Part shown: positions 1 to 64,000 of the stretch, piece after piece
How the letters are laid out: every line of letters starts with the position of its first letter
Numbering within the stretch: position 1 is the stretch's first letter
Source of the DNA: Acidobacteriota bacterium
GTDB taxonomy: Bacteria > Acidobacteriota > UBA6911 > RPQK01 > CBDEGM01
Length of the DNA stretch: 64,000 bases
Direction of reading: 5' to 3'
Assembly (NCBI GenBank): GCA_965237715.1
Contig: CBDEGM010000002.1
Span: 67,234-131,233, forward strand
Notes under the pieces: model-generated
What the model saw: the letters and a program-made list of their open reading frames with translations, nothing else
Told to the model about the DNA's origin: nothing
The model's database searches: none
Made by a program: the position numbers and the translations under genes

Positions 1-256
1 TTTCAATACTCGGATTGACGAAATCTCCGATTTTCTCCTTTTCCTGAGTCTCTGGTGGATAGTTGCAATAATTGGTTACACCTACTACCTGGTCTCCCAC
101 ATCGAGCTCGAATAGGAGTTCTGTGAGATTCGGAGCCAAAGAGACGATTCGAGGCATGGCGACGGTGGGAGATGGGTCACCTCTTCGCGTGAGGCCCTGC
201 TGCAGCAGCAGTATTACGGCGAGAGTTGCCAGAACCAAGGTGACTAACCGTTTCAT
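1..256 (-). CDS. ABC transporter periplasmic substrate-binding protein, cobalamin/iron-siderophore type (BtuF/FecB-like), N-terminal part; the gene runs off the window start
   Basis: Reverse-strand translation from the ATG at 254-256 gives MKRLVTLVLATLAVILLLQQ...PRIVSLAPNLTELLFELDVGDQVVGVTNYCNYP. This is a signal peptide followed by a class III periplasmic binding protein motif. It is absent from the ORF track because it is open at the window edge. Confidence 0.6.
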   Translation of the reverse strand, partial: MKRLVTLVLATLAVILLLQQGLTRRGDPSPTVAMPRIVSLAPNLTELLFELDVGDQVVGVTNYCNYPPETQEKEKIGDFVNPSIE

Positions 257-288
257 TCTTTCTCCCGACGGTTGATTTTCATGCTCCA

Positions 289-557
289 GTGTCCTGTCCC
301 AGGAATAACATCTTATTTGTTACGGGCGAAACGGATTCTGATTCGAGGCGCGACGACGAGTCGATGCCTGGGCATCGGCGAGGAGGAGCAACAAAGAAGC
401 AGGGCCGTTGGGCCCGCAACCCGAAGGGCGGAGGGAACTTTGGCCGATCTCTTTGTCGCTCGTCGTGGACGATGCCTTGGCATCGCCTTCTCCTCGCTTC
501 GCGATCTCGGCTCAAAGTTCCCTCCGCAAATGACATGTTATTCCTGGGACAGGACAC
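289..557. repeat. MITE-like element, family 1 copy A (269 bp) with perfect 23-bp terminal inverted repeats gtgtcctgtcccaggaataacat
   Basis: 289-311 is the exact reverse complement of 535-557. The internal core is a long imperfect palindrome (gcgacgacgagtcgatgcc...ggcatcg...cgtcgtcg) and is about 85% identical to the core of the element at 53575-53849 in the opposite orientation. It sits between the TonB receptor stop codon and the btuF-like start. Confidence 0.7.
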
Positions 558-2695
558 TAGAATCGGAAACGAAGACCGGAACGGAAGTGAAATTTCAGGG
601 CCGGGAATCCGATTTTCTCAAAATATTCCTGATTCAGAAGATTCTCAAAAGTGGCAACGAGCTCCAGGTTGTGATTGAGTCGGTAGCTGCCAGAAAGATC
701 CCATCTGGTGTAGCCATCCACCTCCGTCAGTTCGGTGCGAAAGTCACTGTCAGCGCGATTGCCAACGAAGGTTGCCCGGGTACTTACCGTCCATTTGTCG
801 GAGAGGAAGGTGAGACCTGCAAAACCGGAGTGGGTGGGACGGAGAGGGAGGCGGCCGCCTTCCCGAAACACCGGATCAAAGGGACTACTATTCACTATGG
901 TTGAGTGCAGGTAGGTGTATCCTGCGAAAAAACGCAAGTCTTCCCGGGGAAGGATGTGAAACACGTTCTCAACACCCCATGCCTGGCTCTCGATGATGTT
1001 GAAAAACGATCCTTCGAAGGTATTCAAGTCGACAATCTCAAACGCGATCAGGTCGTCAAAGCGATTGTGGAAGAAATTCACTTCAGCGCGTACCCGATCG
1101 CTGGCCAATGTCTGTTCGACTCCTGCCTCTATGCTTCTGGTTCGCTCCGGTTTCAGGTCGGGGTTCCCTCTGAAAAAAAAGTTTGGGCTAAAGGACTCAA
1201 TAAAGTTTGGCTCCTTGATTCCCAGACCGAAGTGGAACTTGGGCCGGGTCATTCCCCAGAACTCACCCTCCTGACCCCTTTTGGCAAGAAACGACAGGGA
1301 GACTCTCGGAGTGGCCGCAAACCCAAAGCTGCCGTTATCTTCCAATCGAAGTCCGCCGGTGATTGCCAATCGGTGAGTCAGGAGAAATTGATCCTGGACG
1401 TAATATCCGAGGTTCGTGCGGCGCTTGCGCACGTCCCCGACCACGCCCTGCTGCTCTTCGTACTCGAATCCTGTAGAAAGCTGGTGGCTGTGGATCAGAA
1501 AATCACTCTGGTAGTTTGTGTTGTGCCTCCGGGTAGCACTTAAAAAAGAGAACGGAAAATCGAATGGGTGGCTGAACTCGGGATCCTCCGAGAGTTGGTT
1601 GATGTAGGAATGGCTGTAAGAAACCTTCTGCTGCCAGCTATCGGAGATGCGGTGGTTCCAGGCCAAACCCAGGACGAGGTCTCGTTTGCGGTAGAATTCT
1701 TCCAGGTCGGGCGGACCCAATGCTGTTGGGCCGGGCGCTCCAGACCTGCCGCGTTCGGCTCGTCCTACAAAGTTTAGAGAAGAGTTGGCGGAGATTGTGA
1801 TGCCGATATTGGAACTGTAGCTATTGTTTCGGAAAAAATCGTTGGGGCCGCTATTGTCCGTGCGGAAGTGCTGAAACGCAGCACTGTAGGACACTCGATC
1901 ATGCTGACCGGCAATGGTTGCTCCTCCACGGAAGGTGTCAAAGGTACCCCCTTCCAGGAACACACTTCCGGCAGGGATGGATGTTTCTGCGGCTCCTTTC
2001 TTCGTAAAGATCTGGATCACGCTGGTGATGGCATCGGAGCCATAGAGGGCGCTTTGCGGCCCCCGGACGATCTCGATTCTCTCTACATTGGCCGTGGAGA
2101 GACTGGAAAGATCTACTGAACCTCCCGGTTGATTCAACGGGACCCCGTCGAGCAATACCTTGTTGTAATCAGACTCTCCTCCTCGGACGAAAATGCTGGT
2201 GAGAGAACCCGCAGCTCCATACTGGAGGATGTTTACACTCGGTGAGTTTCGCAGAAGTTCGGCTACATTGGTCGCATTCTGCGCTTCAATCTCATCGGCA
2301 CTGATCACGGTGACACTGCTGCCGAGAGAGCTTGTGTGTGCCTCGGTTCGGGTGGCCGTCACCAAGACCTCTTCTCTCAGCAATTCCATTTTGAGAGCAA
2401 AATCGTGTTCAAGATCCTGGCCTGATTCCAGGCGAAATTCCTGGCCATACTGCCGAAGGCCGAGTTCCCGAATCAGAATCAGGTAAGTGCCGGGTGCCAC
2501 GTCCTTGAAAGAATAATGGCCGCTCTCATCGGTTAGTGTCGTAGCACGCGTCCCGTTGCCCTCGATCAAGAGAAGGCGGACCCCAGAAACGAAGTTCCCA
2601 TCTGGATCTATAAGTTTTCCCGAGATCGACTCGCAAAAAACGGGAAAACAGCACAGAGTAAGAGCTGCGATGAGAGTGGTCACCATGAGCAGCAT
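557..2695 (-). CDS. TonB-dependent outer-membrane receptor with an N-terminal carboxypeptidase-regulatory-like domain (BtuB-like by context)
   Basis: 712 aa with a signal peptide and a CarboxypepD_reg-like segment (YSFKDVAPGTYLILIRELG). Plug-domain motifs are present (VTATRTE..., RGGESDYNKVLLDGVPLN) and the protein ends in an aromatic residue (FRF). A cobalamin riboswitch lies upstream. Confidence 0.85.
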   Translation of the reverse strand: MLLMVTTLIAALTLCCFPVFCESISGKLIDPDGNFVSGVRLLLIEGNGTRATTLTDESGHYSFKDVAPGTYLILIRELGLRQYGQEFRLESGQDLEHDFALKMELLREEVLVTATRTEAHTSSLGSSVTVISADEIEAQNATNVAELLRNSPSVNILQYGAAGSLTSIFVRGGESDYNKVLLDGVPLNQPGGSVDLSSLSTANVERIEIVRGPQSALYGSDAITSVIQIFTKKGAAETSIPAGSVFLEGGTFDTFRGGATIAGQHDRVSYSAAFQHFRTDNSGPNDFFRNNSYSSNIGITISANSSLNFVGRAERGRSGAPGPTALGPPDLEEFYRKRDLVLGLAWNHRISDSWQQKVSYSHSYINQLSEDPEFSHPFDFPFSFLSATRRHNTNYQSDFLIHSHQLSTGFEYEEQQGVVGDVRKRRTNLGYYVQDQFLLTHRLAITGGLRLEDNGSFGFAATPRVSLSFLAKRGQEGEFWGMTRPKFHFGLGIKEPNFIESFSPNFFFRGNPDLKPERTRSIEAGVEQTLASDRVRAEVNFFHNRFDDLIAFEIVDLNTFEGSFFNIIESQAWGVENVFHILPREDLRFFAGYTYLHSTIVNSSPFDPVFREGGRLPLRPTHSGFAGLTFLSDKWTVSTRATFVGNRADSDFRTELTEVDGYTRWDLSGSYRLNHNLELVATFENLLNQEYFEKIGFPALKFHFRSGLRFRF

Positions 2696-2799
2696 AGGCC
2701 CTCCTGGGTACAGAGCAGCCCAAAACGGCGCCAGTCGGGTTGAAAGGAAAAAACCAAGACCCTGAACCCCTTTTTGACGCGAAGAGTTACGGGTAGACT

Positions 2800-2975
2800 G
2801 CCAAGGCAGGTTTCCTGACTAACGGCTCAAACTCGGCCTTCCCAGCCTTCCCCCCGAGATTCCGGGAGTGACTAGCGGTTCGAGACCACCTTGGAAGGTC
2901 GCTTGCCGATCACAGTGACGCGATCGTGTGGGATTCTCACCCACTTCCCTTTTGTGTTCGCACCCTGGCTAACAG
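2800..2975 (-). ncRNA. Cobalamin (B12) riboswitch in the 5' leader of the TonB receptor gene
   Basis: On the minus strand the sequence reads ...AAGGGAAGUGGGUGAGAAUCCCAC...GUCACUGUGAUCGG...GGGAAGGCC...GUUAGUCAGGAAACCUGCC. This matches the conserved GGGAA/GGUG..AA.UCC, GCCACUGUGA-like and B12-box (AGUCAGGAAnCCUGCC) blocks of RF00174-type elements. A U-rich stretch follows before the ATG at 2695. Confidence 0.65.
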
Positions 2976-2989
2976 ACTGAGGATACTTT

Positions 2990-3100
2990 AGTCAGTGGTC
3001 AATGGTCAATGGTTGCAACTGACAAACTGTAACAAAGTAGATGATTCAGTGGTGAGCTGGTCAACCGGTGGTTACTGGTCACCGGTCAGCTCGTCATCGG
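2990..3100. repeat. Heptanucleotide tandem array (TCAGTGG/TCAATGG/TGACAAA... units) upstream of the riboswitch
   Basis: gtcagtggtcaatggtcaatggttgcaactgacaaactgtaac...ggttactggtcaccggtcagctcgtcatcggtagtgg shows 7-bp periodicity of TCAnTGG/CTGACnn units. The same unit occurs at 18306-18370, 21211-21270 and 45262-45350. Confidence 0.5.
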
Positions 3101-3555
3101 TAGTGGAAGTTGCGGTGGCGGAGAGTACTACCAGAAGAGGAGAACTACTTCCCTCCCAGGCTTTGTGTTTCCCCTTCTGGTAGTCTCTTTTTTTACCCGT
3201 CATCTTCGAACTGCAAATGAGCGGGTGAGTTCCCGGGGAGTTGGTTGACTAACCCATGGGACTCACCAGTTCTTTAGCAATTTCGATGCCTCTCCAGGTC
3301 AACTCTACGCAACTGAAATCCGATCAATCAGTTATAGGAATCTGTTTGGGTTGGCATTGGGTTCCAAATTCAAAAAAATGATGGGTCGTAGATGAGACGC
3401 TCCATCTTTCTGGTTTTTCTTGGAGATGAGGTTCAAGAAGATGAATTGTTGAGAGCCGGAGTGATGAAGGTATGGACACCTGTCTCGCGGCCGTTGAAGG
3501 TTGCCGTTGAGCTTTGATTTTCTTGGTTCTGTCGATCGTTTAGCCCTGGCCAGAT

Positions 3556-4134
3556 CTACTCTGGTTGGAATCCTTTCTGCGGGTGGACCATGACTCTGCG
3601 GTAGGGAGACCTTCCTCGGCTTTCCGAATGTAGCCCGTGACTCTGGATTAGCTCGTGTTGCAGGCGCCGAAGGTATGCATTCTGAGGGGACAACTCCACG
3701 GGTTCAGCGGTTCGCTGCACTCTGATGATCCCATCTTCGGCCTCCTGGAGAGCGAAATCAGGTCGGCCGCTGGTAGGAGGTTCGGGGAAAGAGACGTCTC
3801 GGAAGTATTCCTGCAGGAAGCGTTTCACCTGAACCAGGGTGTTGCTCTTGATGGTGTGGAATTGCACACCCTTGTCGAGCGCCTGCTGTAACTTTTTCGG
3901 CTGGCGTTTCCGCTGCGCCTTCAAGCTCAGGATCAGATCAGCGTGCTCTGGCTCCTCTACCAGACGCACCGGAACACGCAGCTCCTCGATCGACCGTTCC
4001 AGACGGCTGCGGCTGACGCCAATCGGATAAATGTGCTTCAGGCGTCGTCGGCCAGGGTGGGAAGCAGTCCGCTTTCGGGTCTGGCGTTGACCTGGGTAGG
4101 AGCGAGGCTGTCTATTGTCCCAGATCCCCGACAT
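3556..4134 (-). CDS. R3H-domain nucleic-acid-binding protein, possibly the C-terminal portion of a Ycf45-like ATPase-R3H protein
   Basis: 192 aa. It overlaps the upstream AAA ATPase ORF by 97 nt in another frame. The KHIYPIGVSR...IRVQR pattern is consistent with the R3H/Jag-like C-terminal region of Ycf45/SpoIIIAA-like proteins. Confidence 0.45.
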   Translation of the reverse strand: MSGIWDNRQPRSYPGQRQTRKRTASHPGRRRLKHIYPIGVSRSRLERSIEELRVPVRLVEEPEHADLILSLKAQRKRQPKKLQQALDKGVQFHTIKSNTLVQVKRFLQEYFRDVSFPEPPTSGRPDFALQEAEDGIIRVQRTAEPVELSPQNAYLRRLQHELIQSHGLHSESRGRSPYRRVMVHPQKGFQPE

Positions 4135-5225
4135 CTGCTGAGCGAATCGATGAAACTCGGGCCCAGGCTCTTCCTCTGTTCGGGTGGCTCGATCTTTACC
4201 CTCCCTCGTTCATCTCGGACCCTCAACTCAGGTCGAACCGGAGCACCAGATAGGAGTCGATCCACGACCTGCGCAATATCAGGGTATACCGCCAGGCGTT
4301 CGCGGCTTTGGATCTCCACCAGGATGTCAAACGTGGGAGGTGCCTTGCGCTCCAGGATTGTCTTCTGTGTGCCTCTGCGCCGGGCCTCCTCATCCGACAA
4401 GGTGACCGCCTGAATGCCACCCAGAAGGTCCGATAGGGTGGGATTGATGAGCAGGTTCTGAAGTGTGATTCCATGTGCCGTGGCCACAAGTTGGACTCCG
4501 CGCTCGGCAATCGTGCGAGCCGCAAGGGATTCGGCAAGAGTTCCGATTTCGTCGATGACGATCACTTCGGGCATGTGGTTTTCCACAGCCTCAATCATCA
4601 CCTGATGTTGAAGCTCCGGAGAGGGAACTTGCATGCGCCTTGCGCAACCGATTCCGGAATGGGAAATGTCGCCATCACCAGCGATTTCGTTTGACGTATC
4701 TACTACCACCACCCGTTTTTCCAGTTCCTCAGCCAGAACCCGAGCTGCCTCACGAAGGAGGGTGGTCTTACCGACACCGGGAGGGCCAAGAAGCAACAGG
4801 CTACTCCCCTTCTCAACTACATCACGGATGATCTCGACAGTTCCGGTCACCGCGCGTCCCACTCGACAGGTCAGACCGATAATTTTCCTGCGCCGGTTTC
4901 GAATCGCGCTAATACGGTGGAGTGTTCGCTCCATTCCGGCGCGGTTATCAGCTGTGAAATCGCCGACGCGTGCAATCACGTAATCCAGGTCTTCGCGGAG
5001 GATCTCGGAATGGTTCAGGTAGAGTGCCCGGTCGAAAAACCTCGCCTCCGGCTGGCGTCCCAGGTCCATAATCACCTCGATCAAGTTGTCCAGCTGGGCT
5101 TCGTTTTCGAGGACGACGCGAAGCTTCGGTGGAAGTACCTGCAGAAGCAGGGATAAATCGTCGGTAACTTCCTGGCGACCCAAAGCTCGCTTCTGGCGGG
5201 ATCTGCGCTCCACTTGCAGCACCAT
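4038..5225 (-). CDS. AAA-family ATPase, Ycf45/SpoIIIAA-like
   Basis: 395 aa. Walker A is GPPGVGKTT and Walker B is VIVIDEIG. Overall it resembles the ATPase core of Ycf45-type R3H ATPases. Confidence 0.6.
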   Translation of the reverse strand: MVLQVERRSRQKRALGRQEVTDDLSLLLQVLPPKLRVVLENEAQLDNLIEVIMDLGRQPEARFFDRALYLNHSEILREDLDYVIARVGDFTADNRAGMERTLHRISAIRNRRRKIIGLTCRVGRAVTGTVEIIRDVVEKGSSLLLLGPPGVGKTTLLREAARVLAEELEKRVVVVDTSNEIAGDGDISHSGIGCARRMQVPSPELQHQVMIEAVENHMPEVIVIDEIGTLAESLAARTIAERGVQLVATAHGITLQNLLINPTLSDLLGGIQAVTLSDEEARRRGTQKTILERKAPPTFDILVEIQSRERLAVYPDIAQVVDRLLSGAPVRPELRVRDERGRVKIEPPEQRKSLGPSFIDSLSRCRGSGTIDSLAPTQVNARPESGLLPTLADDA

Positions 5226-5254
5226 GTATTCAAATAATACTATGACCTTCGAAA

Positions 5255-6157
5255 GTGAGTTATTTTATGAAAAGGATCGTCGTATTTTTCTGGGTTTCAA
5301 CTTGGCTGTTTTCAGAATCCACGGACGTGGAGACACATGTTTTAGGAAGCATCGAAAGGATCTTGGAGCAGGAAGGCCGGGTACGTTTTTCTGACCTGTA
5401 CAACAGTGATCGATTTACCCCACAGGGAAAAGCCTATCTAGGGCGGCTCTATGAGGCCTTTTTTCAGATTCCTGGCTTTCTGAATCGGGAGCACCGGAGC
5501 ACAGGTCGTGTCCCTACAATCCGGGAGATCGCCGCCAAAGTCGGCATCAATATGGAAGCGGTGAACTTGCTTTTGACGGTGATGGCGTCAGACCCACGAA
5601 TCCCTCCCCTGTTCACCAGAAATCCTCACAGTCAGAAAATTGAATCGTTGAATCTGGAGAACATCAGTGCTTTTCTCGCTGCCTATGGAAATCAGGTTCA
5701 AGTCACCCAATGGGCGGGGAAGCCCTTGCCGTCTTTTCAGCTGGTTCGATTTAATGGGCAGACGATTTCTTCGCGTGACCTGACTGGCAAGAATGCGCTG
5801 ATCTATTTCTGGTTCACCGGTTGTCCTCCTTGTGTCAGGATTGCACCGATTTTGGCAGATCTGAACCGGAAATATGGGTCGTCGAATTTCCGTGTGATTG
5901 GATTCAACGCCGATCAGGTCCTGGGACTCACGACCTCGGATGAGGAAAGGAAAAACCACCTCGAGAAGCTCGGCGGCGGTTTTGCCAATGCTCACCTGGA
6001 CAGGGCGACGCGGCGCGCCTTTGGAAATGTCAACGTCTTTCCGACTCTATTTCTAGTCAAAAAGGACGGAATCATTTTTCGACATATGATCAACTATCAA
6101 AACCGCGAAATCCTTGAAGAAGTAATCAACAATCTCATTCCAGGTCCGGAAGAATGA
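5255..6157 (+). CDS. Thioredoxin-fold thiol:disulfide oxidoreductase (TlpA/ResA family) with an N-terminal extra domain and signal peptide
   Basis: 300 aa with the catalytic motif WFTGCPPC in a thioredoxin-like C-terminal domain and a hydrophobic N-terminus. Confidence 0.7.
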   Translation: MSYFMKRIVVFFWVSTWLFSESTDVETHVLGSIERILEQEGRVRFSDLYNSDRFTPQGKAYLGRLYEAFFQIPGFLNREHRSTGRVPTIREIAAKVGINMEAVNLLLTVMASDPRIPPLFTRNPHSQKIESLNLENISAFLAAYGNQVQVTQWAGKPLPSFQLVRFNGQTISSRDLTGKNALIYFWFTGCPPCVRIAPILADLNRKYGSSNFRVIGFNADQVLGLTTSDEERKNHLEKLGGGFANAHLDRATRRAFGNVNVFPTLFLVKKDGIIFRHMINYQNREILEEVINNLIPGPEE

Positions 6158-6185
6158 TCCCCGGGAAATAGTCCCGGCCCAGAAA

Positions 6186-6204
6186 GCCGGCTCTGCGAGC
6201 CGGC
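6186..6204 (+). terminator. GC-rich perfect hairpin (gccggctc tgc gagccggc) between the trx-like gene and the permease gene; no U tract
   Basis: 8-bp perfect stem seen directly in the sequence. It is weak as an intrinsic terminator because no T-run follows. Confidence 0.25.
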
Positions 6205-6219
6205 GCAGTCACCCCACAC

Positions 6220-7551
6220 ATGAAGCTTTTCCGCGAGATCGGTCTGACATCTTCCTTTTTTCTAGTCATCGGGAATACGGTCGGAATTGGTATTTTTACC
6301 ACCTCCGGGTTGATTGCAGAGGAGCTGGGAAATTCCGTATGGCTGATTGCGGTGTGGGTTTTGGGTGGGGTGCTCGCCTTCATCGGCGCCGTTTGCTATT
6401 CCGTACTGGGAGTCCGCATCCCAAAAGCGGGAGGCGAGTATGCATTTCTCTATCCTTCCTACGGCCGCCTCCCTGCCTTCCTGTCCGGTTGGACTTCACT
6501 TCTGATCGGCTTTTCAGCACCCATCGCAGCCGCGGCTCTGGGTCTGGTCCACTACCTGCGTCCCTTCATTCCTGTGGAGGTCTCCGGGCCAGCGTGGACT
6601 CTGAAGGCAGTGGCCATGCTGGTCTTGCTGAGTGTGACCATTTTGCTCTCTCTGGGCCTCAAGTCTGGAGCTCGAGCCCATTCCCTGATTACGGTCGTGA
6701 ACTTCGCTGTGATGATCGTATTCGCGCTGCTAGTCCTTAGGCGCTCGGCAGGGGAACAAAACCTCGGCTTGACCTTGCAGCACGGTCTTTTTGATGTGCA
6801 CCCGTCTTCGTTGGGATCGGCGGTTGTCTTGGTGATGTTCGCCTACAGCGGATGGAATGCGGCTGCCTATATCGCCGAAGAAATCCGGGCTCCCGAACGG
6901 ACGATTCCACGGGCCCTGATCCTCGGGACGTTGGCGGTCATTGCAGCCTATCTTTCCATCAACTTTGCATATTTTTCAGCAGTACCAGTGGATCAGCTGA
7001 AAGGTAAGATCGCCGTGGCGGAAATCGCCGCCTCGGCAACCTTGGGAAATATGGGGCCAAGTCTGATCAGCGTGCTCATTGCGATCTCCATACTGAGCTC
7101 ACTGACTGCCATGTCCATTGCCGGTCCAAGAGTCTATTTTGCGATGTCGCGTGATCGGTTGTTTCCCAGGTGGATGGGTGAGATCCACCGAAAGAAGAAG
7201 GTACCTCTGAAATCCATCTGGTTTCAAAGCGGTGTGGCCGCAGGACTGATCGCGCTGGGAAACTTCTATCAGATTTTGCTTTATTCGGGCTTTATTCTAC
7301 TGCTTTTTGCAACCCTGACCGTCTCGACTCTGTTGACGGTAAGAAGAAAAGAGGGAGAATTATTCTGGTTCTGGACTCTGTACCGTCTCCTACCCGGCAT
7401 TTTTGTCGTTGCCAACAGCGGAGTTCTTATCAGCACAGTCTTCTCACATCCGGCGGAGACTCTTACCGGCCTGGCAACGGTGGCACTGGGCCTGCCAGTG
7501 TACCTGTATTACAGGAGGACCTCCACTTCCACCTCCACTGGTGGAAGTTGA
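6220..7551 (+). CDS. APC-superfamily amino acid permease
   Basis: 443 aa with 12 predicted hydrophobic segments. The N-terminal motif FLVIGNTVGIGIFTTSG is typical of APC transporters. Confidence 0.8.
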   Translation: MKLFREIGLTSSFFLVIGNTVGIGIFTTSGLIAEELGNSVWLIAVWVLGGVLAFIGAVCYSVLGVRIPKAGGEYAFLYPSYGRLPAFLSGWTSLLIGFSAPIAAAALGLVHYLRPFIPVEVSGPAWTLKAVAMLVLLSVTILLSLGLKSGARAHSLITVVNFAVMIVFALLVLRRSAGEQNLGLTLQHGLFDVHPSSLGSAVVLVMFAYSGWNAAAYIAEEIRAPERTIPRALILGTLAVIAAYLSINFAYFSAVPVDQLKGKIAVAEIAASATLGNMGPSLISVLIAISILSSLTAMSIAGPRVYFAMSRDRLFPRWMGEIHRKKKVPLKSIWFQSGVAAGLIALGNFYQILLYSGFILLLFATLTVSTLLTVRRKEGELFWFWTLYRLLPGIFVVANSGVLISTVFSHPAETLTGLATVALGLPVYLYYRRTSTSTSTGGS

Positions 7552-7612
7552 CGGATCATTTCTTCACTTCGCTCAGGTGAAGGCGACGCCGTTGTAGTAG
7601 AGGTGGTGTGAG
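7534..7612. repeat. Partial copy (left half, inverted) of MITE family 2
   Basis: gatcatttcttcacttcgctcaggtgaaggcgacgccg...gagaaatgcgg is the reverse complement of the conserved core ...cggcgtcgccttcacctgagcgaagtgaagaaatcatcc found at 25798-26030 and 41083-41290. Confidence 0.5.
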
Positions 7613-7629
7613 AAATGCGGGTTAATAAC

Positions 7630-8364
7630 CTACTTCCGTCGCTGTGCTTCTCCGGTCATGGGTACGAAACGCACTCCTGTGATCCGCTCTCTTCTGAGCT
7701 TTCCATCCTTTTTGGTCACCAGCGTCAAGACCTGCGCGCCCCGTGTGCTCCCTACGGGCATGACCAGCTTCCCTCCCTCCGCGAGCTGTTCCAGGAGTGG
7801 ATCCGGTATCCTTTTGGCGGCAGCAGTCACCAGGATGATGTCGAAGGGCGCCTTTTCCGGCCAGCCGCGGTAACCGTCTCCCTGAAGAGGGTGAATGTTA
7901 TCGTAGCCCAGTTCCGAGAGGAGTTTTTTGGAGCGTTCAGCGAGTGCGGGAATAATCTCGATAGTGTAAACGTCCTGCACAAGTTCACTCAGCACAGCGG
8001 CCTGGTATCCGGAACCAGTCCCGATTTCGAGTGCTCGGTCATCAGGTTGTAGGTCGGCGGTCTGACTCATCAGGGCCACAATGTACGGCTGGGAGATGGT
8101 TTGTCTCTCGCCGATGGGCAAGGGGCTGTCCGCATACGAGTAGTGCCGGTTTTTCTCAGGAACAAATTTGTGCCTGGGAACCCTCCTCATGACCTCTAGG
8201 ACCTGAGGGTTGCGAATGTCTCGAGTCTCGAGCTGGTGCTGAACCATCTTGTGGCGCTGTCTCTTGAAGTCTTCTTCAGAGCTGGATGAGTGATTCTGGG
8301 CAAGAGGAAGACAGGAGGAGATAAGCAGGAATACAAATGGCACATTGAGGCACGATGTTTTCAT
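7630..8364 (-). CDS. pcm: Protein-L-isoaspartate O-methyltransferase with an N-terminal signal peptide
   Basis: 244 aa. PIMT motifs are present: LEIGTGSGYQAAVLS, ISQPYIVALM and DIILVTAAA. Confidence 0.85.
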   Translation of the reverse strand: MKTSCLNVPFVFLLISSCLPLAQNHSSSSEEDFKRQRHKMVQHQLETRDIRNPQVLEVMRRVPRHKFVPEKNRHYSYADSPLPIGERQTISQPYIVALMSQTADLQPDDRALEIGTGSGYQAAVLSELVQDVYTIEIIPALAERSKKLLSELGYDNIHPLQGDGYRGWPEKAPFDIILVTAAAKRIPDPLLEQLAEGGKLVMPVGSTRGAQVLTLVTKKDGKLRRERITGVRFVPMTGEAQRRK

Positions 8365-8657
8365 AAAGCTAATATAAACCAGATTGAATTTATCCTTTTC
8401 AGGGCGGGAACGTCCAGCTGAAAGCCTTGATGCAGGTTAGAATAGTAATTCGACATTCCTCATATCAACTTGGAAGGACCTTTTCCAGTCTCCCCAGTGA
8501 ATGACCACAACTTATCAGACCGCCAACCTTGCCTCAAGTGGTCTTTGGTCCTCTGTCCATCAAAAGCGCCTCTGATCCCTTGGTTTTCTAGGTGGCTTTT
8601 GGTCAAAAACCTGATCAATAGAGACACCTCCAGCGGTTCAATCAGAAACCCTCGGCG

Positions 8658-8860
8658 CTAGGCTGTCATCCATCTCAATCGATCAATCCGAGACAACAGC
8701 CCGGCCCATATATCCTTGCTTATCGCTACCTCCGCCATCTGAAACGTGACGATCCGGCTATGGCGGATCACCTTCGCTCCGATCTTGATCAGTTTGGTCA
8801 ACAGGTTGCGAAGGGACCAATGTTTGATTTTTCTGGGAAGGACTAGACGCCGTAGAAAAT
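8658..8860 (-). pseudogene. C-terminal fragment of the IS1380-family transposase, cut by the IS256 insertion
   Basis: Its translation ...RRLVLPRKIKHWSLRNLLTKLIKIGAKVIRHSRIVTFQMAEVAISKDIWAGLLSRIDRLRWMTA equals the C-terminus of the 443-aa transposase at 50752-52083. Confidence 0.7.
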
Positions 8861-10295
8861 GAGACTGTCTCGGGTTTAGTTGAAAGTTGAGAGGCGGTTC
8901 GTCCGACCGACTCGTTAGAATCGGGTTGGTCAACAACCTTTTAAGGAGGAACCGCCATGAAGAAATCATATCGAATTGTCACCCGGAAGAACAGTCAGGG
9001 GCTGGCTGATTATCTGGCCCAGAACGGGCAACTGTTGCTCCCGATGGTGGAGCTGATCGAAGCCTCCCGGATGGCCATTGACGAGTTGATCGACATCCTG
9101 GGGCGAGCGAGCATGGAAGCGGTCTTGCAGCTTTCTGCCCGAAGTGTCGCCGGCGAAAAGCAACAAGGGCGCCCAGGCAAGCAGGTCGTTTGGTACGGCA
9201 CTCAGCCAGGGCGAGTCAGACTTTCGGAGCGGCAAGTGCGGGTTCGAAAGCCACGGCTGCGCAAGAAAGGCCAAGGTCGAGGCGGGGAGGTGGAGATCCC
9301 CGCCTATGAGGCGATCAACCGTAACGGGGAGCTGGGCAGCCGCATGCTGGAGATCTTGATGTGCAACGTTTCCACGCGCCACTACAGCCGCGTGATCCCC
9401 CAGATGGCCGACACGGTGGGAGTCAGCAAATCGTCCGTGAGCCGTCAGTTCATTGAGCAGAGCGGCCAGCAGCTGGAGCAGCTGGCCGAGCGACACTTTG
9501 ATGACGTTGAGTTTCTGATCATCTACATCGACGGCCTGGTCTTTGGCGAGCACCACGTGATCTGTGCCGCCGGCGTGGACTCGGAGGGCCAAAAGCACGT
9601 GCTGGGGCTGCGGGAAGGGGCCAGTGAAAACGCCGCCACCGCTACCTCCTTGCTGGAAGACCTGGTGGAGCGAGGCCTGGATTCCGGGCGACGCTATCTG
9701 TTTGTGATTGACGGCTCCAGGGCCCTGCGATGTGCCATTGACAAGGTCTTTGGCAAGGGCAGTCCGGTGCAGAGATGTCGTCGTCATAAGATTCGCAACG
9801 TGTGCGATCGATTGCCGGACGATCTGGCCGAGCAAGTCAAGTCAGTGATGCAGGCTGCTTATCGGCTGCCCTGGGAAGAAGGGAGGGTTCGGCTCAGAAA
9901 GCAGGCGGAGTGGCTCGAAGGGCTGCATCCCGATGCGGCAGCTAGCCTGCGAGAAGGTCTGGAAGAGACCTTCACCATCAATCGACTCGAGTTGTCTTCC
10001 TCCCTGCGCTTGTGTCTGGCCAGCACCAACCTGATTGAAAGCCCTCACTCTGGCGTGAGGATGCGGACCCGCCGAGTGAGCCGCTGGAAAGATAGCCAGA
10101 TGGTGCTGCGCTGGGCCGCCTCAGCCTTCCTGGAGACGGAGAAGAACTTCCGGCGCATCCAGGGCTACCAGGACCTCTGGATGCTGAAAGCCAAACTCAG
10201 AGACGAGGTTTCTATGGACGCCAAACGAAAGGTGGCTTAAGATCGTGCTCAACCTGAACCGCCCTTCACTTTCAACTGAGTTTGGGGCAGCCTCC
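8861..10295 (+). mobile_element. IS256-family insertion sequence, copy 1 (1435 bp), with an 8-bp target duplication tagaaaat
   Basis: Imperfect terminal inverted repeats: gagactgtctcgggtttagttgaaagttgagagg at one end and ggaggctgccccaaactcagttgaaagtgaaggg (reverse complement) at the other. Direct repeats tagaaaat at 8853-8860 and 10296-10303. It sits inside IS1380 copy A. Confidence 0.85.
8957..10240 (+). CDS. IS256-family (Mutator-type) DDE transposase
   Basis: 427 aa with the IS256 transposase architecture. It is more than 99% identical to the ORFs at 21334-22617 and 27012-28295. Confidence 0.85.
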   Translation: MKKSYRIVTRKNSQGLADYLAQNGQLLLPMVELIEASRMAIDELIDILGRASMEAVLQLSARSVAGEKQQGRPGKQVVWYGTQPGRVRLSERQVRVRKPRLRKKGQGRGGEVEIPAYEAINRNGELGSRMLEILMCNVSTRHYSRVIPQMADTVGVSKSSVSRQFIEQSGQQLEQLAERHFDDVEFLIIYIDGLVFGEHHVICAAGVDSEGQKHVLGLREGASENAATATSLLEDLVERGLDSGRRYLFVIDGSRALRCAIDKVFGKGSPVQRCRRHKIRNVCDRLPDDLAEQVKSVMQAAYRLPWEEGRVRLRKQAEWLEGLHPDAAASLREGLEETFTINRLELSSSLRLCLASTNLIESPHSGVRMRTRRVSRWKDSQMVLRWAASAFLETEKNFRRIQGYQDLWMLKAKLRDEVSMDAKRKVA

Positions 10296-10546
10296 TAGAA
10301 AATTGCCCAGGTTGTAGGCCAAGACAAACAGAGCCAACCTCACCTGATTCGGGACAAAGCGCTGGCAGGACAGGCGAGTCCAGTGCAACGCATACTTGCC
10401 TTCCTTGATCCACTGCTCGGCTGTGCCACGACCGTTATAGAAGTGAACCACCCCGGGTGTTAATGCTCACTGAGAACCGTAGTTTTTTGGACACCCGCCG
10501 GTAGTTAACTCAACATCATCCGCACCGCAGGTGCGCGTTTCATCAT

Positions 10547-10577
10547 CCGCGCTTGAAAAGCGCGGGGCCATTTTTTC
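10547..10577 (+). terminator. Intrinsic-terminator-like hairpin plus T-run inside the IS21 left arm
   Basis: ccgcgc ttgaaaa gcgcgg forms a 6-bp stem, followed by ggcca tttttt. Confidence 0.45.
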
Positions 10578-10747
10578 CTGAACAGTTGGTGTAGTGTCTG
10601 GGGGCCAAAGGTGGAAAGGACCTCGACCCTTTGACCGAGAATCGAGGTCCGGTTGTGGCAACCCCGTTACAAGTGGAGAACCACCGCAGACTTCACTGTA
10701 GCCTGTCATGATCCTGGGCTGTTGTCCAGTTCCGCCGGGACTGGACT

Positions 10748-11191
10748 ATGGCCGATCCGCTGGTTGTTTTCCGCCTCCGCTCGTGCCGCGCTGCAGGCTG
10801 CGGTGCACTGTTTTGGATCTGTCGCCGTTGCGGCCGAGGCCATCGCTATTGCAGTGTGCGCTGTCGGCAACAAGCGCGCCGCCAGCAGTGCCGGGAAGCC
10901 AATCGGCGGCATCAACAGTCCCCCGGGGGGCGACTGGATCATCGAGACCGTCAGCGCGCGTATCGGCGGCGGCCGGAGCGCGTGACGGATCAAGGTAGAC
11001 GCGAGGATCGCATCTTCGTCAGCATGGCTGCCGTAGCCTCCCTCCAGTTCTCCCTGCCGGGAAAGGAGGGGGAGCCTCGAAAGGAGCGCCATGTCCCATC
11101 CCATGGGGAGCGTCCCCGCCGTTTTCGGGTTCGCTGTGTCGTGTGTGGTCGGTCCGGCCACTGGATCCATCTGTTTCGGGAAGGAGGGTGA
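10748..11191 (+). CDS. Hypothetical Cys-rich small protein (zinc-ribbon-like C-x4-C...C-x2-C...C-x3-C) upstream of istA; possibly an IS21 passenger, or spurious
   Basis: 147 aa containing SCRAAGCGALFWICRRCGRGHRYCSVRCRQQ. Coding potential is uncertain in this high-GC region, and it overlaps a 400-aa antisense ORF that I judge spurious. Confidence 0.25.
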   Translation: MADPLVVFRLRSCRAAGCGALFWICRRCGRGHRYCSVRCRQQARRQQCREANRRHQQSPGGRLDHRDRQRAYRRRPERVTDQGRREDRIFVSMAAVASLQFSLPGKEGEPRKERHVPSHGERPRRFRVRCVVCGRSGHWIHLFREGG

Positions 11192-11194
11192 AGC

Positions 11195-12679
11195 ATGATC
11201 GATCGAGAACTGCTCGCCCGAATCCGCCATCTTTTCCATGCCGAACATTGGAAGATCGGGACCATTGCTGATCACTTGGGGCTTCACTGGGAGACCGTGC
11301 GCCAGGCTCTCCAGACCGATCGCTTCAATCGCCAGAAGATGGAACGGCCCCGTCTGACCGATCCCTACCTTCCCTTTATCCGAGAGACCCTGGAGCGCTA
11401 CCCTCGGCTTCGTGTCACGCGTCTGTTCGAGATGCTGCGCGCCCGGGGCTACACGGGCTCGGTCGTGCAGTTGCGGCGCGTGGTGGCCACGCTGCGCCCC
11501 ACCCCTCGGGAGGCCTTCCTGCGTCTGCGGACCTTCCCGGGGGAGGCGGGTCAAGCCGACTGGGCGCACTTCGGTAAAGTCCGGGTGGGCCGTGCCGAGC
11601 GCATCCTGTCCTGCTTTGTGTTCACCCCCTCCTATTCGCGGGCGCTGTTTCTGGAGTTTTGTTTTGACCAGCAAATGGAAAACTTCCTGCGCGCTCACAT
11701 CCACGCCTTCGAAGACATCGGTTGTCCACGCACCATCCTGTACGACAACACCAAAAGCGTCGTGTTGGAACGTCGGGGCGAGGCTGTTCACTTTCATCCG
11801 CGCCTGTTGGAGCTGGCCGCCCATTATCACTTTGCGCCACGCCCCTGCCACCCCTACCGGGCTTCCGAGAAAGGGCGCGTCGAAAGAGCCATCTCCTATG
11901 TGCGCCATTCCTTCTTCGCCGCCCGTCCCTTTAGCACGCTCTCAGACTTCAACCGTCAAGCGCTCCTCTGGCGCGACCAGGTAGCGCATCGTCGGCCCTG
12001 GCCCGGCGGCGATGGGCGCACCGTCGAGGAAGTGTGGGAGGAAGAAAAAGCCTTCCTTCTTCCCTTGCCGGCTCATCGCCTGGAAACCGATCTGGTTCTG
12101 CCGGTCCGCTCCCGCAAAACCATCTACATCCGTTTTGATTTAAACGACTATTCGATCCCGCCTTCGGCCGTGGGCCGGCCCCTGACACTGGTGGCCTCCG
12201 AGCAGACGGTGCGCATTTTGGACGGAAGCACCGAGATCGCCCGCCATCTCCGCTCCTATGACCGCCACGACGTCCGCACCGATCCGGCTCACCAGGAAGC
12301 GCTGCTGGCGGAAAAACGCCAGGCGCTGGGGGCCACCCCCGGTGGCCGACTGCTGGCCGCCGTTCCGGAAACGGAAACCTTGCTGGACGAGGCCTTTCAG
12401 CGCGGAGAGCCCACCGGCCGCCAGACGGCCAAGCTGGTGGAACTCTTGGATCTCTATGGGGCCGAAGAGCTGCAGGCGGCGGTGCGTGAAGCCCTGCAAC
12501 GGGGCACCCCGCGCGCCGCCTCGGTGGCCTTTCTGCTGGGCCGGCGCCAGCGCGCTCAGGGGCGAAAGGCGCCTCTACCCATTGAGTTGCGCCAGCGTCC
12601 CGAACTGGAGGACCTCTATGTCCAATCCCATAACCCGGAGACCTATGACGAACTGGCTTCCGATGACGACGAATCCTGA
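11195..12679 (+). CDS. istA: IS21-family transposase IstA
   Basis: 494 aa with an N-terminal HTH, a DDE integrase core, and an acidic C-terminus (DDDES). GGAGGG lies 8 nt upstream of the ATG. Confidence 0.85.
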
Positions 12680-13427
12680 TCTGATGCAGCTTTTGCACAA
12701 GACCGGTCTGGTGACGCTCGCCGGTGAGCTGGAGGATTTTCTGGCCCGCGCCACCAAGGGGCGCTGGTCCCCCCGTCAGATCTTGGAGGAACTGGCTCGT
12801 CGGGAGCATGAGGAGCGAGCCCAACGCAGTCTCAAGCGGCGTCTGCGCCTGGCCAAGATCGGCCGCTTCAAGCCGATGGATGACTTTGACTGGAACTGGC
12901 CGACCCGGATCGACCGGGAAGCCATTGAGCGCGCCTTTACCCTGGACTTTATCCAGGAAGGCCGCAACCTCGTCTTACTGGGTACCAACGGCCTGGGAAA
13001 AACCATGATCATCAAGAATCTGGCTTACCAGTCCGTCCTGGCCGGCTACTCTGTGCTCTTTCGAACCGCCTCGGAGATTCTCGACGACCTGCAATCGGAG
13101 GCGCCGGAACTGCAGCGCCGCAAGCTGAAAAAATACGCGCGCCCGCAGGTGCTCTACCTCGATGAAGTCGGCTGTCTCACCTACGACAGTGAGGCCGCCG
13201 ACCTGCTCCATGAAATCGTCAACCGGCGCTATGAGTGCCGGTCGCTCGTGCTGACCTCCAACAAAGCCTTTAAGGAGTGGAATAGCGTCTTTCCCCAATC
13301 CGGCTGCTTGATTGCGCTTCTGGACCGTCTCACCCACCATGCTGACGTCACTGTGATGGAGGGGCAAAGCTACCGCGTGCGGGAAAGCGAGCAGGAAGCG
13401 GCCGCCCGTCGCAAGAAAACAAGATGA
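12663..13427 (+). CDS. istB: IS21-family helper ATPase IstB
   Basis: The start ATG at 12663 (alternatively 12645) overlaps the istA stop. Walker [13 protein letters not shown] and Walker B VLYLDEVG are present. The 389-aa track ORF is an upstream extension in the same frame. Confidence 0.8.
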
Positions 13428-13803
13428 GCACTCCCGTCCAGCGTCGCGCTCATATCCAGACCCTCTTGGCGGATTATCTCGAACTTCCCCATACGCCCAC
13501 TCGAGCACGCCCGCCGGATCGGCGACTCGCCGCTCACTTCTATGACCGCGCTATCCCTCTGGCCACCGTCCAGGATGCCTTCCTGGTGGCGACCAGCCGC
13601 CGTCTTTTCCGAGACCCAGCGCTTCCTCGACTTTCTCCCATTCGCTCCCTTTACTACTTCCTCCCCATTGTCGAAGAGTTGCTTCAGTATCCGCTCCCCC
13701 ACGGTTACGCTCAGTATCTCGAACGCAAACCACGCGCCCATCACAAGCCCAAGGAGGGGCACCCCATGGAAAAACCCGTTGATCGAGGTTCGCCACCCGG
13801 CGT

Positions 13804-14864
13804 GTGTTCAGAAAAGTTCAGATCCTCGTGATCGCTAACAGGCCGGACTTGGGGACACGACTGGAATCTGGTCACATCGACATTCCCAGGATGAAGGAGG
13901 GGGGCCTTGACGCCCAGTTCTTTGCGGCCTGGATCGATTCTCCTTACCGGGGACCTGCGGCTACCAAACGGGCCCTTCAGTTAGTCGATGTCTTCCACAG
14001 GGTGTTGGAACAATATCCTGATGAGATCGTCCTCGCACTCAACAGCTCCGATATTAAGCGGGTGTCGGGCGAAGGGAAGTTGGCTGCGCTGCTGGGAATC
14101 GAAGGAGGACATGCTATTGATGGTGATCTGGGGATGTTGAGGATATTCCACCAACTGGGTGTTCGTTACATGACGCTGACCTGGTCCAATAGCAACGCGT
14201 TTGCCGACTCCTCGGGGGACAAGCCTCGCTGGAACGGGTTGAACGAGCTGGGGAGAGCAGTTGTGGCCGAAATGAACCGCATTGGAATGATGGTTGACAT
14301 TTCCCACGTAGCGATGAAACGTTTTGGGACGTCATAGAGGTGACCAACCAACCCGTCATCGCGTCACATTCTTCCGCACGGGCCCTTCAAGACGTACCGA
14401 GGAATATGAGCGATGATATGCTCAAGGCGGTGGCGCGCAATGGTGGGGTGGTGGGAATCAATTTCTATTCTGCATTTCTCAGCCCCAGCTACACGCGGCA
14501 AACTCGCCAGGCCCGCTCCCCACGACCTAGTGTGGGAGAACTGCTGAGAAGGTTTGACGGAGATGTGGACCGCGTCGCTTCAGAGCGCTACAAAATCGGG
14601 CAGGCTCCTTCCCCCGTTGTGCCTCCTCCCTTGGACGCGCTGATTGATCACATTGACCATGTAGCCAGAGTTGCGGGGATAGAGCACGTCGGTCTGGGCT
14701 CAGACTTCGATGGAGTGGATTCGCTCCCTGACGGCATGCGCGACGTCAGGGATCTTCCCAAGATCACCGAAGCGCTGCTCCAGCGAGGATACACGAGAGG
14801 GGAGATTCGCAAGATCCTTGGGGAGAACTTCCTCCGGGTTCTTCAGGAAGTGACCGGTAGCTGA
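13804..14864 (+). pseudogene. Membrane dipeptidase (peptidase M19, renal dipeptidase family) disrupted by a 1-nt deletion at about 14309-14312
   Basis: ORF 13804-14337 ends ...VDISHVAMKRFGTS*. The neighbouring frame reads SDETFWDVIEVTNQPVIASHSSARAL and continues to 14864. Restoring one A in gtaagc rejoins ISHVSDETFWDV, a conserved M19 motif. Confidence 0.7.
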
Positions 14865-14906
14865 GAGAAGGCGACACGCAAGCTGGATCTGTGGTTGCCG
14901 AGACCC

Positions 14907-15827
14907 TTATCCAATCAGTCCGAATTCGACTTCGGTCACGCTCTTTAAAGCATCGTGCATATACTTCTTGATCTTGGCGACCAATGCCTTCTCGCTCAAT
15001 CGAACCGCTTCCCGTGTGACGCCAAACTGATCGCCGATTTCCTGGAGTGTTTTCGGGTCTTCGGCGATCAGGCGTTCCTTGAGAATGGCCTTTTCCCGCT
15101 TGTTGAGGCTCTGCGAAAATTCCTTAAGCTTTTCATTGAACAACTTCTTAAGCTCTCCTCGAGCCAGTTTTTCATCGATGAGTTCCTCGGCCGCGCTCAA
15201 ATTGTCCAGGTATGTTGTCGATTCCTCATGATTGATGTAACCATCGAGCCTTAAATCCCTCGATTGGATCGCCTGATCTATTTCGCGAACGTCCTCCAAA
15301 GGGACTTTCAGCCGCTTTGCGATCAAAGCCGGATCGGGATCAATTCCTTGTAGCCGAAGTTTTTCTTTCTCCCGACGCAGGTTAAAGAGTAACTTGCGCC
15401 TGGTGTTGGTTGTTCCCGCACGGACGATCCGGAAATTGTCCAGGATGAACTTGATGATATATGCCTTGATCCACCAAGTCGCATAGGTAGGAAGACGGGC
15501 CCCTTTGTACGGGTCAAAGCGTCGTACCGCTTCCATGAGGCCGACGTTCCCTTCCTGGATCAGATCCAGAACGTTGAAATAAACGCGGTTGTAGAGCATG
15601 GCGATTTTCACCACCAGTCTCAGATTGGCGGTGATCAGCCGATGGGCGGCGCGCTGGTCGCCCTTTTCTTGATAGAGCGTTGCCAGCCGTTGTTCTTCTT
15701 CCGGAGTCAGTGGCTCAAACAGCTTGATTTCCAACAGGTATCTCTGCAGCGGCTCGAGCCGCACCAGTTTTCCCTGTTTCTGGAGACCTTTCTTCGCTTC
15801 CTGCTGCAGCGGCTCTTTTTCTGGCAT
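14907..15827 (-). CDS. Sigma-70 family RNA polymerase sigma factor, RpoH-like (sigma-32)
   Basis: Region 2 (DLIQEGNVGLMEAVRRFDP), an RpoH-box-like TRRKLLFNLRREKEKL, and region 4 (TLQEIGDQFGVTREAVRLSEKALVAKIK). The start is placed at the internal MPEKEP (15827); the track ORF extends to 15941. Confidence 0.7.
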   Translation of the reverse strand: MPEKEPLQQEAKKGLQKQGKLVRLEPLQRYLLEIKLFEPLTPEEEQRLATLYQEKGDQRAAHRLITANLRLVVKIAMLYNRVYFNVLDLIQEGNVGLMEAVRRFDPYKGARLPTYATWWIKAYIIKFILDNFRIVRAGTTNTRRKLLFNLRREKEKLRLQGIDPDPALIAKRLKVPLEDVREIDQAIQSRDLRLDGYINHEESTTYLDNLSAAEELIDEKLARGELKKLFNEKLKEFSQSLNKREKAILKERLIAEDPKTLQEIGDQFGVTREAVRLSEKALVAKIKKYMHDALKSVTEVEFGLIG

Positions 15828-16037
15828 GCTGGGACAGGACACTAGCTTACCATTTTTGCTGTTTTTGGTTGTTTTTGGTGACACGCACGGGATTCGCTTC
15901 AGAAGCCGCGTAGATACTGCATCGGTATTGGAGGCTGGCACCTAATTACGGGACAAATCTTTGACAGCTCAACAAGGTGAGGTAGTAAGAAACGCATAAA
16001 GATGTCTACATCCCGACCGACTGAATTTAGGAGCGTG

Positions 16038-17042
16038 TCACCTAACGAATTGTTCGTAAAGCGCGACGTCCTCAGAACTGCCTATCGCCAGCGGGATGGT
16101 CTGATGAAGTGAAGTAGGGCTAATATCCAGAATCCTCTCCCGCCCTGTAGAGGCTCGGCCTCCTGCCTGCTCGACGATGAAAGCGAGGGGATTGGCCTCA
16201 TAGAGAAGCCGTAGTTTGGCCTTAGGTTGTTGAGGGTTCTTGTAACTGGCTGGGTAGAGGAATATTCCACCTTGAAGCAGGTTACGATGAAAGTCGGCGA
16301 CCAGGGAACCGATATATCGCAGCGAGTAGGCTTTGCCCTGATTGGCCTGGGGCGTCTTGAGAAACTGAATGTACTTTCGGGTGCCTTCATTCCACACTTG
16401 TGAGTTCCCTTCATTGATCGAATAGATGGATCCCCGGGAGGGGATGCGTAGATTCGCATGGGAGAGGACAAATTCTCCAATGCCGGGATCCAGCGTGAAC
16501 CCGAAAACTCCCTGCCCTGTGCTGTAGATCAGCATTGTGCTGGAGCCAAAGATCGCATAGCCTGCGGCAACCTGCTCCGAGCCCGGCTGAAGGCAATCCT
16601 CCAGTGTTCCTTCGGGGCCGCGGCTCTTCCTTTGCAGGATTGAAAAGATCGTGCCGACGCCGACATTGACATCGATGTTGGAAGAGCCATCCAGGGGATC
16701 GTATATCAACACGTATTCCCCCTTTTTGAAGTGGTCAGGGATGGGAATGATCTCTGGGTCCTCTTCAGAGGCCATCAGGCAAAGGTGTCCTCCGTGATCC
16801 ATCGCCTGGAGAATGGTTTGGTGAGCAAAAACATCCAGCTTTCTAACCTTTTCCCCGTGAATGTTCTCCTGGCCGGCTAAGCCCAGGATTTCGGTCAGCC
16901 CTGCCCGGTTTACTTCCCTGGAGATGATCTTGAAAGCGACGGTCAAGTCCCAGAGCAAGGCTGTGAATTCTCCCGTTGCCCCGCGGAAATGCTTTTCCTG
17001 ATCGACCAGATGCCGACCGATAGTGAACCTGCCAGTAGCCAT
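16038..17042 (-). CDS. fbp: Fructose-1,6-bisphosphatase class I
   Basis: 334 aa. FBPase motifs are present: LIYDPLDGSSNIDVNVGVGTIFSI and GKLRLLYEANPLAFIVEQAGG. Confidence 0.85.
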   Translation of the reverse strand: MATGRFTIGRHLVDQEKHFRGATGEFTALLWDLTVAFKIISREVNRAGLTEILGLAGQENIHGEKVRKLDVFAHQTILQAMDHGGHLCLMASEEDPEIIPIPDHFKKGEYVLIYDPLDGSSNIDVNVGVGTIFSILQRKSRGPEGTLEDCLQPGSEQVAAGYAIFGSSTMLIYSTGQGVFGFTLDPGIGEFVLSHANLRIPSRGSIYSINEGNSQVWNEGTRKYIQFLKTPQANQGKAYSLRYIGSLVADFHRNLLQGGIFLYPASYKNPQQPKAKLRLLYEANPLAFIVEQAGGRASTGRERILDISPTSLHQTIPLAIGSSEDVALYEQFVR

Positions 17043-17048
17043 GGTCTT

Positions 17049-18305
17049 TCAGTGCACGGTCTTTGTTTTCTTGGACATAAAATCCATTAGGATGTAATTG
17101 GCGAGGTTCATGCTCGTGGTGAAGTAGGCCTTCCCTCGGCAGATTTCCGTGACCTTTTTGATGAAATCTACCAAATAGTAATCGCGGGCCAGCATGAAGG
17201 TATTGACTAAGATGTCGGCCTTGCGGCAGTAGGTGACCTCCTTGTAGGTTTCCTGCAAGATGATAGGGTCCAGGCCAAATGGATTCTTGTAGATTCTCCC
17301 ATTGGGCAGGGTGACTGCGGAAGGTTTTCCGTCGGTGATCATGATGATTTGACGCATGTCCTTCTTTTGCTTCAAGAGAAGACGCCGCGAAAGCCGCAAA
17401 CCCTCACAGGTGTTCGTGTGGTAGGGCCCCACCTTAACGGAGGGAAGCTTCCCCAGTGGGATCTCTTCGGAAGAGTCATGGAAAAGCACGACCTGCAAGG
17501 AATCGCCGGGGAACTGCGTTCGGATAAGGTGGGCCAGTGCAAGTGCCACTTTCTTAGCGGGAGTAAAGCGGTCCTCACCGTAAAGAATCATGCTGTGGCT
17601 GCAGTCGAGCATCAGAACCGTTGCGCACGAACTCTGATACTCGGACTGATAAACCATCAGATCGTTATACTCCAGGCTGATGGGTACGCCCACGCCTTCG
17701 CGTTTCACTGCATTCATCAAGGTGGCGCTGATGTCAAGATTAAGAACGTCGCCGAATTCGTAGGGCCGGCTGTGGGCGTCGGTCTCTACCCCGGTAGAAA
17801 GTTCGCGAGCCTCATGGAGGCCGAAACTACTGCGTCCCAGAGAGCCCATTAGTTCCCGCAGGGTCTTATAGCCCAGGAAATCGATACTCTTGTCGGTTAG
17901 CTCAAAACGAATGTTGTGCAACGGCTCGCGCTCTCTTGCAGAGCCTTGGGTACCAGGTCCTGATTCCTCTTCCTGCGAGGCCCGCAGATAGCCTTCGTCG
18001 ATCAGACGATGGATCAGCTGATCGAAGAAATCCCTGATCTCATCCGGCAATTCTGATTCCGGAAGGTCTTCCAGGTACTCCTCTAAAGCGTCGCGCCATT
18101 CCTGTGTGAGGTGTTCGCTCTCTGCCAGGATTTCTGCGAGAGTCTGATACAGATTCTCCAGATTTTGTTCAGATCGCTGGTATGGAGAAAACTGTGAATA
18201 GAAACCACTTTCTAGAAAAAAGTTTTTGAGCTGGCTCAAGAGAGAGCCCAAGTCTATCTGATTCAACGGGTTGGGTACGTATTTTCTGTAGCGAACCTTG
18301 GCCAT
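17049..18305 (-). CDS. VWA-domain protein (ChlD/CoxE-like C-terminal von Willebrand A domain)
   Basis: The VWA MIDAS region is MLDCSHSM...ITDGKPSA. It lies downstream of a ChlI-like ATPase. The likely ATG start is at 18303-18305 (MAKVRYRKY); the track ORF begins at a GTG at 18353. Confidence 0.6.
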
Positions 18306-18370
18306 GGAATCACCACTGACCACTGACACGACTGATAACCGAGAACTGACCACTGAGAATTGACCATGAA
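18306..18370. repeat. Heptanucleotide (GTGGTCA / CAGTGGT) array directly upstream of the VWA gene start
   Basis: tcatggtcaattctcagtggtcagttctcggttatcagtcgtgtcagtggtcagtggtgattcc precedes the ATG; read on the minus strand. Confidence 0.5.
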
Positions 18371-18572
18371 ATGGCCCTATTGGATAGCTTCGCCAGTCAT
18401 CCTTTGTCAGTTGAAACTCTTCTTCTGCTCGGGGAAGTCTTCGTAGTATTCCCCGTCCCGCTTCTCGGCTACCTTGTAGTAGCCTTTCTTTTCGCTGCGG
18501 TTCAGCTTCTTCTGGGTGTAGAGTCCCTCCAGGATCAGCTCAATGATAGAAATTGTTGTCTCAAGGTTCTTT

Positions 18573-19829
18573 TTAAAGGGAACTCCCAACTGGCGTACCT
18601 CGGGCCGGCGTTTGATCGGTGACCTTGACTTGCCCGCCCAAATTGAACCACTGAACAATCCGGTCAAAATCCCCGTTGGGAAAACGCTTGACAAAGGCAT
18701 TGAGGACGGAGGCTTCGATGAGTTCCCTGGCCACGTTTTCTTCACCCCGAAGCTGACCTTCGTATTCCATTTCCAGCTTTCCGGTGATGGCAGTGATGGA
18801 AGCGTAGATATCCGCAATGCGCAAGACCACTTTCTTCTCTCTAGCCAGCGTGGCTCTACGTTCAGCGTTGCTGATAGTATTTTCCAGGCAAGAAATGGGA
18901 ACACGTTGGCTAATCCCTGAGCGCTTGTCAATGCGGGAGTCCTGGCGTCCGTGGAAGGCGATACCTTCCACAACCTCCCGGATATACTCGGGGATCAATA
19001 GCTCCTTGTTCAGTTTTCGGTTGGTCCAAGACTCCTGAAGGGTGATACGGATGCCTTCATCCAGGCGATGGGGGTAGTGTGTCTTGATCTCCGAACCGAT
19101 TCGGTCTTTCAGGGGGGTGATGATTTTTCCACGTGCCGTGTAATCTTCCGGGTTAGCCGAGAAAACCAATAGGATGTCTAGCGGCAGACGGATGGGAAAC
19201 CCCTTAATCTGGACGTCGCCTTCCTGCATGATGTTGAAAAGGCTGACTTGAATCTTAGGAGCCAGATCAGGGAGCTCGTTCATCGCAAAGATGCCTCGGT
19301 GGGCGCGGGGCAGAAGACCAAAGTGGATGTTCTCATGAGCGGAAAGATCCCTCCCCTTTTTGGCTGCTTTGATGGGGTCTAGATCGCCGATCGTGTCGGC
19401 GATGGTGACATCCGGGGTCGCGAGCTTCTCCACATAGCGCTCCTCGCGGGAAAGATAGGCGATTGGTAAATCGTCTCCAGCTTCCCTGGTCAGCCTCCGG
19501 CAGGTGGCACAGACGGGGAAGAAGGGATCGTCATGAATTTCACACCCTCCAATATAAGGGATCTCCTCATCCAGGAATTGCGTCAAGGCTCGCAGAATGC
19601 GACTCTTAGCCTGCCCGCGAAGGCCTAGAAAGATCATATGGTGTCTGGAGAGCAGAGCGTTGATGATTCTAGGGATGACGGAATCATCGTAGCCCAAGAT
19701 TCCCGGGAACAAGTGCTCCTTTTGCTTCAACTTCAGAAGCAGGTTTTGGCGAATCTCGTCCTTAACGGAATGGAATGAAGCAGGTGCTCCTTTTTCTCTT
19801 TTCAGTTCTCCCAGGGTGGCGGGTTTCAT
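18573..19829 (-). CDS. Mg-chelatase ChlI/BchI-like AAA+ ATPase. Its C-terminus may continue in another frame to about 18410
   Basis: The Walker A variant GLRGQAKS is ChlI-like (GxRGTGKS). Sensor motifs ANPEDYTARGKIITPLKDRIG are present. The in-frame end ...VTDQTPARGTPVGSSL looks degenerate. The +1 frame downstream encodes a clean Lys/Glu-rich tail ...LGVPFKKNLETTISIIELILEGLYTQKKLNRSEKKGYYKVAEKRDGEYYEDFPEQKKSFN. Confidence 0.55.
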   Translation of the reverse strand: MKPATLGELKREKGAPASFHSVKDEIRQNLLLKLKQKEHLFPGILGYDDSVIPRIINALLSRHHMIFLGLRGQAKSRILRALTQFLDEEIPYIGGCEIHDDPFFPVCATCRRLTREAGDDLPIAYLSREERYVEKLATPDVTIADTIGDLDPIKAAKKGRDLSAHENIHFGLLPRAHRGIFAMNELPDLAPKIQVSLFNIMQEGDVQIKGFPIRLPLDILLVFSANPEDYTARGKIITPLKDRIGSEIKTHYPHRLDEGIRITLQESWTNRKLNKELLIPEYIREVVEGIAFHGRQDSRIDKRSGISQRVPISCLENTISNAERRATLAREKKVVLRIADIYASITAITGKLEMEYEGQLRGEENVARELIEASVLNAFVKRFPNGDFDRIVQWFNLGGQVKVTDQTPARGTPVGSSL

Positions 19830-19848
19830 GGTGATTGCCACAAGAATA

Positions 19849-21210
19849 TCACAGTTCCAAAATGCGTAAGATCTCGTCTTTGTCGGGTGGGACGACAATG
19901 GGCCTGTTGGCGTAGGTGGAGTTGAGCTTGCCCGACTTTTCCACCAGCACGTTCTCGTAAACGGCAGTTTGGTATAGGTTATCCAGGTGGTAGTTTACGG
20001 TGTACTCAGGATCCTTCAACTGGTGGCCTGTAAGGATCGCCACTACATCCTCATCCGGATCGATGGTTATCTCAGACCCGGAAGTCCGGCTCAGGGCCAA
20101 GAGTTTCTTCAAACCCGCAATCGTGGTAGCGGAGGCGGGCTCGCACCCGATTCCGTCACGACCCAGGACGGCCTTGGCGTCGGCAATCTCCTGCTCAGTG
20201 ACGACATCGCACCAGCCGTCGGTGAATTGCAGTGCGCGCATCGCCTTCTTCCAGCTAATGGGGCGACCAATCTTGATGGCGCTGGCCAGTGTCTGGGCAT
20301 CCGCAACCGGGACCAAATCCCGGGAACTGGTCACCAGTGTCCGGTAAAAGGGATCGGCGCCGCTTGCCTGGATGACGGTGATGCGAGGGATCTTTTCGAT
20401 CAACCCCAGTTCTTTGAGCTCACTGAAGGCCTTTCCGTAGGAGGAGCTGTTGCCCAGGTTGCCGCCCGGCACCACTATCCGGTCCGGCACCCGCCAATCA
20501 AGCTGATCCAAAAGCTCTATCATCACGGTTTTCTGCCCCTCCAGCCGGAAAGGATTGATGGAGTTCATGAGATAGAGGTCCTTTTCGCTGGAGAGCTCCC
20601 GCACCAATCGCATCGCCACGTCGAAATCGCCCTGGATCTGAAGGGTCAGGGCCCCATAATCAAGTGCCTGAGACAATTTTCCATAGGCAATCTGGCCTTC
20701 CGGAATAAAGACCACGGCACGGATATTGGTTCGTGCACAATAAGCGGCCATTGAGGCAGAAGTATTGCCGGTGGAAGCACAGCCGACCGCCCGAGAGCCG
20801 AGTTTTCCAGCTTGAGCAATGGCCACGGTCATCCCATAGTCCTTGAAGGAGCCGCTGGGATTCCACCCCAGGTGCTTGACCTTGAGCTGCGTCAGACCAG
20901 CATGCTCGGCACTGCGGGGAGCGGAGAGAAGTGGATTGTTCCCCTCTCCCAGGGTGACCACCCAGTCCAGATCCTCTTCGCGAAAGGGCAGAAGCTCGCG
21001 GTAGCGCCAGACACCGCTCAGGTCGAGGTTGTGGTTGGATAAACGCCGCTGGCGGAAGGTCTTTTTGAGTTTTGCTGGGTCGAAGTGGGGAAAGCGATAG
21101 TCGATGTCCAAAAGATCCAGACAGGCCGGACATTGATAGAGTTTGTGGGTGATCTCGAATTCTTTCTGGCAGGACTCACTGATACAGCGGAAGTAGAATC
21201 GATCAGTCAT
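19849..21210 (-). CDS. thrC: Threonine synthase (long form with an N-terminal zinc-ribbon)
   Basis: 453 aa with an N-terminal CQKEF...CPAC zinc-ribbon, a PLP-binding lysine region SFKDYGMTV, and GCASTGNTSAS. Confidence 0.85.
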   Translation of the reverse strand: MTDRFYFRCISESCQKEFEITHKLYQCPACLDLLDIDYRFPHFDPAKLKKTFRQRRLSNHNLDLSGVWRYRELLPFREEDLDWVVTLGEGNNPLLSAPRSAEHAGLTQLKVKHLGWNPSGSFKDYGMTVAIAQAGKLGSRAVGCASTGNTSASMAAYCARTNIRAVVFIPEGQIAYGKLSQALDYGALTLQIQGDFDVAMRLVRELSSEKDLYLMNSINPFRLEGQKTVMIELLDQLDWRVPDRIVVPGGNLGNSSSYGKAFSELKELGLIEKIPRITVIQASGADPFYRTLVTSSRDLVPVADAQTLASAIKIGRPISWKKAMRALQFTDGWCDVVTEQEIADAKAVLGRDGIGCEPASATTIAGLKKLLALSRTSGSEITIDPDEDVVAILTGHQLKDPEYTVNYHLDNLYQTAVYENVLVEKSGKLNSTYANRPIVVPPDKDEILRILEL

Positions 21211-21270
21211 TGGTCATTGGTCACTGGTCACTGGTCATTCGTCATTTGTCAATGGTTACAGGTTCCCGGT
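21211..21270. repeat. Ten tandem heptamers (TCATTGG/TCACTGG... on the plus strand, CCAATGA/CCAGTGA on the coding strand) abutting and including the thrC ATG
   Basis: cat tggtcat tggtcac tggtcac tggtcat tcgtcat ttgtcaa tggttac aggttcc cggttcc cgg. The thrC start codon is the ATG of the last CCAATGA unit. Confidence 0.6.
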
Positions 21271-21279
21271 TCCCGGCTC

Positions 21280-22713
21280 GAGGCTGCCCCAAACTCAGTT
21301 GAAAGTGAAGGGCGGTTCAGGTTGAGCACGATCTTAAGCCACCTTTCGTTTGGCGTCCATAGAAACCTCGTCTCTGAGTTTGGCTTTCAGCATCCAGAGG
21401 TCCTGGTAGCCCTGGATGCGCCGGAAGTTCTTCTCCGTCTCCAGGAAGGCTGAGGCGACCCAGCGCAGCACCATCTGGCTATCTTTCCAGCGGCTCACTC
21501 GGCGGGTCCGCATCCTCACGCCAGAGTGAGGGCTTTCAATCAGGTTGGTGCTGGCCAGACACAAGCGCAGGGAGGAAGACAACTCGAGTCGATTGATGGT
21601 GAAGGTCTCTTCCAGACCTTCTCGCAGGCTAGCTGCCGCATCGGGATGCAGCCCTTCGAGCCACTCCGCCTGCTTTCTGAGCCGAACCCTCCCTTCTTCC
21701 CAGGGCAGCCGATAAGCAGCCTGCATCACTGACTTGACTTGCTCGGCCAGATCGTCCGGCAATCGATCGCACACGTTGCGAATCTTATGACGACGACATC
21801 TCTGCACCGGACTGCCCTTGCCAAAGACCTTGTCAATGGCACATCGCAGGGCCCTGGAGCCGTCAATCACAAACAGATAGCGTCGCCCGGAATCCAGGCC
21901 TCGCTCCACCAGGTCTTCCAGCAAGGAGGTAGCGGTGGCGGCGTTTTCACTGGCCCCTTCCCGCAGCCCCAGCACGTGCTTTTGGCCCTCCGAGTCCACG
22001 CCGGCGGCACAGATCACGTGGTGCTCGCCAAAGACCAGGCCGTCGATGTAGATGATCAGAAACTCAACGTCATCAAAGTGTCGCTCGGCCAGCTGCTCCA
22101 GCTGCTGGCCGCTCTGCTCAATGAACTGACGGCTCACGGACGATTTGCTGACTCCCACCGTGTCGGCCATCTGGGGGATCACGCGGCTGTAGTGGCGCGT
22201 GGAAACGTTGCACGTCAAGATCTCCAGCATGCGGCTGCCCAGCTCCCCGTTACGGTTGATCGCCTCATAGGCGGGGATCTCCACCTCCCCGCCTCGACCT
22301 TGGCCTTTCTTGCGCAGCCGTGGCTTTCGAACCCGCACTTGCCGCTCCGAAAGTCTGACTCGCCCTGGCTGAGTGCCGTACCAAACGACCTGCTTGCCTG
22401 GGCGCCCTTGTTGCTTTTCGCCGGCGACACTTCGGGCAGAAAGCTGCAAGACCGCTTCCATGCTCGCTCGCCCCAGGATGTCGATCAACTCGTCAATGGC
22501 CATCCGGGAGGCTTCGATCAGCTCCACCATCGGGAGCAACAGTTGCCCGTTCTGGGCCAGATAATCAGCCAGCCCCTGACTGTTCTTCCGGGTGACAATT
22601 CGATATGATTTCTTCATGGCGGTTCCTCCTTAAAAGGTTGTTGACCAACCCGATTCTAACGAGTCGGTCGGACGAACCGCCTCTCAACTTTCAACTAAAC
22701 CCGGGACAGTCTC
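21280..22713 (-). mobile_element. IS256-family copy 2 with a perfect 8-bp target duplication cccggctc
   Basis: Same termini as copy 1. Direct repeats at 21272-21279 and 22714-22721. Inserted between thrC and lutA. Confidence 0.85.
21334..22617 (-). CDS. IS256-family transposase (copy 2)
   Basis: 427 aa, differing at 2 residues from copy 1. Confidence 0.85.
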   Translation of the reverse strand: MKKSYRIVTRKNSQGLADYLAQNGQLLLPMVELIEASRMAIDELIDILGRASMEAVLQLSARSVAGEKQQGRPGKQVVWYGTQPGRVRLSERQVRVRKPRLRKKGQGRGGEVEIPAYEAINRNGELGSRMLEILTCNVSTRHYSRVIPQMADTVGVSKSSVSRQFIEQSGQQLEQLAERHFDDVEFLIIYIDGLVFGEHHVICAAGVDSEGQKHVLGLREGASENAATATSLLEDLVERGLDSGRRYLFVIDGSRALRCAIDKVFGKGSPVQRCRRHKIRNVCDRLPDDLAEQVKSVMQAAYRLPWEEGRVRLRKQAEWLEGLHPDAAASLREGLEETFTINRLELSSSLRLCLASTNLIESPHSGVRMRTRRVSRWKDSQMVLRWVASAFLETEKNFRRIQGYQDLWMLKAKLRDEVSMDAKRKVA

Positions 22714-22905
22714 CCCGGCTCTCTCCTGGAGGGTAAGGTGAAGACCCGAAAATCTGTAGTCGGAAGACTGGCCACCTGGTACCGGTGACCCATGACCGTT
22801 TTGGATCAATCCGCCATTCGGGGATACAGACCATTCATTTTACAAAGCGAAAGTGAGAATTTAAACTGACAGTGGATCTTTCCCGGAAAGGGGCAGCCAC
22901 CCGTT

Positions 22906-23625
22906 ATGAAGGTTTCCTTGTTTGTGACTTGCCTGGTGGACCAACTGTTTCCTCAGGTTGGTCTCAGCACGGTCAGGATACTGAAGAAACTGGGGGTGGA
23001 AGTGGATTTCGATCCCCGTCAGACCTGCTGTGGGCAGCCGGCTTTCAACAGCGGCTACGCTGAGGAAGCCTGCCAGGTGGCGCGAAGTTTTATTGAGGTC
23101 TACAAGAACTCGCTTCCCCTTGTCATTCCCTCTGGATCCTGCTGCACCATGATCAAGGTATTTTTGCCAAAGCTTTTCGAGGAAGGGTCTCGTGATCACC
23201 AGCTGGCCAGGCAGATTGCAGATCAATCCTATGAGCTTTCCGATTTTTTGATTTCAGTTCTGGGAGTGAACGAGACGGGGGCGAGCTTTTCTGGTGCCGT
23301 GACCTATCACGATTCCTGTCATCTGCTGCGTGAGCTGGGAATCTTTCGGCAGCCGCGGGAACTGATACAGGCCGTGAAAGGAATTGAGTTTCGGGAGATG
23401 GAAGATTCCACTCGATGCTGTGGCTTTGGTGGAACCTTTTCGGTGAAGTTCGCTGACGTTTCCGCAGCAATCGGCGAGGATAAGGTCCAGCGTATTCTCG
23501 ATTCAGGAGCTGGCTGTGTGATTGCCAACGACGTCAGCTGCCTAATGCATATTGAGGGTCTGCTCCGACGTAGCAATACCCCGGTTCGAACCATGCACAT
23601 CGCCGAACTGCTGGCCAGGTTCTAG
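22906..23625 (+). CDS. lutA: Lactate utilization protein A (Fe-S oxidoreductase, CCG domains)
   Basis: 239 aa with two cysteine-rich CCG-type motifs (CCGQPAF, CCGFGGTF), followed by lutB and lutC. Confidence 0.8.
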   Translation: MKVSLFVTCLVDQLFPQVGLSTVRILKKLGVEVDFDPRQTCCGQPAFNSGYAEEACQVARSFIEVYKNSLPLVIPSGSCCTMIKVFLPKLFEEGSRDHQLARQIADQSYELSDFLISVLGVNETGASFSGAVTYHDSCHLLRELGIFRQPRELIQAVKGIEFREMEDSTRCCGFGGTFSVKFADVSAAIGEDKVQRILDSGAGCVIANDVSCLMHIEGLLRRSNTPVRTMHIAELLARF

Positions 23626-25038
23626 ATGATCAAGATTACCTCCAGTACCCGGAAGGCCTTACAGGACGCTCAGCTGCAGAGAAATCTGAGCCACACACTG
23701 GGCAAGACGATCCATTCGCGCAACCAGGCGGTGGCAAAAGTTTCCAACTGGGAGCAACTTCGTCAGCATGGCCACGATGTGAAGACCCATACCCTCTCTA
23801 GACTGGCAGAGTACCTGGAGCAGCTGGAAGAGCAGGTTCGCGATCGAGGGGGTCAGGTCAAATGGGCGGAAACGGGAGAAGAAGCCGTTCGATTCATTCT
23901 TGACCTGGCGCGCCAAAAGGGCATTAGCAAGGTAGTCAAGAGCAAAACGATGGTAGGCGAAGAGATTCACCTCAATGAAGGTTTAGAGAAAGCCCACATT
24001 CAACCGGTGGAGACAGATCTGGGAGAATATATCATCCAACTTTCTCGGGAAACCCCTTCTCACATCATCGCGCCGGCCCTGCACAAGTCTCGGGGCGAGA
24101 TCGCCGACCTTTTTGCGGAAAAGCTGCAGATGGAGCCTAGCGAAGACGTGCAAAGCATTACCACGACGGCACGAAAGCTGCTTCGGAATCACTTTCTCAC
24201 TGCGCGCATGAGCATCACTGGTGTGAATTTTGCCGTGGCGGAGACGGGAACCATAGTCATTGTGGAAAACGAGGGAAACGCGCGCATCTCGGTTTCGGCT
24301 CCCCAGATCCACGTGGCCTTGATGGGGATCGAAAAAGTGATCCCTCGGAGTTCGGATCTTGCCGTGTTCTTGAAACTGCTCGCTCATAGCGCTACAGGGC
24401 AAAAGGCGACGAGTTATGTGAACTTCATCAGCGGAGCGCGCCGTGCTGGAGAGTTGGATGGACCTGAGGAGTTTTACCTGGTTCTTGTCGACAACGGCCG
24501 GAGTAGGCTGCTCGCTGATCCCTTCCTCAGGCAGACCTTATTCTGCATTCGTTGCGGGGCTTGCCTGAACGTGTGTCCGGTCTATCAGAGAATTGGAGGA
24601 CATGCCTACAATTCAACCTACCCGGGACCGATTGGAGCAATCCTGACGCCACAGTTGCTGTCGGTGAGCGAAGCACCTGAGCATCCGTTCGCTTCATCGC
24701 TTTGTGGCGCCTGCTATGAGACCTGCCCTGTCAAGATCGAGATCCCTCACATTTTGTTGAATCTGCGTGAAAAGGTTCAGCGGAGCAAGAACGAGAGAGC
24801 TACATCCGTACCCCTAGAAAAACTTGCCATGCAGATTTGGGCGTGGGCAATGGGATCCTCGGCCAACTATTCTCGCGCGGGAAGATGGGCCCGGTTCCTT
24901 CTGAAGCCGTTTCAGCGAAATGGACGGCTGGAGATCCCTTTTCCTCCTTTCCGTCGTTGGATGGAAAAGAGGGACTTGCCTGTTCTTGCACCCAGGAGTT
25001 TCCGTGAGCTTTACGAAGGCGAGGAAGAAGCGTCATGA
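23626..25038 (+). CDS. lutB: Lactate utilization protein B (4Fe-4S ferredoxin-type, DUF162/LUD)
   Basis: 470 aa with two CxxCxxC..CP ferredoxin motifs (CIRCGACLNVCP, CGACYETCP). Confidence 0.8.
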   Translation: MIKITSSTRKALQDAQLQRNLSHTLGKTIHSRNQAVAKVSNWEQLRQHGHDVKTHTLSRLAEYLEQLEEQVRDRGGQVKWAETGEEAVRFILDLARQKGISKVVKSKTMVGEEIHLNEGLEKAHIQPVETDLGEYIIQLSRETPSHIIAPALHKSRGEIADLFAEKLQMEPSEDVQSITTTARKLLRNHFLTARMSITGVNFAVAETGTIVIVENEGNARISVSAPQIHVALMGIEKVIPRSSDLAVFLKLLAHSATGQKATSYVNFISGARRAGELDGPEEFYLVLVDNGRSRLLADPFLRQTLFCIRCGACLNVCPVYQRIGGHAYNSTYPGPIGAILTPQLLSVSEAPEHPFASSLCGACYETCPVKIEIPHILLNLREKVQRSKNERATSVPLEKLAMQIWAWAMGSSANYSRAGRWARFLLKPFQRNGRLEIPFPPFRRWMEKRDLPVLAPRSFRELYEGEEEAS

Positions 25039-25739
25039 GTCGTTCTGTGCTGTTGGAGAAAATTCGTCATGCCTCGAGACTGGCTTCAGCATCCCCCTCG
25101 CAGCTTCCCCAGCTTCCCTCCCAGCTTCCTGAGTTTCCCTGCTGGGAAGACCCCATAGCTACATTCTCTGATGAGCTGCAAGAGGTTGGAGGCGTTTTTA
25201 TCGACGCTCGCAGGGAGGACCAGCTGGCCGCCGCACTCTCGGTGATTTTGGAACAGGCCGGATCGACAGAAATCTACTGGGAAGGAGGGAAGATTTTCGA
25301 GAAACATGACCTTCCCTATTCACTTCGTCACCCTGATGCGCTCGCTCAGGGCGATTTACTCTATAGCTTTCATTTCGGCAGCAGCGTCAAATTTCCCTTG
25401 ATTCTGAATTCCAAGCCGTGGGAAAGGAGGGACTTGGCGCGGGTGACCCTTTCCATCAGCAGTGCGCTTTACGGGGTCGCCGAAACAGGGAGTATCGTTC
25501 ATCAGGTCACAACAGGAACGGGACGGCTGCTGTCGGTGCTGCCCTTGGTGCATGCTGTGCTGCTTTCCGAAAAGGACCTGCTTTCAAACCATAGGGAATT
25601 GTTTGAGACTTTACGTTTCCAGGACTGTGGGAGTGCGGTAACGATCATCACAGGGCCCAGTCGCACCGCAGACATCGAAAAGACGCTGATCCTTGGTGTG
25701 CATGGCCCTCAATATTGGTACGTGATCCTGACCCGCTAG
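25035..25739 (+). CDS. lutC: Lactate utilization protein C (LUD domain)
   Basis: 234 aa. Its start overlaps the lutB stop (ATGA). LutC/YkgG-like by operon position. Confidence 0.7.
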   Translation: MSRSVLLEKIRHASRLASASPSQLPQLPSQLPEFPCWEDPIATFSDELQEVGGVFIDARREDQLAAALSVILEQAGSTEIYWEGGKIFEKHDLPYSLRHPDALAQGDLLYSFHFGSSVKFPLILNSKPWERRDLARVTLSISSALYGVAETGSIVHQVTTGTGRLLSVLPLVHAVLLSEKDLLSNHRELFETLRFQDCGSAVTIITGPSRTADIEKTLILGVHGPQYWYVILTR

Positions 25740-25797
25740 TCCCCTCCTCGGAGGGGTGCCGCGAAGCGGCGGGGTGGGTATTCCCCTCCTCTATCCA

Positions 25798-26030
25798 CTG
25801 ACCTGCATTTCTCATCACCCCCCTACTGCATCGGCGTCGCCTTCACCTGAGCGAAGTGAAGAAATCATCCGTCTGGACGGCGTTGCGCTCGTTCGGCCTC
25901 CTAGACTTACTGCGAGAGTACGCCTGCGGGGGCCTCGGTCGCGCCTTGTCCGGCCGGCCCTTCCGCCGCGTGACACGAGTGTCTTGACACGAGTGTCTCG
26001 TGACGAGCAGTGATGAGAAATGCAGGTCAG
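25798..26030. repeat. MITE-like element, family 2, with 21-bp perfect terminal inverted repeats ctgacctgcatttctcatcac
   Basis: 25798-25818 is the reverse complement of 26010-26030. The core ...ctactgcatcggcgtcgccttcacctgagcgaagtgaagaaatcatccgtc... is shared with 41083-41290 and partly with 7534-7612 and 43417-43598. It overlaps the stop codon of the downstream gene. Confidence 0.7.
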
Positions 26031-26818
26031 AATTTTCCCTTGAAGCGTTCTTTGCCGGGCATGATCTCCATGCAGGTGGTCCACCAGCCGGTCTGAATCG
26101 TTGCGATGAACTCCCCGGGCAATGCCTCCTCTTTCATCTCCCGGGCCAACCTAGGGTGATCATAGGTAAGAGGGCGAAACTCACAGTGAAAGGTTCCGTC
26201 GGAGAAATCGAGCAGCGTAAACCACACGTTCCTTGCACCGTCGTTTTCAGGTCGGCCGATCACGCCCACATTGATAAAGTGCCTTCCCGCGGACAAGACC
26301 CGATGCCACTTGATGCCCGTGTGGGTACAGCAGATCACGTCGGCATTGTAATCTGTCGTGAATTTCCATAAGAAGTGATCCGGCGAGGTGCTTTCCCAAA
26401 GAAATTCGTTTGTCTGCCGGGGAGATCCGTGGCAAAGGACGATCTTTAAGGGGCCCAGATAGAATCGCCGGAATCGGGGCAGCGTGCCCAGCCAGGCCTT
26501 GTTCTCGGATGAGGTGTTCTCAAAGGTATAGTCGTAACTGATTTGGGCGAAGTAATTATCCCGGGGGTCGGCGTAGCCACATCCACAGTCTTCCTTTTCT
26601 TCGGCCAGGGAAACGTCGTAATTTCCGGCAATGCTCGAGATCTTGTTCCCGCGCAGTATGGGAAAGCACAGATCCGGGAAAGGGCCGAACCCGCCCATGT
26701 CTCCAAGACAGAAGATCGCGTCCACACCTGCCTTTTCACAATCGAGGAGGACTTGTTTCAGTGCCAGATGGTTATTGTAGACGCCACCGAAGAGAGCAAC
26801 TTTTCCATAACGCTCCAT
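26027..26818 (-). CDS. Metallophosphoesterase (calcineurin-like phosphoesterase)
   Basis: Motifs LGDMGGFGP, GNYD and CHGSP...ICCTHTG. The start is chosen at MERYGKV; the track ORF extends to 26854. Confidence 0.7.
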   Translation of the reverse strand: MERYGKVALFGGVYNNHLALKQVLLDCEKAGVDAIFCLGDMGGFGPFPDLCFPILRGNKISSIAGNYDVSLAEEKEDCGCGYADPRDNYFAQISYDYTFENTSSENKAWLGTLPRFRRFYLGPLKIVLCHGSPRQTNEFLWESTSPDHFLWKFTTDYNADVICCTHTGIKWHRVLSAGRHFINVGVIGRPENDGARNVWFTLLDFSDGTFHCEFRPLTYDHPRLAREMKEEALPGEFIATIQTGWWTTCMEIMPGKERFKGKF

Positions 26819-26910
26819 GATTTCTCTACCGCGACCGACACCCCTTAGCCCCAACGGGGCGGTATGAAATAGCCAGGGGCGTCAGCCCCTGGATTCGGGG
26901 ATCATCCCTT

Positions 26911-26956
26911 AGTACTCCCTTTCATAAATACGGTAACGTATGCGGATGGGGCTTGC
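26911..26956. repeat. Solo terminus of MITE family 1 (the TIR-B type) directly abutting IS256 copy 3
   Basis: agtactccctttcataaatacggtaacgtatgcggatggggcttgc matches the left end of 53575-53849 (41 of 46). The rest of the element is absent. Confidence 0.6.
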
Positions 26957-28391
26957 GGAGGCTGCCCCAAACTCAGTTGAAAGTGAAGGGCGGTTCAGGT
27001 TGAGCACGATCTTAAGCCACCTTTCGTTTGGCGTCCATAGAAACCTCGTCTCTGAGTTTGGCTTTCAGCATCCAGAGGTCCTGGTAGCCCTGGATGCGCC
27101 GGAAGTTCTTCTCCGTCTCCAGGAAGGCTGAGGCGGCCCAGCGCAGCACCATCTGGCTATCTTTCCAGCGGCTCACTCGGCGGGTCCGCATCCTCACGCC
27201 AGAGTGAGGGCTTTCAATCAGGTTGGTGCTGGCCAGACACAAGCGCAGGGAGGAAGACAACTCGAGTCGATTGATGGTGAAGGTCTCTTCCAGACCTTCT
27301 CGCAGGCTAGCTGCCGCATCGGGATGCAGCCCTTCGAGCCACTCCGCCTGCTTTCTGAGCCGAACCCTCCCTTCTTCCCAGGGCAGCCGATAAGCAGCCT
27401 GCATCACTGACTTGACTTGCTCGGCCAGATCGTCCGGCAATCGATCGCACACGTTGCGAATCTTATGACGACGACATCTCTGCACCGGACTGCCCTTGCC
27501 AAAGACCTTGTCAATGGCACATCGCAGGGCCCTGGAGCCGTCAATCACAAACAGATAGCGTCGCCCGGAATCCAGGCCTCGCTCCACCAGGTCTTCCAGC
27601 AAGGAGGTAGCGGTGGCGGCGTTTTCACTGGCCCCTTCCCGCAGCCCCAGCACGTGCTTTTGGCCCTCCGAGTCCACGCCGGCGGCACAGATCACGTGGT
27701 GCTCGCCAAAGACCAGGCCGTCGATGTAGATGATCAGAAACTCAACGTCATCAAAGTGTCGCTCGGCCAGCTGCTCCAGCTGCTGGCCGCTCTGCTCAAT
27801 GAACTGACGGCTCACGGACGATTTGCTGACTCCCGCCGTGTCGGCCATCTGGGGGATCACGCGGCTGTAGTGGCGCGTGGAAACGTTGCACATCAAGATC
27901 TCCAGCATGCGGCTGCCCAGCTCCCCGTTACGGTTGATCGCCTCATAGGCGGGGATCTCCACCTCCCCGCCTCGACCTTGGCCTTTCTTGCGCAGCCGTG
28001 GCTTTCGAATCCGCACTTGCCGCTCCGAAAGTCTGACTCGCCCTGGCTGAGTGCCGTACCAAACAATCTGCTTGCCTGGGCGCCCTTGTTGCTTTTCGCC
28101 GGCGACACTTCGGGCAGAAAGCTGCAAGACCGCTTCCATGCTCGCTCGCCCCAGGATGTCGATCAACTCGTCAATGGCCATCCGGGAGGCTTCGATCAGC
28201 TCCACCATCGGGAGCAACAGTTGCCCGTTCTGGGCCAGATAATCAGCCAGCCCCTGACTGTTCTTCCGGGTGACAATTCGATATGATTTCTTCATGGCGG
28301 TTCCTCCTTAAAAGGTTGTTGACCAACCCGATTCCAACGAGTCGGTCGGACGAACCGCCTCTCAACTTTCAACTAAACCCGGGACAGTCTC
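26957..28391 (-). mobile_element. IS256-family copy 3 (1435 bp) without a target-site duplication
   Basis: Identical termini, but the flanking 8-mers differ (gggcttgc vs tggtaggg). One side is a truncated MITE and the other is a truncated DUF1800 gene. Confidence 0.85.
27012..28295 (-). CDS. IS256-family transposase (copy 3)
   Basis: 427 aa with a few substitutions relative to copies 1 and 2. Confidence 0.85.
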   Translation of the reverse strand: MKKSYRIVTRKNSQGLADYLAQNGQLLLPMVELIEASRMAIDELIDILGRASMEAVLQLSARSVAGEKQQGRPGKQIVWYGTQPGRVRLSERQVRIRKPRLRKKGQGRGGEVEIPAYEAINRNGELGSRMLEILMCNVSTRHYSRVIPQMADTAGVSKSSVSRQFIEQSGQQLEQLAERHFDDVEFLIIYIDGLVFGEHHVICAAGVDSEGQKHVLGLREGASENAATATSLLEDLVERGLDSGRRYLFVIDGSRALRCAIDKVFGKGSPVQRCRRHKIRNVCDRLPDDLAEQVKSVMQAAYRLPWEEGRVRLRKQAEWLEGLHPDAAASLREGLEETFTINRLELSSSLRLCLASTNLIESPHSGVRMRTRRVSRWKDSQMVLRWAASAFLETEKNFRRIQGYQDLWMLKAKLRDEVSMDAKRKVA

Positions 28392-29252
28392 TGGTAGGGT
28401 GCGTCGACGCCCACGGTATGAAGCTCCAGCAGCTCCCTGGCGTAGTTCTCGTTGAGACCTTTGGCTCGGAAAAGTGCCGGTGTGGGACCGAAGATTCCAG
28501 CCATCATCCGATGTCGATCTTCCCGATTCATGGAGCGGCGCCGGCCAGCTCGGTGTCTCGGCGCCTTTTCCTTCATCCGCTGCCGGATGACTGCCTCAGG
28601 CGCCGAGCTTAGCCAATTGTCAAGGTAGTAGAGCATGGCGGGACTCCTGGCGACGGAGACGAGGAGATCCTCGAATCTACCCAGCGCGTTGGGACGAACG
28701 ACCTCTTCTTCAAACTGGGTAGTGAGAAATCGATCCCACTGCTTCGGCATGAAGACATTGAAGTGGTTCATCCAGAAGTCCACCATCATTTCAAACAATT
28801 GATGCTGGCTATGCACGGCCCGGATCAGCTTCGCCTGAGTGAGCTCGAGCTGGATCTGGCGCTGGCGCCGCCGCATGTCCGCCATCTCCATCCGGGCCTC
28901 TTCCCGCACCTTCTCATCCTCCGACCGGCGTTTCTCGCGCAAACGCCGATCGAACCGAGGCGGTGAAAATGTGTCCACCAGTTCCTTCGGAGTCATCTTT
29001 AAAGTTGAGGTTGGCGAGTCGCGCCACGCCAGAGGGGTCCCTACCCGAGGGCTCCAGCTGCTCTTCCAGGAAGGTCCTCCACCCCATCGCTTTGACCCTT
29101 TCCAGGTCTCCGGGGCGCGCACCGAAAGTAATTCGGCTCAGCAGGTGAAGCACCTTCTGATCTTCCGACAAAGCCTCATCACGGCTGGATGCTAAAGACA
29201 GCGAACTGTCCAGGGAGAATAAAGTGAGGAAACAAAGTGCGATGGCTCTCAT
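28392..29252 (-). pseudogene. DUF1800-family protein gene, frameshifted near 28914-29122 and truncated at its 3' end by IS256 copy 3
   Basis: The N-terminal ORF (signal peptide + LSRITFGARPGDLERVKAMGWRTFLEEQL) and the body ORF (DFWMNHFNV, MLYYLDNWLS, LNENYARELLELHTVGV) are in different frames. The coding sequence stops at the IS boundary, whereas family members are typically about 450-500 aa. Confidence 0.55.
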
Positions 29253-29565
29253 CCCGACCTCCGGTTCTAAGAAGCGAGCCCCAGGTGGGGAAAGCGGATG
29301 CCCGTTGGGGCTTACTTTTCCCTCCCTGAAACTATTTGATCATACGCCCCCTTCATAGGTTCAATACGAAGCGTATTTCCATCTGTTTCAGACCGCGGAT
29401 GACGCGGATGGAGAGAGTCAGACGATACCCAGAGACCTGTGAGACACAGATCGGCTCCTTGACCCTTCTTTTTTCTGCACGATAGAATCTGGTACTTATT
29501 GCCAAAGTTCGACTTATGGAGCTGCGCTTTCTCCTTTTCGTCACAAGAACCCATGAATAGAAACG

Positions 29566-30681
29566 ATGACATCTACAGTCTCGACGAGTAATCAGCATCT
29601 TGAAGACAAAGTGCGCTCTGCAAGGGAACAACTGGAAACCCATGTACGGGAGATCATAGAGTGGCACTTCAACCCGCGGACCGGATGCCCTTTCTGGCTC
29701 CAATGGGCCGATAAGGCGGGCTGGGACCCACGTGCTGAGATCAAGGGCTTCCACGATCTGGCAAAGTTCGGCCACTTTGAGGACGAGTGGCTGCGCGGAG
29801 GACCGGTTCGGCGCTGGGTACCCAAGGCATACGCCGATCGTCCCATCTACGTTTTCGAAACGGGGGGAACCACAGGCGTTCCCAAATCACGGGTCAACAT
29901 CGAAGACTTCCGGATTGACTACGAAATCTTCTCCGAAACCCTGCCCGACGAATATTTCCCCAAAGGAGCCAACTGGCTAATGCTGGGCCCTTCGGGGCCG
30001 CGCCGCTTGCGTCTGGCGGTCGAGCACCTGGCCCAGTATCGAGGTGGCATCTGCTTCTGCGTCGACCTGGATCCCCGCTGGGTCATCACGCTCATGAAAA
30101 AAGGATCGATGGATCAGCTCAAAGCCTACCAGCAGCACGTGATCCACCAGGCGGTCACGATCCTGACGGCCGGGCACGACATCCGATGCCTGTTCACCAC
30201 ACCCAAGCTTCTGCAGGCACTGGCCCATCATCTGGAAACCCAGGAATCGAGCATCCGGCAGACGGGCATCACGGGGATCTTCTCCGGCGGCACCGAGTTT
30301 ACGCCCCAATGGCACCGTTTTGCTGTGGAGGAGCTGCTTGACGGCGTCTACATGACACCCACCTACGGCAACACGCTTATGGGCCTGGCGGCCTCCAAGC
30401 CGTTTGACCCCGCGGACCAGTACAAGATCACCTACCATGCTCCTCAGCCTCGGGCTGTGTTGGAAGTGGTGTCCTTCGACGACACGGGAAAAGCAGTGGA
30501 CTATGGCCAGACGGGCCGCGTGATGCTGACGACGCTCACCAAAGAGTTTTTCATGCCACGTTTTCTGGAGCGCGACGAGGGAGAGCGCGAGCCGCCCTGC
30601 GCGGCCTACCCATGGCCCGGAGTCAGCGGCGTTCGCCCCTACCATGAGTTCGCATCGACAACAATCGTAGGAGTATATTGA
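29566..30681 (+). CDS. Adenylate-forming acyl-protein synthetase, LuxE/PaaK-like
   Basis: 371 aa. The phosphate-binding motif is FETGGTTGVPKS, and the length and architecture are LuxE-like. It is paired with a LuxC-like reductase 82 nt downstream. Confidence 0.45.
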   Translation: MTSTVSTSNQHLEDKVRSAREQLETHVREIIEWHFNPRTGCPFWLQWADKAGWDPRAEIKGFHDLAKFGHFEDEWLRGGPVRRWVPKAYADRPIYVFETGGTTGVPKSRVNIEDFRIDYEIFSETLPDEYFPKGANWLMLGPSGPRRLRLAVEHLAQYRGGICFCVDLDPRWVITLMKKGSMDQLKAYQQHVIHQAVTILTAGHDIRCLFTTPKLLQALAHHLETQESSIRQTGITGIFSGGTEFTPQWHRFAVEELLDGVYMTPTYGNTLMGLAASKPFDPADQYKITYHAPQPRAVLEVVSFDDTGKAVDYGQTGRVMLTTLTKEFFMPRFLERDEGEREPPCAAYPWPGVSGVRPYHEFASTTIVGVY

Positions 30682-30762
30682 GACCGTTTTTTCGCGGCCT
30701 GAGGCCGCTCCTACGTTCTCATTCCGTGAGAACCAGAAGGTAGGAGCCGCCTCAGGCGGCGA

Positions 30763-32214
30763 ATGAGGGGTAAAATCATTTATATGATTCATTTTCCTAT
30801 TCTTCGCTGGGGAGAACCTTACAAGAGTCTGGAGGTGGAGCGGGTAGTCCACCTGGTCACGGGAGAACTGTTGGCCGAGGTGAGCCAGGCCAACTCCGGG
30901 TTGATCCAGCGGGACATGCGTCAGGCTCAACGAGCACGGGACATCTTGCGCGAGATCCCCTGCAGTGAGCTGCTCCACATGGTGAAAAAGGCGGCGCAGT
31001 CGTTCACGAAGGACGAACTTCCCGCCGGGGACGGCACCCAAACGCCAGATCAGTTCGTCAGCTACCAGTCGGCCACGACGGGGCTACCTGAGCACATGTG
31101 CCGCAAGAACATGGAGAAACTCCACTACGTACTCACGAACCTGGACAGGATTCTCGCCTCGCTTACCAGAGGGCTCGATCTAGAGATACTGACCGCAGGC
31201 CGCGGTGAAGAAAACGGCGTGATGCGCAGCTTCCAGGCCCACGCACCCGTGCTGGGCATGGTGCTGCCCTCCAATTCCCCGGGGGTACATGGTCTGTGGC
31301 TGCCGGTGATTCCCCTGCAGATCGGACTGGTCCTCAAGCCGGGCCCTCAGGAGCCATGGACCCCCTACCGGATGACCCAGGCGTTTTTCCAGTGTGGGGT
31401 GCCGCCTCAGGCCATGGCTCTGTATCCCGGATCGGGCGAGGTGGGAGCGGCCGTTCTCGAACACTGTCCCCTGAACCTGATTTTTGGCGGCACCCAGACG
31501 GTCGAGCAGTACCGAGGCAACCCCTCTGTTCAGGTGCACGGTCCGGGGTTCAGCAAGATCCTGTTGGGCGATGATCAGGCGGACGATTGGGAACAATATC
31601 TGGATCTGATGGTAGAGAGCGTGCTCATGAACAGCGGCCGAAGCTGCATCAACTGCTCGAGTATCTGGATTTCCCGAAACGCCCGGGAAATCGCCGAGGC
31701 CCTGGCTCAGCGTCTGGGCCCAATCGTTCCCACGCCCCTGGAAGATCCTGAGGCCAAACTGGCGGCCTTCAGCGTCCCGGCGCAAGCTGAAGCCATCCAT
31801 GCCGCTATCGAAGAAGGCCTCCGGGAACCTGGAGTGATCGACATCACAGCCCCGCATCGCGACGGTGCTTCGCTGCTCTCCCAGCAGCGCTGTGCCTATT
31901 TGCACCCCCGCGTCATCCTGTGCGATTCGCCTGAGCGAACGTTGGCCAATGTCGAATACATGTTTCCTTTTGTGAGCGTCGTCGAGTGCCCGCAGCAGAA
32001 GATGCTGAATTCAATTGGCTCCACCCTGGTAGCCACCGGAATCACGCAAGACCCGGACTTTCAGGCTCAGATTCTGGATTGTACTGAGATTGACCGATTG
32101 AATCTGGGACCGATTCCTACCACGCAGCTCAACTGGCTGCAGCCTCATGAAGGCAATCTGGTGGACTTCCTGTTTCGGGCCCGAGCCTTCCAGGCGCGGG
32201 GATCACGCGGATGA
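30763..32214 (+). CDS. Aldehyde-dehydrogenase-superfamily acyl-CoA/acyl-protein reductase, LuxC-like
   Basis: 483 aa with an ALDH-like catalytic Cys context (NSGRSCINCS) and a length matching LuxC (about 480 aa). Confidence 0.45.
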   Translation: MRGKIIYMIHFPILRWGEPYKSLEVERVVHLVTGELLAEVSQANSGLIQRDMRQAQRARDILREIPCSELLHMVKKAAQSFTKDELPAGDGTQTPDQFVSYQSATTGLPEHMCRKNMEKLHYVLTNLDRILASLTRGLDLEILTAGRGEENGVMRSFQAHAPVLGMVLPSNSPGVHGLWLPVIPLQIGLVLKPGPQEPWTPYRMTQAFFQCGVPPQAMALYPGSGEVGAAVLEHCPLNLIFGGTQTVEQYRGNPSVQVHGPGFSKILLGDDQADDWEQYLDLMVESVLMNSGRSCINCSSIWISRNAREIAEALAQRLGPIVPTPLEDPEAKLAAFSVPAQAEAIHAAIEEGLREPGVIDITAPHRDGASLLSQQRCAYLHPRVILCDSPERTLANVEYMFPFVSVVECPQQKMLNSIGSTLVATGITQDPDFQAQILDCTEIDRLNLGPIPTTQLNWLQPHEGNLVDFLFRARAFQARGSRG

Positions 32215-32276
32215 GAACGGATTGACGCGGATCATCATCCGTGAATATCCGCGATGATCCGCGTTATCCGCGGTTT

Positions 32277-33317
32277 TTACTCCCCCACCTGCAAAGCTGA
32301 ATATTGATAGCTCCAGATGGTTACCACTGCGTAGAGCAGCAATAAAAACAGCCCAAAAGAGCGCTTGAAGGTCTGGTGTGAGAAAAAGATCCCCAGGCGG
32401 AAGGTAACCAGCAGGGAAAGCATAGCGGGAAACAGAAGAGTAAAAAAGATAGGCCCCGCCTGCAGTCCTCCCGGAGTGACCGAGGCCGCAGCCCCCGCCA
32501 CGAAGAGGACATTCAGAATGTCGGCACCGATGACGTTGCCTAGCGCCAAATCACCGTGTTGTCGCCGCACAGCCGTGATTGCGGTCACCAGCTCTGGAAG
32601 AGAGGTTCCGAACGCCACCAGCGTGGCGGCGATGACGCTGGCGGGAACGCCGAAACGCTGTGCGGTCTCGGTAGCGGCAGCAATCAGGAAATGGGAAGAA
32701 ACCACCACCAGAATCACGGCTCCGACAAGCTTCGACAGGATCAAGGGGAGTGACACATCGGGCACGCCTTCCAGCTCTTCCACGGCGGAACGATCCTGCT
32801 CTCGCCTGACCCACACAATGGATTGGCGAAGGTAAACCCCAAGGAGGACCAGGAAGACGATCCCCATCAGTTGAGAGAGGCGCCCACCCTCACGGAACAA
32901 TTCACCTGACGCGAACCACGGGAAGCAGGCCAGAACGAGCAGAACTCCGCTTCCCAGCTGGATCCAGCCCTGCCGGCTCAGGATTTTCTGCTGCAGTGGA
33001 AGCCGTCCCAGCAGAGAACTCAATCCCAGAATCAAGCCCGTGTCACAGATCACCGACCCCACTGCATTGCCGAGAGCCAGTCCCGGATTTCCACGTAGGG
33101 CAGCAAGAACCGAAACCGCCGCCTCGGGGGTGGTGGTTCCGAGGCTGACCACGGTGGCTCCTACGATGACTTTGGGAAGGCCGGACTTCCTGGAGAGCAC
33201 AACAGCCGCCCGCACCAGCCAGTCTGCGCTCTTCCCCAGCACAGCGATGCTGGCCACTAAAAGCAGGAAAAGCCATGGCGTGCTCAGCTGGGGTATCAGC
33301 CCGTCCAGTTGTCCCAT
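32277..33317 (-). CDS. Na+/Ca2+ exchanger family membrane protein (CaCA, YrbG-like)
   Basis: 346 aa with two alpha-repeat motifs, GNAVGSVICDTGLILG and GNVIGADILNVLFVAG. Confidence 0.8.
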   Translation of the reverse strand: MGQLDGLIPQLSTPWLFLLLVASIAVLGKSADWLVRAAVVLSRKSGLPKVIVGATVVSLGTTTPEAAVSVLAALRGNPGLALGNAVGSVICDTGLILGLSSLLGRLPLQQKILSRQGWIQLGSGVLLVLACFPWFASGELFREGGRLSQLMGIVFLVLLGVYLRQSIVWVRREQDRSAVEELEGVPDVSLPLILSKLVGAVILVVVSSHFLIAAATETAQRFGVPASVIAATLVAFGTSLPELVTAITAVRRQHGDLALGNVIGADILNVLFVAGAAASVTPGGLQAGPIFFTLLFPAMLSLLVTFRLGIFFSHQTFKRSFGLFLLLLYAVVTIWSYQYSALQVGE

Positions 33318-33434
33318 CGCCGTAAAGCGTATACTCTTACCTATCGAAAGTCAGGCCCGAAAAAAGAGATGGCCTGGACACGCAGATCTTGGTGATGGGT
33401 CTTTCGGGATGGTAAAATTTTCTGGTGAGATCTT

Positions 33435-34010
33435 ATGAGAAGGAGGAACGGGATGATGCGTAAACTTGCTCAACCTGCCGCGATTCTCGGAGTGATCGTA
33501 GGCATTCTGGCAACGGTCATGGTTTTGGGCCAAACCGATCAACCGACCGGCGCAGCAGCAGCAGCGAAAGTAGGAGTCGTAAATTTCGAGGCGATACTTC
33601 AACAGAGTGCGGAAGGAGAGCGTGAGATGACACGGGCTAGCCAGGTCCTGCAGGAGAGACAGAAAGAAGACGAGAAGAGGACGAACGACCTGCAGGGACT
33701 TCGTGAGCGCTACAACATCCAGGCTCGCACCCTCAACCGCGAAAGCCTCGCCGAGATGCAAAATCAGATGACCCAGGCGGAATTGAGTTTGAAGCGATTT
33801 CGGGAAGATACTCAATATCAGGGACAGCAACTTCAGACGGAGATTTTTAATAAGGTCGGGAGCAAGGTGCAGGGCATTGTCAACGAGTATGGTCAAAAGA
33901 ATGGATACGGACTCGTCTTACGGCTGGATCCTGCAACGCAAGTTTACGTCAGTCACGCCCTGGACATCACTCAGGAGATCCTCAAGATCTATAATGAAAA
34001 GTATCCTTAG
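33435..34010 (+). CDS. OmpH/Skp-family periplasmic chaperone
   Basis: 191 aa with a signal/TM N-terminus, VGVVNFEAILQQS, and a long coiled-coil region typical of Skp. Confidence 0.7.
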   Translation: MRRRNGMMRKLAQPAAILGVIVGILATVMVLGQTDQPTGAAAAAKVGVVNFEAILQQSAEGEREMTRASQVLQERQKEDEKRTNDLQGLRERYNIQARTLNRESLAEMQNQMTQAELSLKRFREDTQYQGQQLQTEIFNKVGSKVQGIVNEYGQKNGYGLVLRLDPATQVYVSHALDITQEILKIYNEKYP

Positions 34011-34184
34011 CCCGGATTATTCATAAAGTGTCTGCTGCATCGGCGAACCCACCCCGCCGCTTCGCGGCACCCCTCCGGAGGAGGGGACTACCCTGCGATG
34101 CGTTGCGCTGCCTCGATCCGGATAGGGAACGTTCACGGAAAGGGCGCACAGCCGTGCACCCTTGTACAGGCACGCAGCATCAGG

Positions 34185-35312
34185 ATGACCATTAACAGCA
34201 GCCACAAGGTGTACCGCGCTGCTCTGATCGGCTGCGGGTCGATGGGAAGCTATGTGATGGATGAGGTGGGAGGTGTAACGGGCCGTATGATGCTTCCCAT
34301 CGGTCATGCGGAGATCCTCAAGACTCACCTCCGGACGGAGCTGGTGGCAGGAGCAGATCCGCACCAGGACCGCCTTCAAGACTTTGCCCGCCGCTGGGAG
34401 ATTCCTCGCGCCTATGCGGACCACAGAGAGATGCTGGAACGGGAGCAGCCTGAAATCGTGAGTATTGCCAGCCCTCCCACCCTGCACACGGAACACGTGA
34501 TCGACTGCGCCCAGCGCGGAGTCAAGGGCATCTTCTGTGAAAAACCATTGGCCCCGACGCTGCAGGAGGCGGACAGCATGATTGGCGCCTGCGAGGCTCG
34601 GGGTGCACGACTCTCGGTCAATCACACCCGACGAGGCGACCCTTACGTCCACCAGGTTCGTCGCCTGATGGAGGAGGGGGCGATTGGTAATGTTCTGACC
34701 ATTACCGCCACCTGGGCCGGCCGACTCTTTCTCTCCGGGACCCACTCCTATGACCTGGTCAACTACTTCCTCGGTGACCTCCCCACCGACTGGCTTATCG
34801 GTCATGTAGAGCAATCGAGCTCGCAGATGACGGTCGTTCCCACACAGCGAGGGCTCGACGTAGGCGGGACCGCTTACGCGGTCTATCAGAACGGAGTACG
34901 AGTTTTCTTCAATGGCCGAGATGGCCACGCCTGCTTCAATATTCTTATCAATGGGACAGAGGGCATAATTGACCTCACTGGCAATGAGGCCCAGCTCTGG
35001 AAGAGAAACGAGAACACCGGTCGCGAGCTGCTCAAGCATCCTTTCCCGCAGATGATGCGCTACACAGCGCCTATGGTCTACCTGCTGGACGATTTGATCG
35101 AGGCAATGGAAACGGAACGGGACCCCATGTCCAACGGCCGCACCGCCCGCCATGCCGTGGAGCAGATTCTGGCGACTCACTACTCCTCGCAGCATGACAA
35201 CTGCAAGGTGCATTTTCCGATGAAAAACCTCGACCTGCGCGCCCCATTTGAGTGGTTTGGCGAAGGGGGCCGTGCCATCAACCAGGCCCCCAGTCCACAG
35301 TCCCGCGATTGA
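34185..35312 (+). CDS. Gfo/Idh/MocA-family NAD(P)-dependent oxidoreductase
   Basis: Rossmann motif ALIGCGSMGS and EKP motif GIFCEKPLA. The start is at MTINSS; the track ORF begins upstream at 34098. Confidence 0.75.
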   Translation: MTINSSHKVYRAALIGCGSMGSYVMDEVGGVTGRMMLPIGHAEILKTHLRTELVAGADPHQDRLQDFARRWEIPRAYADHREMLEREQPEIVSIASPPTLHTEHVIDCAQRGVKGIFCEKPLAPTLQEADSMIGACEARGARLSVNHTRRGDPYVHQVRRLMEEGAIGNVLTITATWAGRLFLSGTHSYDLVNYFLGDLPTDWLIGHVEQSSSQMTVVPTQRGLDVGGTAYAVYQNGVRVFFNGRDGHACFNILINGTEGIIDLTGNEAQLWKRNENTGRELLKHPFPQMMRYTAPMVYLLDDLIEAMETERDPMSNGRTARHAVEQILATHYSSQHDNCKVHFPMKNLDLRAPFEWFGEGGRAINQAPSPQSRD

Positions 35313-35322
35313 AACAGAGGAA

Positions 35323-36945
35323 ATGAAAAGGCCTCTTTCCATCGCTCTTTTGACTCTCCTGTCGCTGCTTGCGGCTTCGTGCAGTACACTCCCTTCAGGG
35401 GACAATCCAAGAACCGAAGAAGCTGGGTCCTTCGGAAAGCAGCAGAAGACACTGCGCTTCGTTTGGGGTGGCGACATCACGCCCATTTGGCATCCGGCCG
35501 GGTATCAAACCTTCAGTCAGGCCACCATTTTTTACCTCATCTTCAATAACCTGGTGCAGTTGGATGAGGACGTGAAAACAATCCTTCCCGACCTGGCCGA
35601 GAGCTGGGAAATGTCACCTGACGGGAAGGTGTTTACCTTTACCCTTCGCAAGGATGTCCGGTGGCACGATGGCACGCCTTTTACAGCCAGGGACGTCATC
35701 TTCTCCTTCAGCCGCCAACTGCTTGAGCCCTACCGGTATGTCAAATACATGGGCTTGGTCGAGGGCGCCCAGGACTACCAGGATGGAAAAACAAGCAGGC
35801 CGAAAGGACTCGAGCCGCTCGACGACTACACCGTTCGCGTCACCCTCACCGCCCCAAACGCGATCTTTCTCATGCTGCTGACCGAGCCCAGCTGCATGAT
35901 CGTTCCCGAGCATCTACTGGAGGATATCAAGCCAGACGGAATCGAGTCCTCCCGATTTGCAACGAGCTCACCCATCGGAACGGGGCCGTACAAGTTTGTT
36001 CGCTACCTGACGGATCAGCTCGTGGAGCTGGACGTGAATCCAGACTACTTTAAGGGCAGGCCACAGATCGACAAGGTCTTCATGAAGCGCCTCAGGCCGG
36101 AGGTATCCCTGGCTCAGCTGGAAAGTGGCGAGGTGGATCTGGCCTTGCGCCTGAATCCAATCGCCTTTGAGCGGCTCTCGATGGTGGAGAATCTGAACCT
36201 CTTCTCTCCTCCGGGAATCGGCATCCACACCCTCAACTTCGCAACCGAAAAGCCGCGCGTCCACGACAAGCGCGTGCGCCAGGCCATCTACTATGCGCTT
36301 GACCGCCAGGGGATGGTCAACGCCATACTCCAGGGCCGTGGCCGAGTGCTCAGGGGTGCTCCCCCCGCCATGGATCATTACGAGGATCTCAATCCCTATT
36401 CCTACAACCCGGAAAAGGCAAGACGGCTGCTTCAGGAAGCGGGTTTTGACTTCGATCGACCCTTTCGGATCATGTACGACCAGACCATGCCCGGCTCCGC
36501 ACTGGTTTATCCAGTTATCGGCCAACAACTGCGGCAGATCGGCATCGACGTGCAGCTCGACGCAGTGGATTCGACGGCCTTCATCTCTCGCATCTACCAG
36601 GAGCGTGACAGCTACGATGCAACTGGAGGCTTTGGTGGAGCTCAGGGGCTAGGCCCGTATATGACCGCTACCTACTACAACTGCAAGAGACCGGGATGGC
36701 AAACCGGCTATCTGAACTGCGAATTTGACGCACTCTTCCTGCGAGCCAGTGCCACTGTCGATCTACAGGAACGCGATGAGATCTACCATCAAGCGGCACT
36801 CATTTTCAACGAAGACCTGCCCACACTTCCCCTCTGGACTCCTAACGATCTGCACGCGGCAGTGAAGAGGCTGGGGGGAGGTTTTACCATTTATCGAGAT
36901 GCCCGACGCTCCTTTACGAATATCGAAACCTGGACACTGGATTAG
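35323..36945 (+). CDS. ABC transporter substrate-binding lipoprotein, family 5 (peptide/nickel)
   Basis: Lipoprotein signal MKRPLSIALLTLLSLLAASCS and an SBP_bac_5 architecture. Confidence 0.8.
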   Translation: MKRPLSIALLTLLSLLAASCSTLPSGDNPRTEEAGSFGKQQKTLRFVWGGDITPIWHPAGYQTFSQATIFYLIFNNLVQLDEDVKTILPDLAESWEMSPDGKVFTFTLRKDVRWHDGTPFTARDVIFSFSRQLLEPYRYVKYMGLVEGAQDYQDGKTSRPKGLEPLDDYTVRVTLTAPNAIFLMLLTEPSCMIVPEHLLEDIKPDGIESSRFATSSPIGTGPYKFVRYLTDQLVELDVNPDYFKGRPQIDKVFMKRLRPEVSLAQLESGEVDLALRLNPIAFERLSMVENLNLFSPPGIGIHTLNFATEKPRVHDKRVRQAIYYALDRQGMVNAILQGRGRVLRGAPPAMDHYEDLNPYSYNPEKARRLLQEAGFDFDRPFRIMYDQTMPGSALVYPVIGQQLRQIGIDVQLDAVDSTAFISRIYQERDSYDATGGFGGAQGLGPYMTATYYNCKRPGWQTGYLNCEFDALFLRASATVDLQERDEIYHQAALIFNEDLPTLPLWTPNDLHAAVKRLGGGFTIYRDARRSFTNIETWTLD

Positions 36946-37026
36946 CCGCCGTCCCGGCGCTTCGAATTTACCCCCATTCATCCCCTCAATGAGGTAAGCT
37001 TTCATTTTTTCGGGAGTAGTCATTCC

Positions 37027-38004
37027 GTGAGTCAATTCATCCTGCGCCGCTTGCTCATCTCAGTGCCAGTCCTGTTCGGAATTACCTTCATCGCCTTCAC
37101 AGCGCTCTCCTTTGCCCCCGGTGATCCGCTGCTGGCTCGAATCGATCCCAGCGTCCTGGCCCAGCAGCCACCGGAGTGGATCGAGGAGCGCCGCCACGAA
37201 CTGGGCCTGGATCAGCCTGTCGTCATCCGCTATGTGAAGTGGCTTACAGGGGCGTTGCAGGGAGATTTAGGGTTTTCCATGGTCACACACCGCGCCATTG
37301 CAGATGAGCTGCTCCTTCGGCTGCCCGTAACACTGCAGCTTATGGGGGCCGCTCTTCTGATCGGCATCTGCATCGGGATCCCGTTTGGCGTGATCTCGGC
37401 CGTCAAACAGTACTCCAAGCTTGACTATGCTCTGACCACATTCACCATGGTCATGATCTCGACTCCCACTTTCTTCCTGGGCTTGTTGGCCATCTATGTC
37501 TTTGGCGTTCATCTTCGCATTTTGCCCACCAGTGGCATCGCCACTCTGGGTGCACCACCGTCTTTTCTGGATCGTTTGAGCCACATGATCCTGCCGGCGG
37601 GAATTCTGGGTCTGGCAAATGCGGCCATTCTGATGCGCTATACGCGCGCCAGTATGCTGGAAGTGCTGAAAAAGGAGTACATCACGACCGCCAGAGCGAA
37701 GGGCTTGACGAGGGCAGCTATCTTGATACGGCATGCGCTTCGCAACGCGCTGATCTCGATCATCACCATACTGGGTTTGCTGCTTCCCGAGTTGGTCACC
37801 GGAGCCATTGTGACGGAACAGATTTTTGCCTGGCCGGGAATGGGGTTCATGGCGGTCCGTGCCGCGGCCGACCGGGATCCATCACTGCTCATGGGCGTGG
37901 TGGTGGTGGTGGGGTTCGGTGTCTTGCTCAGCAGCCTGCTGGCAGACATTAGTTATGCCATCGTCGATCCGCGCATTCGATATGACGGAGAAAAGACCGC
38001 ATGA
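37027..38004 (+). CDS. ABC transporter permease (DppB/OppB-like)
   Basis: 325 aa with six TM segments and the EAA-type loop YITTARAKGL. Confidence 0.8.
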   Translation: MSQFILRRLLISVPVLFGITFIAFTALSFAPGDPLLARIDPSVLAQQPPEWIEERRHELGLDQPVVIRYVKWLTGALQGDLGFSMVTHRAIADELLLRLPVTLQLMGAALLIGICIGIPFGVISAVKQYSKLDYALTTFTMVMISTPTFFLGLLAIYVFGVHLRILPTSGIATLGAPPSFLDRLSHMILPAGILGLANAAILMRYTRASMLEVLKKEYITTARAKGLTRAAILIRHALRNALISIITILGLLLPELVTGAIVTEQIFAWPGMGFMAVRAAADRDPSLLMGVVVVVGFGVLLSSLLADISYAIVDPRIRYDGEKTA

Positions 38005-38924
38005 GGTTCACTTCCCAGCCCTCTTCTGCTGGAACAGGAGATTTGGGAGTCGCAGAGCCCCAGCTGAAGCACGAAACGCTGGCCAGCCGCGCCTTTTACC
38101 GCTTCCTTCGACACCGCCTCGCCGTCAGTGGGGCGATCGTCTTTTTCCTGATCGTTCTCTCTGCTCTGCTGGCCCCACTAGTGGTCCAGCATGATCCTCT
38201 CCAGATCGATTTACGAGCGCCGCGTGAAGCACCCACCGCAGCCCACTGGCTGGGTACGGATTTGATCGGCCGAGACGTTTGGAGTCGCGTCGCCTATGGA
38301 GGTCGTACCTCTCTATCCGTGGGGGTTCTGGCGGTAGCACTCTATGTCGCAATCGGATCATTCTTTGGTTCTTTGGCCGGTTATTTCGGTGGCCTGCTGG
38401 ACCAGATCATCATGCGCTTCACCGACACCTTGCTGAGCATACCCAGCCTGCTGATGGTCATCGTCTTCGTTTCCGTTATCGGGCCCAGCCTGGGCTCGGT
38501 GATCATCGTGATCGGGCTCCTGGGGTGGTCCCGTACCTGCCGTCTGGTGCGTGGACAAATCCTGGCGCTTCGTGCCGAGGAGTTCATCACTGCCGCTCGT
38601 GCCATGGGCAACAGTCACGCCCGAATTATTCTTCGCCACATGCTCCCCAACACCTTTGCTCCACTCATTGTTCTCACCACTTTCGGGGTGGCGAATGCAA
38701 TTCTTCTCGAGGCCGCCCTGAGTTTTCTCGGTCTCGGCGTCCGTCCCCCGACACCGAGCTGGGGGGGGATGCTCAACGAGGCACAGTCGCCAGCGGTCCT
38801 TGCCACCATGCCCTGGTTGTGGATATCACCAGGAGTGGCCATTGCGGTTACGGTGCTGGCCGTAAATTTCATCGGTGACGGCCTGCGCGACGCTTTCGAC
38901 CTGCGCTCCGTCATTTCGCGATAA
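38001..38924 (+). CDS. ABC transporter permease (DppC/OppC-like)
   Basis: 307 aa. Its start overlaps the upstream stop. The loop is FITAARAMGN. Confidence 0.8.
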   Translation: MRFTSQPSSAGTGDLGVAEPQLKHETLASRAFYRFLRHRLAVSGAIVFFLIVLSALLAPLVVQHDPLQIDLRAPREAPTAAHWLGTDLIGRDVWSRVAYGGRTSLSVGVLAVALYVAIGSFFGSLAGYFGGLLDQIIMRFTDTLLSIPSLLMVIVFVSVIGPSLGSVIIVIGLLGWSRTCRLVRGQILALRAEEFITAARAMGNSHARIILRHMLPNTFAPLIVLTTFGVANAILLEAALSFLGLGVRPPTPSWGGMLNEAQSPAVLATMPWLWISPGVAIAVTVLAVNFIGDGLRDAFDLRSVISR

Positions 38925-39021
38925 AATGGCCTGAAGCATTCATGAAATTGGACCGCGGATTACACAGATTAGAGTTCGCAAAGATCCGGGTAATCCGTGA
39001 ACTACATGTGAGCCGGATACT

Positions 39022-40323
39022 ATGAGAAGCGCTGGAGACGAAGGTCATTCCCTTCTTCAGGATCGTGTCGCGGAGGCAGTCACGCCCCGCGCCGAAGAAT
39101 ATATCCAGCTGCTGGCGGATCTGGTGCGCTGCCCCACCACGCTGGGAAACGAACGCCCAGCGCAGGAGTTGATCTATCGCCACGCCCGCCGAATGGGCCT
39201 GGCGGCCCAGATGTGGGATCTTGACCTGAGTCAGCTGACCCCACAGCCCACCTTTGCGCCGGTGGAATGGGGCTATGCCGGCCGACCCAACGTCAGCGCC
39301 CTTCTTTCCCCGTCGGGCCAGGGAGGAAGATCACTCGTACTCAACGGGCACATTGATGTGGTCAGTCCGGAGCCGGTCGATTGGTGGAGCTACGATCCTT
39401 GGGGCGCAACCATTGCCGACGGACGGATGTACGGGCGCGGTGCCTTCGATATGAAATCCGGACTTGTGGCCGCCCTGCTGGCCATGCAGGCGGTTATCGA
39501 CGCGGGCACCGAGCTGCGGGGCGCCGTGATCTTCGAAAGTGTGATCGAGGAAGAGTGCACCGGAAACGGAATGCTGGCCAGTAGGCTACGCACCGGGAGA
39601 GTAGACGGAGCCGTGATCACGGAGCCGACAGGTCTGATCGCTAAGACGGCAACGCTCAGTGTCATCTGGTTTGAGGTAACCGTTCACGGAAAGCCCGCCT
39701 ATGTAGGCGAGTCGGGAAAATATGAAAACGCAGTAGAGAAGGCCATGGCCCTCGTGGGTAGGCTCAAACCCCCCATGGTCGATGAGCTCAACGCCGCCTT
39801 CGACCATCCTGGCTACGCGGATCATCCCCAGCCGCTGACGCTGAGCGTTGGGAAAATTTCGGGCGGCGACTGGCCATCGAATGTTCCAATGGAATGTCGA
39901 TTCACCTGCCGTATGTCGTTTCCCATCGGCTGGTCTTTTCAGCAGGTTCAGAGCTTTGTGGAAACTCACCTCGCCCGCGCGGCATCCGAGGATCCCTGGC
40001 TGGCCGAGCGCCCGCCCACGGTTTGCTATCCGGGCTTTCGCGCTTTAGGCTGGTCGATTGACGACAATGTGGGCGAAACCACCTCCACTTTGATCCAGAC
40101 CCTTGCTGCCTGCCATCAGACAACGACAGATGATCCACTTCAGCGGGGTGTCTTCCTGGGAACGGCTGATGGCCGCTATTTCGACCTGGCTCAGGGCGAA
40201 CAGGCGGTCTATTACGGTCCAACGGGAGGAAAGGGCCATGTCCCGGACGAGTACATTGAGTTGAATAGCATCCCGGAGACCGCGAAGGTCCTGGCCCGCA
40301 TGATGATTGCCTGGTGTGGCTGA
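39022..40323 (+). CDS. M20-family metallopeptidase (ArgE/DapE/CPG2-like)
   Basis: 433 aa with LNGHIDVV, GRGAFDMKSG and EEECTGNG metal-binding motifs. Confidence 0.75.
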   Translation: MRSAGDEGHSLLQDRVAEAVTPRAEEYIQLLADLVRCPTTLGNERPAQELIYRHARRMGLAAQMWDLDLSQLTPQPTFAPVEWGYAGRPNVSALLSPSGQGGRSLVLNGHIDVVSPEPVDWWSYDPWGATIADGRMYGRGAFDMKSGLVAALLAMQAVIDAGTELRGAVIFESVIEEECTGNGMLASRLRTGRVDGAVITEPTGLIAKTATLSVIWFEVTVHGKPAYVGESGKYENAVEKAMALVGRLKPPMVDELNAAFDHPGYADHPQPLTLSVGKISGGDWPSNVPMECRFTCRMSFPIGWSFQQVQSFVETHLARAASEDPWLAERPPTVCYPGFRALGWSIDDNVGETTSTLIQTLAACHQTTTDDPLQRGVFLGTADGRYFDLAQGEQAVYYGPTGGKGHVPDEYIELNSIPETAKVLARMMIAWCG

Positions 40324-40324
40324 G

Positions 40325-41083
40325 ATGAATCGATTCGAGCTGGGGGGGCAAACAGCGCTGGTGACCGGTTCCAGCCGGGGAATCGGTGCCGGCATTGCCA
40401 CTGAGCTGGCCAGGGCCGGGGCAGATGTCGCGGTCACCGCCCGGCGCCTGGACAGTGTGAAGGAAACCTGCCGGAAAATCGAAGCTCTCGGCCGGCGGGC
40501 GTTTCCAGTCGAACTGGAAGTGGGGGACCTGGACAGTATTCAGAAGGTTGTCGAGCAGGTGGAGCGCAACTTCGCGCCAATAGACATCCTGGTGAACAAT
40601 GCCGGGATCAACATCCCGCGCCCAGCGATTGAAGTCACCGAAAAGCAATGGGACGAGATGTTCGACACCAATCTGAAAGGCGCCTTTCTCTGTTCCAAAG
40701 AAGTGGGTCAAAGGATGATCGAGCGGCGACAAGGCAGGCTGATCAATGTCGCCTCTGCCGCCGGCTTGATCCCCGGTCACCAGCGCGCAGCCTATTGCTC
40801 CAGCAAGGCGGGGCTCGTCATGTTGACGCGCGTGCTGGCCTTGGAATGGGCTCCCTATCGGATCACGGTGAACGCCGTGGCTCCTACATTCATCGAAACC
40901 GAACTGGCTGCCCAGACACTCGATCGGCCTGGCATGCGCGAGTCGATCATTTCGCGAATTCCTCTTGGACGTCTGGGAACGGTGGAAGATTTGGCTGCTG
41001 CTGTCGTCTACCTTGCCTCGCCGGCAGCCTCCTTCGTGACGGGCGTCGTTCTTTCCGTCGATGGCGGGTTGACGATGCGCTAG
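40325..41083 (+). CDS. SDR-family oxidoreductase (3-oxoacyl-ACP reductase-like)
   Basis: TGSSRGIG cofactor motif, the NNAG motif, and the YxxxK catalytic pair (YCSSK). Confidence 0.8.
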   Translation: MNRFELGGQTALVTGSSRGIGAGIATELARAGADVAVTARRLDSVKETCRKIEALGRRAFPVELEVGDLDSIQKVVEQVERNFAPIDILVNNAGINIPRPAIEVTEKQWDEMFDTNLKGAFLCSKEVGQRMIERRQGRLINVASAAGLIPGHQRAAYCSSKAGLVMLTRVLALEWAPYRITVNAVAPTFIETELAAQTLDRPGMRESIISRIPLGRLGTVEDLAAAVVYLASPAASFVTGVVLSVDGGLTMR

Positions 41084-41290
41084 TACTCCCTGCATTTCTC
41101 ATCACCCCTCTACTGCATCGGCGTCGCCTTCACCTGAGCGAAGTGAAGAAATCATCCGTCCTAACTGCGTTTCGCTCCGTCGGCCTCCTCGACGTACTGC
41201 ACGAGTACGCCTGCGGGGGCCTCGGTCGCGCGCCTTGTCAGGCCGGCTCTTCCGCCGCTTCGTGACGAGCGGTGATGAGAAATGCAGGTT
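41083..41290. repeat. MITE-like element, family 2, second copy (TIR cctgcatttctcatcac)
   Basis: 41083-41099 is the reverse complement of 41271-41287. The core matches the 25798-26030 copy. Confidence 0.65.
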
Positions 41291-41366
41291 AGTGATCCAG
41301 GCACTTTGAAACGCAGAAGCATGGACGGAGATTGAGAAAAGGCGACTGTATCCGGAACCTGGAACC

Positions 41367-42364
41367 TCAATCGACGAGATGGCAGGCGACCCAGTGGCCA
41401 GGAGCGACCTCTCGGAACTCCGGCTCGACGTTGAAGCAAGTTTCTTCCGCCATTGGACAGCGAGTATTGAAAACACAGCCCCTGGGCGGATCGGAAGGAC
41501 TGGGGACATCTCCCTGAAGGATCACACGCTGGCGCCGGCTCTCGATTTTCGGGTCGGCGATCGGGACCGCCAACAACAGCGCCTGTGTGTAGGGATGCAA
41601 GGGATGGGAATAGAGGCTGTCTCGATCCGTCAACTCCACGATCTTGCCTAGGTACATTACCGCTACACGGTCGCTGATGTGACGAACCATACTCAGATCG
41701 TGCGCAATGAACAGATAGGTTAAGGCAAAGCTTTCCTGCAGCTCTTCCAGAAGGTTGACCACCTGGGCCTGAATTGACACATCCAGCGCCGAGATGGGCT
41801 CATCACAAATGATCAGGTCCGGCTGCAGCGCCAGCGCCCGGGCAATCCCGACACGCTGCCGCTGCCCGCCAGAGAACTCGTGAGGGTAGCGGTTCGCGAA
41901 ATGGGGGTTCAACCCGACCAGCCCCAGCAATTCTTCCACCCGCTCCTGTCTCTTTTTGCGCGCCAGAATACCAAAGATCTTCAGAGGCTCGGCAATAATG
42001 TTTCCTACCGTCATGCGAGGGTTCAATGAGGCGTACGGGTCCTGAAAAATCATCTGCATGCGACGTCGCATTTGTCGCAGCCTCTCGCCTTTCAGACTCG
42101 TCAACTCCACTCCATCGAGATAGACGATTCCCGCGGTGGGGCGGGTGAGCTGCAAAATGGTGCGTCCCGTCGTGGACTTGCCGCAGCCACTCTCTCCCAC
42201 CAAGCCTAGAGTTTCACCCCGATAGATCTCAAAACTGACGTCATCGACGGCTCGAATGTCTCCCACATGGTGCTGGAATAGAAACCCCTTGCTTACAGGA
42301 AAGTATTTTTTCAGACCTTCGACCTGCAACAGAGCCGGACTGTCCTTGTTAGTCGACACTCCCT
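41367..42364 (-). CDS. ABC transporter ATP-binding protein (DppF/OppF-like)
   Basis: Walker [10 protein letters not shown], signature LSGGQRQR and Walker B LIICDEP. A probable GTG start at 42364 overlaps the upstream stop; the track ORF is extended upstream to 42617. Confidence 0.75.
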
Positions 42365-43347
42365 GACACCCTTTCCGTTTTGTCTTTTTCCCAGCAGGCC
42401 ACTTTGTGACCGGGATGGACCCCTTCCAGGGGCGGAACCTCCCGCCCACATCGATCCATTGCGTAGCCACAGCGCGGCGCAAAGGGACAACCCTCCGGCA
42501 AGAAAGCCAGGTTGGGAGGCTGACCGGGAATCGAGAAGAGCTTTGCGCCGGGCGCTTCGTCAAACCTGGGCAGCGACTCCAGAAGCCCAATGGTGTAGGG
42601 ATGGCGTGGCGAACCATACAGATCTTCTACCTCCGCTTCCTCGATGATGCATCCCGCATACATCACAATGACGCGCCGGGCCAGGCTGGCGATCACCCCG
42701 AGATCATGGCTGATCCAGACGACGGCCATTCCCAATTTTTCCTGAAGGCGCTTCACCAGGTCGATAATTTGAGCCTGAATGGTAACGTCCAAAGCGGTGG
42801 TCGGCTCATCAGCAATCAGCAGCATCGGTTGGCAGGAGAGGGCCATGGCAATCATCACTCTCTGGCGCATCCCGCCCGAGAACTGGTGGGGATAATCGTC
42901 CAATCGGTGTGTCGAGCCGGGGATCCCGACCATGTTCAACAGCTCGGTGGCCTGCTCTCTGGCCTCAGCTTCACGCATCCCCCGGTGCAGCTTGAGCACC
43001 TCGGTGATTTGAAACCCGACCGTCAGAACCGGATTGAGCGAAGTCAGGGGATCCTGAAAGATCATGGCGATTTCGGCCCAACGAACACGGCGCATCTGCT
43101 CCTCACTCAGCCCCAGCAGGTCTCGACCATTAAAGTGGATCTCCCCATCCACGATCTTCCCCGGCGGGTCCTGGATCAAGCGCAAAACGGAGAGCATGCT
43201 GACGCTCTTGCCACAGCCGCTCTCCCCAACGATCCCCAGGGTTTCTCCCTCATTCAGCTCGAAGGAGATCCCATTCACTGCCTTGACGGTACCTTCCCGC
43301 GCATGAAAGTGGGTGGTCAGATTTCGTATCTCCAGCAGATGTGCCAA
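42349..43347 (-). CDS. ABC transporter ATP-binding protein (DppD/OppD-like)
   Basis: [18 protein letters not shown] and [12 protein letters not shown], with the C-terminal oligopeptide-transport extension. Confidence 0.8.
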
Positions 43348-43416
43348 GGATGAGTTTCCTTCTCACCGATTCCCGTTTCGATACTGCAGGTCGGCAATCG
43401 GCGCAATTCTCGAATC

Positions 43417-43598
43417 AACTAGCCCGGATGATGCATAAGGTGTCGTAGCGAAGCGGCGAAAGTGCCGGCCTGAGAAGGCGTCGCGACCGAGGCCCCCGCA
43501 GGCGTACTCGTGCAGTACGTCGAGGAGGCCGACGGAGCGCAACGCAATCAGGACGGATGATTTCGCCGATGGAGTAGACACCTTATGCATCATCCGGG
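43417..43598. repeat. MITE-like element (182 bp) with 26-bp perfect terminal inverted repeats ctagcccggatgatgcataaggtgtc; its core is related to family 2
   Basis: 43417-43442 is the reverse complement of 43573-43598. The internal segment matches the right half of the 41083-41290 copy, inverted. It overlaps the 3' end of the D-aminoacylase gene. Confidence 0.65.
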
Positions 43599-45190
43599 CT
43601 AGCACAGCGACCTGGCAGACGGCCCGAACGCACGCCACGCTCCAGGACCACCTCGCCATTGACTGCCACCATGTCTACACCTTCCGGATAGGCTTGAGGC
43701 TGAACATCGGTGGACTTGTCCGCCAGCCGGTCCAGGTCCAATACCACGAGATCCGCCGCCATGCCCGGCTGCAGAACCCCCCGACCATCAATCCCTGCAC
43801 ATTCCACCGGCAGTGAAGTCAGCTTGCGAATGGCCTCTTGAAGAGAGAAAAGTGGGCGCTCAAGAACGTATTCCCGAATAAAACGAACCGTATAGCCATA
43901 GCTGGAGCGGTTCATCACAAAATGCTGAAGGGAACCGTAGGGCGCTGCAATGATCCCATCACTCTCCAGACTGCAGATGGGCTGTAAGAGCAATCGCTCT
44001 AGGTCTTCCTGGGTGGCGTAGATATGCCTGAGCATTACATTATAGAAATCCGCCCCGTCCTCCAGAGCCAGACGGAAAATGGCCTCCACCGGGCTCAAAT
44101 CGAGAAGCTGTGCAATCTCTTGAAAGTTCTTCCCCACCAGCTCCGGATAGGATCTGGAGCAGGAGAGGTAGAAACTCTCGAGTCCACCCAAGCGTAAAAG
44201 GTAGTTGGTGGGACTCTCAAAGTGGTCCCGGCATGCGAGCCGTGTCTCGGGGTCCTGAAGCCGATCCAGAACCTCATCGCGGGCACCCTCGTAGACCCAG
44301 GGCGGAAGGAGCGCCACCATGGGTCCGGGGCCCCACGTATCCGGAAAGGTGTCGATTCCGACTTTCAGACCTTCCTTGTCGCGAGCCTCATAGACCATGC
44401 TCAGAACCTTGTCGAACGTACCCTTGGGGGCATAGGGCCGGGGGGCCAAGTGCGACAACTGGCCCGGCAGTCCTGCTTTTCTGCAGACGTTCAAAGCTTC
44501 CTCAACCGCCGACTCGAAATGATCTCCCCGATTCCGAATATGGCTGGCATAAATGCCTCCCTGCTCTGCCGCAACCCGACTCAGCGCAACCAGTTCCTCT
44601 TCTTTGGCATACATCCCGGGAGAGTATTCCAGTCCCGTAGACAAGCCGATCGCACCGGCGGACATCGCCTCGGCCACCAGCCCCTTCATTCGATCTATTT
44701 CCTTCTCTGTTGCGGGCCTAGCGTCATAACCCATAACAGCCAGGCGAACCGTTCCGTGGGGCACGAGAGGAGCCACGTTGATCGCAACACCGGGAGAAAA
44801 AAGCGCATTCAGATATTCGGAAAAGGATTTCCAGCTGAAGTCTACCTCCCAACTCTCGCTGAATCCGGCCGTATTCTGCTGCGCCATCTTCGCGTCAGGC
44901 GCCGGAGCGGGACCATGGCCACAGTTGCCGGTAACCACCGTAGTGATTCCCTGTCGTACAGCGCTCTCCGCCAGTCGATTGGCCAGCAAAGAAAAATCGG
45001 AGTGACTGTGAATGTCCACAAATCCGGGACAAACGTATTTTCCCGTGGCATCCCACTCCCTGGAGGAGTCCAGGTCGGAACAGTCACCAACAGACTCGAT
45101 CTGCCCTCCGCTCAAGGCCAAATCCGCTCGAGCCGGAGGCGCTCCCGTACCGTCCACCACCGTGCCTCCTTTGATGATCCAGTCAGTCAT
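43583..45190 (-). CDS. N-acyl-D-amino-acid deacylase (D-aminoacylase), amidohydrolase superfamily
   Basis: 535 aa with an N-terminal WIIKGGTVVDGTG...GFVDIHSHSD metal-binding motif typical of D-aminoacylases. Confidence 0.75.
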   Translation of the reverse strand: MTDWIIKGGTVVDGTGAPPARADLALSGGQIESVGDCSDLDSSREWDATGKYVCPGFVDIHSHSDFSLLANRLAESAVRQGITTVVTGNCGHGPAPAPDAKMAQQNTAGFSESWEVDFSWKSFSEYLNALFSPGVAINVAPLVPHGTVRLAVMGYDARPATEKEIDRMKGLVAEAMSAGAIGLSTGLEYSPGMYAKEEELVALSRVAAEQGGIYASHIRNRGDHFESAVEEALNVCRKAGLPGQLSHLAPRPYAPKGTFDKVLSMVYEARDKEGLKVGIDTFPDTWGPGPMVALLPPWVYEGARDEVLDRLQDPETRLACRDHFESPTNYLLRLGGLESFYLSCSRSYPELVGKNFQEIAQLLDLSPVEAIFRLALEDGADFYNVMLRHIYATQEDLERLLLQPICSLESDGIIAAPYGSLQHFVMNRSSYGYTVRFIREYVLERPLFSLQEAIRKLTSLPVECAGIDGRGVLQPGMAADLVVLDLDRLADKSTDVQPQAYPEGVDMVAVNGEVVLERGVRSGRLPGRCASPDDA

Positions 45191-45261
45191 TCGTTTGCCT
45201 CCCGTCTCCAGCTCGGATTATGCGGTGAAAGTGCCGCCCTGACAAGGCGTCGTGACCGTAC

Positions 45262-45350
45262 ATAGCTGACCCTCTGACCGGCTGACCAGCTAACGGGCTG
45301 ACCTTATGTGGAAAGTGGTCAGCTGGTCAGGAGGTTAGCAGGTCAGTTTT
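45262..45350. repeat. Inverted array of CTGACC (x4) and GGTCAG (x5) hexamers, forming a long imperfect hairpin
   Basis: gctgaccctctgaccggctgaccagctaacgggctgacc ttatgtggaaagt ggtcagctggtcaggaggttagcaggtcag, located between the D-aminoacylase start and the GNAT gene end. Confidence 0.5.
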
Positions 45351-45407
45351 TCGGTAAGCCGGTCAGCGTTATCACCCGAATATCCTGATACAGCGCCATT
45401 CAGCAAG

Positions 45408-46391
45408 TCAGAAAACGGCGTCTGCTCCCGAGGGCACGTAGCGATCCAGCTGGCCGAAGGGCTCAGAGGAGAGAACAAGCCCGATGCTCTCATCAAAGCG
45501 GAAGCCGTGTTCGAGGAGAAGAGCGACTGCAGCCCGGGCCACGCCGGGGATCCGCAGCCGAGCCGACGAGGAGCCCAAGTCCCGAGCGGCCCCCATGCCC
45601 AGGGTAAGGGCAGCAGGAAGATCCTCGGCACGAAGAACAGCCACAGGCCCCAGGACACCCGACTCGGTCACATAAAGGTATCCGATCACGGACTCAGCCC
45701 GATTGACGAGGAAGCCGTGCAGGCCGGGTATCTCGGCCCAGAGAGCATGGTCCTCGGGACGGCAATATCCCAGCACCGCACCGTCGATCCCGCTGAGCCG
45801 CTGGGAATCCACCCCGCCCGAGGGGAATGGCTCGAGAAACAGCTCCGCTTGATCCGACCCGCCCTCTGCCGACCCTTCCAGGCCGATCAGGGGGGTCTGA
45901 GGAAACATACCGCGCTTCGAATAGAGAGCATTGGAAGCGGGATTGATGGCCTCGGTGACCACGGTGAGGATGCTCTCTTCCGGGCTTGCTGCCCGGCAGC
46001 GCCGAAGCAGCTCGCCCCCGACTCCCTGTGCCTGAAACTGAGGGATCACATGGAGAGCAGCCAGATACCAGACTTGTTCTCTCTGGGTGGCGATTCCGGA
46101 GCCGACCAACTCCCCATCCGACTCGGCAACCCAAAAGCGCTCCGCATCGTAGCGGAGAACATTGCGTCGAAAGGCTAGAGCCCGTGCTCTGGAGGCGATG
46201 CGGCCGCGAGTGGTGCCGCGACGGCGTTTCTGATCCAGATCGCGGGAAGCCTCCACGACGATCTCATAGCTTCGTTCAAAATCTTTCTCACATGCGCGTC
46301 GATAAACCAGGTCTGTCACGTCCTCGCCATCAAGTGATCGGTCGTGAAGAGAGGCCGGCAATGAGGGTATCCACGTGCATGACGAACTCAA
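45408..46391 (-). CDS. GNAT-family N-acetyltransferase (two-lobed)
   Basis: 327 aa with an acetyl-CoA-binding motif context (QFQAQGVGGELLRRC). Confidence 0.5.
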   Translation of the reverse strand: MSSSCTWIPSLPASLHDRSLDGEDVTDLVYRRACEKDFERSYEIVVEASRDLDQKRRRGTTRGRIASRARALAFRRNVLRYDAERFWVAESDGELVGSGIATQREQVWYLAALHVIPQFQAQGVGGELLRRCRAASPEESILTVVTEAINPASNALYSKRGMFPQTPLIGLEGSAEGGSDQAELFLEPFPSGGVDSQRLSGIDGAVLGYCRPEDHALWAEIPGLHGFLVNRAESVIGYLYVTESGVLGPVAVLRAEDLPAALTLGMGAARDLGSSSARLRIPGVARAAVALLLEHGFRFDESIGLVLSSEPFGQLDRYVPSGADAVF

Positions 46392-47373
46392 AGGCGTTAT
46401 GAATCAATTGCCCCTGCTCGATAGGTTTGCCGGTTAGCCAGTAGCCATCCGGATGCTGGCATTTCAGGAACCAGTCGCCCATCCGATAGCTCCAGGCTTC
46501 ATGGGCAGGCTCTCCTGTGACAAGGTAAAGAAGAGAACTGCCCCAGCCGCTCTTACACACGGGACCGTAATCGAACTGCCGCTCGGTAGCGGACATCGAG
46601 AACGCCTGATAGCGGCGCGCCAGCTCGAGGTACTCGGGCTTCGGCTCCGCCAGGTGGAGCCGACAGAGAAAGCCGGCTGCGATGCCTCCAATGGTCCAGC
46701 GCTGAAGACGCGCCACCTGGTTCTCGACCACATACCAGAACTGTTTCTCCTCAGAGTATTCTGTAGTGGGCGCCTGGCGTGAGCGGGACCAATCGTAGTA
46801 GAAACGTTCCGGAAGCTCCGTTTGCGCATCATAGATCCGCTGTAAAAACCGATAGACGGCCCGCGCCCCCTCCCAATGCCCCGTGGCCAGGCAAGCAAAA
46901 CCAGGTCCCGCAGCATAAGGGATGCTCTGATCATCACTCATCGAACCGTCGGGCATGCGGTCATTGGCAAAGCCGCCTGAGACCGGATCCTGCCAGCGGA
47001 GCATCCCTTCCATGAGTCCCCGAGAGAGGTCGTACTGGCCCGCCATGTGTGCTCCCACAATCAGGGCGGAGTCGCGGTAGGCCCAGGCATCATTCAGGAC
47101 CCGGTAGGGGCCCCCGATGGTTCCGTCCGACTGAAGCATGTTGCGGCGAATCCAGCCACAGATCGCGCTGGCTGCCTCAGTCTCTCCCACCAGGGAGAAG
47201 CTCCAGGCCCCCCGGTAGAAGAAGAATCCCTGCCGCGGGTCGCCAATCGATCCATCCGGGTTCATCTGGGCCAGAAGCCACTCGGTGGCGCGGCGGCGCA
47301 TGGCTCGGTAGGCGGCAAGCCGTTCCCGTTTCTTGCTGATGGTGGTGTCCGTCACCGTGTCGACATTCCTCAT
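46330..47373 (-). CDS. Hypothetical protein with prenyltransferase/terpene-cyclase-like alpha/alpha-toroid repeats; its annotated start codon lies inside the IS1380 terminus
   Basis: Repeats NPDGSIG, DGTIGGP, QDPVSGGF and QHPDGYW. The first ATG (47371-47373) is 11 nt inside the IS1380 end, and a GTG lies at 47357-47359 just outside it. Confidence 0.4.
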   Translation of the reverse strand: MRNVDTVTDTTISKKRERLAAYRAMRRRATEWLLAQMNPDGSIGDPRQGFFFYRGAWSFSLVGETEAASAICGWIRRNMLQSDGTIGGPYRVLNDAWAYRDSALIVGAHMAGQYDLSRGLMEGMLRWQDPVSGGFANDRMPDGSMSDDQSIPYAAGPGFACLATGHWEGARAVYRFLQRIYDAQTELPERFYYDWSRSRQAPTTEYSEEKQFWYVVENQVARLQRWTIGGIAAGFLCRLHLAEPKPEYLELARRYQAFSMSATERQFDYGPVCKSGWGSSLLYLVTGEPAHEAWSYRMGDWFLKCQHPDGYWLTGKPIEQGQLIHNAFEFVMHVDTLIAGLSSRPIT

Positions 47374-47468
47374 ATCAACTTCGGAAGGACCTTTTCCGGT
47401 CTCCCCAGTGAATGACCACAACTTATCAGACCGCCAACCTTGCCTCAAGTGGTCTTTGGTCCTCTGTC
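47360..47468. mobile_element. IS1380-family copy B, transposase-distal terminal 109 bp, separated from the rest of the element by the 47469-50643 insertion
   Basis: Identical to 8450-8558 of copy A and continuous with 50644 onward once the insertion and its 9-bp duplication are removed. Confidence 0.65.
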
Positions 47469-47825
47469 CGGCTTTGCCCATAAACCCTGTTCTGCACATT
47501 AACGCCTCTTTCCTGCACAAAAACTCCTTCCGAAACTACTCATCGTCCTCTATCTCGAACTTGAAGTCCGACCGTCATATCCTCATCGTTTTTTCTGACC
47601 TCATGGATGAATTTAAGTAGCTGCCCGATGAGGTTGTTAACCCCCTTGCTTATCTGTAGAATCTTCATTCTCAAGCGAGCGTGACGGGTGCGGAAACACC
47701 AGCCACACTCTGAACCGATCCTCCTGTCGTAGAGGAAGAGCGGTCTAGGACTTATTCTACGCCCATCCGGGCAGACCTCTATCCCTCTACGGCAGGCAGG
47801 ATCGCATTTCCGAAAGGAAGGCACG

Positions 47826-48380
47826 ATGCTGCACGTTGCCACAGCTCTCCTGTTTCTCCAACTGATGCCTGGTGCTCCAGTCCGGGTGGGCGAAACCAAA
47901 ACAGATCCTTTCACTGACGAGTTCAGGCTGGCGATGGTCGGAGTCGGGGCAGAGGGGAAACTTCGACTAGGTTCAAGTTGCTCTGAAAAAGACGAGAGGA
48001 ATTGGTACTCATTGAGTTTCCACATTGAATCGGATGAGGCATTCGCTACGTTTGGCGGGGAAGATGGTAGTTCCATGGAATGGCAGCTCGGCAGCCTGAG
48101 ATTTGATAATGGAGATATCGAGCCATTCCGCTTCAAATTCCTTCTCGGCTCGCTATGGTTGGGATGGCCTGAGCTCAAAGACGGAGAGCGCCTTCGGGAC
48201 GACTCTGCCCATAAGTTGGTTCTCAGGTTCCCACACCATGACCGGCTACGCATCCAGGTGGTTGCTGCTAAAGATATAGTCTTTGAGGATTTCGACATCT
48301 CGGAAGTCACCACTGACACACTGGAAACTCTGTGTACGTGCGCTCACGAACCAAACCCATGCGTTAGCAAGCAGGACTAA
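47826..48380 (+). CDS. Hypothetical protein (cargo of the transposon, about 50% GC)
   Basis: 184-aa ORF with no recognisable motifs. Its codon usage and GC differ from the flanking genes. Confidence 0.35.
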   Translation: MLHVATALLFLQLMPGAPVRVGETKTDPFTDEFRLAMVGVGAEGKLRLGSSCSEKDERNWYSLSFHIESDEAFATFGGEDGSSMEWQLGSLRFDNGDIEPFRFKFLLGSLWLGWPELKDGERLRDDSAHKLVLRFPHHDRLRIQVVAAKDIVFEDFDISEVTTDTLETLCTCAHEPNPCVSKQD

Positions 48381-48656
48381 TCGCCAAAACAAACCTCAGA
48401 GGCGGCGCGTCAGGATCGCCCCTCTTGACACGCGATTTAAAAATCCAACAATCGCTGATCCTTGTCCCTTTCGTTCTTCATTGGGAGTCCCCAGCCAAGT
48501 TTCTTTGCCTTGATAAAACCCTCTCTCGCGCCTTCCAATTCTTTGAACCTGGCTACTGCCGGCTCCAGTTCCTTCATTTGGCTTTCTATGTCGGCAATCA
48601 TTGGGTCCAGATCAGGCCGACGATCCGATTTTTTTGAATTTCCCTACTTGTCTCCT

Positions 48657-48685
48657 TGACATTGTTAATCATTTGTCTTACGATT
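48657..48685 (+). promoter_or_regulatory. Sigma-70-like promoter (TTGACA, 17 nt spacer, TACGAT) ending 3 nt before the ATG at 48689; possibly leaderless
   Basis: ccTTGACAttgttaatcatttgtctTACGATttccattATG. Confidence 0.3.
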
Positions 48686-48688
48686 TCC

Positions 48689-49168
48689 ATTATGAAAAAG
48701 AATAAAAGCACAAGACTTAGAGAATACCTTGAGGAAATTGGAGCGTTGCGGAAGCAACGGGACGAGATCACCCTGGAAATATTCCGATCGATTCGCCTGC
48801 TGAAGTTTACTGCCCGATCGATTCAGGGAGCTGGAGGTAAGTTCAGGGAGGCTATTGATGTACTCGTCAATCGGCTCGACAAGGAGTGTCCCGGTCTGAC
48901 CGATGCGATCAAAATAGTGCTGCGCCGCGCTCCCGGGAAAATCTTCAGCCCCATCATGATCCGAGAAGAGCTTGAGGATAACGGCTTCACATTCACTAAG
49001 TACCGAAGCAACCCATTGGTATCCATCAACTCGGTCCTTAAGAGAATCGACGACGATGAAGCTATCGCCATAGAAGCTGAGGGTCGGACGGGTTATCAAT
49101 GGAAAATAATGGGGAGCGTAGCACTTCTCAGGATGTTGGATGAAGAGGGAGATGAGGAAGAGAAATGA
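48689..49168 (+). CDS. Hypothetical protein with an acidic C-terminus (cargo gene)
   Basis: The start MKKNKSTRLREYL follows a consensus -35/-10. 159 aa, ending EEGDEEEK. No recognisable domain. Confidence 0.35.
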   Translation: MMKKNKSTRLREYLEEIGALRKQRDEITLEIFRSIRLLKFTARSIQGAGGKFREAIDVLVNRLDKECPGLTDAIKIVLRRAPGKIFSPIMIREELEDNGFTFTKYRSNPLVSINSVLKRIDDDEAIAIEAEGRTGYQWKIMGSVALLRMLDEEGDEEEK

Positions 49169-49174
49169 AGGAAG

Positions 49175-49271
49175 CGGCGGGGTCGCATAGCGGCCAATTG
49201 CACCCGACTCCAAATCGGGAGAGCCAGATAGACCCTAGCTCCGTGGGTTCGAATCCCACCCCCGCCGCCCA
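49175..49271 (+). tRNA. tRNA-like gene with a selenocysteine-tRNA/allo-tRNA-type fold (8-bp acceptor, 5-bp T arm, long variable arm) but a CCA (Trp) anticodon, with an encoded 3' CCA
   Basis: Acceptor CGGCGGGG/CCCCGCCG. D arm GCA..TGC with loop TAGCGGCCAAT. Anticodon stem CCCGA/TCGGG with loop CTCCAAA. Variable arm about 23 nt with a GAGC/GCTC stem. T arm GTGGG-TTCGAAT-CCCAC. Discriminator C followed by CCA. Confidence 0.55.
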
Positions 49272-49405
49272 TGATTACAAACCGGTTCTGCCGAGTGCCA
49301 CAAACACCCGGCAGAACCTAAACCCGCAAGGTGCCAATGACACCCATGCAAGCCGTTCCCCGCATTATGGGGTCCATGGCCCTTGCAAAGCAAGAGGAAA
49401 AAACC

Positions 49406-49771
49406 ATGAACCCCAGACAGATCAAAGCAGTTGAAATCGCATCCCGATTTAAAATTCAAGAGAAGGAAGGGAAGTGGGTCGTTCCTTCCCAGAGCAAAAG
49501 CGGCACCTACGCCGTCGGGCTCAACGGGACTCCCCGCTGCACCTGCCCTGACTTCGACACTCGCGGGGTAGTCTGCAAGCACATCATGGCCGTCCAGATA
49601 ACGATTGAAGAACTGCTCAACGGAAACGGCACCAAGACCGTTAAGGAGAGCGTCAGCGTCACCGAGACGGTCAAGCGCACCTACACGCAGGACTGGCCCA
49701 CCTACAACAACTCCCAGGTCCACGAGAAGGACCAGTTCCAGGTCTTGCTCAAGGAACAGTGGCGTTCCTGA
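49406..49771 (+). CDS. Transposase OrfA: SWIM-type zinc-finger domain
   Basis: CTCPDFDTRGVVCKH has the CxC...CxH SWIM signature. RBS gaggaaaa. It overlaps orfB by 167 nt. Confidence 0.55.
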   Translation: MNPRQIKAVEIASRFKIQEKEGKWVVPSQSKSGTYAVGLNGTPRCTCPDFDTRGVVCKHIMAVQITIEELLNGNGTKTVKESVSVTETVKRTYTQDWPTYNNSQVHEKDQFQVLLKEQWRS

Positions 49772-50621
49772 GCCCACCAGGGATAAAACTGGGCGCAAGC
49801 CTATCCCTGTATCGGATGCTCTCTTTGCGGCTGCGTTCAAGGTCTACAGCACGGTTTCCGGACGCCGTTTCATGAGCGATCTGAGGGACGCCCACACCAA
49901 GGGTTTCATCGGGAAGGCTCCCCACTACAACAGCATCTTCAAGAAACCCGAGTTGACTGAAACTCTCCAGGGGCTTATCACCCAATCGGCCCTTCCTCTG
50001 GCGACGGTTGAGCGAACCTTCGCCGTGGACGCCTCTGGCTTCAGCACTTCCCGGTTCGACAGGTGGGTTGAGTACAAGTGGGGGGAAAAAGGCTCCAGGC
50101 GTGAATGGCTCAAGGCGCACCTGATGTGCGGCACGCAGACCAATATCGTCACCGCTGCCCAGGTCACGGACGGCAAGAAGAACGATGCTCCCTTTCTCCC
50201 ACCCCTGCTGAACACGACCGCTCAGTACTTTCCGGTGGAGGAAGTTTCGGCAGACAAGGGATACCTCAGCCGTCAGAATGTCCACGCCATCGCTGAGGCC
50301 GGGGCGACCCCCTACATCGCCTTCAAGTCCAACAGCAAACCCGAGGACAAGATCACGAGTGCGTGGAACCAGATGTTCCGACACTTCAGCTCTCGGCGGG
50401 AGGAATTTCTGGACCGTTACCACCGGCGCTCGAACGTCGAGACTGCCTTCTCGATGATTAAGCGGAAGTTCGGAGACTTCCTCAGAAGCAAAGGCGACAC
50501 GTCGATGGTGAACGAGGCTCTTTGCAAGATCCTCTGCCACAACATCGTCGTGGTGATCCACGAAATGTCCGAACTGGGGGTCCAGCCCGTTTTTGTGCAG
50601 AAACCTAGTGTTGCCCATTAA
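49605..50621 (+). CDS. Transposase OrfB: IS4/IS5-type DDE domain
   Basis: D (FAVDASGF), D (VSADKGYLS) and E within YHRRSNVETAFSMIKRKFG, the IS4/IS5 R-x3-E-x3-K signature. It is in the +1 frame relative to orfA. Confidence 0.6.
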   Translation: MKNCSTETAPRPLRRASASPRRSSAPTRRTGPPTTTPRSTRRTSSRSCSRNSGVPEPTRDKTGRKPIPVSDALFAAAFKVYSTVSGRRFMSDLRDAHTKGFIGKAPHYNSIFKKPELTETLQGLITQSALPLATVERTFAVDASGFSTSRFDRWVEYKWGEKGSRREWLKAHLMCGTQTNIVTAAQVTDGKKNDAPFLPPLLNTTAQYFPVEEVSADKGYLSRQNVHAIAEAGATPYIAFKSNSKPEDKITSAWNQMFRHFSSRREEFLDRYHRRSNVETAFSMIKRKFGDFLRSKGDTSMVNEALCKILCHNIVVVIHEMSELGVQPVFVQKPSVAH

Positions 50622-50643
50622 TTACCTGTTTTTAGGCAAAGCC

Positions 50644-52140
50644 CCTCTGTCCATCAAAAGCGCCTCTGATCCCTCGGTTTCCCAGGTGGCTTTTGGTCAA
50701 AAACCTGATCAATAGAGACACCTCCAGCGGTTCAATCAGAAACCCTCGGCGCTAGGCTGTCATCCATCTCAATCGATCAATCCGAGACAACAGCCCGGCC
50801 CATATATCCTTGCTTACCGCTACCTCCGCCATCTGAAACGTGACGATCCGGCTATGGCGGATCACCTTCGCTCCGATCTTGATCAGTTTGGTCAACAGGC
50901 TGCGAAGGGACCAATGTTTGATTTTTCTGGGAAGGACCAGCCGCCGTAGAAAATTGCCCAGGTTGCAGGCCAAGACAAACAGAGCCAACCTCACCTGATT
51001 CGGGACAAAGCGCTGGCAGGACAGGCGAGTCCAGTGCAACGCATACTTGCCTTCCTTGATCCACTGCTCGGCTGTGCCACGACCGTTATAGAAGTGAACC
51101 ACCCCTGAGGCTTGTGCGCTCATATTGGTGACGATGAAACCCACCCTCGGAAAGAGTTCTCCGCGATGCCACCCGACCTTGGCAATCACCCGGCGAGGCC
51201 GGTCCCAACTGGCGGCTTGATATTGGAAATCGGCGAACCAAACGATAGGCTTTCGGGGCGGACGGCCCACAGGCCGGGTAAGCAGGTGTTCAATCTCCGC
51301 CTGAAGCACCTCGTTGGCAGGAAGCCGGATGGCATACAAAAAGCCCTTCTCCTCCAAGTATTCATAAACGTCCGGCTTGGCAAAGGCAGCATCCCCACGA
51401 AAGTATTTGCGGACTGTTTTCTTCTCGTAGCGAGCCACGATTGGTTCCAGCATCTCCTTCCAACCATCCGCGCTGTGAACATTGCCGGGCCGAAGCATTG
51501 CACCTTCGCAATCTCCGAACTGGTTGAAACAAAACAGGGGATGGTAGCAAGTACATCGGAAATGGCCGTTGTAGGCAGAGGCTTCCTGCTCGCCATGGAC
51601 AGGACTGGCTGAGCTGTCCATATCCAGAATGATGCGTCGATGAGTTGTTTTCTCCAGCGCTCTTTCTACCCATCGGCCATTAACTTCCGAAAGGGCTTTG
51701 AGGTTCCCCTGGACGGACAGCATCTCGGTCTCAAATCGACCCATGGTGTTGGCGCTGGCGGCCTTCTTCTTGTCCATCTTCTTCCCGGTGATCCTCCGCA
51801 TAGTCGGATCCACCGATAGACGATGGGCATCGTTGACATCTTCATAGCCAGCCAGTCGACTGTATACCGATTGGCGCAGCAACGACGCCAGGTCGTGCTG
51901 GATGTTACGCCCTGTCCGCGAATCGCGAAAAACGGAGGGAACACTATCGAATAACACCAACGCTTCGTCCAAATCACGATAGGCGAGAAGCCCAGCATCC
52001 GAGGTGACCTTAGCCCCATGAAATTCAAGCCTCAAACTGCCATCAAAACCGGCCTTCAAACCTTCACCCTTTGGGTCAGCCATTTCTTGCTCCCTTTATG
52101 CTCTATATCTACTTTGATTATAGTAGTTTACATCGATTAA
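50644..52140 (-). mobile_element. IS1380-family copy B, main body (transposase-proximal end not precisely resolved)
   Basis: Carries the intact 443-aa transposase. Its left part is collinear with copy A. Confidence 0.6.
50752..52083 (-). CDS. IS1380-family DDE transposase
   Basis: 443 aa with an N-terminal ...LRLEFHGAKVTSDAGLLAYRDLDEAL... region and a DDE core. Confidence 0.65.
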   Translation of the reverse strand: MADPKGEGLKAGFDGSLRLEFHGAKVTSDAGLLAYRDLDEALVLFDSVPSVFRDSRTGRNIQHDLASLLRQSVYSRLAGYEDVNDAHRLSVDPTMRRITGKKMDKKKAASANTMGRFETEMLSVQGNLKALSEVNGRWVERALEKTTHRRIILDMDSSASPVHGEQEASAYNGHFRCTCYHPLFCFNQFGDCEGAMLRPGNVHSADGWKEMLEPIVARYEKKTVRKYFRGDAAFAKPDVYEYLEEKGFLYAIRLPANEVLQAEIEHLLTRPVGRPPRKPIVWFADFQYQAASWDRPRRVIAKVGWHRGELFPRVGFIVTNMSAQASGVVHFYNGRGTAEQWIKEGKYALHWTRLSCQRFVPNQVRLALFVLACNLGNFLRRLVLPRKIKHWSLRSLLTKLIKIGAKVIRHSRIVTFQMAEVAVSKDIWAGLLSRIDRLRWMTA

Positions 52141-52353
52141 GGCAAGCAATTTTGGTGTCCTATATGGTGAATGGGGGTTAAAAAGTCAAACATTTTCCGC
52201 TTAAACCCTACGGCACCTCACTAAGCAGAGAGTGATCGAGGTTTGTTGAGACCTTCCTTCTCGCTTGTTTTTCTAGCGTAGTATCGTCTCCGGGCCGTTT
52301 TTTTAGAGTGAAGGCCTTTCCAATCAGCAACCTCAGAATGATGCTGTACCTTG

Positions 52354-53034
52354 TCAACTTAGATATTGTGGGTAGAGGTGCTTGAGCTTGACGCGAGCAT
52401 CCTCGATCCTAAACTGCCAATCTACTCCGATTTGCATTCGATTGCGATCTTCCCACCACGCCTGGGTGTGGCGGGTGAGTTGCTGGCGAGTTGGGATGCG
52501 ACGATCTAGGCATTGCCGGCTCAACGCGCTCAACTCGATTTCCGCCACGTTCAACCAACTGCCATGCTTGGGGGTGTAGTGAATCCGGAGCCGCTCCGCC
52601 AAGCGGCGAGCTTTTTGAGGCTCAAAGGCCTCGTAGAGCGAGCCCGCCTTGTGCGTGTTGAGGTTGTCACACACCAGGATGACCCGGGCCGCATCTGGAA
52701 AATCCTCTTCCAGGAGCTGCTGAATCTCCCGTGCCCAATCCACCTTGGTCCGCTGCTCGCGCACGCTCACTTTGCGCCAGGCCGCCAGAGGTTGAACGAA
52801 CAAAAACAGGGCCGCCGTCCCACATCTCTCATATTCGTAATCGTAGCGCTCGACCCGCTCCCCTCCGAGCGGGATCGGCTGGCGAGTTTCTCCAATCAAC
52901 TGCTGCGGCTGCTCGTCCATGCACACCACCGGATATTTCCCATCCAAGGGACGCTTGTAAACTTCCAGAACGTCTTCCATATGGGCCACGAAGTCCGCAT
53001 TCTGCCGGGGCGGGATCACCCAACACTTCCTCAA
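52354..53034 (-). CDS. IS630-family transposase DDE-domain part, OrfB
   Basis: DDE motifs VVCMDEQ, VILVCDNLNTH and SWLNVAEIELSAL. It is in a different frame from OrfA across the TTTAAAAAAAC run. Confidence 0.65.
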   Translation of the reverse strand: MRKCWVIPPRQNADFVAHMEDVLEVYKRPLDGKYPVVCMDEQPQQLIGETRQPIPLGGERVERYDYEYERCGTAALFLFVQPLAAWRKVSVREQRTKVDWAREIQQLLEEDFPDAARVILVCDNLNTHKAGSLYEAFEPQKARRLAERLRIHYTPKHGSWLNVAEIELSALSRQCLDRRIPTRQQLTRHTQAWWEDRNRMQIGVDWQFRIEDARVKLKHLYPQYLS

Positions 53035-53485
53035 GTGCGGTTTGAGGACGTTTTTTTAAAGCCTGGCGCACCGTTTCGTGGCTGATCGTCTCCACGATCT
53101 CCATCTCCACCAGCCGTTGGCTGAGCAGTCGCAGCGTCCAGCGGGCTCGTCCTTCCGGTGGCGGGCCGCAACTGAGTGCGATCATTTGCGCCTCTTGCTC
53201 TCCGTCCAGTGACTTCTCTCGCGAGAGTCGCTGTTGCTTCTTGCGGCCCAAGGCCCGCTCCAGTCCCTCTTCCACCAAACGCCGACGAACCTGCACCACT
53301 GTATTGAAGTGGCACCCAAACGCTTCTGCGATCTTCTCGTCCGTCCATCCAGGGCCGTTGGCATCCGCCTTCAACAGGATATTAGCGTGCTTGACCCGGT
53401 AGGCCTTCACTGTCCCTTTCTTGACCAGACTCTGCAACTCCTTGCGTTCTTCCTCACTAAGTCGGACCACATATCTCTTGCTCAT
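52829..53485 (-). CDS. IS630-family transposase N-terminal part (HTH/CENP-B-like), OrfA
   Basis: HTH-rich N-terminus. The reading frame decays after the A7 run at about 53046-53052. Confidence 0.65.
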   Translation of the reverse strand: MSKRYVVRLSEEERKELQSLVKKGTVKAYRVKHANILLKADANGPGWTDEKIAEAFGCHFNTVVQVRRRLVEEGLERALGRKKQQRLSREKSLDGEQEAQMIALSCGPPPEGRARWTLRLLSQRLVEMEIVETISHETVRQALKKRPQTALEEVLGDPAPAECGLRGPYGRRSGSLQASLGWEISGGVHGRAAAAVDWRNSPADPARRGAGRALRLRI

Positions 53486-53574
53486 CTTGATCCTCCTAGG
53501 TTATCGAACCAAGGCCTCTCAAGACGAGCTTTTACGCTCTGCCTCTGACTAATAAAAACAATGCTGACAGTGTA

Positions 53575-53849
53575 CTAGTACTCCCTGCCATAAATACGAT
53601 GACGTATGCGGATGGGGCTTGCGAGGAGAGGTCGCGAAGAGAGGAGGAGGCGATGCCGAGGCATCGTCGACGACGAACGACAAAGAGATCACCCGCAACC
53701 ACCATCCGCCCAAAGGGTTAGGGCGGGACGGGCCCATCTCTTTGTTGCTCCTCCTCGCCGATGTCTGGCATCGACTCGTCGTCGCGCCTCGATCTGGTCT
53801 CCGTCGCGTTCCCAACATACGTCATCGTATTTATGGCAGGGAGTACTAG
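53575..53849. repeat. MITE-like element, family 1 copy B (275 bp) with perfect 34-bp terminal inverted repeats ctagtactccctgccataaatacgatgacgtatg
   Basis: 53575-53608 is the reverse complement of 53816-53849. The core is about 85% identical to 312-534 in the inverted orientation. Confidence 0.75.
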
Positions 53850-53903
53850 CATGGTATTCTGAGCGGTTTGGACGGCTCTCGAACAAGGAGCAATCGATTA
53901 CCA

Positions 53904-54010
53904 TGAAAAGATGGATGTACGTTCTCGTATTGCTGTTGGCAATCGGGGCAGCTGCAGTCTTGGGTTACTATACGGCCATGGAAAGAGCCTGGATTCACAT
54001 CAACCAATAG
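53904..54010 (+). CDS. Possible small membrane peptide (35 aa) whose stop codon abuts the IS1595-element terminus
   Basis: AAGGAG lies 8 nt upstream of the ATG. The peptide MKRWMYVLVLLLAIGAAAVLGYYTAMERAWIHINQ has one TM segment. It may be a remnant of a disrupted gene. Confidence 0.25.
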
Positions 54011-54062
54011 GGGAATATAAGACCTACTTGACGTACATGGTAACGAGGTGTAGTTTGTTTGG

Positions 54063-54308
54063 GTGCGTTGGCAAAAATGGTCCAGATGGATTGGAGCGAA
54101 GCCAGTATCAAGGATTGCAATTATTGCGCTGGTGCCAGGGATTGTCGGTGCGATTGGCGGAGGAATCTGGGAGTACATCATGACTAGGGGACTATCAGGC
54201 TGGGTTCCGCTCTATGCAGGTCTGATTTCTGGGTTGATTTCGGGAATCGGAACCCTATTGTTTTCGTGGTATCTGGCGACGGCTCACCCTTTGGACCTGA
54301 ACCACTGA
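54063..54308 (+). CDS. Small membrane protein (2 TM), passenger
   Basis: 81 aa with two glycine-rich hydrophobic helices. Confidence 0.35.
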   Translation: MRWQKWSRWIGAKPVSRIAIIALVPGIVGAIGGGIWEYIMTRGLSGWVPLYAGLISGLISGIGTLLFSWYLATAHPLDLNH

Positions 54309-54335
54309 GAATTCTCACCTCGTAAGCCATCTGAG

Positions 54336-54662
54336 TTGGTGGCAGAAATTAACGGCCTTACCGGCATAGCCAGGCAATCCGTCATAGACCGACACGCCAA
54401 CAAATGGTTGCGTGTAGCTGGAACTGTGTACGATGTTTTCGACAAAAACCAGCTAGTAATTGTGTGTTTGGATGGTAGCGATATTGGACCTAACTACTGG
54501 TTAGAATTCGACGCTTCCGACTGGCGAGACTCGCTAAAAACACTTAATGTCGGCGACCAAATCAGGGCGACCGGGAAAATAAAATCGTTCAACTCTCTGT
54601 ATATTGTCCTTGCTCAGTGCGAGAAGGAGCAGGGGTTACACAATCTGAGCGCAATACAATGA
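54336..54662 (+). CDS. Hypothetical protein, passenger, translationally coupled to the methyltransferase (ATGA overlap)
   Basis: 108 aa. Its stop TGA overlaps the ATG of the following gene at 54659-54662. Confidence 0.4.
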   Translation: MVAEINGLTGIARQSVIDRHANKWLRVAGTVYDVFDKNQLVIVCLDGSDIGPNYWLEFDASDWRDSLKTLNVGDQIRATGKIKSFNSLYIVLAQCEKEQGLHNLSAIQ

Positions 54663-56011
54663 GCGCGCCCAACTGGGCCAACCAGACCATCTGGACCGGG
54701 GATAACCTGCCGATCATGCGGGGCACGAACTCGGAGTCGGTAGACCTTATCTACTTAGACCCCCCCTTCAACAGCAATACGAACTACGCTGCTCCCATTG
54801 GCAGCAAGGCTGCTGGAGCCGAGTTCAAGGACACCTGGACCCTCACAGACATCAACGTCGAGTGGGTGAACCTGATCGAGTCCAAGCACCCCGCTCTCCA
54901 CCGTGTCCTGTTGGCGGCGATGACTTCCAGCGACAAGTCCTATCTGATCTACATGGCCGCTCGACTTCTCGAAATCAGGAGGATTCTCAAGCCCAAAGGC
55001 TCGATCTACCTGCACTGTGACCCGACCATGAGCCACTACCTCAAACTGCTCATGGACGCGGTTTTCGGTAAACGTAAATTCAGAAACGAAATCATCTGGA
55101 AGCGCAACTCATCACATAACGACTCGAAGGCATTTGGCCGCGTGGTCGACTCGCTCCTATTCTACGGCCCGCCAATAAGGACCGATTCCGTCCGTGTCCC
55201 GCTAAGCACAGATTACACTGAGAAGTTTTACCGTCACCGGGACCACCGAGGGCTGTATCGACACGACAACATTATTCGATCCGCATCGATGGGCGAACGG
55301 CCTAACCTGACCTATGAGTACAAAGGCTTTACGCCACCCTTTGGGTGGCGAATGACCAAAGACAAGATAACGGCGCTGGACGCGGAAAACCGAATAGCTT
55401 GGTCTGCATCTGGGCGACCCTATCTGAAACGCTATTTGAGTGAGAACAAGGGGCAGGTTCCGTCGGCGATCTGGACCGATATTTCGCCAATTTCAGGCCA
55501 TGCCAAGGAACGAGTCGGCTATCCGACGCAGAAACCTGTCGCGCTACTGGCTCGCATCATCCAAGCAAGCTCCAACACGGGTGATATGGTTCTGGACCCG
55601 TTCTGCGGATGCGCCACGGCCTCCATTACGGCTCAGGGTTTACACAGGCAGTGGGTAGGAATCGATATCTCTCCCAAGGCCGCCGATCTAGTTCAACAGA
55701 GAATGCATGACGAACTGGGCCTATTTTCCAAGGTCATCCACCGCACGGATACTCCCAAACGCACGGACCTAGGAACGCTCCCTAGGTACAACTCCGATGC
55801 CAATCGAAAGGAGATCTGCGGCGATCAGGAAGGTCACTGCAACGGATGTCGGATCCACTTCGAGCTACGCAACTTGGAGGTAGGCCACATCATCTCCAAG
55901 GGCAAAGGCGGGACCGATCACATTGGAAACCTGCAACTTCTTTGTGGGAACTGTAATCGGATCAAAGGAGACCGTGGCATGGAGTACCTGAAAGCGAAGC
56001 TACAGATATGA
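54659..56011 (+). CDS. Beta-class N6/N4 DNA methyltransferase fused to a C-terminal HNH endonuclease domain
   Basis: Motif IV LDPPFNSN is N-terminal and motif I DPFCGCATAS is C-terminal, which is the beta-class order. Then CGDQEGHCNGC...VGHII...HIGNLQLLCGNCNRIKGDR forms an HNH nuclease motif. Its last 4 codons overlap the transposase gene end. Confidence 0.7.
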   Translation: MSAPNWANQTIWTGDNLPIMRGTNSESVDLIYLDPPFNSNTNYAAPIGSKAAGAEFKDTWTLTDINVEWVNLIESKHPALHRVLLAAMTSSDKSYLIYMAARLLEIRRILKPKGSIYLHCDPTMSHYLKLLMDAVFGKRKFRNEIIWKRNSSHNDSKAFGRVVDSLLFYGPPIRTDSVRVPLSTDYTEKFYRHRDHRGLYRHDNIIRSASMGERPNLTYEYKGFTPPFGWRMTKDKITALDAENRIAWSASGRPYLKRYLSENKGQVPSAIWTDISPISGHAKERVGYPTQKPVALLARIIQASSNTGDMVLDPFCGCATASITAQGLHRQWVGIDISPKAADLVQQRMHDELGLFSKVIHRTDTPKRTDLGTLPRYNSDANRKEICGDQEGHCNGCRIHFELRNLEVGHIISKGKGGTDHIGNLQLLCGNCNRIKGDRGMEYLKAKLQI

Positions 56012-57034
56012 GAAAACGACCTGACTATGGAAACGCAACCCCGGAAGACTTGGTGAGAGCTCTTCTGCGCGTGCACCGGAAGACAGCCCGTTATCGGCAA
56101 TCAGTTCCTGGTACATCAGTTGTTTCCCAGCCAAGCCCCGCACAACCCGTCTCATCTGGTGCAGAGTGTCCAGCTGGCGAAGGTTGTGCTTCCCAGCGAA
56201 CTCACGAACATAGCGATCCAGATGTTTAGGACTGATCTTGTGAAAGACTCCCGTATGCGCCCTTTTGAGCATAGACCAGAAGCTCTCGACGCCATTGGTA
56301 TACGCTTTCCCTCGCACATACTCACCAATCGAGTGCTTAACCGTCTCATGATTCGGAAGGGTGTGGTAGGTCAAAGCGTCATCGGTGTAGATTTTGGTTC
56401 CCAGCTTGACGTGCTCCATAATGAAAAGGCTCATGGTCTCAGACTTGGTATTGCGGACAACTTGGGCGGAGACTTGATTAGAGGATCGATCTTTGATCCC
56501 CGCTACAGCCATTTTGCCAGTCGGTCCACGACCACTCATCTGAGCTCTCTTGGTCTTGTTCATGTTCCTGCGCTTTCCTCCTATGTAGGTCTCATCGACT
56601 TCGACCGGGCCGGAGAAAGACGTTCCACCGTTTTTAGTTCTGGTCCAGGCTTCTCGAATTCTGTGGAGCATGAACCATGCAGCGGGTTGACTGACCCCAA
56701 TGTCGCTCGCCAACTTGGTGGAGGCGATGCTCTTCAAACTGGTCAGTTCCAGATAAATGGCCATAGCCCATTTGTGGAGCGAGAGGTTTGTTTTGGCAAT
56801 GGGCGTCCCAGTGCGGACCGAGAAATACCGCTCGCAATCTCGGCACCGATACGGCATGGGCTTTCGGTTGGGCACGGTGTAGGTATTGGTGGACCCGCAA
56901 TGCCCACAACACCTTTCCTCTGGCCACAGTGTCTTTTCAAACCACTCCTCAGCTGCTTTTTCGTTGGGGAACATGTCCATCAAGTGGATAATGTTGAGTT
57001 TCCTGCGTTGCCGGTTTCTTGTTTGTTTTCCCAT
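56000..57034 (-). CDS. IS1595-family (ISXO2-like) DDE transposase with an N-terminal zinc-ribbon
   Basis: 344 aa. N-terminal CCGHCGS...CRDCERYF zinc ribbon and a DDE_Tnp_IS1595-like core (YIGGKRRN..., YTDDALTY..., ESFWSMLKR). Confidence 0.75.
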   Translation of the reverse strand: MGKQTRNRQRRKLNIIHLMDMFPNEKAAEEWFEKTLWPEERCCGHCGSTNTYTVPNRKPMPYRCRDCERYFSVRTGTPIAKTNLSLHKWAMAIYLELTSLKSIASTKLASDIGVSQPAAWFMLHRIREAWTRTKNGGTSFSGPVEVDETYIGGKRRNMNKTKRAQMSGRGPTGKMAVAGIKDRSSNQVSAQVVRNTKSETMSLFIMEHVKLGTKIYTDDALTYHTLPNHETVKHSIGEYVRGKAYTNGVESFWSMLKRAHTGVFHKISPKHLDRYVREFAGKHNLRQLDTLHQMRRVVRGLAGKQLMYQELIADNGLSSGARAEELSPSLPGLRFHSQVVFSYL

Positions 57035-57089
57035 AGGAGTATTGTATGTCAGGAGAAGGGAAAAGTCAAGTAGGTCTTATAATCCCATT

Positions 57090-57180
57090 TTTTACCACAA
57101 AGACACCAAGATGGCACCAAGAGGATTGCTTTGTGAATCTTTGTGTCTTGGTGGTTAACAAGAACTCTTACCACAAAGCC
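57090..57180. repeat. Short dispersed motif TTTTACCACAAAGACACCAAGA, also at 61296-61352 and 62636-62672 (inverted), flanking the ABC/GT cluster
   Basis: accacaaagacaccaaga...tctttgtgtcttggtgg...cttaccacaaagccc. The same units appear in the intergenic gaps of the 57189-62627 gene cluster. Confidence 0.5.
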
Positions 57181-57188
57181 CTGCACCC

Positions 57189-60100
57189 CTACTCGGACCG
57201 AAGCGCAGGCAGCAGCGGAGAGCGCAGGGCTGCAACAGTGGCCAGCAGGGATGAGACCAGGCCCGCGGCCAGCACTGCCAGCAGCAGGCCCAGAGAAAGT
57301 CCTGGGAGCTGGCCGCCTCGAGTGGAGAGGGCCGGGGCGATCGCCAGCAGCGCACATGCTGTGCCGGTGACCAGCCCGCAGAAAAGAAGCAGGGCATTTT
57401 CGGCCGTCACCATGAGAATCAGATCTGAGGATCGGTAGCCCACGGCGCGCAGCAGGGCCAGTTCCCGCCTTCTTTCCAGGACATTGCGCAGCAAAACCGT
57501 TGCCAGCCCGAAAGTTCCCAGTACCAACCCCAGGCCTCCCAGTGTCTGGAAGGTACTCAGGTAGGTATTCTCCACACGGTGAAAGGCGGCGAGACGTTCG
57601 CTGGTGGGGACCACGTCAAAGCCAAAATCCGCAAGGCGCTCTTCCAAGATGGCGGCGGCGGCGGAAGATTTTTCGGTTGGCAGGTCGATCAGGAAGAAGC
57701 GGTAGCCGGCGGCATGCCGGTCCCGGTCCGAAAAAAGGCGCAAAAAGTTCTCCTCCGACATCAGCAGCTCTCCCTGCAACAGGCTGTCAGCCAGGGCCGC
57801 GACCAGTCGCAGCTGCACCGAACGGCCGCTGCTGAGGTAGAGGACAAACTCCTCTCCCAGCTTGAGATGCAAAACATAGGTCATGGACTTGGCGTCCGCG
57901 ATCACCGGTACCGTGCCCTCCGTCATGGGTCTGTTCAGAAGCAGCCAGGGATTGTCTCTTTCCTGGTCGGTTTCGGCCAGCGAATCCTGGAAGGTGAAAC
58001 GGCCGCTGGTCAGGAAGCCCGGGGTGGGTGCCAGAATCCTGGGATTACGGGGTTGGTAGAGATTCAAACAGCTCGTGTCATCCCCTGGACGAAGCCGAAA
58101 TCTCGCAAAAACGACATCTTCAAGAAGCTGGGAGTCGGACTCCCAATCCAGGTTCAAGGCTTCCCGACCCTGCGCCTGATTGGGATCATGAACCAGTGGA
58201 AGACGGGACTCGGCCAGGAGCGGAAAACCTCCACTGCCCGACTTGTTCTCCAAGGAGGCTTCCTGCGCCCCCTGCTTGAAGGCATCTACCGCCACGATGA
58301 TGAATGTGGCAGATGCGATCAGGGCGATACAGAGAAGGCTTCTTCCTGGACGATGTTCCACATTTCGAAAACCCAGACGGGAAACAGCCCTCCAGCCGCT
58401 CTGCTGCAGGGGCCTCGGCTTTGGTCTCCGGAACCAGGAAGCCTGGAAAAAAAGAAGGGAAACCAGCAGTAGCGTGCCGGCACCAAAAAAACCGGCTACC
58501 TCACTGATCCAATTCAAGAATGCCGCCAAAAGAAGGAGAAGGCCCAAAAGGCCAAAGATCGGCCCTCCCAAGCCGGACAGCGGAGCAGAGAGAAAGGAAG
58601 AGCGGCTGCCATGTGGGCGCTGAATACTCGAAATCTCCCCGGTCAAGAGGCTGCGTGGGGAAGCGGCTGCGAGTGAGCGCAGCGTCCAGGCAATACAGGC
58701 CAGGGCGGTCAAAATGCCTACCCCTCCACCAATCGCCAGGACTGTAGAGGTGAGATGCAGCTTCAGCAGCCGGGTTCCCACTGCGTCGACCCACCAGGTG
58801 CGCAGCCCCAGCATGATCAGGGCCCCGTAACCCCACGCTCCGAGCATTCCTAAGGCGCTCCCCACGCTTGCCAGCACAGCCCCTTCGCCTAAGAAGAGGG
58901 TGCGAATCCGGGCGGGAGGGAAACCAACTGCCCGCAGGACTCCGATCTCACGAAGGCGCTGCTCCACTCCGAGTTTGAAAAACAAACCTGCCAGCAACAG
59001 GGCAGAAACCACCAGAAAAAAGCTGAAGTAGAGAAAGTACTCTCCAAAGTCTGTGGCTCCCTGTGAGGCCTCCAGGCCCCGAGCTCTTGCCGGATAAACG
59101 GACAGACCCATCCGGGTGGGGTCGAGTGCCGCTCTCAGCCCCTGCCTGAAAGACTCAAGTGCCGAGGGAAGATCCTGCGCACCGTCCGCCGGCGAAAAGA
59201 TTCGCAGAGAGGTCAATTTTCCAAAGCGGGACCTCCACAGCTCCTGACCCTTCTGGAGGGGGATAAAGGCCTTGGGTGTGGTGCGGTATTGGTCCCAGTA
59301 CTCCTCATCGCGCCGGCCGATGAGTTGGAGGTCGATGGGAAAGGGGGGATCCCACTCCGCTACACTGTCCGAGTCTGTAATTCCCGGGTATTCGGGCGTC
59401 AGATGTGGATCAGCCGCAGGTCCCCGCATGGGGACAATTCCCGCCACCTCAAAATCAGCCGACTCGGTGATCAGGTTTCCCTCCTCCTCCCACAGGTAGT
59501 ATTCAATGGAAATCTCGTCGCCTGGCTGTGCGCCAAGGCCGCGAGCGGCCCACTCGTTGAGCCACATCGGAGCCCGGGAGAGATGTCCTGGTGTCCTGGT
59601 GTCTTTGCGGGTGAAGGTTCCGAAATCTTCCAGTCTTGTGGCCGCGATCAGCGAGTAGGGTATGGAGCGCTCGCCGAAGCGGATCGTGTTGGCGAGATAG
59701 GTGAGCACGGGAAGGGTACGCATACCCAACTGGGTCGCCGTGTTTTGAGCGCGCTTTGCAAGAGTGTCGTCGACTACCGCCCGCCCGCTTTCCAGTAAGA
59801 AACAGTTTTGCCTCTCCAACAAGCGCAGCCTGATCCCCAAATCTTCCAGTTGGACCGTCTCTTTCAAAAAGGTTTCCAGCGCAGCGGAACCCGACTGGGA
59901 ATCTTCTAGAGTGGAAGCCGGGGTCCGTTCGGAAACCAGAATGGTATTGACCTTGCCTGGCTGTTCCAGGCTTTGCTGCAGCTGTTGAAGTGAAACGAAT
60001 AAGGCTCGAACAGCGGCCTGGTCCAGACGGGTGGAAAACTCACCGAGGGCCGAAGCGGACAGCGATTCACGCGCTGTCAAACGCATGGTGCGCCCCATCT

Positions 60101-60620
60101 CTTCTCTTCGACCATGCAGCGACTCCACTTGGATCTGGGAAGGCTTCTCTACACGAACCAGCAGAGAATCGCCTGGCGCGCTTCCTAATTCCTGAGCCAG
60201 GCTCGGGCTCAGAAGGACCTGCCCATGATGGAGGGCTCTGGGTTCACGTCCATGGAAATTCCAGAAGCGATGGTCTATTCCGTAGAGCTGGACATTGGAG
60301 GCTCGGCGGCCACTTTCCTGGTGAATGACAAAGGCCTCCAGTGCGAGAATCGGGCAGGCCGCGCCGAACTGCTCATCGAAGTGATGAGATGATTGCAGTT
60401 GCTCGGCCAGTTCTTCTCGAAAGAAAGCAGCGGCCGAGATCAGATATCCCGTATTTCCCACTCGAAGGAGGAACAGATCACGCAGACTGGCTTGCACGGA
60501 ATGCCCCACTAGCAGCGCACCTGTAAGGACAGCCACAGCCGTGGCCACTCCCAGGACGACGGCCAGATGGGTACGCCAGTAGTAGAGTAAGTTGCGCCTG
60601 ATGAGCCGCAGAGTTCGCAT
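57189..60620 (-). CDS. ABC transporter permease with duplicated FtsX-like domains (YbbP/MacB-type)
   Basis: 1143 aa with two 4-TM FtsX modules separated by large periplasmic loops. Confidence 0.75.
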   Translation of the reverse strand: MRTLRLIRRNLLYYWRTHLAVVLGVATAVAVLTGALLVGHSVQASLRDLFLLRVGNTGYLISAAAFFREELAEQLQSSHHFDEQFGAACPILALEAFVIHQESGRRASNVQLYGIDHRFWNFHGREPRALHHGQVLLSPSLAQELGSAPGDSLLVRVEKPSQIQVESLHGRREEMGRTMRLTARESLSASALGEFSTRLDQAAVRALFVSLQQLQQSLEQPGKVNTILVSERTPASTLEDSQSGSAALETFLKETVQLEDLGIRLRLLERQNCFLLESGRAVVDDTLAKRAQNTATQLGMRTLPVLTYLANTIRFGERSIPYSLIAATRLEDFGTFTRKDTRTPGHLSRAPMWLNEWAARGLGAQPGDEISIEYYLWEEEGNLITESADFEVAGIVPMRGPAADPHLTPEYPGITDSDSVAEWDPPFPIDLQLIGRRDEEYWDQYRTTPKAFIPLQKGQELWRSRFGKLTSLRIFSPADGAQDLPSALESFRQGLRAALDPTRMGLSVYPARARGLEASQGATDFGEYFLYFSFFLVVSALLLAGLFFKLGVEQRLREIGVLRAVGFPPARIRTLFLGEGAVLASVGSALGMLGAWGYGALIMLGLRTWWVDAVGTRLLKLHLTSTVLAIGGGVGILTALACIAWTLRSLAAASPRSLLTGEISSIQRPHGSRSSFLSAPLSGLGGPIFGLLGLLLLLAAFLNWISEVAGFFGAGTLLLVSLLFFQASWFRRPKPRPLQQSGWRAVSRLGFRNVEHRPGRSLLCIALIASATFIIVAVDAFKQGAQEASLENKSGSGGFPLLAESRLPLVHDPNQAQGREALNLDWESDSQLLEDVVFARFRLRPGDDTSCLNLYQPRNPRILAPTPGFLTSGRFTFQDSLAETDQERDNPWLLLNRPMTEGTVPVIADAKSMTYVLHLKLGEEFVLYLSSGRSVQLRLVAALADSLLQGELLMSEENFLRLFSDRDRHAAGYRFFLIDLPTEKSSAAAAILEERLADFGFDVVPTSERLAAFHRVENTYLSTFQTLGGLGLVLGTFGLATVLLRNVLERRRELALLRAVGYRSSDLILMVTAENALLLFCGLVTGTACALLAIAPALSTRGGQLPGLSLGLLLAVLAAGLVSSLLATVAALRSPLLPALRSE

Positions 60621-61285
60621 CAGAGTGGTTGCAGACGCCCGTCGATCAGTTCCCGGCGAGCTGGAAAGCGGGCGGCCAATTCTGCGCTGTGCGTGACCGC
60701 GACCAGAATGGTTTCCTGGCGGCGGTGCAGATCGAACAGAAGCGACGTCACCTTCTCGGCTGAGTGGCGGTCCAGATTGCCCGTAGGCTCATCACAGAGG
60801 AGCAGAAGGGGCTCTCTGATGAGCGCCCGAGCCAGCGCAACGCGCTGTTTCTCTCCACCGGAGAGTTGGGAGGGTCGCTGACTGAGCCTGGGAGTCAGAC
60901 CGACCTGGTCAAGCAGGGAGCGCGCTCGTTCCAGGTAGTTGTTCCTCGAGGTCGAGACCAGGGTCGGGGCCAGAACATTCTCCAGAACCGAGCATTGAGG
61001 GAGCAGGCAATGATCCTGGAAAACAAACCCCACTTTTTCACCTCTGAAAGCCGCCAGCTTGTTTTCTTTCAGTTGGAACGGGTCTTGCCCATCTAACCGG
61101 ACTGTCCCTTTCGAAGGGAGTTCCAGCGCGCCCAGGATATACAATAGGGTACTCTTGCCGCAGCCTGAGGGCCCCATGATCGAGACTGCGTCACCACGGA
61201 CCAAAGAAAGAGAGACCCCTGAGAGTACGGGGAAGGGCCCATGGGGAGTCGGGTATTCCTTGCTGAGGGCTGTAACTTCTAGCAA
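60620..61285 (-). CDS. ABC transporter ATP-binding protein (YbbA/LolD-like)
   Basis: GPSGCGKSTL, LSGGEKQRVALARAL and LLLCDEPTGNLD. Confidence 0.85.
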   Translation of the reverse strand: MLEVTALSKEYPTPHGPFPVLSGVSLSLVRGDAVSIMGPSGCGKSTLLYILGALELPSKGTVRLDGQDPFQLKENKLAAFRGEKVGFVFQDHCLLPQCSVLENVLAPTLVSTSRNNYLERARSLLDQVGLTPRLSQRPSQLSGGEKQRVALARALIREPLLLLCDEPTGNLDRHSAEKVTSLLFDLHRRQETILVAVTHSAELAARFPARRELIDGRLQPL

Positions 61286-61295
61286 CTTCGCTCTG

Positions 61296-61352
61296 GGTTC
61301 CTTTGTGTCTTAGTGGTTTCCGTTTTTTACCACAAAGACACTAAGACACCAA
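61296..61352. repeat. Copy of the ACCACAAAGACAC(C/T)AAGACACCAAG motif between the ABC ATPase and GT genes
   Basis: ctttgtgtcttagtggtttccgttttttaccacaaagacactaagacaccaagcc. Confidence 0.45.
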
Positions 61353-62627
61353 GCCAGAGTAGACTTCAAAGGCGCGGTCGGCCATGTTTGTGACGCCGTA
61401 ATGGCGGCGGACTCCCTGAAAGCCTTTGAGACCCAGTTCTTTTCCCAGGGCGGGACTCTTCCAAATGGAGAGAATACCCTCTGCCAGACTCTGGGGATTA
61501 TTCGGTTCGACAAGCAATCCTCCCGAAGTTCTCCGGATCATTTCCGGGAAGGCTCCACGGCGAGGCTGCACAACCGGCACCCCAACCGCCATTGCCTCGA
61601 GCAGAAACATTCCTTTCGGGTCGTCATAAGTAGCCGGGACAGAGAGAACATCGAGCGTCTGCAGGAATTCGATTTTTTCTTGCCGGTTCAGCTCTCCTCG
61701 ATAATGAAACTCGTCGGCCAGACCCCAACCTTTCATTTGTTCCTGGATGCCTTTCAGGTAGGTGCGGTGCTCGCTCGCCAGGTAGCCTCCTACTTCAAGC
61801 CGGGCCTTCGGAAAGTGATGATCGTGACGTAAGCATCTATAGGTTTCGCATAACAGGTGTAAGCCTTTTTCGGGCGACACCCTTGCGAAGAAACCAATTG
61901 TGAACAGGTCGGATCGAGAACGGGGGCTGTCCGGATAGCCTTCCAGGTTGATGCCGAGGGGCACAAGCCGGATCTTTCGGGCAGGGATTCCGAGATAACC
62001 CGACATAAAGTCAGCGTAATACTCGCTCACCGCTTCGAAAGCATCCACAGATTCGATATGGGCTCGAATCAAGTCCAGCGATTCGTCCCTGTACGGTTCG
62101 GGTAGTCCCTGCAGGAATGAATCTTCTCCCTGGAGGGTGCAGCAGATCGGTCGTTCGAGTGTTTCTTTGATGGGTCTGGCAAGCCCGATGAGGAGAGAGT
62201 TAGGCAGAGTAACCACGTCGGGAGGGGGCTGCTCCTGCAGCCAGTGAAGAAATTTTTGAAACTCCTTATGCAGCAGACCCTCTTTCCCCTGCAGCATGGA
62301 GACGGTCAGTTGGCCCAGCTGCAGCGGATCTGTCTGGATTCCAAGACTGGAAGCAGCCCTTAGCACCGAGGGAGCGTCCCACAGCCCATCGAGCAGCCAT
62401 GGCGTCTTGCGGAAAAGAAGCAGGTGCTGTTGAAGATAGATACTGACCCCGCCGAAGAAGACTCGATGTTCGCTGACGTTGGATTCATCAGTCCTGGTGG
62501 GAGTGTAAAGGGGCAGTAGGGTGACTTCATGACCTCGGGAGATCAATTCCGCTGCCAGCGCATTATCCCTAAAACAGCTCCCGCAGTACATGTCGGCTGC
62601 ACCCGCGGTAATGGAAAGGATCCTCAT
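61341..62627 (-). CDS. Glycosyltransferase family 4 (GT-B, Glycos_transf_1)
   Basis: 428 aa with the C-terminal GT4 signature ...GGLLVEP... and EGFGLPLLEAMAVGVPVV-like LEAMAVGVPVVQ. Confidence 0.75.
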   Translation of the reverse strand: MRILSITAGAADMYCGSCFRDNALAAELISRGHEVTLLPLYTPTRTDESNVSEHRVFFGGVSIYLQQHLLLFRKTPWLLDGLWDAPSVLRAASSLGIQTDPLQLGQLTVSMLQGKEGLLHKEFQKFLHWLQEQPPPDVVTLPNSLLIGLARPIKETLERPICCTLQGEDSFLQGLPEPYRDESLDLIRAHIESVDAFEAVSEYYADFMSGYLGIPARKIRLVPLGINLEGYPDSPRSRSDLFTIGFFARVSPEKGLHLLCETYRCLRHDHHFPKARLEVGGYLASEHRTYLKGIQEQMKGWGLADEFHYRGELNRQEKIEFLQTLDVLSVPATYDDPKGMFLLEAMAVGVPVVQPRRGAFPEMIRRTSGGLLVEPNNPQSLAEGILSIWKSPALGKELGLKGFQGVRRHYGVTNMADRAFEVYSGLVS

Positions 62628-62635
62628 GATTTTGC

Positions 62636-62672
62636 CTTGCTATCTTTGTCTCTTGGTGTCTTTGTGGTAAAA
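62636..62672. repeat. Inverted copy of the ACCACAAAGACACCAAGA motif in the divergent promoter region between the GT gene and the Fe-ADH gene
   Basis: ctatctttgtctcttggtgtctttgtggtaaaaac. Confidence 0.45.
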
Positions 62673-62706
62673 ACTTTAAACTACTCAGGCCCAAGGGGGA
62701 AGGGAT

Positions 62707-63984
62707 ATGGCAAACGAATCGGCATTTGAGATGACGACGTCGAGCATTCGGTTTGGCCCGGGTGTCACGCGGGAGGTGGGGATGGATTTGGCGGAGATGG
62801 GGGTCAAACGAGTGATGGTTTTGACCGAACCACAGCTGAACAAGCTGCCTCCAGTGGCTACGGTGCTCAAGTCATTATCTGGAGAGAACGTCAAATTTTC
62901 ACTCTTTGGCCGAGTGCGAATCGAGCCAACGGACAGTTCCTTTCAGGAAGCGATCGAATTTGCCAAGTCGGATTCATTCGATGCCTTTGTTGCGGTGGGT
63001 GGCGGCTCAACCATGGACACTGCTAAGGCCGCAGATCTCTATTCCACCTACCCCGCGGATTTCCTGCATTATGTCAATCCCCCCATCGGGAAGGGATTTC
63101 CCGTGCCCGGTCCCATCAAACCGTTGATCGCGATTCCGACCACGGCGGGCACAGGCAGCGAAACAACGGGAGTGGCGATTTTCGACCTGGTCAGGATGCA
63201 CTCCAAGACGGGTATCGCTCATCGGAGACTGAAACCTAACTTGGGCGTCATTGATCCGGAGAATACCCGTACTCTCCCTGCTCAAGTGGTCGCCTCAGCC
63301 GGGTTGGACGTGCTCAGTCATGCATTGGAGTCGTACACGGCCATGCCTTACACTCGGCGTCCTTCGCCGGAGCGGCCGGTGCTGCGCCCCGCCTATCAGG
63401 GTTCCAATCCGATCAGCGACATGTGGTCGCTGGAGGCCCTGCGCATCGTATCGCAGTATCTGCCGAGGGCTGCAGCGGATCCATCCGACGACGAGGCTCG
63501 TTCCTCCATGCTGCTTGCTGCCTCCTATGCAGGGGTGGGATTCGGGAACTCCGGCGTTCACCTTCCTCATGGGATGTCGTATCCCGTTTCCGGTAGGGTC
63601 CGGAACTTTCAAATGAAAGGCTATCCAACGGATCGGCCCCTGGTGCCGCATGGAATCTCGGTAATTCTGAATGCCCCGGCGGTCTTTCGCTTTACTGCAT
63701 CCGCCAATGCCGAGCGCCACCTCAGGGCTGCAGAGATCCTGGGGGCTGATGTTGCCACGGTAAAGCTGGCGGACGCGGGTAAGGTCTTGGCCGATCAAAT
63801 CATACGGCTGATGCGGCTCCTGAAGGTTCCCAACGGGCTACGTGCAGTGGGATACGGTGAGGCGGATATTCCTGACCTGGTCAAAGGCACTTTGCCCCAG
63901 CATCGGGTCACCAAGCTGTCTCCTCGTGCCGCGGGGGAGGAAGAATTGGCGCATCTTTTTGAAGACGCTCTGGAGTATTGGTAG
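62707..63984 (+). CDS. Iron-containing alcohol dehydrogenase family protein
   Basis: 425 aa with GGGSTMDTAKA and the His-rich metal site HALESYT...HGMSYPV. Confidence 0.8.
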   Translation: MANESAFEMTTSSIRFGPGVTREVGMDLAEMGVKRVMVLTEPQLNKLPPVATVLKSLSGENVKFSLFGRVRIEPTDSSFQEAIEFAKSDSFDAFVAVGGGSTMDTAKAADLYSTYPADFLHYVNPPIGKGFPVPGPIKPLIAIPTTAGTGSETTGVAIFDLVRMHSKTGIAHRRLKPNLGVIDPENTRTLPAQVVASAGLDVLSHALESYTAMPYTRRPSPERPVLRPAYQGSNPISDMWSLEALRIVSQYLPRAAADPSDDEARSSMLLAASYAGVGFGNSGVHLPHGMSYPVSGRVRNFQMKGYPTDRPLVPHGISVILNAPAVFRFTASANAERHLRAAEILGADVATVKLADAGKVLADQIIRLMRLLKVPNGLRAVGYGEADIPDLVKGTLPQHRVTKLSPRAAGEEELAHLFEDALEYW

Positions 63985-64000
63985 GAAATGGTTCCCATTC

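Follow-up and report, generated by a model that had tools for sequence, protein, structure and literature searches.

Tandem heptamers at start codons of an uncultured Acidobacteriota genome belong to a widespread class of bacterial seven-base repeats

In the genome of an uncultured Acidobacteriota bacterium, the threonine synthase gene thrC starts within a run of tandem heptamers, and a similar run stops just short of the start codon of a gene for a VWA-domain protein. Do such arrays form a device that acts at start codons, or are they simple-sequence repeats of a kind already described in other bacteria? The window, that is the whole 64-kb stretch of DNA that was analysed, has a GC content of 56% and lies within a 1.39-Mb long-read contig; the best matches of its ThrC were found in Acidobacteriota MAGs, at 78-79% identity, and it also contains an Acido-Lenti-1 RNA. 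A preliminary description of this DNA had placed related arrays at four sites, ahead of thrC, of the VWA gene, of a riboswitch followed by a receptor gene, and of a D-aminoacylase gene. All four were recovered at or near these sites by sequence inspection and with Tandem Repeats Finder, and the window holds five arrays with a TGGTCA core. Comparison with the gene calls placed every one of the window arrays in spacer DNA. Period-7 copy numbers of 7.3, 6.1 and 3.3 were given by Tandem Repeats Finder, with match levels of 86% and 72%, and no run of units with identical core exceeded four. The heptamers are truly tandem: not one lag-7 array arose when the window was shuffled 100 times with its dinucleotides preserved, compared to two in the real window at the strict threshold. 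Within the units the TGGTCA core is kept and the seventh base is variable. Relative to the gene that follows, they point in opposite ways at the two start codons, the sense strand reading TGACCAN at thrC and TGGTCAN at the VWA gene. In this uncultured acidobacterium, the arrays are real short tandem repeats of non-coding spacer DNA.

The thrC array (21203-21279) fills the interval between the start of thrC and the end of an insertion sequence with eleven in-register heptamers: TCAGTCA TTGGTCA TTGGTCA CTGGTCA CTGGTCA TTCGTCA TTTGTCA ATGGTTA CAGGTTC CCGGTTC CCGGCTC. The earlier count of ten tandem 7-mers leading into the thrC ATG was a fair one, eleven being obtained in a single register. Seven units of TGGTCA type grade into three of GGTTCCC type, TTGGTCA turning into CCGGTTC; on the thrC sense strand the units read (R/A)TGACCA. 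Tandem Repeats Finder described positions 21206-21256 as 7.3 copies of period 7 with 86% matches, and positions 21261-21276 as 2.3 copies of GGTTCCC. The mean number of mismatches between units was 1.4 for neighbours and 4.0 at a unit distance of 7, and such a rise of divergence with unit distance is characteristic of stepwise local duplication. The gene itself (19849-21210, minus strand; 453 aa, PALP domain) starts with the ATG at 21210-21208, which falls within the first units of the array. This start is accompanied by an N-terminal MTD that is kept in close relatives and by an in-frame TGA two codons 5' of the ATG, where all three frames are closed by TGA.

An IS256/Mutator-family insertion sequence of 1434 bp (21280-22713, minus strand), flanked by an 8-bp target duplication (GAGCCGGG in thrC sense), sits in the distal end of this array. 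It lies upstream of thrC, 62 nt from the ATG or 69 nt with the copy of the target duplication, and three identical copies of the element were found. Its transposase and thrC share the same orientation, which makes read-through transcription into thrC plausible. A relation between arrays and IS ends was considered and none was found. Beyond the element, the native thrC leader carries a degenerate array of about four units (22768-22798; CTGGCCA CCTGGTA CCGGTGA CCCATGA), and upstream of it a promoter-like TTTAAA-17-TAAAAT (22865-22837, minus strand), whose conservation extends to the closest relative. Apart from this native site beyond the IS, no promoter-like site was detected near thrC. A leader hairpin occluding the thrC ATG was also considered and discarded, as the reconstructed pre-IS leader was no more stable than its shuffles (z = -1.2).

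The preliminary description had an array ending at the VWA gene as well, and this was borne out. Eight units, one of them of 9 nt, extend over positions 18309-18366 and read TGGTCAA TTCTCAG TGGTCAG TTCTCGG TTATCAG TCGTGTCAG TGGTCAG TGGTGAT on the sense strand; they stop 3 nt short of the ATG, from which they are separated by TCC. Tandem Repeats Finder assigned a period of 7/14 to positions 18312-18366. The gene (17049-18305, minus strand; 418 aa) starts at the ATG at 18305-18303, on which the L001 gene call and the orthologues agree. Here as at thrC, the start codon at which the array ends has no obvious Shine-Dalgarno sequence. Two further arrays were present, as expected, ahead of a cobalamin riboswitch (2788-2982, minus strand; 83 bits) and of the TonB-dependent receptor gene behind it (557-2695, minus strand). 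The proximal one, directly upstream of the riboswitch (2986-3013), consists of about three units (TGGTCAA, or TTGACCA on the minus strand; 3.3 copies of period 7 at 2991-3013), and the distal one (3047-3100) is looser, with about five units of TGACC type. A TTGACC unit in the place of a -35 element ahead of the riboswitch was the single match to a promoter consensus among the arrays; the idea that the arrays are promoters was dropped, since this match is not reproduced at the orthologous site of L211, another genome of the sample that yielded the window. Neither the arrays nor the 2983-3555 spacer contained a known RNA family, apart from a spurious mir-491 match.

The arrays near 45.3 kb differ in their geometry. 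Five copies of CTGACCNN and four of GGTCAGNN (45265-45346) face each other as an inverted pair, forming a long interrupted hairpin. The inverted CTGACC/GGTCAG hairpin that had been announced at this site is indeed there, with z = -4.7 to -4.8 on folding of either strand, but the period of 7 did not hold: Tandem Repeats Finder gave a period of 8 for both arms (45265-45303 and 45317-45346). The pair is located between the stop of a GNAT gene (45408) and a promoter-like TTGTCA-17-CATAAT (45245-45217) that precedes the D-aminoacylase gene (43583-45190, minus strand). An intrinsic terminator was rejected for this hairpin, as no terminator-like match was obtained and the transcribed (minus) strand has no T-tract after it. 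The CTGACC hairpin is absent from the orthologous GNAT-aminoacylase spacer of L085 and L086 (75% identical), which holds an unrelated palindromic element instead.

Syntenic loci from related genomes, compared at ThrC identities of 92% (L075-78), 83% (L079-80) and 82% (L081-84), allowed the arrays to be followed from one lineage to another. At the thrC site, between homologous flanks, L075 has one unit and the window six; the sequence upstream of the gene is CCATTGACCAATG in L075 and CCATTGAC AAATGAC GAATGAC CAGTGAC CAGTGAC CAATGAC CAATG in the window. At the VWA site, the eight units of the window correspond to three in L075 (TGCTCAG TTGTCAG TTGTAAT TCCATG). The riboswitch site was compared with that of L211, whose receptor is 85% identical: the proximal array has about seven units there versus about three in the window, whereas the distal one is reduced to a single unit versus about five. 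The L211 proximal array, (GTTGTCA)2.6(TTGACCA)4.7, is perfect and stops ten bases before the orthologous riboswitch. These differences in unit count at orthologous sites, all three with homologous flanks, indicate that the arrays are orthologous and long-lived, and that their copy number can go up as well as down; it drifts from one lineage to another. The change in unit number suspected beforehand was thus seen at three orthologous sites when related genomes were compared, but not within a strain: L075, L076 and L077, consensus assemblies of one related strain from different samples, have the same heptamer arrays despite other indels between them. Exact-protein look-ups for strain polymorphism returned matches only in the window's own contig, and a 25-bp indel between L085 and L086, examined as a candidate array polymorphism, proved to be an unrelated tandem duplication. 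At greater distance the motif is missing upstream of the orthologous genes (L079, L081 and L085, at 75-83% identity). No array was present at 73 thrC loci of other Acidobacteriota, where as a rule the gene overlaps with an AhpC/TSA gene upstream of it; L079 and L081 are such cases, with an ATGA start/stop overlap. In these array-less relatives, where the TGA of the upstream gene overlaps the ATG, the thrC start context ATGACTGA is nevertheless conserved. The thrC array was thus seeded locally, and it looks like an amplification of the start-codon heptamer itself, which is why it appears fused to the ATG.

How general are these repeats? In 878 kb of non-redundant related loci we counted 26 lag-7 runs, versus 0 to 11 for the other lags between 4 and 13. 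Based on crude longest-ORF gene calls, at least 20 of 28 arrays of the relatives lay outside long ORFs, in DNA that makes up 17% of the total (p = 3e-10); nine occupied tandem, seven convergent and three divergent spacers, and many abutted stop codons. Inverted heptamer pairs were seen between convergent genes in L006, L005 and L074. A scan of JGI metagenomes for the exact pattern (TGGTCAN)3TGGTCA revealed (TGGTCAN)4 in at least 120 contigs, with GC contents from 0.33 to 0.70. Among the metagenome matches listed, 312 arrays had a period of 7, as against 28 at most for any other period, and the longest array reached 34.6 copies. Among these listed matches, tandem spacers held 34 of the TGGTCA arrays, divergent spacers 8 and convergent spacers 4, which shows no preference against a background of 64%, 19% and 17% of intergenic regions. 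Nor was their orientation biased with regard to the gene start that they face (29 versus 21), and on gene calls of the same crude kind they did not favour starts over stops (15/50 versus 14/42 within 15 nt). An enrichment in 5' regions, which had been suggested as a check, failed to appear in this material: neither the relatives nor the listed metagenome matches had a bias towards starts or towards one orientation.

The units themselves recur far above expectation: a set of 51 period-7 arrays from 985 kb contained 110 pairs of arrays with units within one mismatch of each other, for an expectation of 22.6 ± 4.5. Unit families found at non-orthologous sites of different species include YTGGAAC, TGACCNN and TGGTCA. 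At least nine genomes have arrays of the YTGGAAC family, and one of these is the window's own MAG, where they lie on two other contigs. The GGTTCCC units of the window are close to this family. A further 42 kb of the same genome, sampled through multicopy transposases, contained YTGGAAC and TCTTTGTG arrays and no further TGGTCA array.

On this basis, we consider it probable that the arrays are slippage-driven heptanucleotide simple-sequence repeats, similar to STRRs and LSSRs, seeded locally and mostly neutral or nearly so. Slipped-strand mispairing at replication would create the arrays and alter their length, each one growing from a short sequence already present on the spot: for thrC the seed would be the ancestral start context ATGACTGA/TTGACCAATG, and at the riboswitch the -35-like TTGACC heptamer. 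Because a unit of 7 nt would break reading frames, arrays persist only in non-coding spacers, and because the spacers of this genome are short they often end at a start or a stop codon. Longer leaders and additional out-of-frame ATG/TGA mini-ORFs would be side effects of this growth, and inverted pairs would form hairpins that may stabilise or terminate transcripts. Slippage is the mechanism that we infer from these features, and the near-neutrality of most arrays is to be read in the same way. Slippage from random seeds does not account for the unit families common to different species, nor does it account for a period of 7 being favoured over 5, 8 or 10. In addition, genomes with 85-92% protein identity have kept the arrays at the same sites, and such retention could also reflect function.

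Several known repeat systems come close to this description. The short tandemly repeated repetitive (STRR) heptanucleotides of Mazel et al. (1990), as these are described in PMC2670836 and PMC4692102, are 7-bp repeats of cyanobacteria that sometimes form hairpins between genes and whose function is unexplained (PMC2670836). Like them, the present arrays are intergenic and tandem with a 7-bp period, occur at many loci in several unit families common to related species, and in some cases form hairpins. Their unit is presumably also that of Calothrix STRR2, which we take to be TTGGTCA. Their host is an acidobacterium and not a heterocystous cyanobacterium, so that they fall outside the STRRs in the strict sense (STRR1-3 of heterocyst-formers), and the window arrays are short (3-11 units) and imperfect, with period-8 relatives alongside. 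Long SSRs with heptamer units were found over-represented in many bacteria by Mrazek, Guo and Shah (2007), who proposed that polymerase slippage is favoured by a 7-nt contact, as their work is related in PMC4679880 and PMC4692102. According to Rehm et al., the GGGAATC repeats of Xanthomonas are intergenic, vary in length between close species and occur in inverted pairs (PMC4692102). The period-7 excess, intergenic position, variability and inverted pairs are shared by the present arrays with these heptamer LSSRs and with the GGGAATC/GGGGAYT repeats of Xanthomonas and Nostoc; the window unit differs in not being G-rich, so that the G-quadruplex idea does not apply to it. TAACTGA direct repeats are known from marine Beggiatoaceae, some cyanobacteria and Bacteroidetes (MacGregor 2015, PMC4679880). 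The likeness there lies in heptamers near starts that lack a Shine-Dalgarno sequence, in stop codons within the unit and in a scattered phylogenetic distribution. TAACTGA repeats are mostly in one orientation upstream of starts, however, whereas arrays of the window type, here and in related or metagenomic contigs, favour neither one orientation nor start codons, and the unit is another one. What the present arrays do have in common with heptanucleotide SSRs and STRR-like repeats is at least three tandem copies, a non-coding location, dispersed units, an excess of period 7 and variation at orthologous sites. They belong to this known and widespread class of bacterial 7-base repeats and are not a start-codon device. 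Acidobacteriota are not mentioned in the papers on heptamer repeats that we read.

Could the arrays nevertheless have been recruited to control the adjoining genes? Gain and loss of units might switch or grade the expression of thrC, of the VWA operon and of the B12 receptor, through leader length, promoter-to-start spacing or upstream mini-ORFs, as in the contingency loci of Haemophilus. In H. influenzae, expression of hmw1A and hmw2A is modulated by heptanucleotide SSRs located about 100 bp upstream, and a TonB-dependent receptor gene is preceded, at a distance of 13 bp, by an AACAACC tract (PMC2651432). The resemblance extends to 7-bp tandem repeats upstream of genes that include a TonB-dependent receptor gene, to a unit number that is not constant among related genomes at any of the three orthologous sites, and to two arrays ending at start codons without an obvious Shine-Dalgarno sequence. 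Haemophilus tracts, however, have 13-38 units, are perfect and strain-variable, and serve the surface proteins of a host-adapted pathogen. None of the window arrays is a long perfect tract; they are short, with 86% and 72% matches, and such imperfection implies lower slippage rates. The adjoining genes are housekeeping or metabolic ones of a free-living, environmental organism, two to three consensus assemblies of one related strain carry identical arrays while differing by other indels, and the extra units at the riboswitch lie upstream of the -35-like unit, so that the spacing would stay unchanged. Since similar arrays adjoin stop codons as often as starts, occupy convergent spacers and follow no orientation rule, we regard the contingency-locus reading put forward in the preliminary description as improbable.

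The same description had offered binding sites for a TGACC-recognising regulator. The protein could be such a TGACC/GGTCA regulator, a nucleoid protein or a binder of single-stranded RNA or DNA; in this last form, which would be Csp-, S1- or CsrA-like and follows a proposal made for TAACTGA repeats, it would act on leaders and intercistronic RNA. A constant TGGTCA core with a free seventh base, repeated in five arrays over 64 kb, would suit a recognition site, as would unit families common to several species far above expectation, and MacGregor (2015, PMC4679880) put forward translational regulators for start-proximal heptamer repeats. Contiguous 7-bp spacing, however, turns successive sites by about 240 degrees on a duplex, unlike phased direct repeats of 10-11 bp, and the arrays show neither this phasing nor the fixed promoter position of SARP or OmpR-type operators: they overlap an ATG in one case, lie upstream of a promoter-like site in another and follow a gene in a third, in varying orientation. 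Relatives at 75-83% identity have no motif at the same genes, the thrC unit drifts gradually into another unit, which would not be expected if one motif were selected, and no candidate protein was found, so that this proposal is an unlikely one, a binder of single-stranded nucleic acid being still conceivable. A structural function would give the inverted pairs the role of REP- or STRR-like hairpins that stabilise 3' ends, terminate or insulate, direct arrays being half-elements or precursors. The 45265-45346 hairpin, stable on either strand and placed between a gene end and a promoter-like site, argues for it, as do the inverted pairs between convergent genes and the STRR hairpins of hupS-hupL, which have been discussed as transcript stabilisers (PMC2670836). 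For the 45.3-kb pair itself such a role is plausible. As an account of the arrays in general it is unlikely, because those at thrC, at the VWA gene and at the riboswitch are direct repeats that have no partner close by, and the pre-IS thrC leader folded no better than shuffles; the 45.3-kb hairpin moreover lacks a T-tract on its transcribed strand, and its orthologous spacer in L085/L086 is filled by another palindrome. A more far-reaching proposal, to which we give very little credence, is that a clade-wide or wider system actively propagates or maintains the TGGTCA and YTGGAAC families through a copying mechanism or a single-strand-binding protein. Such a system would account for the cross-species unit families and for the 7-nt preference, and would act on the leaders and intercistronic RNA of genes without a Shine-Dalgarno sequence.

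The locus reveals no new regulatory device. It bears on an older puzzle, namely why bacteria prefer 7 nt and a few common units, which has stood since STRRs were described in 1990 and holds for the cyanobacterial STRR families as well. The puzzle is extended here to the Acidobacteriota, with clear before-and-after comparisons: arrays apparently grown from a start-codon context and from a -35-like heptamer, together with reciprocal expansions in sister genomes, make the slippage model concrete. There are also consequences for annotation and assembly, as such arrays can mimic upstream ATGs or extended ORFs, attract IS insertions and break short-read assemblies.

Two near-identical assemblies of related strains, L085 and L086, are set apart by a 25-bp tandem duplication at about position 12813 of L085. 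Among near-identical assemblies with ThrC 82% identical to that of the window, L082 is distinguished from L081 and L083 at 15326 and 15842, one difference being a tandem duplication of 8 bp (TGCAGAAG) and the other an indel of 14 bp. Short tandem duplications that are not heptameric are therefore polymorphic in these populations. Within the window, a minus-strand glycosyltransferase gene (61341-62627) has a period-8 array at each end, the two being mutually inverted (61300-61360, CACAAAGA, and 62636-62666, TCTTTGTG). The array at the 3' end is hairpin-like, the other is located 9 nt upstream of the ATG, and the same 8-mer array recurs on another contig of the same MAG (L090, 17965-17988). A long array with periodicities of 9, 18, 36 and 54 nt (GGAGCAGCGGGAGCCACG..., 4488-4860) was found in L211, a second genome from the same sample. 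It falls within a 341-aa ORF whose predicted product is a collagen-like Gly-X-Y repeat protein.

Two genes were found split. One, the AAA/MoxR-like gene that separates thrC from the VWA gene (18407-19829, minus strand), is read as 418 + 60 aa in the window, compared to a single ORF of 485-488 aa in relatives. The other, a peptidase M19 gene downstream of the sigma factor gene (L001 12347-13320), consists of two 148-aa pieces, compared to about 400 aa in relatives. Both splits are either true frameshifts or artefacts of erroneous 1-nt indels in the 12x long-read assembly; differences between assemblies of related strains are mostly 1-nt indels.

The window carries three copies of a 1434-bp insertion sequence of the IS256/Mutator family (8861-10294, plus strand; 21280-22713 and 26957-28391, minus strand), each with 8-bp target duplications. 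All three are identical, which indicates recent transposition. The first sits within a second IS, of DDE_Tnp_1_4 type, an intact copy of which is present at about 50644-52100. One of the IS256-family copies ends 65 nt from an Acido-Lenti-1 RNA (26847-26892, minus strand, 52 bits). A family of dispersed repeats of 72-143 nt, 88-96% identical, occupies intergenic spacers in both orientations (7550-7622, 25801-25944, 41089-41231 and 43482-43564) and resembles a MITE or REP-type element. Comparable places in relatives hold different palindromic elements, such as GCGGAATCC...GGATTCCGC in the syntenic locus L075 and GCCGCAGGCTTTAGCCTGCGGG in L085.

At a distance of 110-190 nt from the cobalamin riboswitch, on its upstream side, lies an approximately 80-nt hairpin (CTACCAGAAGGGG...CTCTTCTGGTAG; 3125-3205, minus strand), which is followed by T7 on the plus strand. 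It is kept, with two compensatory pairs, in L211 (9520-9600), where the upstream neighbour gene is a different one. The hairpin matched no Rfam family. Candidate identities are a small RNA and an insulating terminator travelling with the riboswitch-receptor unit.

The sole tRNA of the window (49175-49271, plus strand; 97 nt, anticodon CCA) was called tRNA-Trp by ARAGORN and scored 54.6 bits with the Rfam tRNA model. Its variable arm of about 22 nt and apparent 9-bp acceptor stem (GCGGCGGGG/CCCCGCCGC) are abnormal for tRNA-Trp. They recall the 'allo-tRNAs' of Acidobacteria, whose acceptor/T-stems are reportedly 8/4 or 9/3 (Mukai 2017). Many mobile elements surround this tRNA.

Follow-up and report, generated by a model that had tools for sequence, protein, structure and literature searches.

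EhpF and EhpG, to which the gene pair described here is homologous, belong to the biosynthesis of the phenazine D-alanylgriseoluteic acid in Pantoea agglomerans, and PDB entries 3HGU, 3HGV and 3L2K are structures of EhpF. Their reaction is reportedly a proposal, made by Bera et al. in 2010 from structure and genetics. To our knowledge, the GriC/GriD-EhpF/EhpG type of two-protein carboxylate reductase has been described from two antibiotic pathways only and is without a curated Pfam or NCBIfam model. GriC/GriD, from grixazone biosynthesis in Streptomyces griseus, adenylates 3-amino-4-hydroxybenzoate and reduces it to the aldehyde, according to PMC10179220 (citing Suzuki 2007). The window, by which we mean the whole stretch of 64,000 nucleotides of Acidobacteriota DNA that was analyzed, contains two open reading frames on its forward strand, gene 1 (29566..30681, 371 aa) and gene 2 (30763..32214, 483 aa as an ORF). 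Both are present as the initial annotation had described them, with the GGTTGVPK and NxGxxC motifs that it quoted, and it had taken them for a LuxE-LuxC fatty-acid reductase couple. Judged by sequence, the pair belongs to the EhpF/EhpG (GriC/GriD) family and not to the LuxE/LuxC of bioluminescence. Its homology to EhpF/EhpG and the analogy with GriC/GriD, on whose plan it appears to be built, make it probably a carboxylate reductase of two subunits that uses ATP and NAD(P)H.

Gene 1 was assigned as the EhpF/GriC-type adenylating subunit on the basis of homology, motifs, C-terminus and tree. Its residues 24-360 align with residues 24-357 of the 369 of EhpF (PDB 3HGU) at 29% identity (phmmer E 3e-41), a profile search returns EhpF at E 2e-46, and EhpF is the only solved structure in the PDB that gene 1 matched. 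The translation contains the GGTTGVPK P-loop within FETGGTTGVPKSR, along with the motifs YGNT and ERDEG and a C-terminal GVY of the kind common to the whole family, G-x-Y ending all 33 of the 33 members compared, EhpF included (GVY in 27, GLY in 4, GAY in 1 and GMY in 1). The protein comprises the N-terminal domain of the ANL superfamily, lacks the usual C-terminal domain, and stops where EhpF stops. At E ≤ 10, Pfam matches it with PF00501 alone (33.8 bits). Homologues from Streptomyces, 31-35% identical, bear the NCBI name 'arylcarboxylate reductase', and at E ≤ 1e-5 NCBIfam matches none of six EhpF-like proteins from outside the clade of the window (EhpF, three plasmid-borne proteins and two representatives). 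With the AF2 model of gene 1, Foldseek ranked EhpF first and the PaaK family second; the models of both proteins are of low confidence (pLDDT 61-62, the clade alignments being too shallow), so that Foldseek serves as a fold-level check only. By way of EhpF, gene 1 sits among the PaaK-like members of the ANL superfamily. Assignment as a PaaK or F390-synthetase CoA ligase was rejected, given that no PaaK or F390 model is among its NCBIfam matches, that the C-terminal domain is missing and that PaaK structures come second-best in Foldseek.

Gene 2 was in turn assigned as the EhpG/GriD-type reductase subunit, a member of the ALDH superfamily. Because its homologues measure 472-476 aa and begin MIHFPILRWGEPY, translation probably begins at the ATG at 30784 and gives a protein of 476 aa, and residues are numbered from there. 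It carries the oxyanion Asn164, the catalytic Cys288 in the NxGxxC context NSGRSC (within MNSGRSCINCSS), Glu391 and a C-terminal PHEG. In alignment to ZmALDH, VHGPGFS stands at the place of the ALDH general-base motif ELGGKS. The replacement of ELGGKS by GPGxS is family-wide and, as a consequence, these proteins lack the general-base Glu on which thioester hydrolysis depends; in 22/22 clade members its position is taken by His252. Invariant across the partner alignment are N164, G253-P-G255-x-S257 and C288, and also Glu391. Over its whole length, gene 2 can be aligned with Pantoea EhpG (24% identity, E 6e-28, 102 bits), with the haloarchaeal partner from Halalkalicoccus (27%, E 2e-34, 121 bits) and with the ALDH-like partner of an EhpF-like gene in Streptomyces goshikiensis, and reaches at most 52 bits against any PDB ALDH, below the EhpG-type partners in a comparison that is approximate since the scores come from different programs. 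Its sole Pfam match at E ≤ 10 is to PF00171, over threshold yet weak at 68.8 bits, and its best NCBIfam matches are oxidizing ALDHs, again weak, every ALDH model lying far under its cut-off. On these scores, and with the general-base Glu absent, a conventional NAD(P)+ ALDH was rejected; the missing Glu fits a reductase better than an oxidizing ALDH. The initial annotation had offered a PaaK-like first gene together with a conventional NAD-ALDH as the second as the outcome that would speak against its Lux assignment, and of this the first half is what we find, via EhpF, while the second is not.

That annotation had further given the intergenic gap as 82 nt. The tandem arrangement is as it said, but the ORF-to-ORF gap as listed is 81 nt, or 102 nt if gene 2 starts at 30784. 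The spacer holds a long, nearly perfect hairpin (30683..30771, + strand; -63 kcal/mol, z = -9.5, 0/200 shuffles as stable), the 3' base of which spans GAGGGG, the would-be ribosome-binding site of a gene 2 that starts at 30784. Comparably strong hairpins are found in 11/51 spacers of related pairs (12/52 with the window included) versus 24/288 other same-strand spacers of the same loci, and with an enrichment of only about 2.6-fold over a background of 8% the hairpin was downgraded as a candidate special conserved regulatory element. Gene 1 is preceded, at a distance of about 80 nt, by a sigma-70-like promoter match (29459..29488, + strand; TTGACC, 18 nt spacer, TAGAAT), weak evidence in that it is a consensus match only and that one such match was found versus 1.8 expected in the region. 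A terminator-like hairpin, CCGCG-TTATC-CGCGG followed by TTTTT (32259..32283, + strand), which is likewise a consensus match only, lies 45 nt past the stop of gene 2.

Both genes are real, with thousands of homologues at 70-85% identity and E values down to 1e-275. Their clade spans Acidobacteriota, Planctomycetota and Verrucomicrobiota with a median identity across phyla of 62-69%, falls into over 8,000 clusters when grouped at 90% identity, which merge into a single full-length cluster at 50% identity, and forms in the tree a separate, tight branch apart from EhpF. Its members are annotated as 'hypothetical', 'PaaK-like' or 'aldehyde dehydrogenase family' only, and a literature search on the clade or on 'arylcarboxylate reductase' found nothing. 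Homology and conserved catalytic residues go together with an obligate pairing of the two genes: 73 of 79 related loci, drawn from the three phyla, carry them side by side in the same orientation, as do Pantoea, Streptomyces (S. goshikiensis) and Halalkalicoccus. Frequent neighbors in relatives are a Na+/solute symporter, an Fe-alcohol dehydrogenase (Fe-ADH), a HemN-like radical-SAM enzyme, a GT4 glycosyltransferase and a thioesterase; an Fe-ADH is encoded 3' of the pair in 20/80 species loci and is found in the sister subclade as well. Protein P0342, considered for a time as an EhpG::EhpF fusion, is an omega-aminotransferase fused to an EhpF-like domain, its N-terminal half ruling the former out.

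From these data we infer, as follows, in which direction the reaction runs, that the acyl group is transferred to cysteine and which cofactor is used. Gene 1, as a truncated ANL enzyme with neither C-terminal domain nor carrier protein, would adenylate a free carboxylic acid to the acyl-AMP; the acyl group would then pass to Cys288 of gene 2, an ALDH fold that has lost its water-activating Glu, to give a thioester, from which hydride transfer from NAD(P)H would free the aldehyde. In the source genome, where the window has no aldehyde-using gene adjoining the pair downstream, the aldehyde would be taken on by enzymes encoded elsewhere, and in relatives by the Fe-ADH encoded immediately 3' of the pair. 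The acyl-reduction module of the initial annotation holds as far as activation followed by reduction is concerned, by virtue of the EhpF/EhpG homology and the GriC/GriD analogy; the fatty acid substrate finds no support. Our best guess at the substrate is a small aromatic or polar carboxylate imported from outside, and not a fatty acid. The two relatives for which a substrate has been assigned take aromatic acids (demonstrated for GriC/GriD, proposed for EhpF/EhpG), and the dehydrogenases and transporters beside relatives, group-III Fe-ADHs and small-solute symporters, belong to types whose substrates are small and polar. Substrates suggested by the neighbors in 20-kb loci (a glutamate-1-semialdehyde/proline route, ether lipids, quinone modification and heme degradation) were considered and none is claimed.

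That the pair is no reductase, with gene 2 oxidizing an aldehyde or acting as a CoA-acylating ALDH and gene 1 activating an acid for an amine, alcohol, CoA or carrier, we consider unlikely. Some plasmids of Streptomyces have a type I PKS in place of the ALDH-like gene after their EhpF-like gene, so acyl-AMP may go to other acceptors, and the weak NCBIfam matches of gene 2 to oxidizing ALDHs point the same way. However, the partner family as a whole has lost the general-base Glu, which speaks against hydrolytic oxidation of an aldehyde, there is no conserved gene beside the pair that would provide an acceptor, the strict two-gene adjacency follows the GriC/GriD precedent, and the associations with Fe-ADH and aminotransferase, both aldehyde-consuming enzyme types, fit reduction.

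We hold it for very improbable that the pair works as LuxE/LuxC do, gene 1 self-acylating on a C-terminal Cys with a long-chain fatty acid and gene 2 taking on the acyl group and reducing it to a fatty aldehyde that would serve lipid or wax metabolism. Compatible with such a function are the lengths of the proteins (371 and about 476 aa), the order of the genes, the ANL and ALDH-like superfamilies and the catalytic Cys, and the chemistry is of the same kind; yet PF04443 (LuxE) on gene 1 and PF05893 (LuxC) on gene 2 give no match in Pfam even at E ≤ 10, and no Lux model is among the NCBIfam matches of either protein, by which membership of these families is ruled out. The profile and Foldseek matches listed comprise EhpF and PaaK-type ligases, with no chain described as LuxE or LuxC among them. 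LuxE has a conserved acyl-accepting Cys close to its C-terminus, whereas C345, the sole Cys near the C-terminus of gene 1, is kept in just 21/25 clade members and has no counterpart in EhpF. A Pfam scan of 50 of the 59 called ORFs of the window, which took in all those of at least 200 codons (the other nine have 70-192 codons), returned no luciferase-like (luxAB), LuxD-like or other acyltransferase gene, in agreement with what had been noted before, and no lux or lipid genes were found in the window; in relatives, too, the neighbors are the symporters and dehydrogenases named above. Least credible is a decaying, functionless remnant left by IS-mediated rearrangement, for although the window is IS-rich (three identical IS256 copies and four other transposase genes), the neighboring DUF1800 gene breaks off at an IS end and the pair stands alone with its usual partner genes 25 kb off or missing, both ORFs are full length with all clade-invariant residues kept, the closest relatives are 84-86% identical, promoter-like and terminator-like sites lie on either side, and many relatives likewise carry the pair alone.

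Within the carboxylate reductase assignment, the surroundings of the pair in other genomes allow a wider proposal. The window encodes, all on the minus strand and identified by Pfam, an FtsX/MacB-type ABC permease (57189-60620), an ABC ATPase (60620-61285) and a GT4 glycosyltransferase (61341-62627), which are possibly associated with the pair by synteny in relatives only: they share 52%, 67% and 62% identity, respectively, with neighbors of the pair in loci L010 and L006, and in other Acidobacteriota the orthologues of these genes (57189..62627) come directly after the pair. The Fe-ADH at 62707-63984 was rejected as an orthologue of the cluster Fe-ADH, at 27-32% identity versus 47-55% among true orthologues. 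Tentatively, then, the pair could be the catalytic center of an as yet undescribed pathway that is widespread in Acidobacteriota, Planctomycetota and Verrucomicrobiota, and in which a carboxylate imported by the symporter would be reduced to the aldehyde and by the Fe-ADH to the alcohol, with tailoring by the HemN-like radical-SAM enzyme and a flavoprotein, glycosylation by GT4 and export by the FtsX-type ABC transporter, the window holding a dispersed version of the cluster; we put this forward with low confidence. If it is true, the high cross-phylum conservation of both subunits would speak for a specific, physiologically important substrate and not for a secondary metabolite. The branch of the family that is by far the largest and best conserved thus lies outside antibiotic clusters, in abundant soil and aquatic phyla. 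Identification of the substrate would annotate thousands of genes, and might yield a new route of carboxylate assimilation, or of envelope or cofactor biosynthesis, as well as a carrier-free carboxylate reductase for biocatalysis.

Compared with the known systems, the pair comes closest to EhpF/EhpG, with the same gene order and adjacency. Gene 1 and EhpF have in common their length, the missing ANL C-terminal domain, GGTTGxPK, DPRWV, ERD and the C-terminal GVY, and gene 2 and EhpG have PxN, GPGxS, GxxC and the C-terminal H(E/D)G..FL, although the pair is only 24-35% identical to EhpF, EhpG and the Streptomyces proteins. The pair differs in its separate branch, its phyla and its neighbors, and in that the window has none of the phenazine core genes phzA/B, D, E, F and G, which rules out phenazine modification in situ. 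The GriC/GriD design, with acyl-AMP made by an AMP-binding protein and then reduced to the aldehyde by an ALDH-like one, is that proposed for the pair, a likeness that follows from the description in PMC10179220 and not from sequence; as a difference, no 3,4-AHBA genes of the griH/griI type and no other aromatic-metabolite genes were found near the pair. LuxE/LuxC are alike in being two proteins of similar sizes, with ANL-type activation followed by Cys- and NADPH-dependent reduction to the aldehyde by an ALDH-superfamily member, but they belong to other Pfam families, and the pair goes without a conserved C-terminal Cys in gene 1, luxD, luxAB or any indication of fatty acids. Single-chain CARs (A-PCP-R, EC 1.2.1.30) catalyze the net reaction proposed here, acid + ATP + NADPH to aldehyde + AMP + PPi, and do so with a phosphopantetheine arm and an SDR-type reductase domain, whereas the pair has no carrier domain and would rely instead on an ALDH fold with a catalytic Cys.

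Gene 1 encodes the adenylating, EhpF/GriC-type protein of 371 aa (29566–30681, + strand; its translation includes FETGGTTGVPKSR) and gene 2 the ALDH-like, EhpG/GriD-type protein of 483 aa (30763–32214, + strand; including MNSGRSCINCSS), both open reading frames of the initial annotation being recovered at these positions. Because gene 2 homologues are 472–476 aa long and begin MIHFPILRWGEPY, its start is likely the ATG at 30784, from which its residues are numbered here. Relatives of each protein run into the thousands at 70–86% identity, and both are therefore genuine, conserved genes. A promoter-like site upstream of gene 1 (29459–29488) and a terminator-like hairpin after gene 2 (32259–32273), each a consensus match only, bracket what is possibly a two-gene unit. 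The spacer between the genes holds a nearly perfect hairpin (30683–30771; −63 kcal/mol, z −9.5), whose 3′ base extends into the likely ribosome-binding site for gene 2. Long, non-homologous hairpins often occupy the same spacer in relatives from three phyla (11/51 spacers versus 24/288 background spacers), many of them made of tandem heptamer repeats (e.g., loci L074, L025, L037 and L044 of other genomes).

The pair had been read as a LuxE/LuxC-like fatty-aldehyde (or other acyl-reduction) module without luciferase or LuxD. PF04443 (LuxE) and PF05893 (LuxC) match neither protein in Pfam even at E ≤ 10, and a LuxE/LuxC couple is rejected on this ground; nor does anything point to fatty acids as substrate. 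Pfam scans of 50 of the 59 called ORFs, covering all those of at least 200 codons, found no lux genes in the window, and phz genes were not found there either. NCBIfam models gave far-sub-threshold matches only, and Pfam a marginal AMP-binding match to gene 1 (33.8 bits, residues 202–321). Its sole PDB match is the Pantoea agglomerans phenazine-biosynthesis protein EhpF (residues 24–360 of 371 to 24–357 of 369, E 3e-41), which a clade profile recovers at E 2e-46 with the next match at E 0.006, and which is retrieved first, followed by PaaK-type ligases, by a low-confidence AF2 model (pLDDT 61). The P-loop, YGNT and ERD motifs are present, and the ANL C-terminal domain is absent, as it is from EhpF. 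At the C-terminus all 33 EhpF-like proteins compared, bacterial and archaeal, finish with G-x-Y (27 with GVY, including EhpF and the window protein, 4 with GLY, 1 each with GAY and GMY), and this free conserved C-terminus may partially stand in for the missing catalytic domain.

Gene 2 gives a weak Aldedh match in Pfam (68.8 bits) and scores only 48–52 bits at best to any solved ALDH. In Pantoea, plasmid-borne ehpF is followed by a gene annotated 'aldehyde dehydrogenase family protein' (EhpG), and an ehpF-like gene likewise adjoins an ALDH-like one in Streptomyces goshikiensis and the haloarchaeon Halalkalicoccus; end-to-end alignments of gene 2 give 24% identity to EhpG (E 6e-28) and 27% to the haloarchaeal partner (E 2e-34). 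Alignment to maize ALDH and within the family identifies as kept the oxyanion Asn164 (PSNSP opposite PWNFP), the catalytic Cys288 (NSGRSC opposite NKGEAC) and the nucleotide-ribose Glu391. VHGPGFS takes the place of ELGGKS, which carries the general-base Glu of oxidizing ALDHs; GPGxS is invariant in EhpG and in the Streptomyces and haloarchaeal partners, and His252 in 22/22 clade members. Gene 2 is thus predicted to be an ALDH fold that forms a thioester without hydrolyzing it, as a reductase requires.

A search of 1.84 billion 50%-identity cluster representatives finds gene 1 to have only 1,515 relatives at E ≤ 1e-3. The window clade, a tight branch in Acidobacteriota, Planctomycetota and Verrucomicrobiota, amounts there to one full-length representative (P0246, 65% identity) and at 90% identity to more than 8,000 clusters, and in a neighbor-joining tree without support values it branches separately from EhpF, the Streptomyces proteins and the haloarchaeal ones. 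The pair occurs in at least 590 GTDB species, and the top 80 comprise 35 Acidobacteriota (many of them Vicinamibacterales), 41 Planctomycetota, 3 Verrucomicrobiota and 1 other. Median cross-phylum identity is 65–69% for gene 1 and 62–68% for gene 2, well above that of accessory genes (Fe-ADH 45–51%, radical SAM 51–56%, GT4 35–39%), which could reflect strong constraint, frequent transfer or both.

Across these 80 species loci, recurrent neighbors are BamB/PQQ-like β-propeller lipoproteins (34/80), Fe-alcohol dehydrogenase (20/80), ABC ATPase (17/80), FtsX-type permease (16/80), HemN/ChuW-like radical-SAM protein (15/80), GT4 glycosyltransferase (14/80), PaaK-like ligase (6/80) and 4HBT thioesterase (4/80), with the pair itself adjacent and on the same strand in 73/79 loci. 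In Verrucomicrobiota and Planctomycetota, a closely related subclade (~60% identity) has the operon in full: β-propellers, DUF3311, Na+/solute symporter, EhpF-like, ALDH-like and Fe-ADH, then β-propeller, radical SAM, a 185-aa protein, a CmlS/QhpG/geranylgeranyl-reductase-like flavoprotein, GT4 and thioesterase. The cluster is conserved around the pair in these two phyla (L091, L093, L095 and L096, and also L043, L052, L055, L072, L077, L079, L025 and L032), its members including a small or GcvH-like protein and a flavoprotein or 4Fe-4S protein. Many Vicinamibacterales (L008–L023) place a small secreted DUF4399 protein (~173 aa) between the two genes, and many relatives have the pair without cluster partners. 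A symporter lies immediately upstream of the haloarchaeal pair too. An aldehyde intermediate made from a small carboxylate taken up from outside would be consistent with the recurrent neighbors. Some members of the family may serve an acid-to-aldehyde-to-amine route, as hinted by P0342, a distant 824-aa relative that naturally fuses a class-III ω-aminotransferase to an EhpF-like adenylating domain.

Within the window the pair stands alone, followed by a Ca2+/Na+ antiporter, Skp, a peptide ABC transporter, a peptidase and an SDR, and no orthologues of the symporter, radical-SAM, β-propeller, flavoprotein or thioesterase genes were found there. Orthologues of the GT4, ABC ATPase and FtsX permease (1,143 aa, double-FtsX) that neighbor Acidobacterial pairs lie 25–30 kb away on the opposite strand (57189–62627, − strand), adjoining an IS1595 transposase gene (56000–57034); this block, 25 kb off, suggests that rearrangement split the cluster in this genome. 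The Fe-ADH beside it (62707–63984, + strand) is divergent and, at only 27–32% identity to the cluster-type Fe-ADH, was rejected as its orthologue. IS content is unusually high, with further transposase genes of Mu-like/rve (11195–12679) and DDE_Tnp_1 (49605–50621) type and three 100% identical IS256-family copies (1,434 bp, 427-aa transposase; 8861–10295, +; 21280–22713, −; 26957–28391, −). Copies 2 and 3, in the same orientation, flank a lutABC-like lactate-utilization operon and a metallophosphoesterase (22906–26854) and with them resemble a composite transposon; copy 3 abuts the truncated DUF1800 gene (28373–29122) just upstream of the pair. Copy 1 apparently interrupts a second copy of a different IS, since its flanks (8550–8849 and 10296–10454) recur with 98–99% identity at 50644–51105, beside a DDE_Tnp_1_4 transposase gene (50752–52083).

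Bera et al. in 2010 reportedly proposed that EhpF/EhpG reduce phenazine-1,6-dicarboxylate, and the NCBI name for Streptomyces proteins homologous to gene 1 is 'arylcarboxylate reductase'. According to PMC10179220, citing Suzuki et al. 2007, the AMP-binding protein GriC acts with GriD to turn 3-amino-4-hydroxybenzoate into the aldehyde by way of the acyl-AMP. On these grounds we read the pair as a two-subunit carboxylate reductase, in which the gene 1 subunit would adenylate the carboxylate, the acyl group would move to Cys288 of gene 2 and the aldehyde would be released in an NAD(P)H-dependent step. Acyl activation followed by reduction, as initially proposed, is hence retained on EhpF/EhpG homology and the GriC/GriD precedent, and the Lux label is dropped. 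By sequence the pair is a probable member of a known two-protein carboxylate reductase family that is related to EhpF/EhpG and has been little studied, and by analogy it would work like GriC/GriD. In LuxE a C-terminal Cys is acylated, whereas C345, the only C-terminal Cys of gene 1, is not conserved (kept in 21/25 clade members). The enzyme type is already known; the clade is huge, highly conserved, without annotation and tied to a multigene cluster.

What the first reader, a model, noticed from the sequence alone, without database searches (positions are those of the whole stretch)
49175..49271. Sec-tRNA/allo-tRNA-shaped gene with a tryptophan (CCA) anticodon carried on a transposon
A clean cloverleaf can be drawn with an 8-bp acceptor stem, a 5-bp T arm (8/5 is the bacterial tRNA-Sec geometry), a very long stem-looped variable arm, a canonical TTCGAAT T-loop and an encoded CCA tail. 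The 7-nt anticodon loop CTCCAAA gives anticodon CCA (reads UGG, Trp) rather than UCA. It sits inside a SWIM/IS4-5 transposon, immediately after a low-GC hypothetical gene and 60 nt before the transposase. tRNA-Sec-like or allo-tRNA species with non-UCA anticodons have been reported in a few soil bacteria and can recode sense codons; one that is transposon-borne and UGG-reading would be unusual. It could instead be a decayed selC or an integration-site remnant.
Basis: partly seen in the sequence, partly recalled or inferred. Interest (0 to 1): 0.8.

Follow-up and report, generated by a model that had tools for sequence, protein, structure and literature searches.

The report
Transposon-borne serine-type tRNA with tryptophan anticodon
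This is a real, well-folded tRNA gene with a serine-tRNA body and a tryptophan anticodon, and it is a built-in part of a jumping-gene family in soil Acidobacteria whose members carry tRNAs with mismatched bodies and anticodons, so the family may spread mistranslation between genomes.

Summary
ARAGORN calls tRNA(CCA) at exactly 49175-49271, and Rfam's tRNA model scores 54.6 bits.

It is neither a decayed selC nor an allo-tRNA in the strict sense. It is a class-II, tRNA-Ser-type cloverleaf: 7/5 stems, a 3-bp D-stem, a normal D-loop, a long variable arm and G73. It also has an extra C-1:G73 pair.

The gene lies inside a 3174-bp IS5-like transposon (47470-50643). The transposon has terminal inverted repeats and a 9-bp target duplication (CCTCTGTCC).

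Related elements in Acidobacteriota MAGs share one architecture: winged-helix orfA, then a tRNA, then a SWIM/DDE transposase. Some occur as identical multi-copy units with their own 9-bp duplications.

Their tRNAs show strong stem covariation, an encoded CCA and a paired -1:73. Bodies are Ser-, His- or Glu-type, but the anticodons belong to other amino acids.

The most likely function is a mobile missense tRNA charged by SerRS and reading UGG; TrpRS charging is also possible. This function is inferred, not shown.

The window copy looks partly decayed. Its transposase is frameshifted, and its 3' end reads GCCCA where relatives read GCCA.

The closest published work (Mukai 2017) only hinted at a link between such tRNAs and transposons.

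The parts
47461..47469 (.). Left copy of the 9-bp target-site duplication, CCTCTGTCC
   Evidence: Read directly. The identical 9-mer lies at 50644-50652. Relatives also have 9-bp duplications: L005 GTTCGGCGA, L006 CCCGGCATT, L044 CAATTCCTT, L002 AGTCGACGC.
47470..47524 (+). Left terminal inverted repeat. It begins GGCTTTGCCCATAAAC and contains subterminal TTCTGCACA / TTCCTGCACAAAAAC motifs.
   Evidence: In the window, the exact terminal motif occurs only here and, inverted, at 50628-50643. It is homologous to both ends of the L002 element.
47826..48380 (+). Cargo ORF of 184 aa with unknown function. This part of the element is variable.
   Evidence: Gene call in L001. No Pfam, NCBIfam or PADLOC hit. 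The matching stretch of the L002 element instead carries Gp49/HTH toxin-antitoxin-like genes.
48656..48684 (+). Promoter-like site TTGACA-17-TACGAT, just upstream of orfA
   Evidence: 10 of 12 consensus positions. This is a consensus match only. Its function is inferred.
48692..49168 (+). orfA, 158 aa: an N-terminal long helix followed by a winged-helix domain. It is the conserved partner gene of the tRNA.
   Evidence: Homologous ORFs end 8-154 nt before the tRNA in all tRNA-bearing elements. AF2 model pLDDT is 78; the best PDB matches are forkhead/Fur/PerR/MarR/PadR winged helices, with weak E-values of 0.02-0.2. dN/dS against L002 is 0.18.
49175..49271 (+). tRNA(CCA). Coordinates of its parts: C-1 49175; acceptor 49176-49182 / 49260-49266; U8 49183; D-stem 49185-49187 / 49199-49201; anticodon stem 49203-49207 / 49215-49219; anticodon 49210-49212; variable arm 49221-49241; T-arm 49243-49259; G73 49267; CCCA 49268-49271.
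   Evidence: Covariation across 13 class-II relatives is shown.
49284..49318 (+). Conserved hairpin after the tRNA (GGTTCTGCCGAGTG / CACCCGGCAGAACC), followed by the conserved sequence TAAACCCGCAAGGTG
   Evidence: L002 and L005 have a hairpin at the same place with different, compensating sequence. Its role is unknown.
49406..49756 (+). Transposase N-terminal part (aa 1-117 of the 414-aa relative), containing the SWIM zinc finger
   Evidence: tblastn against the L002 transposase gives 88% identity in frame 2. Pfam SWIM.
49761..50621 (+). Transposase C-terminal part (aa 121-401), the DDE_Tnp_1 domain, in a different frame. The gene is disrupted.
   Evidence: tblastn gives 81% identity in frame 3. 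There is a 5-nt indel relative to L002, and it is not in a homopolymer. Pfam DDE_Tnp_1 1e-26. NCBIfam IS5-family model scores 130 bits against a cut-off of 140.
50589..50643 (-). Right terminal inverted repeat (GGCTTTGCCTAAAAAC ... TTTCTGCACAAAAAC on the - strand)
50644..50652 (.). Right copy of the 9-bp target-site duplication, CCTCTGTCC

Best explanation
SHOWN.
- The locus is a complete tRNA gene with a class-II, tRNA-Ser-type body: a long variable-arm hairpin, a 3-bp D-stem, G73 and a 7/5 acceptor/T branch. Its anticodon is CCA.
- It is the middle component of a three-part module: winged-helix orfA, tRNA, SWIM/DDE transposase. This module lies inside an IS5-like transposon at 47470-50643, bounded by terminal inverted repeats and a 9-bp target duplication.
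- The transposon family is common in Acidobacteriota MAGs. Its tRNA varies from element to element (Ser-, His- or Glu-type bodies). It nearly always has an anticodon for a different amino acid, an encoded CCA, and a base pair between position -1 and 73.

INFERRED.
- The tRNA is co-transcribed with orfA from the promoter-like site at 48656. Only 7 nt separate the orfA stop codon from the tRNA.
- It is cut out by the normal tRNA-processing enzymes.
- It is charged with serine by SerRS, which reads the long variable arm and G73 but not the anticodon.
- It then reads UGG, so it acts as a Trp-to-Ser missense tRNA. Because CCA + G73 are also the main TrpRS identity elements, some Trp charging is possible.
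- Its anticodon is one change at position 35 away from the serine anticodon CGA, and it keeps the A36-A37-A38 context.
- The benefit to the transposon is not known. Possibilities are regulated mistranslation or toxicity under control of the winged-helix orfA, or a processing role.
- This particular copy is probably decaying. Its transposase is frameshifted, and its 3' end is GCCCA instead of the family's GCCA.
For: It is a real tRNA: ARAGORN and Rfam tRNA at 54.6 bits.

The structure is under selection:
- The nearest relative (L002/L003/L004) is only 64/92 identical. It still keeps every stem through compensatory changes: D-stem GCA/UGC versus GAU/AUC, anticodon-stem pair 29:41 C:G versus G:C, and a different variable-arm hairpin. 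It also keeps CCA.
- Across 13 class-II relatives, 97.5% of cells are paired and 20 of 25 pairs show changes on both sides. 0 of 500 shuffles reach these values, and slid controls reach only 43-55%.
- Rfam confirms 11 relatives as tRNA at 45-66 bits.

It is inside a transposon:
- Inverted repeats and the 9-bp duplication are read.
- Homology to L002 spans orfA, tRNA and transposase (80.5% over 2157 bp) plus both repeat ends.
- One MAG has three copies, 99.9-100% identical, of a 2533-bp unit that includes tRNA(UAU), each with its own 9-bp duplication. A 2469-bp unit with tRNA(UAA) occurs twice in another MAG. Two more identical copies lie in one 5.8-Mb contig.

The module is conserved:
- orfA homologues lie just upstream of the tRNA in 19 of 20 orfA-bearing genome loci.
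- dN/dS is 0.18 for orfA and 0.12-0.13 for the transposase.

The -1:73 pair:
- It is a Watson-Crick pair in 18 of 19 IS-borne tRNAs (C:G, G:C, U:A, A:U), against 21 of 55 control tRNAs.

Serine-type body:
- G73 and the D-arm match the control tRNA-Ser genes. Leu and Tyr controls have A73.

Precedent:
- Natural Acidobacterial long-V-arm tRNAs with Leu anticodons inserted Ser at CUC/UUA in E. coli and were toxic when induced.
- SerRS also accepts 8/5, 9/4 and 8/4 shapes (PMC5389517).
Against: - No expression, processing or aminoacylation data exist for this tRNA or any family member.
- The transposase and orfA use UGG at conserved Trp positions. Efficient Trp-to-Ser decoding would therefore damage the element's own proteins.
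- CCA + G73 could make it a TrpRS substrate (established identity rules, recalled from memory).
- A paired -1:73 may alter RNase P cleavage and EF-Tu use. Mukai et al. found that some irregular Acidobacterial tRNAs were charged but not used in translation, and that allo-tRNA(UAU) variants were inactive in E. coli.
- This copy has an extra C at its 3' end and a broken transposase. It may be non-functional. Alternatively, the extra C may be an assembly error in a 12x contig.
Confidence: 0.5

Rival explanations
1. It is a genuine extra tRNA-Trp. TrpRS charges it through anticodon CCA and G73, and the class-II body is tolerated. The transposon then simply supplies additional or nuclease-resistant UGG-decoding capacity, with no mistranslation.
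For: - The anticodon loop CUCCAAA and G73 are present. These are the main bacterial TrpRS identity elements (established knowledge, from memory).
- The element's own genes need UGG to mean Trp.
- CCA is conserved between two diverged copies.
- Other long-variable-arm tRNA(CCA) genes with G73 exist in unrelated metagenome contigs.
Against: - Family members include combinations that the anticodon-cognate enzyme cannot charge. Examples are Leu anticodons UAA/CAA on G73 class-II bodies (LeuRS needs A73) and the Ser anticodon GGA on a class-I body without a long arm. Mismatch therefore appears to be the rule in this family.
- G1:C72 replaces the A1:U72 seen in the two class-I (78-nt) tRNA-Trp genes found in the metagenome loci (L103; L181).
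- The long arm plus G73 make it a SerRS substrate in any case.
Confidence: 0.15
2. The tRNA works for the transposon rather than for decoding. It could act as a processing 'punctuation' signal: RNase P/Z cleavage would separate the orfA mRNA from the transposase mRNA and so set transposase levels. Alternatively it could be an RNA cofactor or decoy bound by a transposon or host protein.
For: - Its position between orfA and the transposase is fixed across the family although its sequence and type change.
- It lies 7-16 nt after the orfA stop codon in many elements.
- A conserved hairpin with compensatory changes follows it.
- The conserved -1:73 pair would influence RNase P cleavage.
- Some related irregular tRNAs were charged but not used in translation (PMC5389517).
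Against: - Any tRNA would do for punctuation. A tRNA with its native anticodon would be harmless, yet native anticodons are almost absent.
- Anticodon loops are conserved within subgroups while the stems diverge. GCA occurs in six diverged tRNAs and CCA in two.
- The anticodon shows no complementarity to the leader or to the target sites.
- About two thirds of the transposase family's loci have no orfA-tRNA module. The module is therefore not essential for transposition.
Confidence: 0.2
3. In this window the tRNA is a dead relic. The element is decaying and the tRNA is no longer matured or charged.
For: - The transposase is split by a 5-nt indel.
- The 3' end is GCCCA where 18 relatives have GCCA.
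- The element lies in a pile-up of other insertion sequences.
Against: - Every stem of the cloverleaf and the conserved tertiary positions (U8, G18G19, U33, T-loop TTCGAAT) are intact.
- orfA is intact and under purifying selection against L002.
- A GCCCA end can still be read as an 8-bp stem + N + CCA, the tRNA-Sec register that SerRS accepts (PMC5389517).
Confidence: 0.1

Closest known systems
allo-tRNAs and 'irregular tRNAs' of Acidobacteria (Mukai et al. 2017, NAR 45:2776; PMC5389517)
   Same: - Soil Acidobacteria as hosts.
- A long variable arm with G73, giving predicted Ser identity.
- Highly diverse non-serine anticodons.
- G-1 His-type tRNAs with Thr anticodons.
- Tandem irregular tRNAs, as in L030.
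- Proximity to transposon-related genes and toxin-antitoxin genes. The L002 element carries Gp49/HTH genes.
   Different: - allo-tRNAs are defined by a 12-bp 8/4 or 9/3 acceptor/T branch and a Sec-like D-arm (long stem, tetraloop). This tRNA and its class-II relatives have a 7/5 branch plus a -1:73 pair and an ordinary class-II D-arm.
[quoted passage not shown] It did not define the transposon, its ends, its orfA or multi-copy mobility.
- I could not check whether a CCA anticodon was among their 35 anticodons, because the supplement is not held.
Bacterial tRNA-Sec (selC)
   Same: - A long variable arm.
- In this one copy, a formal 8-bp acceptor + 5-bp T-stem + one unpaired base + CCA.
- SerRS as the likely charging enzyme.
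   Different: - No 6-bp D-stem with a 4-nt loop.
- Anticodon CCA, not UCA.
- G73 is paired, and the unpaired base is C.
- The general tRNA model wins over tRNA-Sec in Rfam's clan competition.
- Relatives lack the extra C.
Canonical bacterial tRNA-Ser (class II)
   Same: - 7/5 branch, 3-bp D-stem with C11:G24, and a D-loop with GG.
- A variable-arm hairpin with one unpaired base on each side.
- G73 and the A36-A37-A38 context.
- Relatives such as L018 align closely to genuine tRNA-Ser genes.
   Different: - Position 35 is C, giving CCA rather than CGA.
- The -1:73 pair is conserved.
- The gene is transposon-borne.
Bacterial tRNA-His acceptor end (G-1:C73 followed directly by CCA)
   Same: Family members have a paired -1:73 followed directly by CCA. 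Four of them (L016, L023, L033, L045) have the actual G-1:C73.
   Different: - In the class-II members the pair is C-1:G73 on a Ser-type body.
- Retention of -1 after RNase P cleavage is untested.
IS5-family insertion sequences with passenger genes (transporter IS)
   Same: - A DDE_Tnp_1 transposase.
- Terminal inverted repeats.
- A target-site duplication of fixed length.
- Multiple identical copies.
- Passenger genes inside the ends.
   Different: - An N-terminal SWIM zinc finger.
- A 9-bp duplication.
- A conserved winged-helix orfA + tRNA module.
- No description of a tRNA as a regular IS component turned up in the searchable literature.

Membership tests
Bacterial tRNA-Sec (selC) | 13-bp acceptor/T branch in 8/5 configuration with an unpaired discriminator G73 and CCA | tested here: inconclusive
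   In this copy 8 + 5 pairs can be drawn, followed by C + CCA. However, G73 is the paired base, and 18 relatives have CCA directly after G73.
Bacterial tRNA-Sec (selC) | 6-bp D-stem with a 4-nt D-loop | tested here: not met
   The D-stem is GCA/UGC (3 bp, plus a U.U mismatch) with an 11-nt loop containing GG. An alternative 6-bp D hairpin appears in the MFE fold, but it costs two acceptor pairs and cannot form in L002.
Bacterial tRNA-Sec (selC) | UCA anticodon | tested here: not met
   The anticodon is CCA.
Bacterial tRNA-Sec (selC) | selA/selB/selD present in the genome | not tested
   Only the 64-kb window and a 12-kb stretch of the same contig were available. No tRNA-Sec match was reported in the window.
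allo-tRNA (Mukai 2017) | 12-bp acceptor/T branch in 8/4 or 9/3 configuration | tested here: not met
   The T-stem is a full 5 bp and the acceptor is 7 bp (8 with -1:73). Extending the acceptor into position 8/65 gives U.C here and U.U in L005 and L054 (read). Five T-stem pairs are supported by covariation.
allo-tRNA (Mukai 2017) | tRNA-Sec-like D-arm (long stem, tetraloop) and a lengthened anticodon stem | tested here: not met
   The D-arm is an ordinary class-II D-arm. The anticodon stem is 5 bp, flanked by A26 and A44.
allo-tRNA (Mukai 2017) | Long variable arm with G73/U73 (Ser identity) combined with a non-serine anticodon; Acidobacterial; near transposon or toxin-antitoxin genes | tested here: met
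   PMC5389517.
Canonical class-II tRNA-Ser | 7/5 branch, long variable-arm hairpin, G73, 3-bp D-stem | tested here: met
   Rfam alignment. In the comparison set, G73 is seen in the tRNA-Ser genes but not in the Leu or Tyr genes.
Canonical class-II tRNA-Ser | Serine anticodon (NGA or GCU) | tested here: not met
   The anticodon is CCA.
Canonical class-II tRNA-Ser | Charged by SerRS | not testable with these tools
   This needs an aminoacylation assay. The precedent is for related natural tRNAs in E. coli (PMC5389517).
Canonical bacterial tRNA-Trp | Class-I body (4-5 nt variable loop) with anticodon CCA, G73 and A1:U72 | tested here: not met
   CCA and G73 are present. The variable region is 23 nt, and pair 1:72 is G:C. 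The class-I (78-nt) tRNA-Trp genes in L103 and L181 start with A1.
IS5-like DDE transposon (this SWIM-DDE family) | DDE_Tnp_1 transposase related to IS5-family models | tested here: met
   Pfam DDE_Tnp_1 1e-26 and SWIM. NCBIfam transpos_IS5_2 scores 130 bits, just under its cut-off of 140. The window copy is frameshifted.
IS5-like DDE transposon (this SWIM-DDE family) | Terminal inverted repeats and a direct target-site duplication flanking the unit that contains the tRNA | tested here: met
   GGCTTTGCC... ends at 47470 and 50643, with CCTCTGTCC on both sides. The same holds in L002, L005, L006 and L044.
IS5-like DDE transposon (this SWIM-DDE family) | Mobility: identical copies at different sites | tested here: met
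   Shown for relatives, not for the window copy. L005/L006/L044 are 99.9-100% identical over 2533 bp, L054/L057 are 100% identical over 2469 bp, and L204/L205 share an identical orfA-tRNA stretch.

The most novel reading that the evidence does not exclude
The tRNA is not a chance passenger. It is a working component of a previously undescribed kind of insertion sequence: a winged-helix regulator, an identity/anticodon-mismatched tRNA with an 8-bp (-1:73) acceptor stem, and a SWIM-DDE transposase. On this reading the family spreads regulated mistranslation horizontally among soil bacteria. The mismatched tRNA could act as a tRNA-based toxin or addiction module, or as a stress module. Alternatively, the element could use the tRNA as an RNA cofactor. 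The tRNA cassettes are exchanged between elements.
Probability: 0.3. Interest if true: 0.85.

Novelty: new variant of a known kind. Interest (0 to 1): 0.68.

Why it matters
Natural tRNAs whose charging identity and anticodon disagree are the raw material of codon reassignment and of deliberate mistranslation. So far they have been known mostly as isolated curiosities.

Here such tRNAs turn out to be a regular, structurally conserved part of an actively transposing element family. The family has defined ends, target duplications and a partner regulator gene.

This gives a concrete, cloneable system. An intact element such as the L005 type, or this orfA-tRNA module, could be used to ask three questions:
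- Do bacteria tolerate or exploit horizontally acquired mistranslating tRNAs?
- What controls these tRNAs?
- Why would a transposon carry one?

It also supplies new natural scaffolds (7/5 class-II bodies with a -1:73 pair) for genetic-code engineering.

Tried and rejected
1. Self-recoding. The idea was that the transposase or orfA needs the tRNA to read its own codons in a non-standard way. Rejected: in a 58-sequence codon-aware alignment, TGG in L002 falls on conserved Trp columns. The codons matching every other element's tRNA fall on columns with the standard residue. The ochre-suppressor element has no in-frame TAA.

2. tRNA as insertion target or integration-site remnant. Rejected: multi-copy units with their own 9-bp duplications include the tRNA and about 1 kb upstream.

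3. tRNA loops guiding target choice. The five target duplications share nothing with the anticodon or variable-arm loops.

4. A T-box-like specifier in the transposase leader. The leaders of the CCA and UAU elements align closely, with no position tracking the anticodon.

5. A Sec-like 6-bp D hairpin from the MFE fold. It is not conserved in L002.

6. orfA as an enzyme or defence protein.
- No Pfam, NCBIfam or PADLOC hit.
- The fold search gives only winged-helix DNA-binding domains.
- More distant orfA-like proteins are not followed by a tRNA.

7. Searching for more CCA relatives. It returned unrelated long-arm tRNA(CCA) genes but no further member linked to orfA or the transposase.

8. BLAST of the tRNAs against E. 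coli genomes to name the body type. This gave no match, because the queries are short and the database is very large.

9. The supplement of Mukai 2017 is not held. A sequence-level comparison with published allo-tRNAs was therefore impossible.
Full report
OBSERVATION

ARAGORN finds one tRNA in the window, tRNA-Trp(cca), at 49175-49271 on the + strand. Rfam's general tRNA model matches 49176-49267 at 54.6 bits, full length, E=5.4e-9. The sequence folds better than all 200 shuffles, with z=-2.9.

- Eight stacked acceptor pairs: C49175:G49267 plus GGCGGGG/CCCCGCC.
- A 5-bp T-stem and the T-loop TTCGAAT.
- The anticodon loop CTCCAAA, with the anticodon at 49210-49212.
- A 21-nt variable-arm hairpin.
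- CCA at 49269-49271.

SHAPE

Rfam aligns the gene as an ordinary 7/5 tRNA with a long variable arm. The D-arm is GCA/UGC (3 bp) with an 11-nt loop containing GG. This is the class-II (Ser/Leu/Tyr) type. It is not the 6-bp stem with a 4-nt loop of bacterial tRNA-Sec or of the published allo-tRNAs (PMC5389517).

The eighth acceptor pair is position -1 with position 73. In the closest relative (L002-L004) the same C-1:G73 is followed directly by CCA. The window copy has one more C, giving GCCCA. The literal tRNA-Sec register, 8 bp + discriminator + CCA, is therefore peculiar to this copy.

The -1:73 pair itself is not an accident. Among 19 tRNAs found at the same place in related elements, it is Watson-Crick in 18:
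- C:G on the G73 bodies.
- G:C on four His-type bodies.
- U:A once.
- A:U once.

In a control set of 55 ordinary tRNA genes from unrelated contigs it is Watson-Crick in 21. My script mis-registered three cases that lie in C-runs; I corrected these by reading the sequences. The upstream flanks are otherwise unrelated, so C-1 is being kept by selection. Shared ancestry still inflates these counts.

THE TRANSPOSON

The ORF that ends 7 nt before the tRNA (orfA, 48692-49168) has one close homologue family (71% identity). Its loci also carry tRNA(CCA) right after the gene, followed by an intact 414-aa SWIM + DDE_Tnp_1 transposase.

Window 48437-50567 aligns to L002 at 80.5% identity. Window 47469-47525 matches both ends of the L002 element, one direct and one inverted.

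Reading the ends shows the following:
- Both elements begin and end with GGCTTTGCC..., with subterminal TTCTGCACAAAAAC motifs.
- Both are flanked by 9-bp direct repeats: CCTCTGTCC at 47461-47469 and 50644-50652 in the window, and AGTCGACGC in L002.
- The exact terminal motif occurs nowhere else in the window.

The window element is therefore 47470-50643 (3174 bp). Its order is: left repeat, 184-aa cargo ORF, orfA, tRNA, hairpin, transposase, right repeat.

Its transposase is broken. Residues 1-117 are in one frame (49406-49756) and residues 121-401 are in another (49761-50594). The cause is a 5-nt indel that is not in a homopolymer.

THE FAMILY

The transposase has relatives in 79 loci of GTDB species genomes. 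Most are Acidobacteriota/Terriglobia MAGs, with some Vicinamibacterales, Eremiobacterota and Alphaproteobacteria.

In about a quarter of these loci a same-strand tRNA lies 130-370 nt upstream of the transposase. An orfA homologue ends 8-154 nt before that tRNA. An orfA HMM finds the gene in 20 genome loci, and 19 of them have the tRNA. Three of those tRNAs were missed by ARAGORN because their variable arms are 35-40 nt long. Rfam confirms them at 54-58 bits.

The tRNA is inside the mobile unit:
- One MAG has three copies, 99.9-100% identical, of a 2533-bp unit containing tRNA(UAU). They lie at three sites, each with its own 9-bp duplication.
- Another MAG has two identical 2469-bp units with tRNA(UAA).
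- Two further identical copies lie in one 5.8-Mb contig.

The tRNAs are very diverse:
- Class-II bodies with G73 carry the anticodons CCA, GCA (six elements), UAU, UAA and CAA. UUA is also found on this body type.
- Bodies with the tRNA-His hallmark G-1:C73 carry UGU, GUU, UUG and GGU.
- Bodies with a tRNA-Glu-like D-arm carry UCC and UUG.
- A class-I body carries the serine anticodon GGA.

Closely related transposases carry tRNAs of different classes. The homology between L002 and L005 starts inside the T-arm. The tRNA, or the whole orfA-tRNA module, is therefore exchanged between elements.

SELECTION ON THE RNA

On an alignment of 13 class-II members, a cloverleaf with a 7+1-bp acceptor, a 3-bp D-stem, a 5-bp anticodon stem, 4 basal variable-arm pairs and a 5-bp T-stem gives these results:
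- 97.5% of cells are paired.
- 20 of 25 pairs change on both sides.
- 0 of 500 shuffles reach these values.
- Slid controls reach only 43-55% paired.

The window and L002 tRNAs are only 64/92 identical, yet both keep CCA. Over the same divergence, orfA has dN/dS 0.18 and the transposase 0.12-0.13. The six GCA tRNAs share the loop but differ in their stems. The anticodon is therefore under selection, which argues for decoding or for recognition of the anticodon by some factor.

LIKELY MECHANISM (INFERRED)

A long variable arm plus G73 is the SerRS identity set, and SerRS ignores the anticodon. In my comparison set all tRNA-Ser genes have G73, while the Leu and Tyr genes have A73. Relatives such as L018 align best to genuine tRNA-Ser genes.

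All class-II anticodons ending in A36 are one change at position 35 away from a serine anticodon NGA, and they keep A36-A37-A38. CCA would derive from CGA.

Mukai et al. showed that natural Acidobacterial long-arm tRNAs with Leu anticodons insert Ser at Leu codons in E. coli. These tRNAs were toxic when induced. The same work showed that SerRS tolerates 8/5-type shapes.

The best-supported reading is therefore a Ser-charged, UGG-reading missense tRNA. It would be co-transcribed with orfA, since a promoter-like site lies at 48656-48684 and only 7 nt separate the stop codon from the tRNA.

Because CCA and G73 are also the chief TrpRS identity elements (established knowledge, from memory), partial or exclusive Trp charging cannot be excluded.

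orfA is predicted to be a long helix plus a winged-helix DNA-binding domain. The AF2 model has pLDDT 78. Foldseek's best matches are forkhead, Fur/PerR, MarR and PadR domains, with weak E-values. It is most simply a regulator.

HYPOTHESES TESTED AND REJECTED

- The transposase is not recoded. Its TGG codons sit on conserved Trp columns, and the same holds for every other anticodon in the family.
- Target duplications bear no relation to the tRNA loops.
- The leader has no anticodon-tracking position.
- orfA and the transposase match no known defence system.

Why a transposon keeps such a tRNA remains open.

COMPARISON WITH WHAT IS KNOWN

The phenomenon overlaps the allo-tRNAs and 'irregular tRNAs' of Mukai et al. 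2017, but this tRNA fails the defining structural tests for allo-tRNA and for tRNA-Sec.

[quoted passage not shown] It mentions one pseudogene overlapping a transposon-related ORF.

I found no description of an insertion-sequence family with a conserved orfA-tRNA module in four literature searches. Most subscription papers are not covered by that library.

I therefore rate the finding as a new variant of a known kind.

CAVEATS

- There are no expression or charging data.
- All relatives are MAG or metagenome sequences.
- The extra C and the frameshift rest on a single 12x assembly.
- The host genome's own tRNA set could not be examined.
- The counts of -1:73 pairs and of anticodons are not phylogenetically independent.
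- The identities of the His-like and Glu-like bodies rest on textbook features, not on a tool-based classification. BLAST against E. coli found nothing.

Noticed in passing
orfA homologues in L016, L027, L047, L054, L204-L209 (e.g. L054:5083-5553): Many orfA proteins end in ...(D/E)DIPF (TDEDIPF, DGDIPF, EDDIPF, NDIPF). This resembles the C-terminal partner-binding tail of bacterial SSB (E. coli SSB ends DDDIPF, from memory). It suggests recruitment of SSB-interacting replication or repair proteins. The window orfA lacks this tail and ends DEEGDEEEK.
   Followed up: partly
window 49284-49318 (and L002 ~6588-6625, L005 ~5880-5915): A hairpin directly after the tRNA is conserved in position but differs in sequence, with compensatory changes. 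It is followed by the invariant TAAACCCGCAAGGTG. It has no U-tract, so it is not a typical terminator. Its role is unknown.
   Followed up: partly
L002:2934-7991: The sister element of the window transposon is 5.1 kb long. It carries a Gp49 (HigB-like) + HTH antitoxin-like pair and several small ORFs as cargo between the left end and orfA. This echoes the toxin-antitoxin association reported for allo-tRNAs.
   Followed up: partly
L030:5551-5726: Two tRNAs lie in tandem, 6 nt apart, between orfA and the transposase. One has a Glu-like body with anticodon UCC. The other has a class-II body with GCA. This resembles the 'polycistrons of irregular tRNAs' seen in soil metatranscriptomes.
   Followed up: no
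L019, L029, L083 (~5720-6000): In elements with a ~270-nt spacer between tRNA and transposase, the spacer encodes a small zinc-ribbon-like ORF (CPKCKSPYWNKP...) on the reverse strand. It also has a palindromic TTGACA/TATACT-rich region just before the transposase start. L083 has orfA and this spacer but no tRNA.
   Followed up: no
L091, L100, L101, L108, L121, L137, L140, L165, L173, L182, L183, L187: Other long-variable-arm tRNA(CCA) genes with G73 exist in unrelated metagenome contigs, most of them AT-rich and possibly phage. They have no orfA or transposase of this family. L182 is GC-rich and the closest to the window tRNA in style.
   Followed up: partly
L207:3603-3870: In a Gemmatimonadaceae contig, orfA is followed by a truncated tRNA-like stub and then a second long-arm tRNA-like sequence with a UAA anticodon. 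No transposase of this family was called next to it.
   Followed up: no
window 50752-52083 (-) and 52354-53034 (-): Two further transposases lie directly right of the element: IS1380-type DDE_Tnp_1_4 (1.8e-128) and IS630-type DDE_3. This is a pile-up of insertion sequences. The 389-aa gene on the left (46330-47499, - strand) appears to start inside the element's left repeat, so it was probably truncated by the insertion.
   Followed up: no
window 53575-53608 / 53816-53849: A perfect 34-nt inverted repeat with 207 nt between the arms, and a second imperfect repeat nested inside it (53659-53689 / 53736-53766). This may be a small MITE-like element.
   Followed up: no
window 2788-2982 (-): A cobalamin riboswitch (Rfam RF00174, 83.3 bits).
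   Followed up: no
window 26847-26892 (-): Acido-Lenti-1 small RNA (Rfam RF01687, 52.2 bits). This is consistent with an Acidobacteriota host.
   Followed up: no
L005:9265-9376 (-): A group II intron catalytic domain (Rfam RF00029, 43.8 bits) lies about 2 kb downstream of the tRNA(UAU) element.
   Followed up: no
L054:5570-5663: ARAGORN calls the tRNA(UAA) of this element, which has the T-loop UCCGAAU instead of UUCGAAU. It is not listed by Rfam at the gathering threshold.
   Followed up: no
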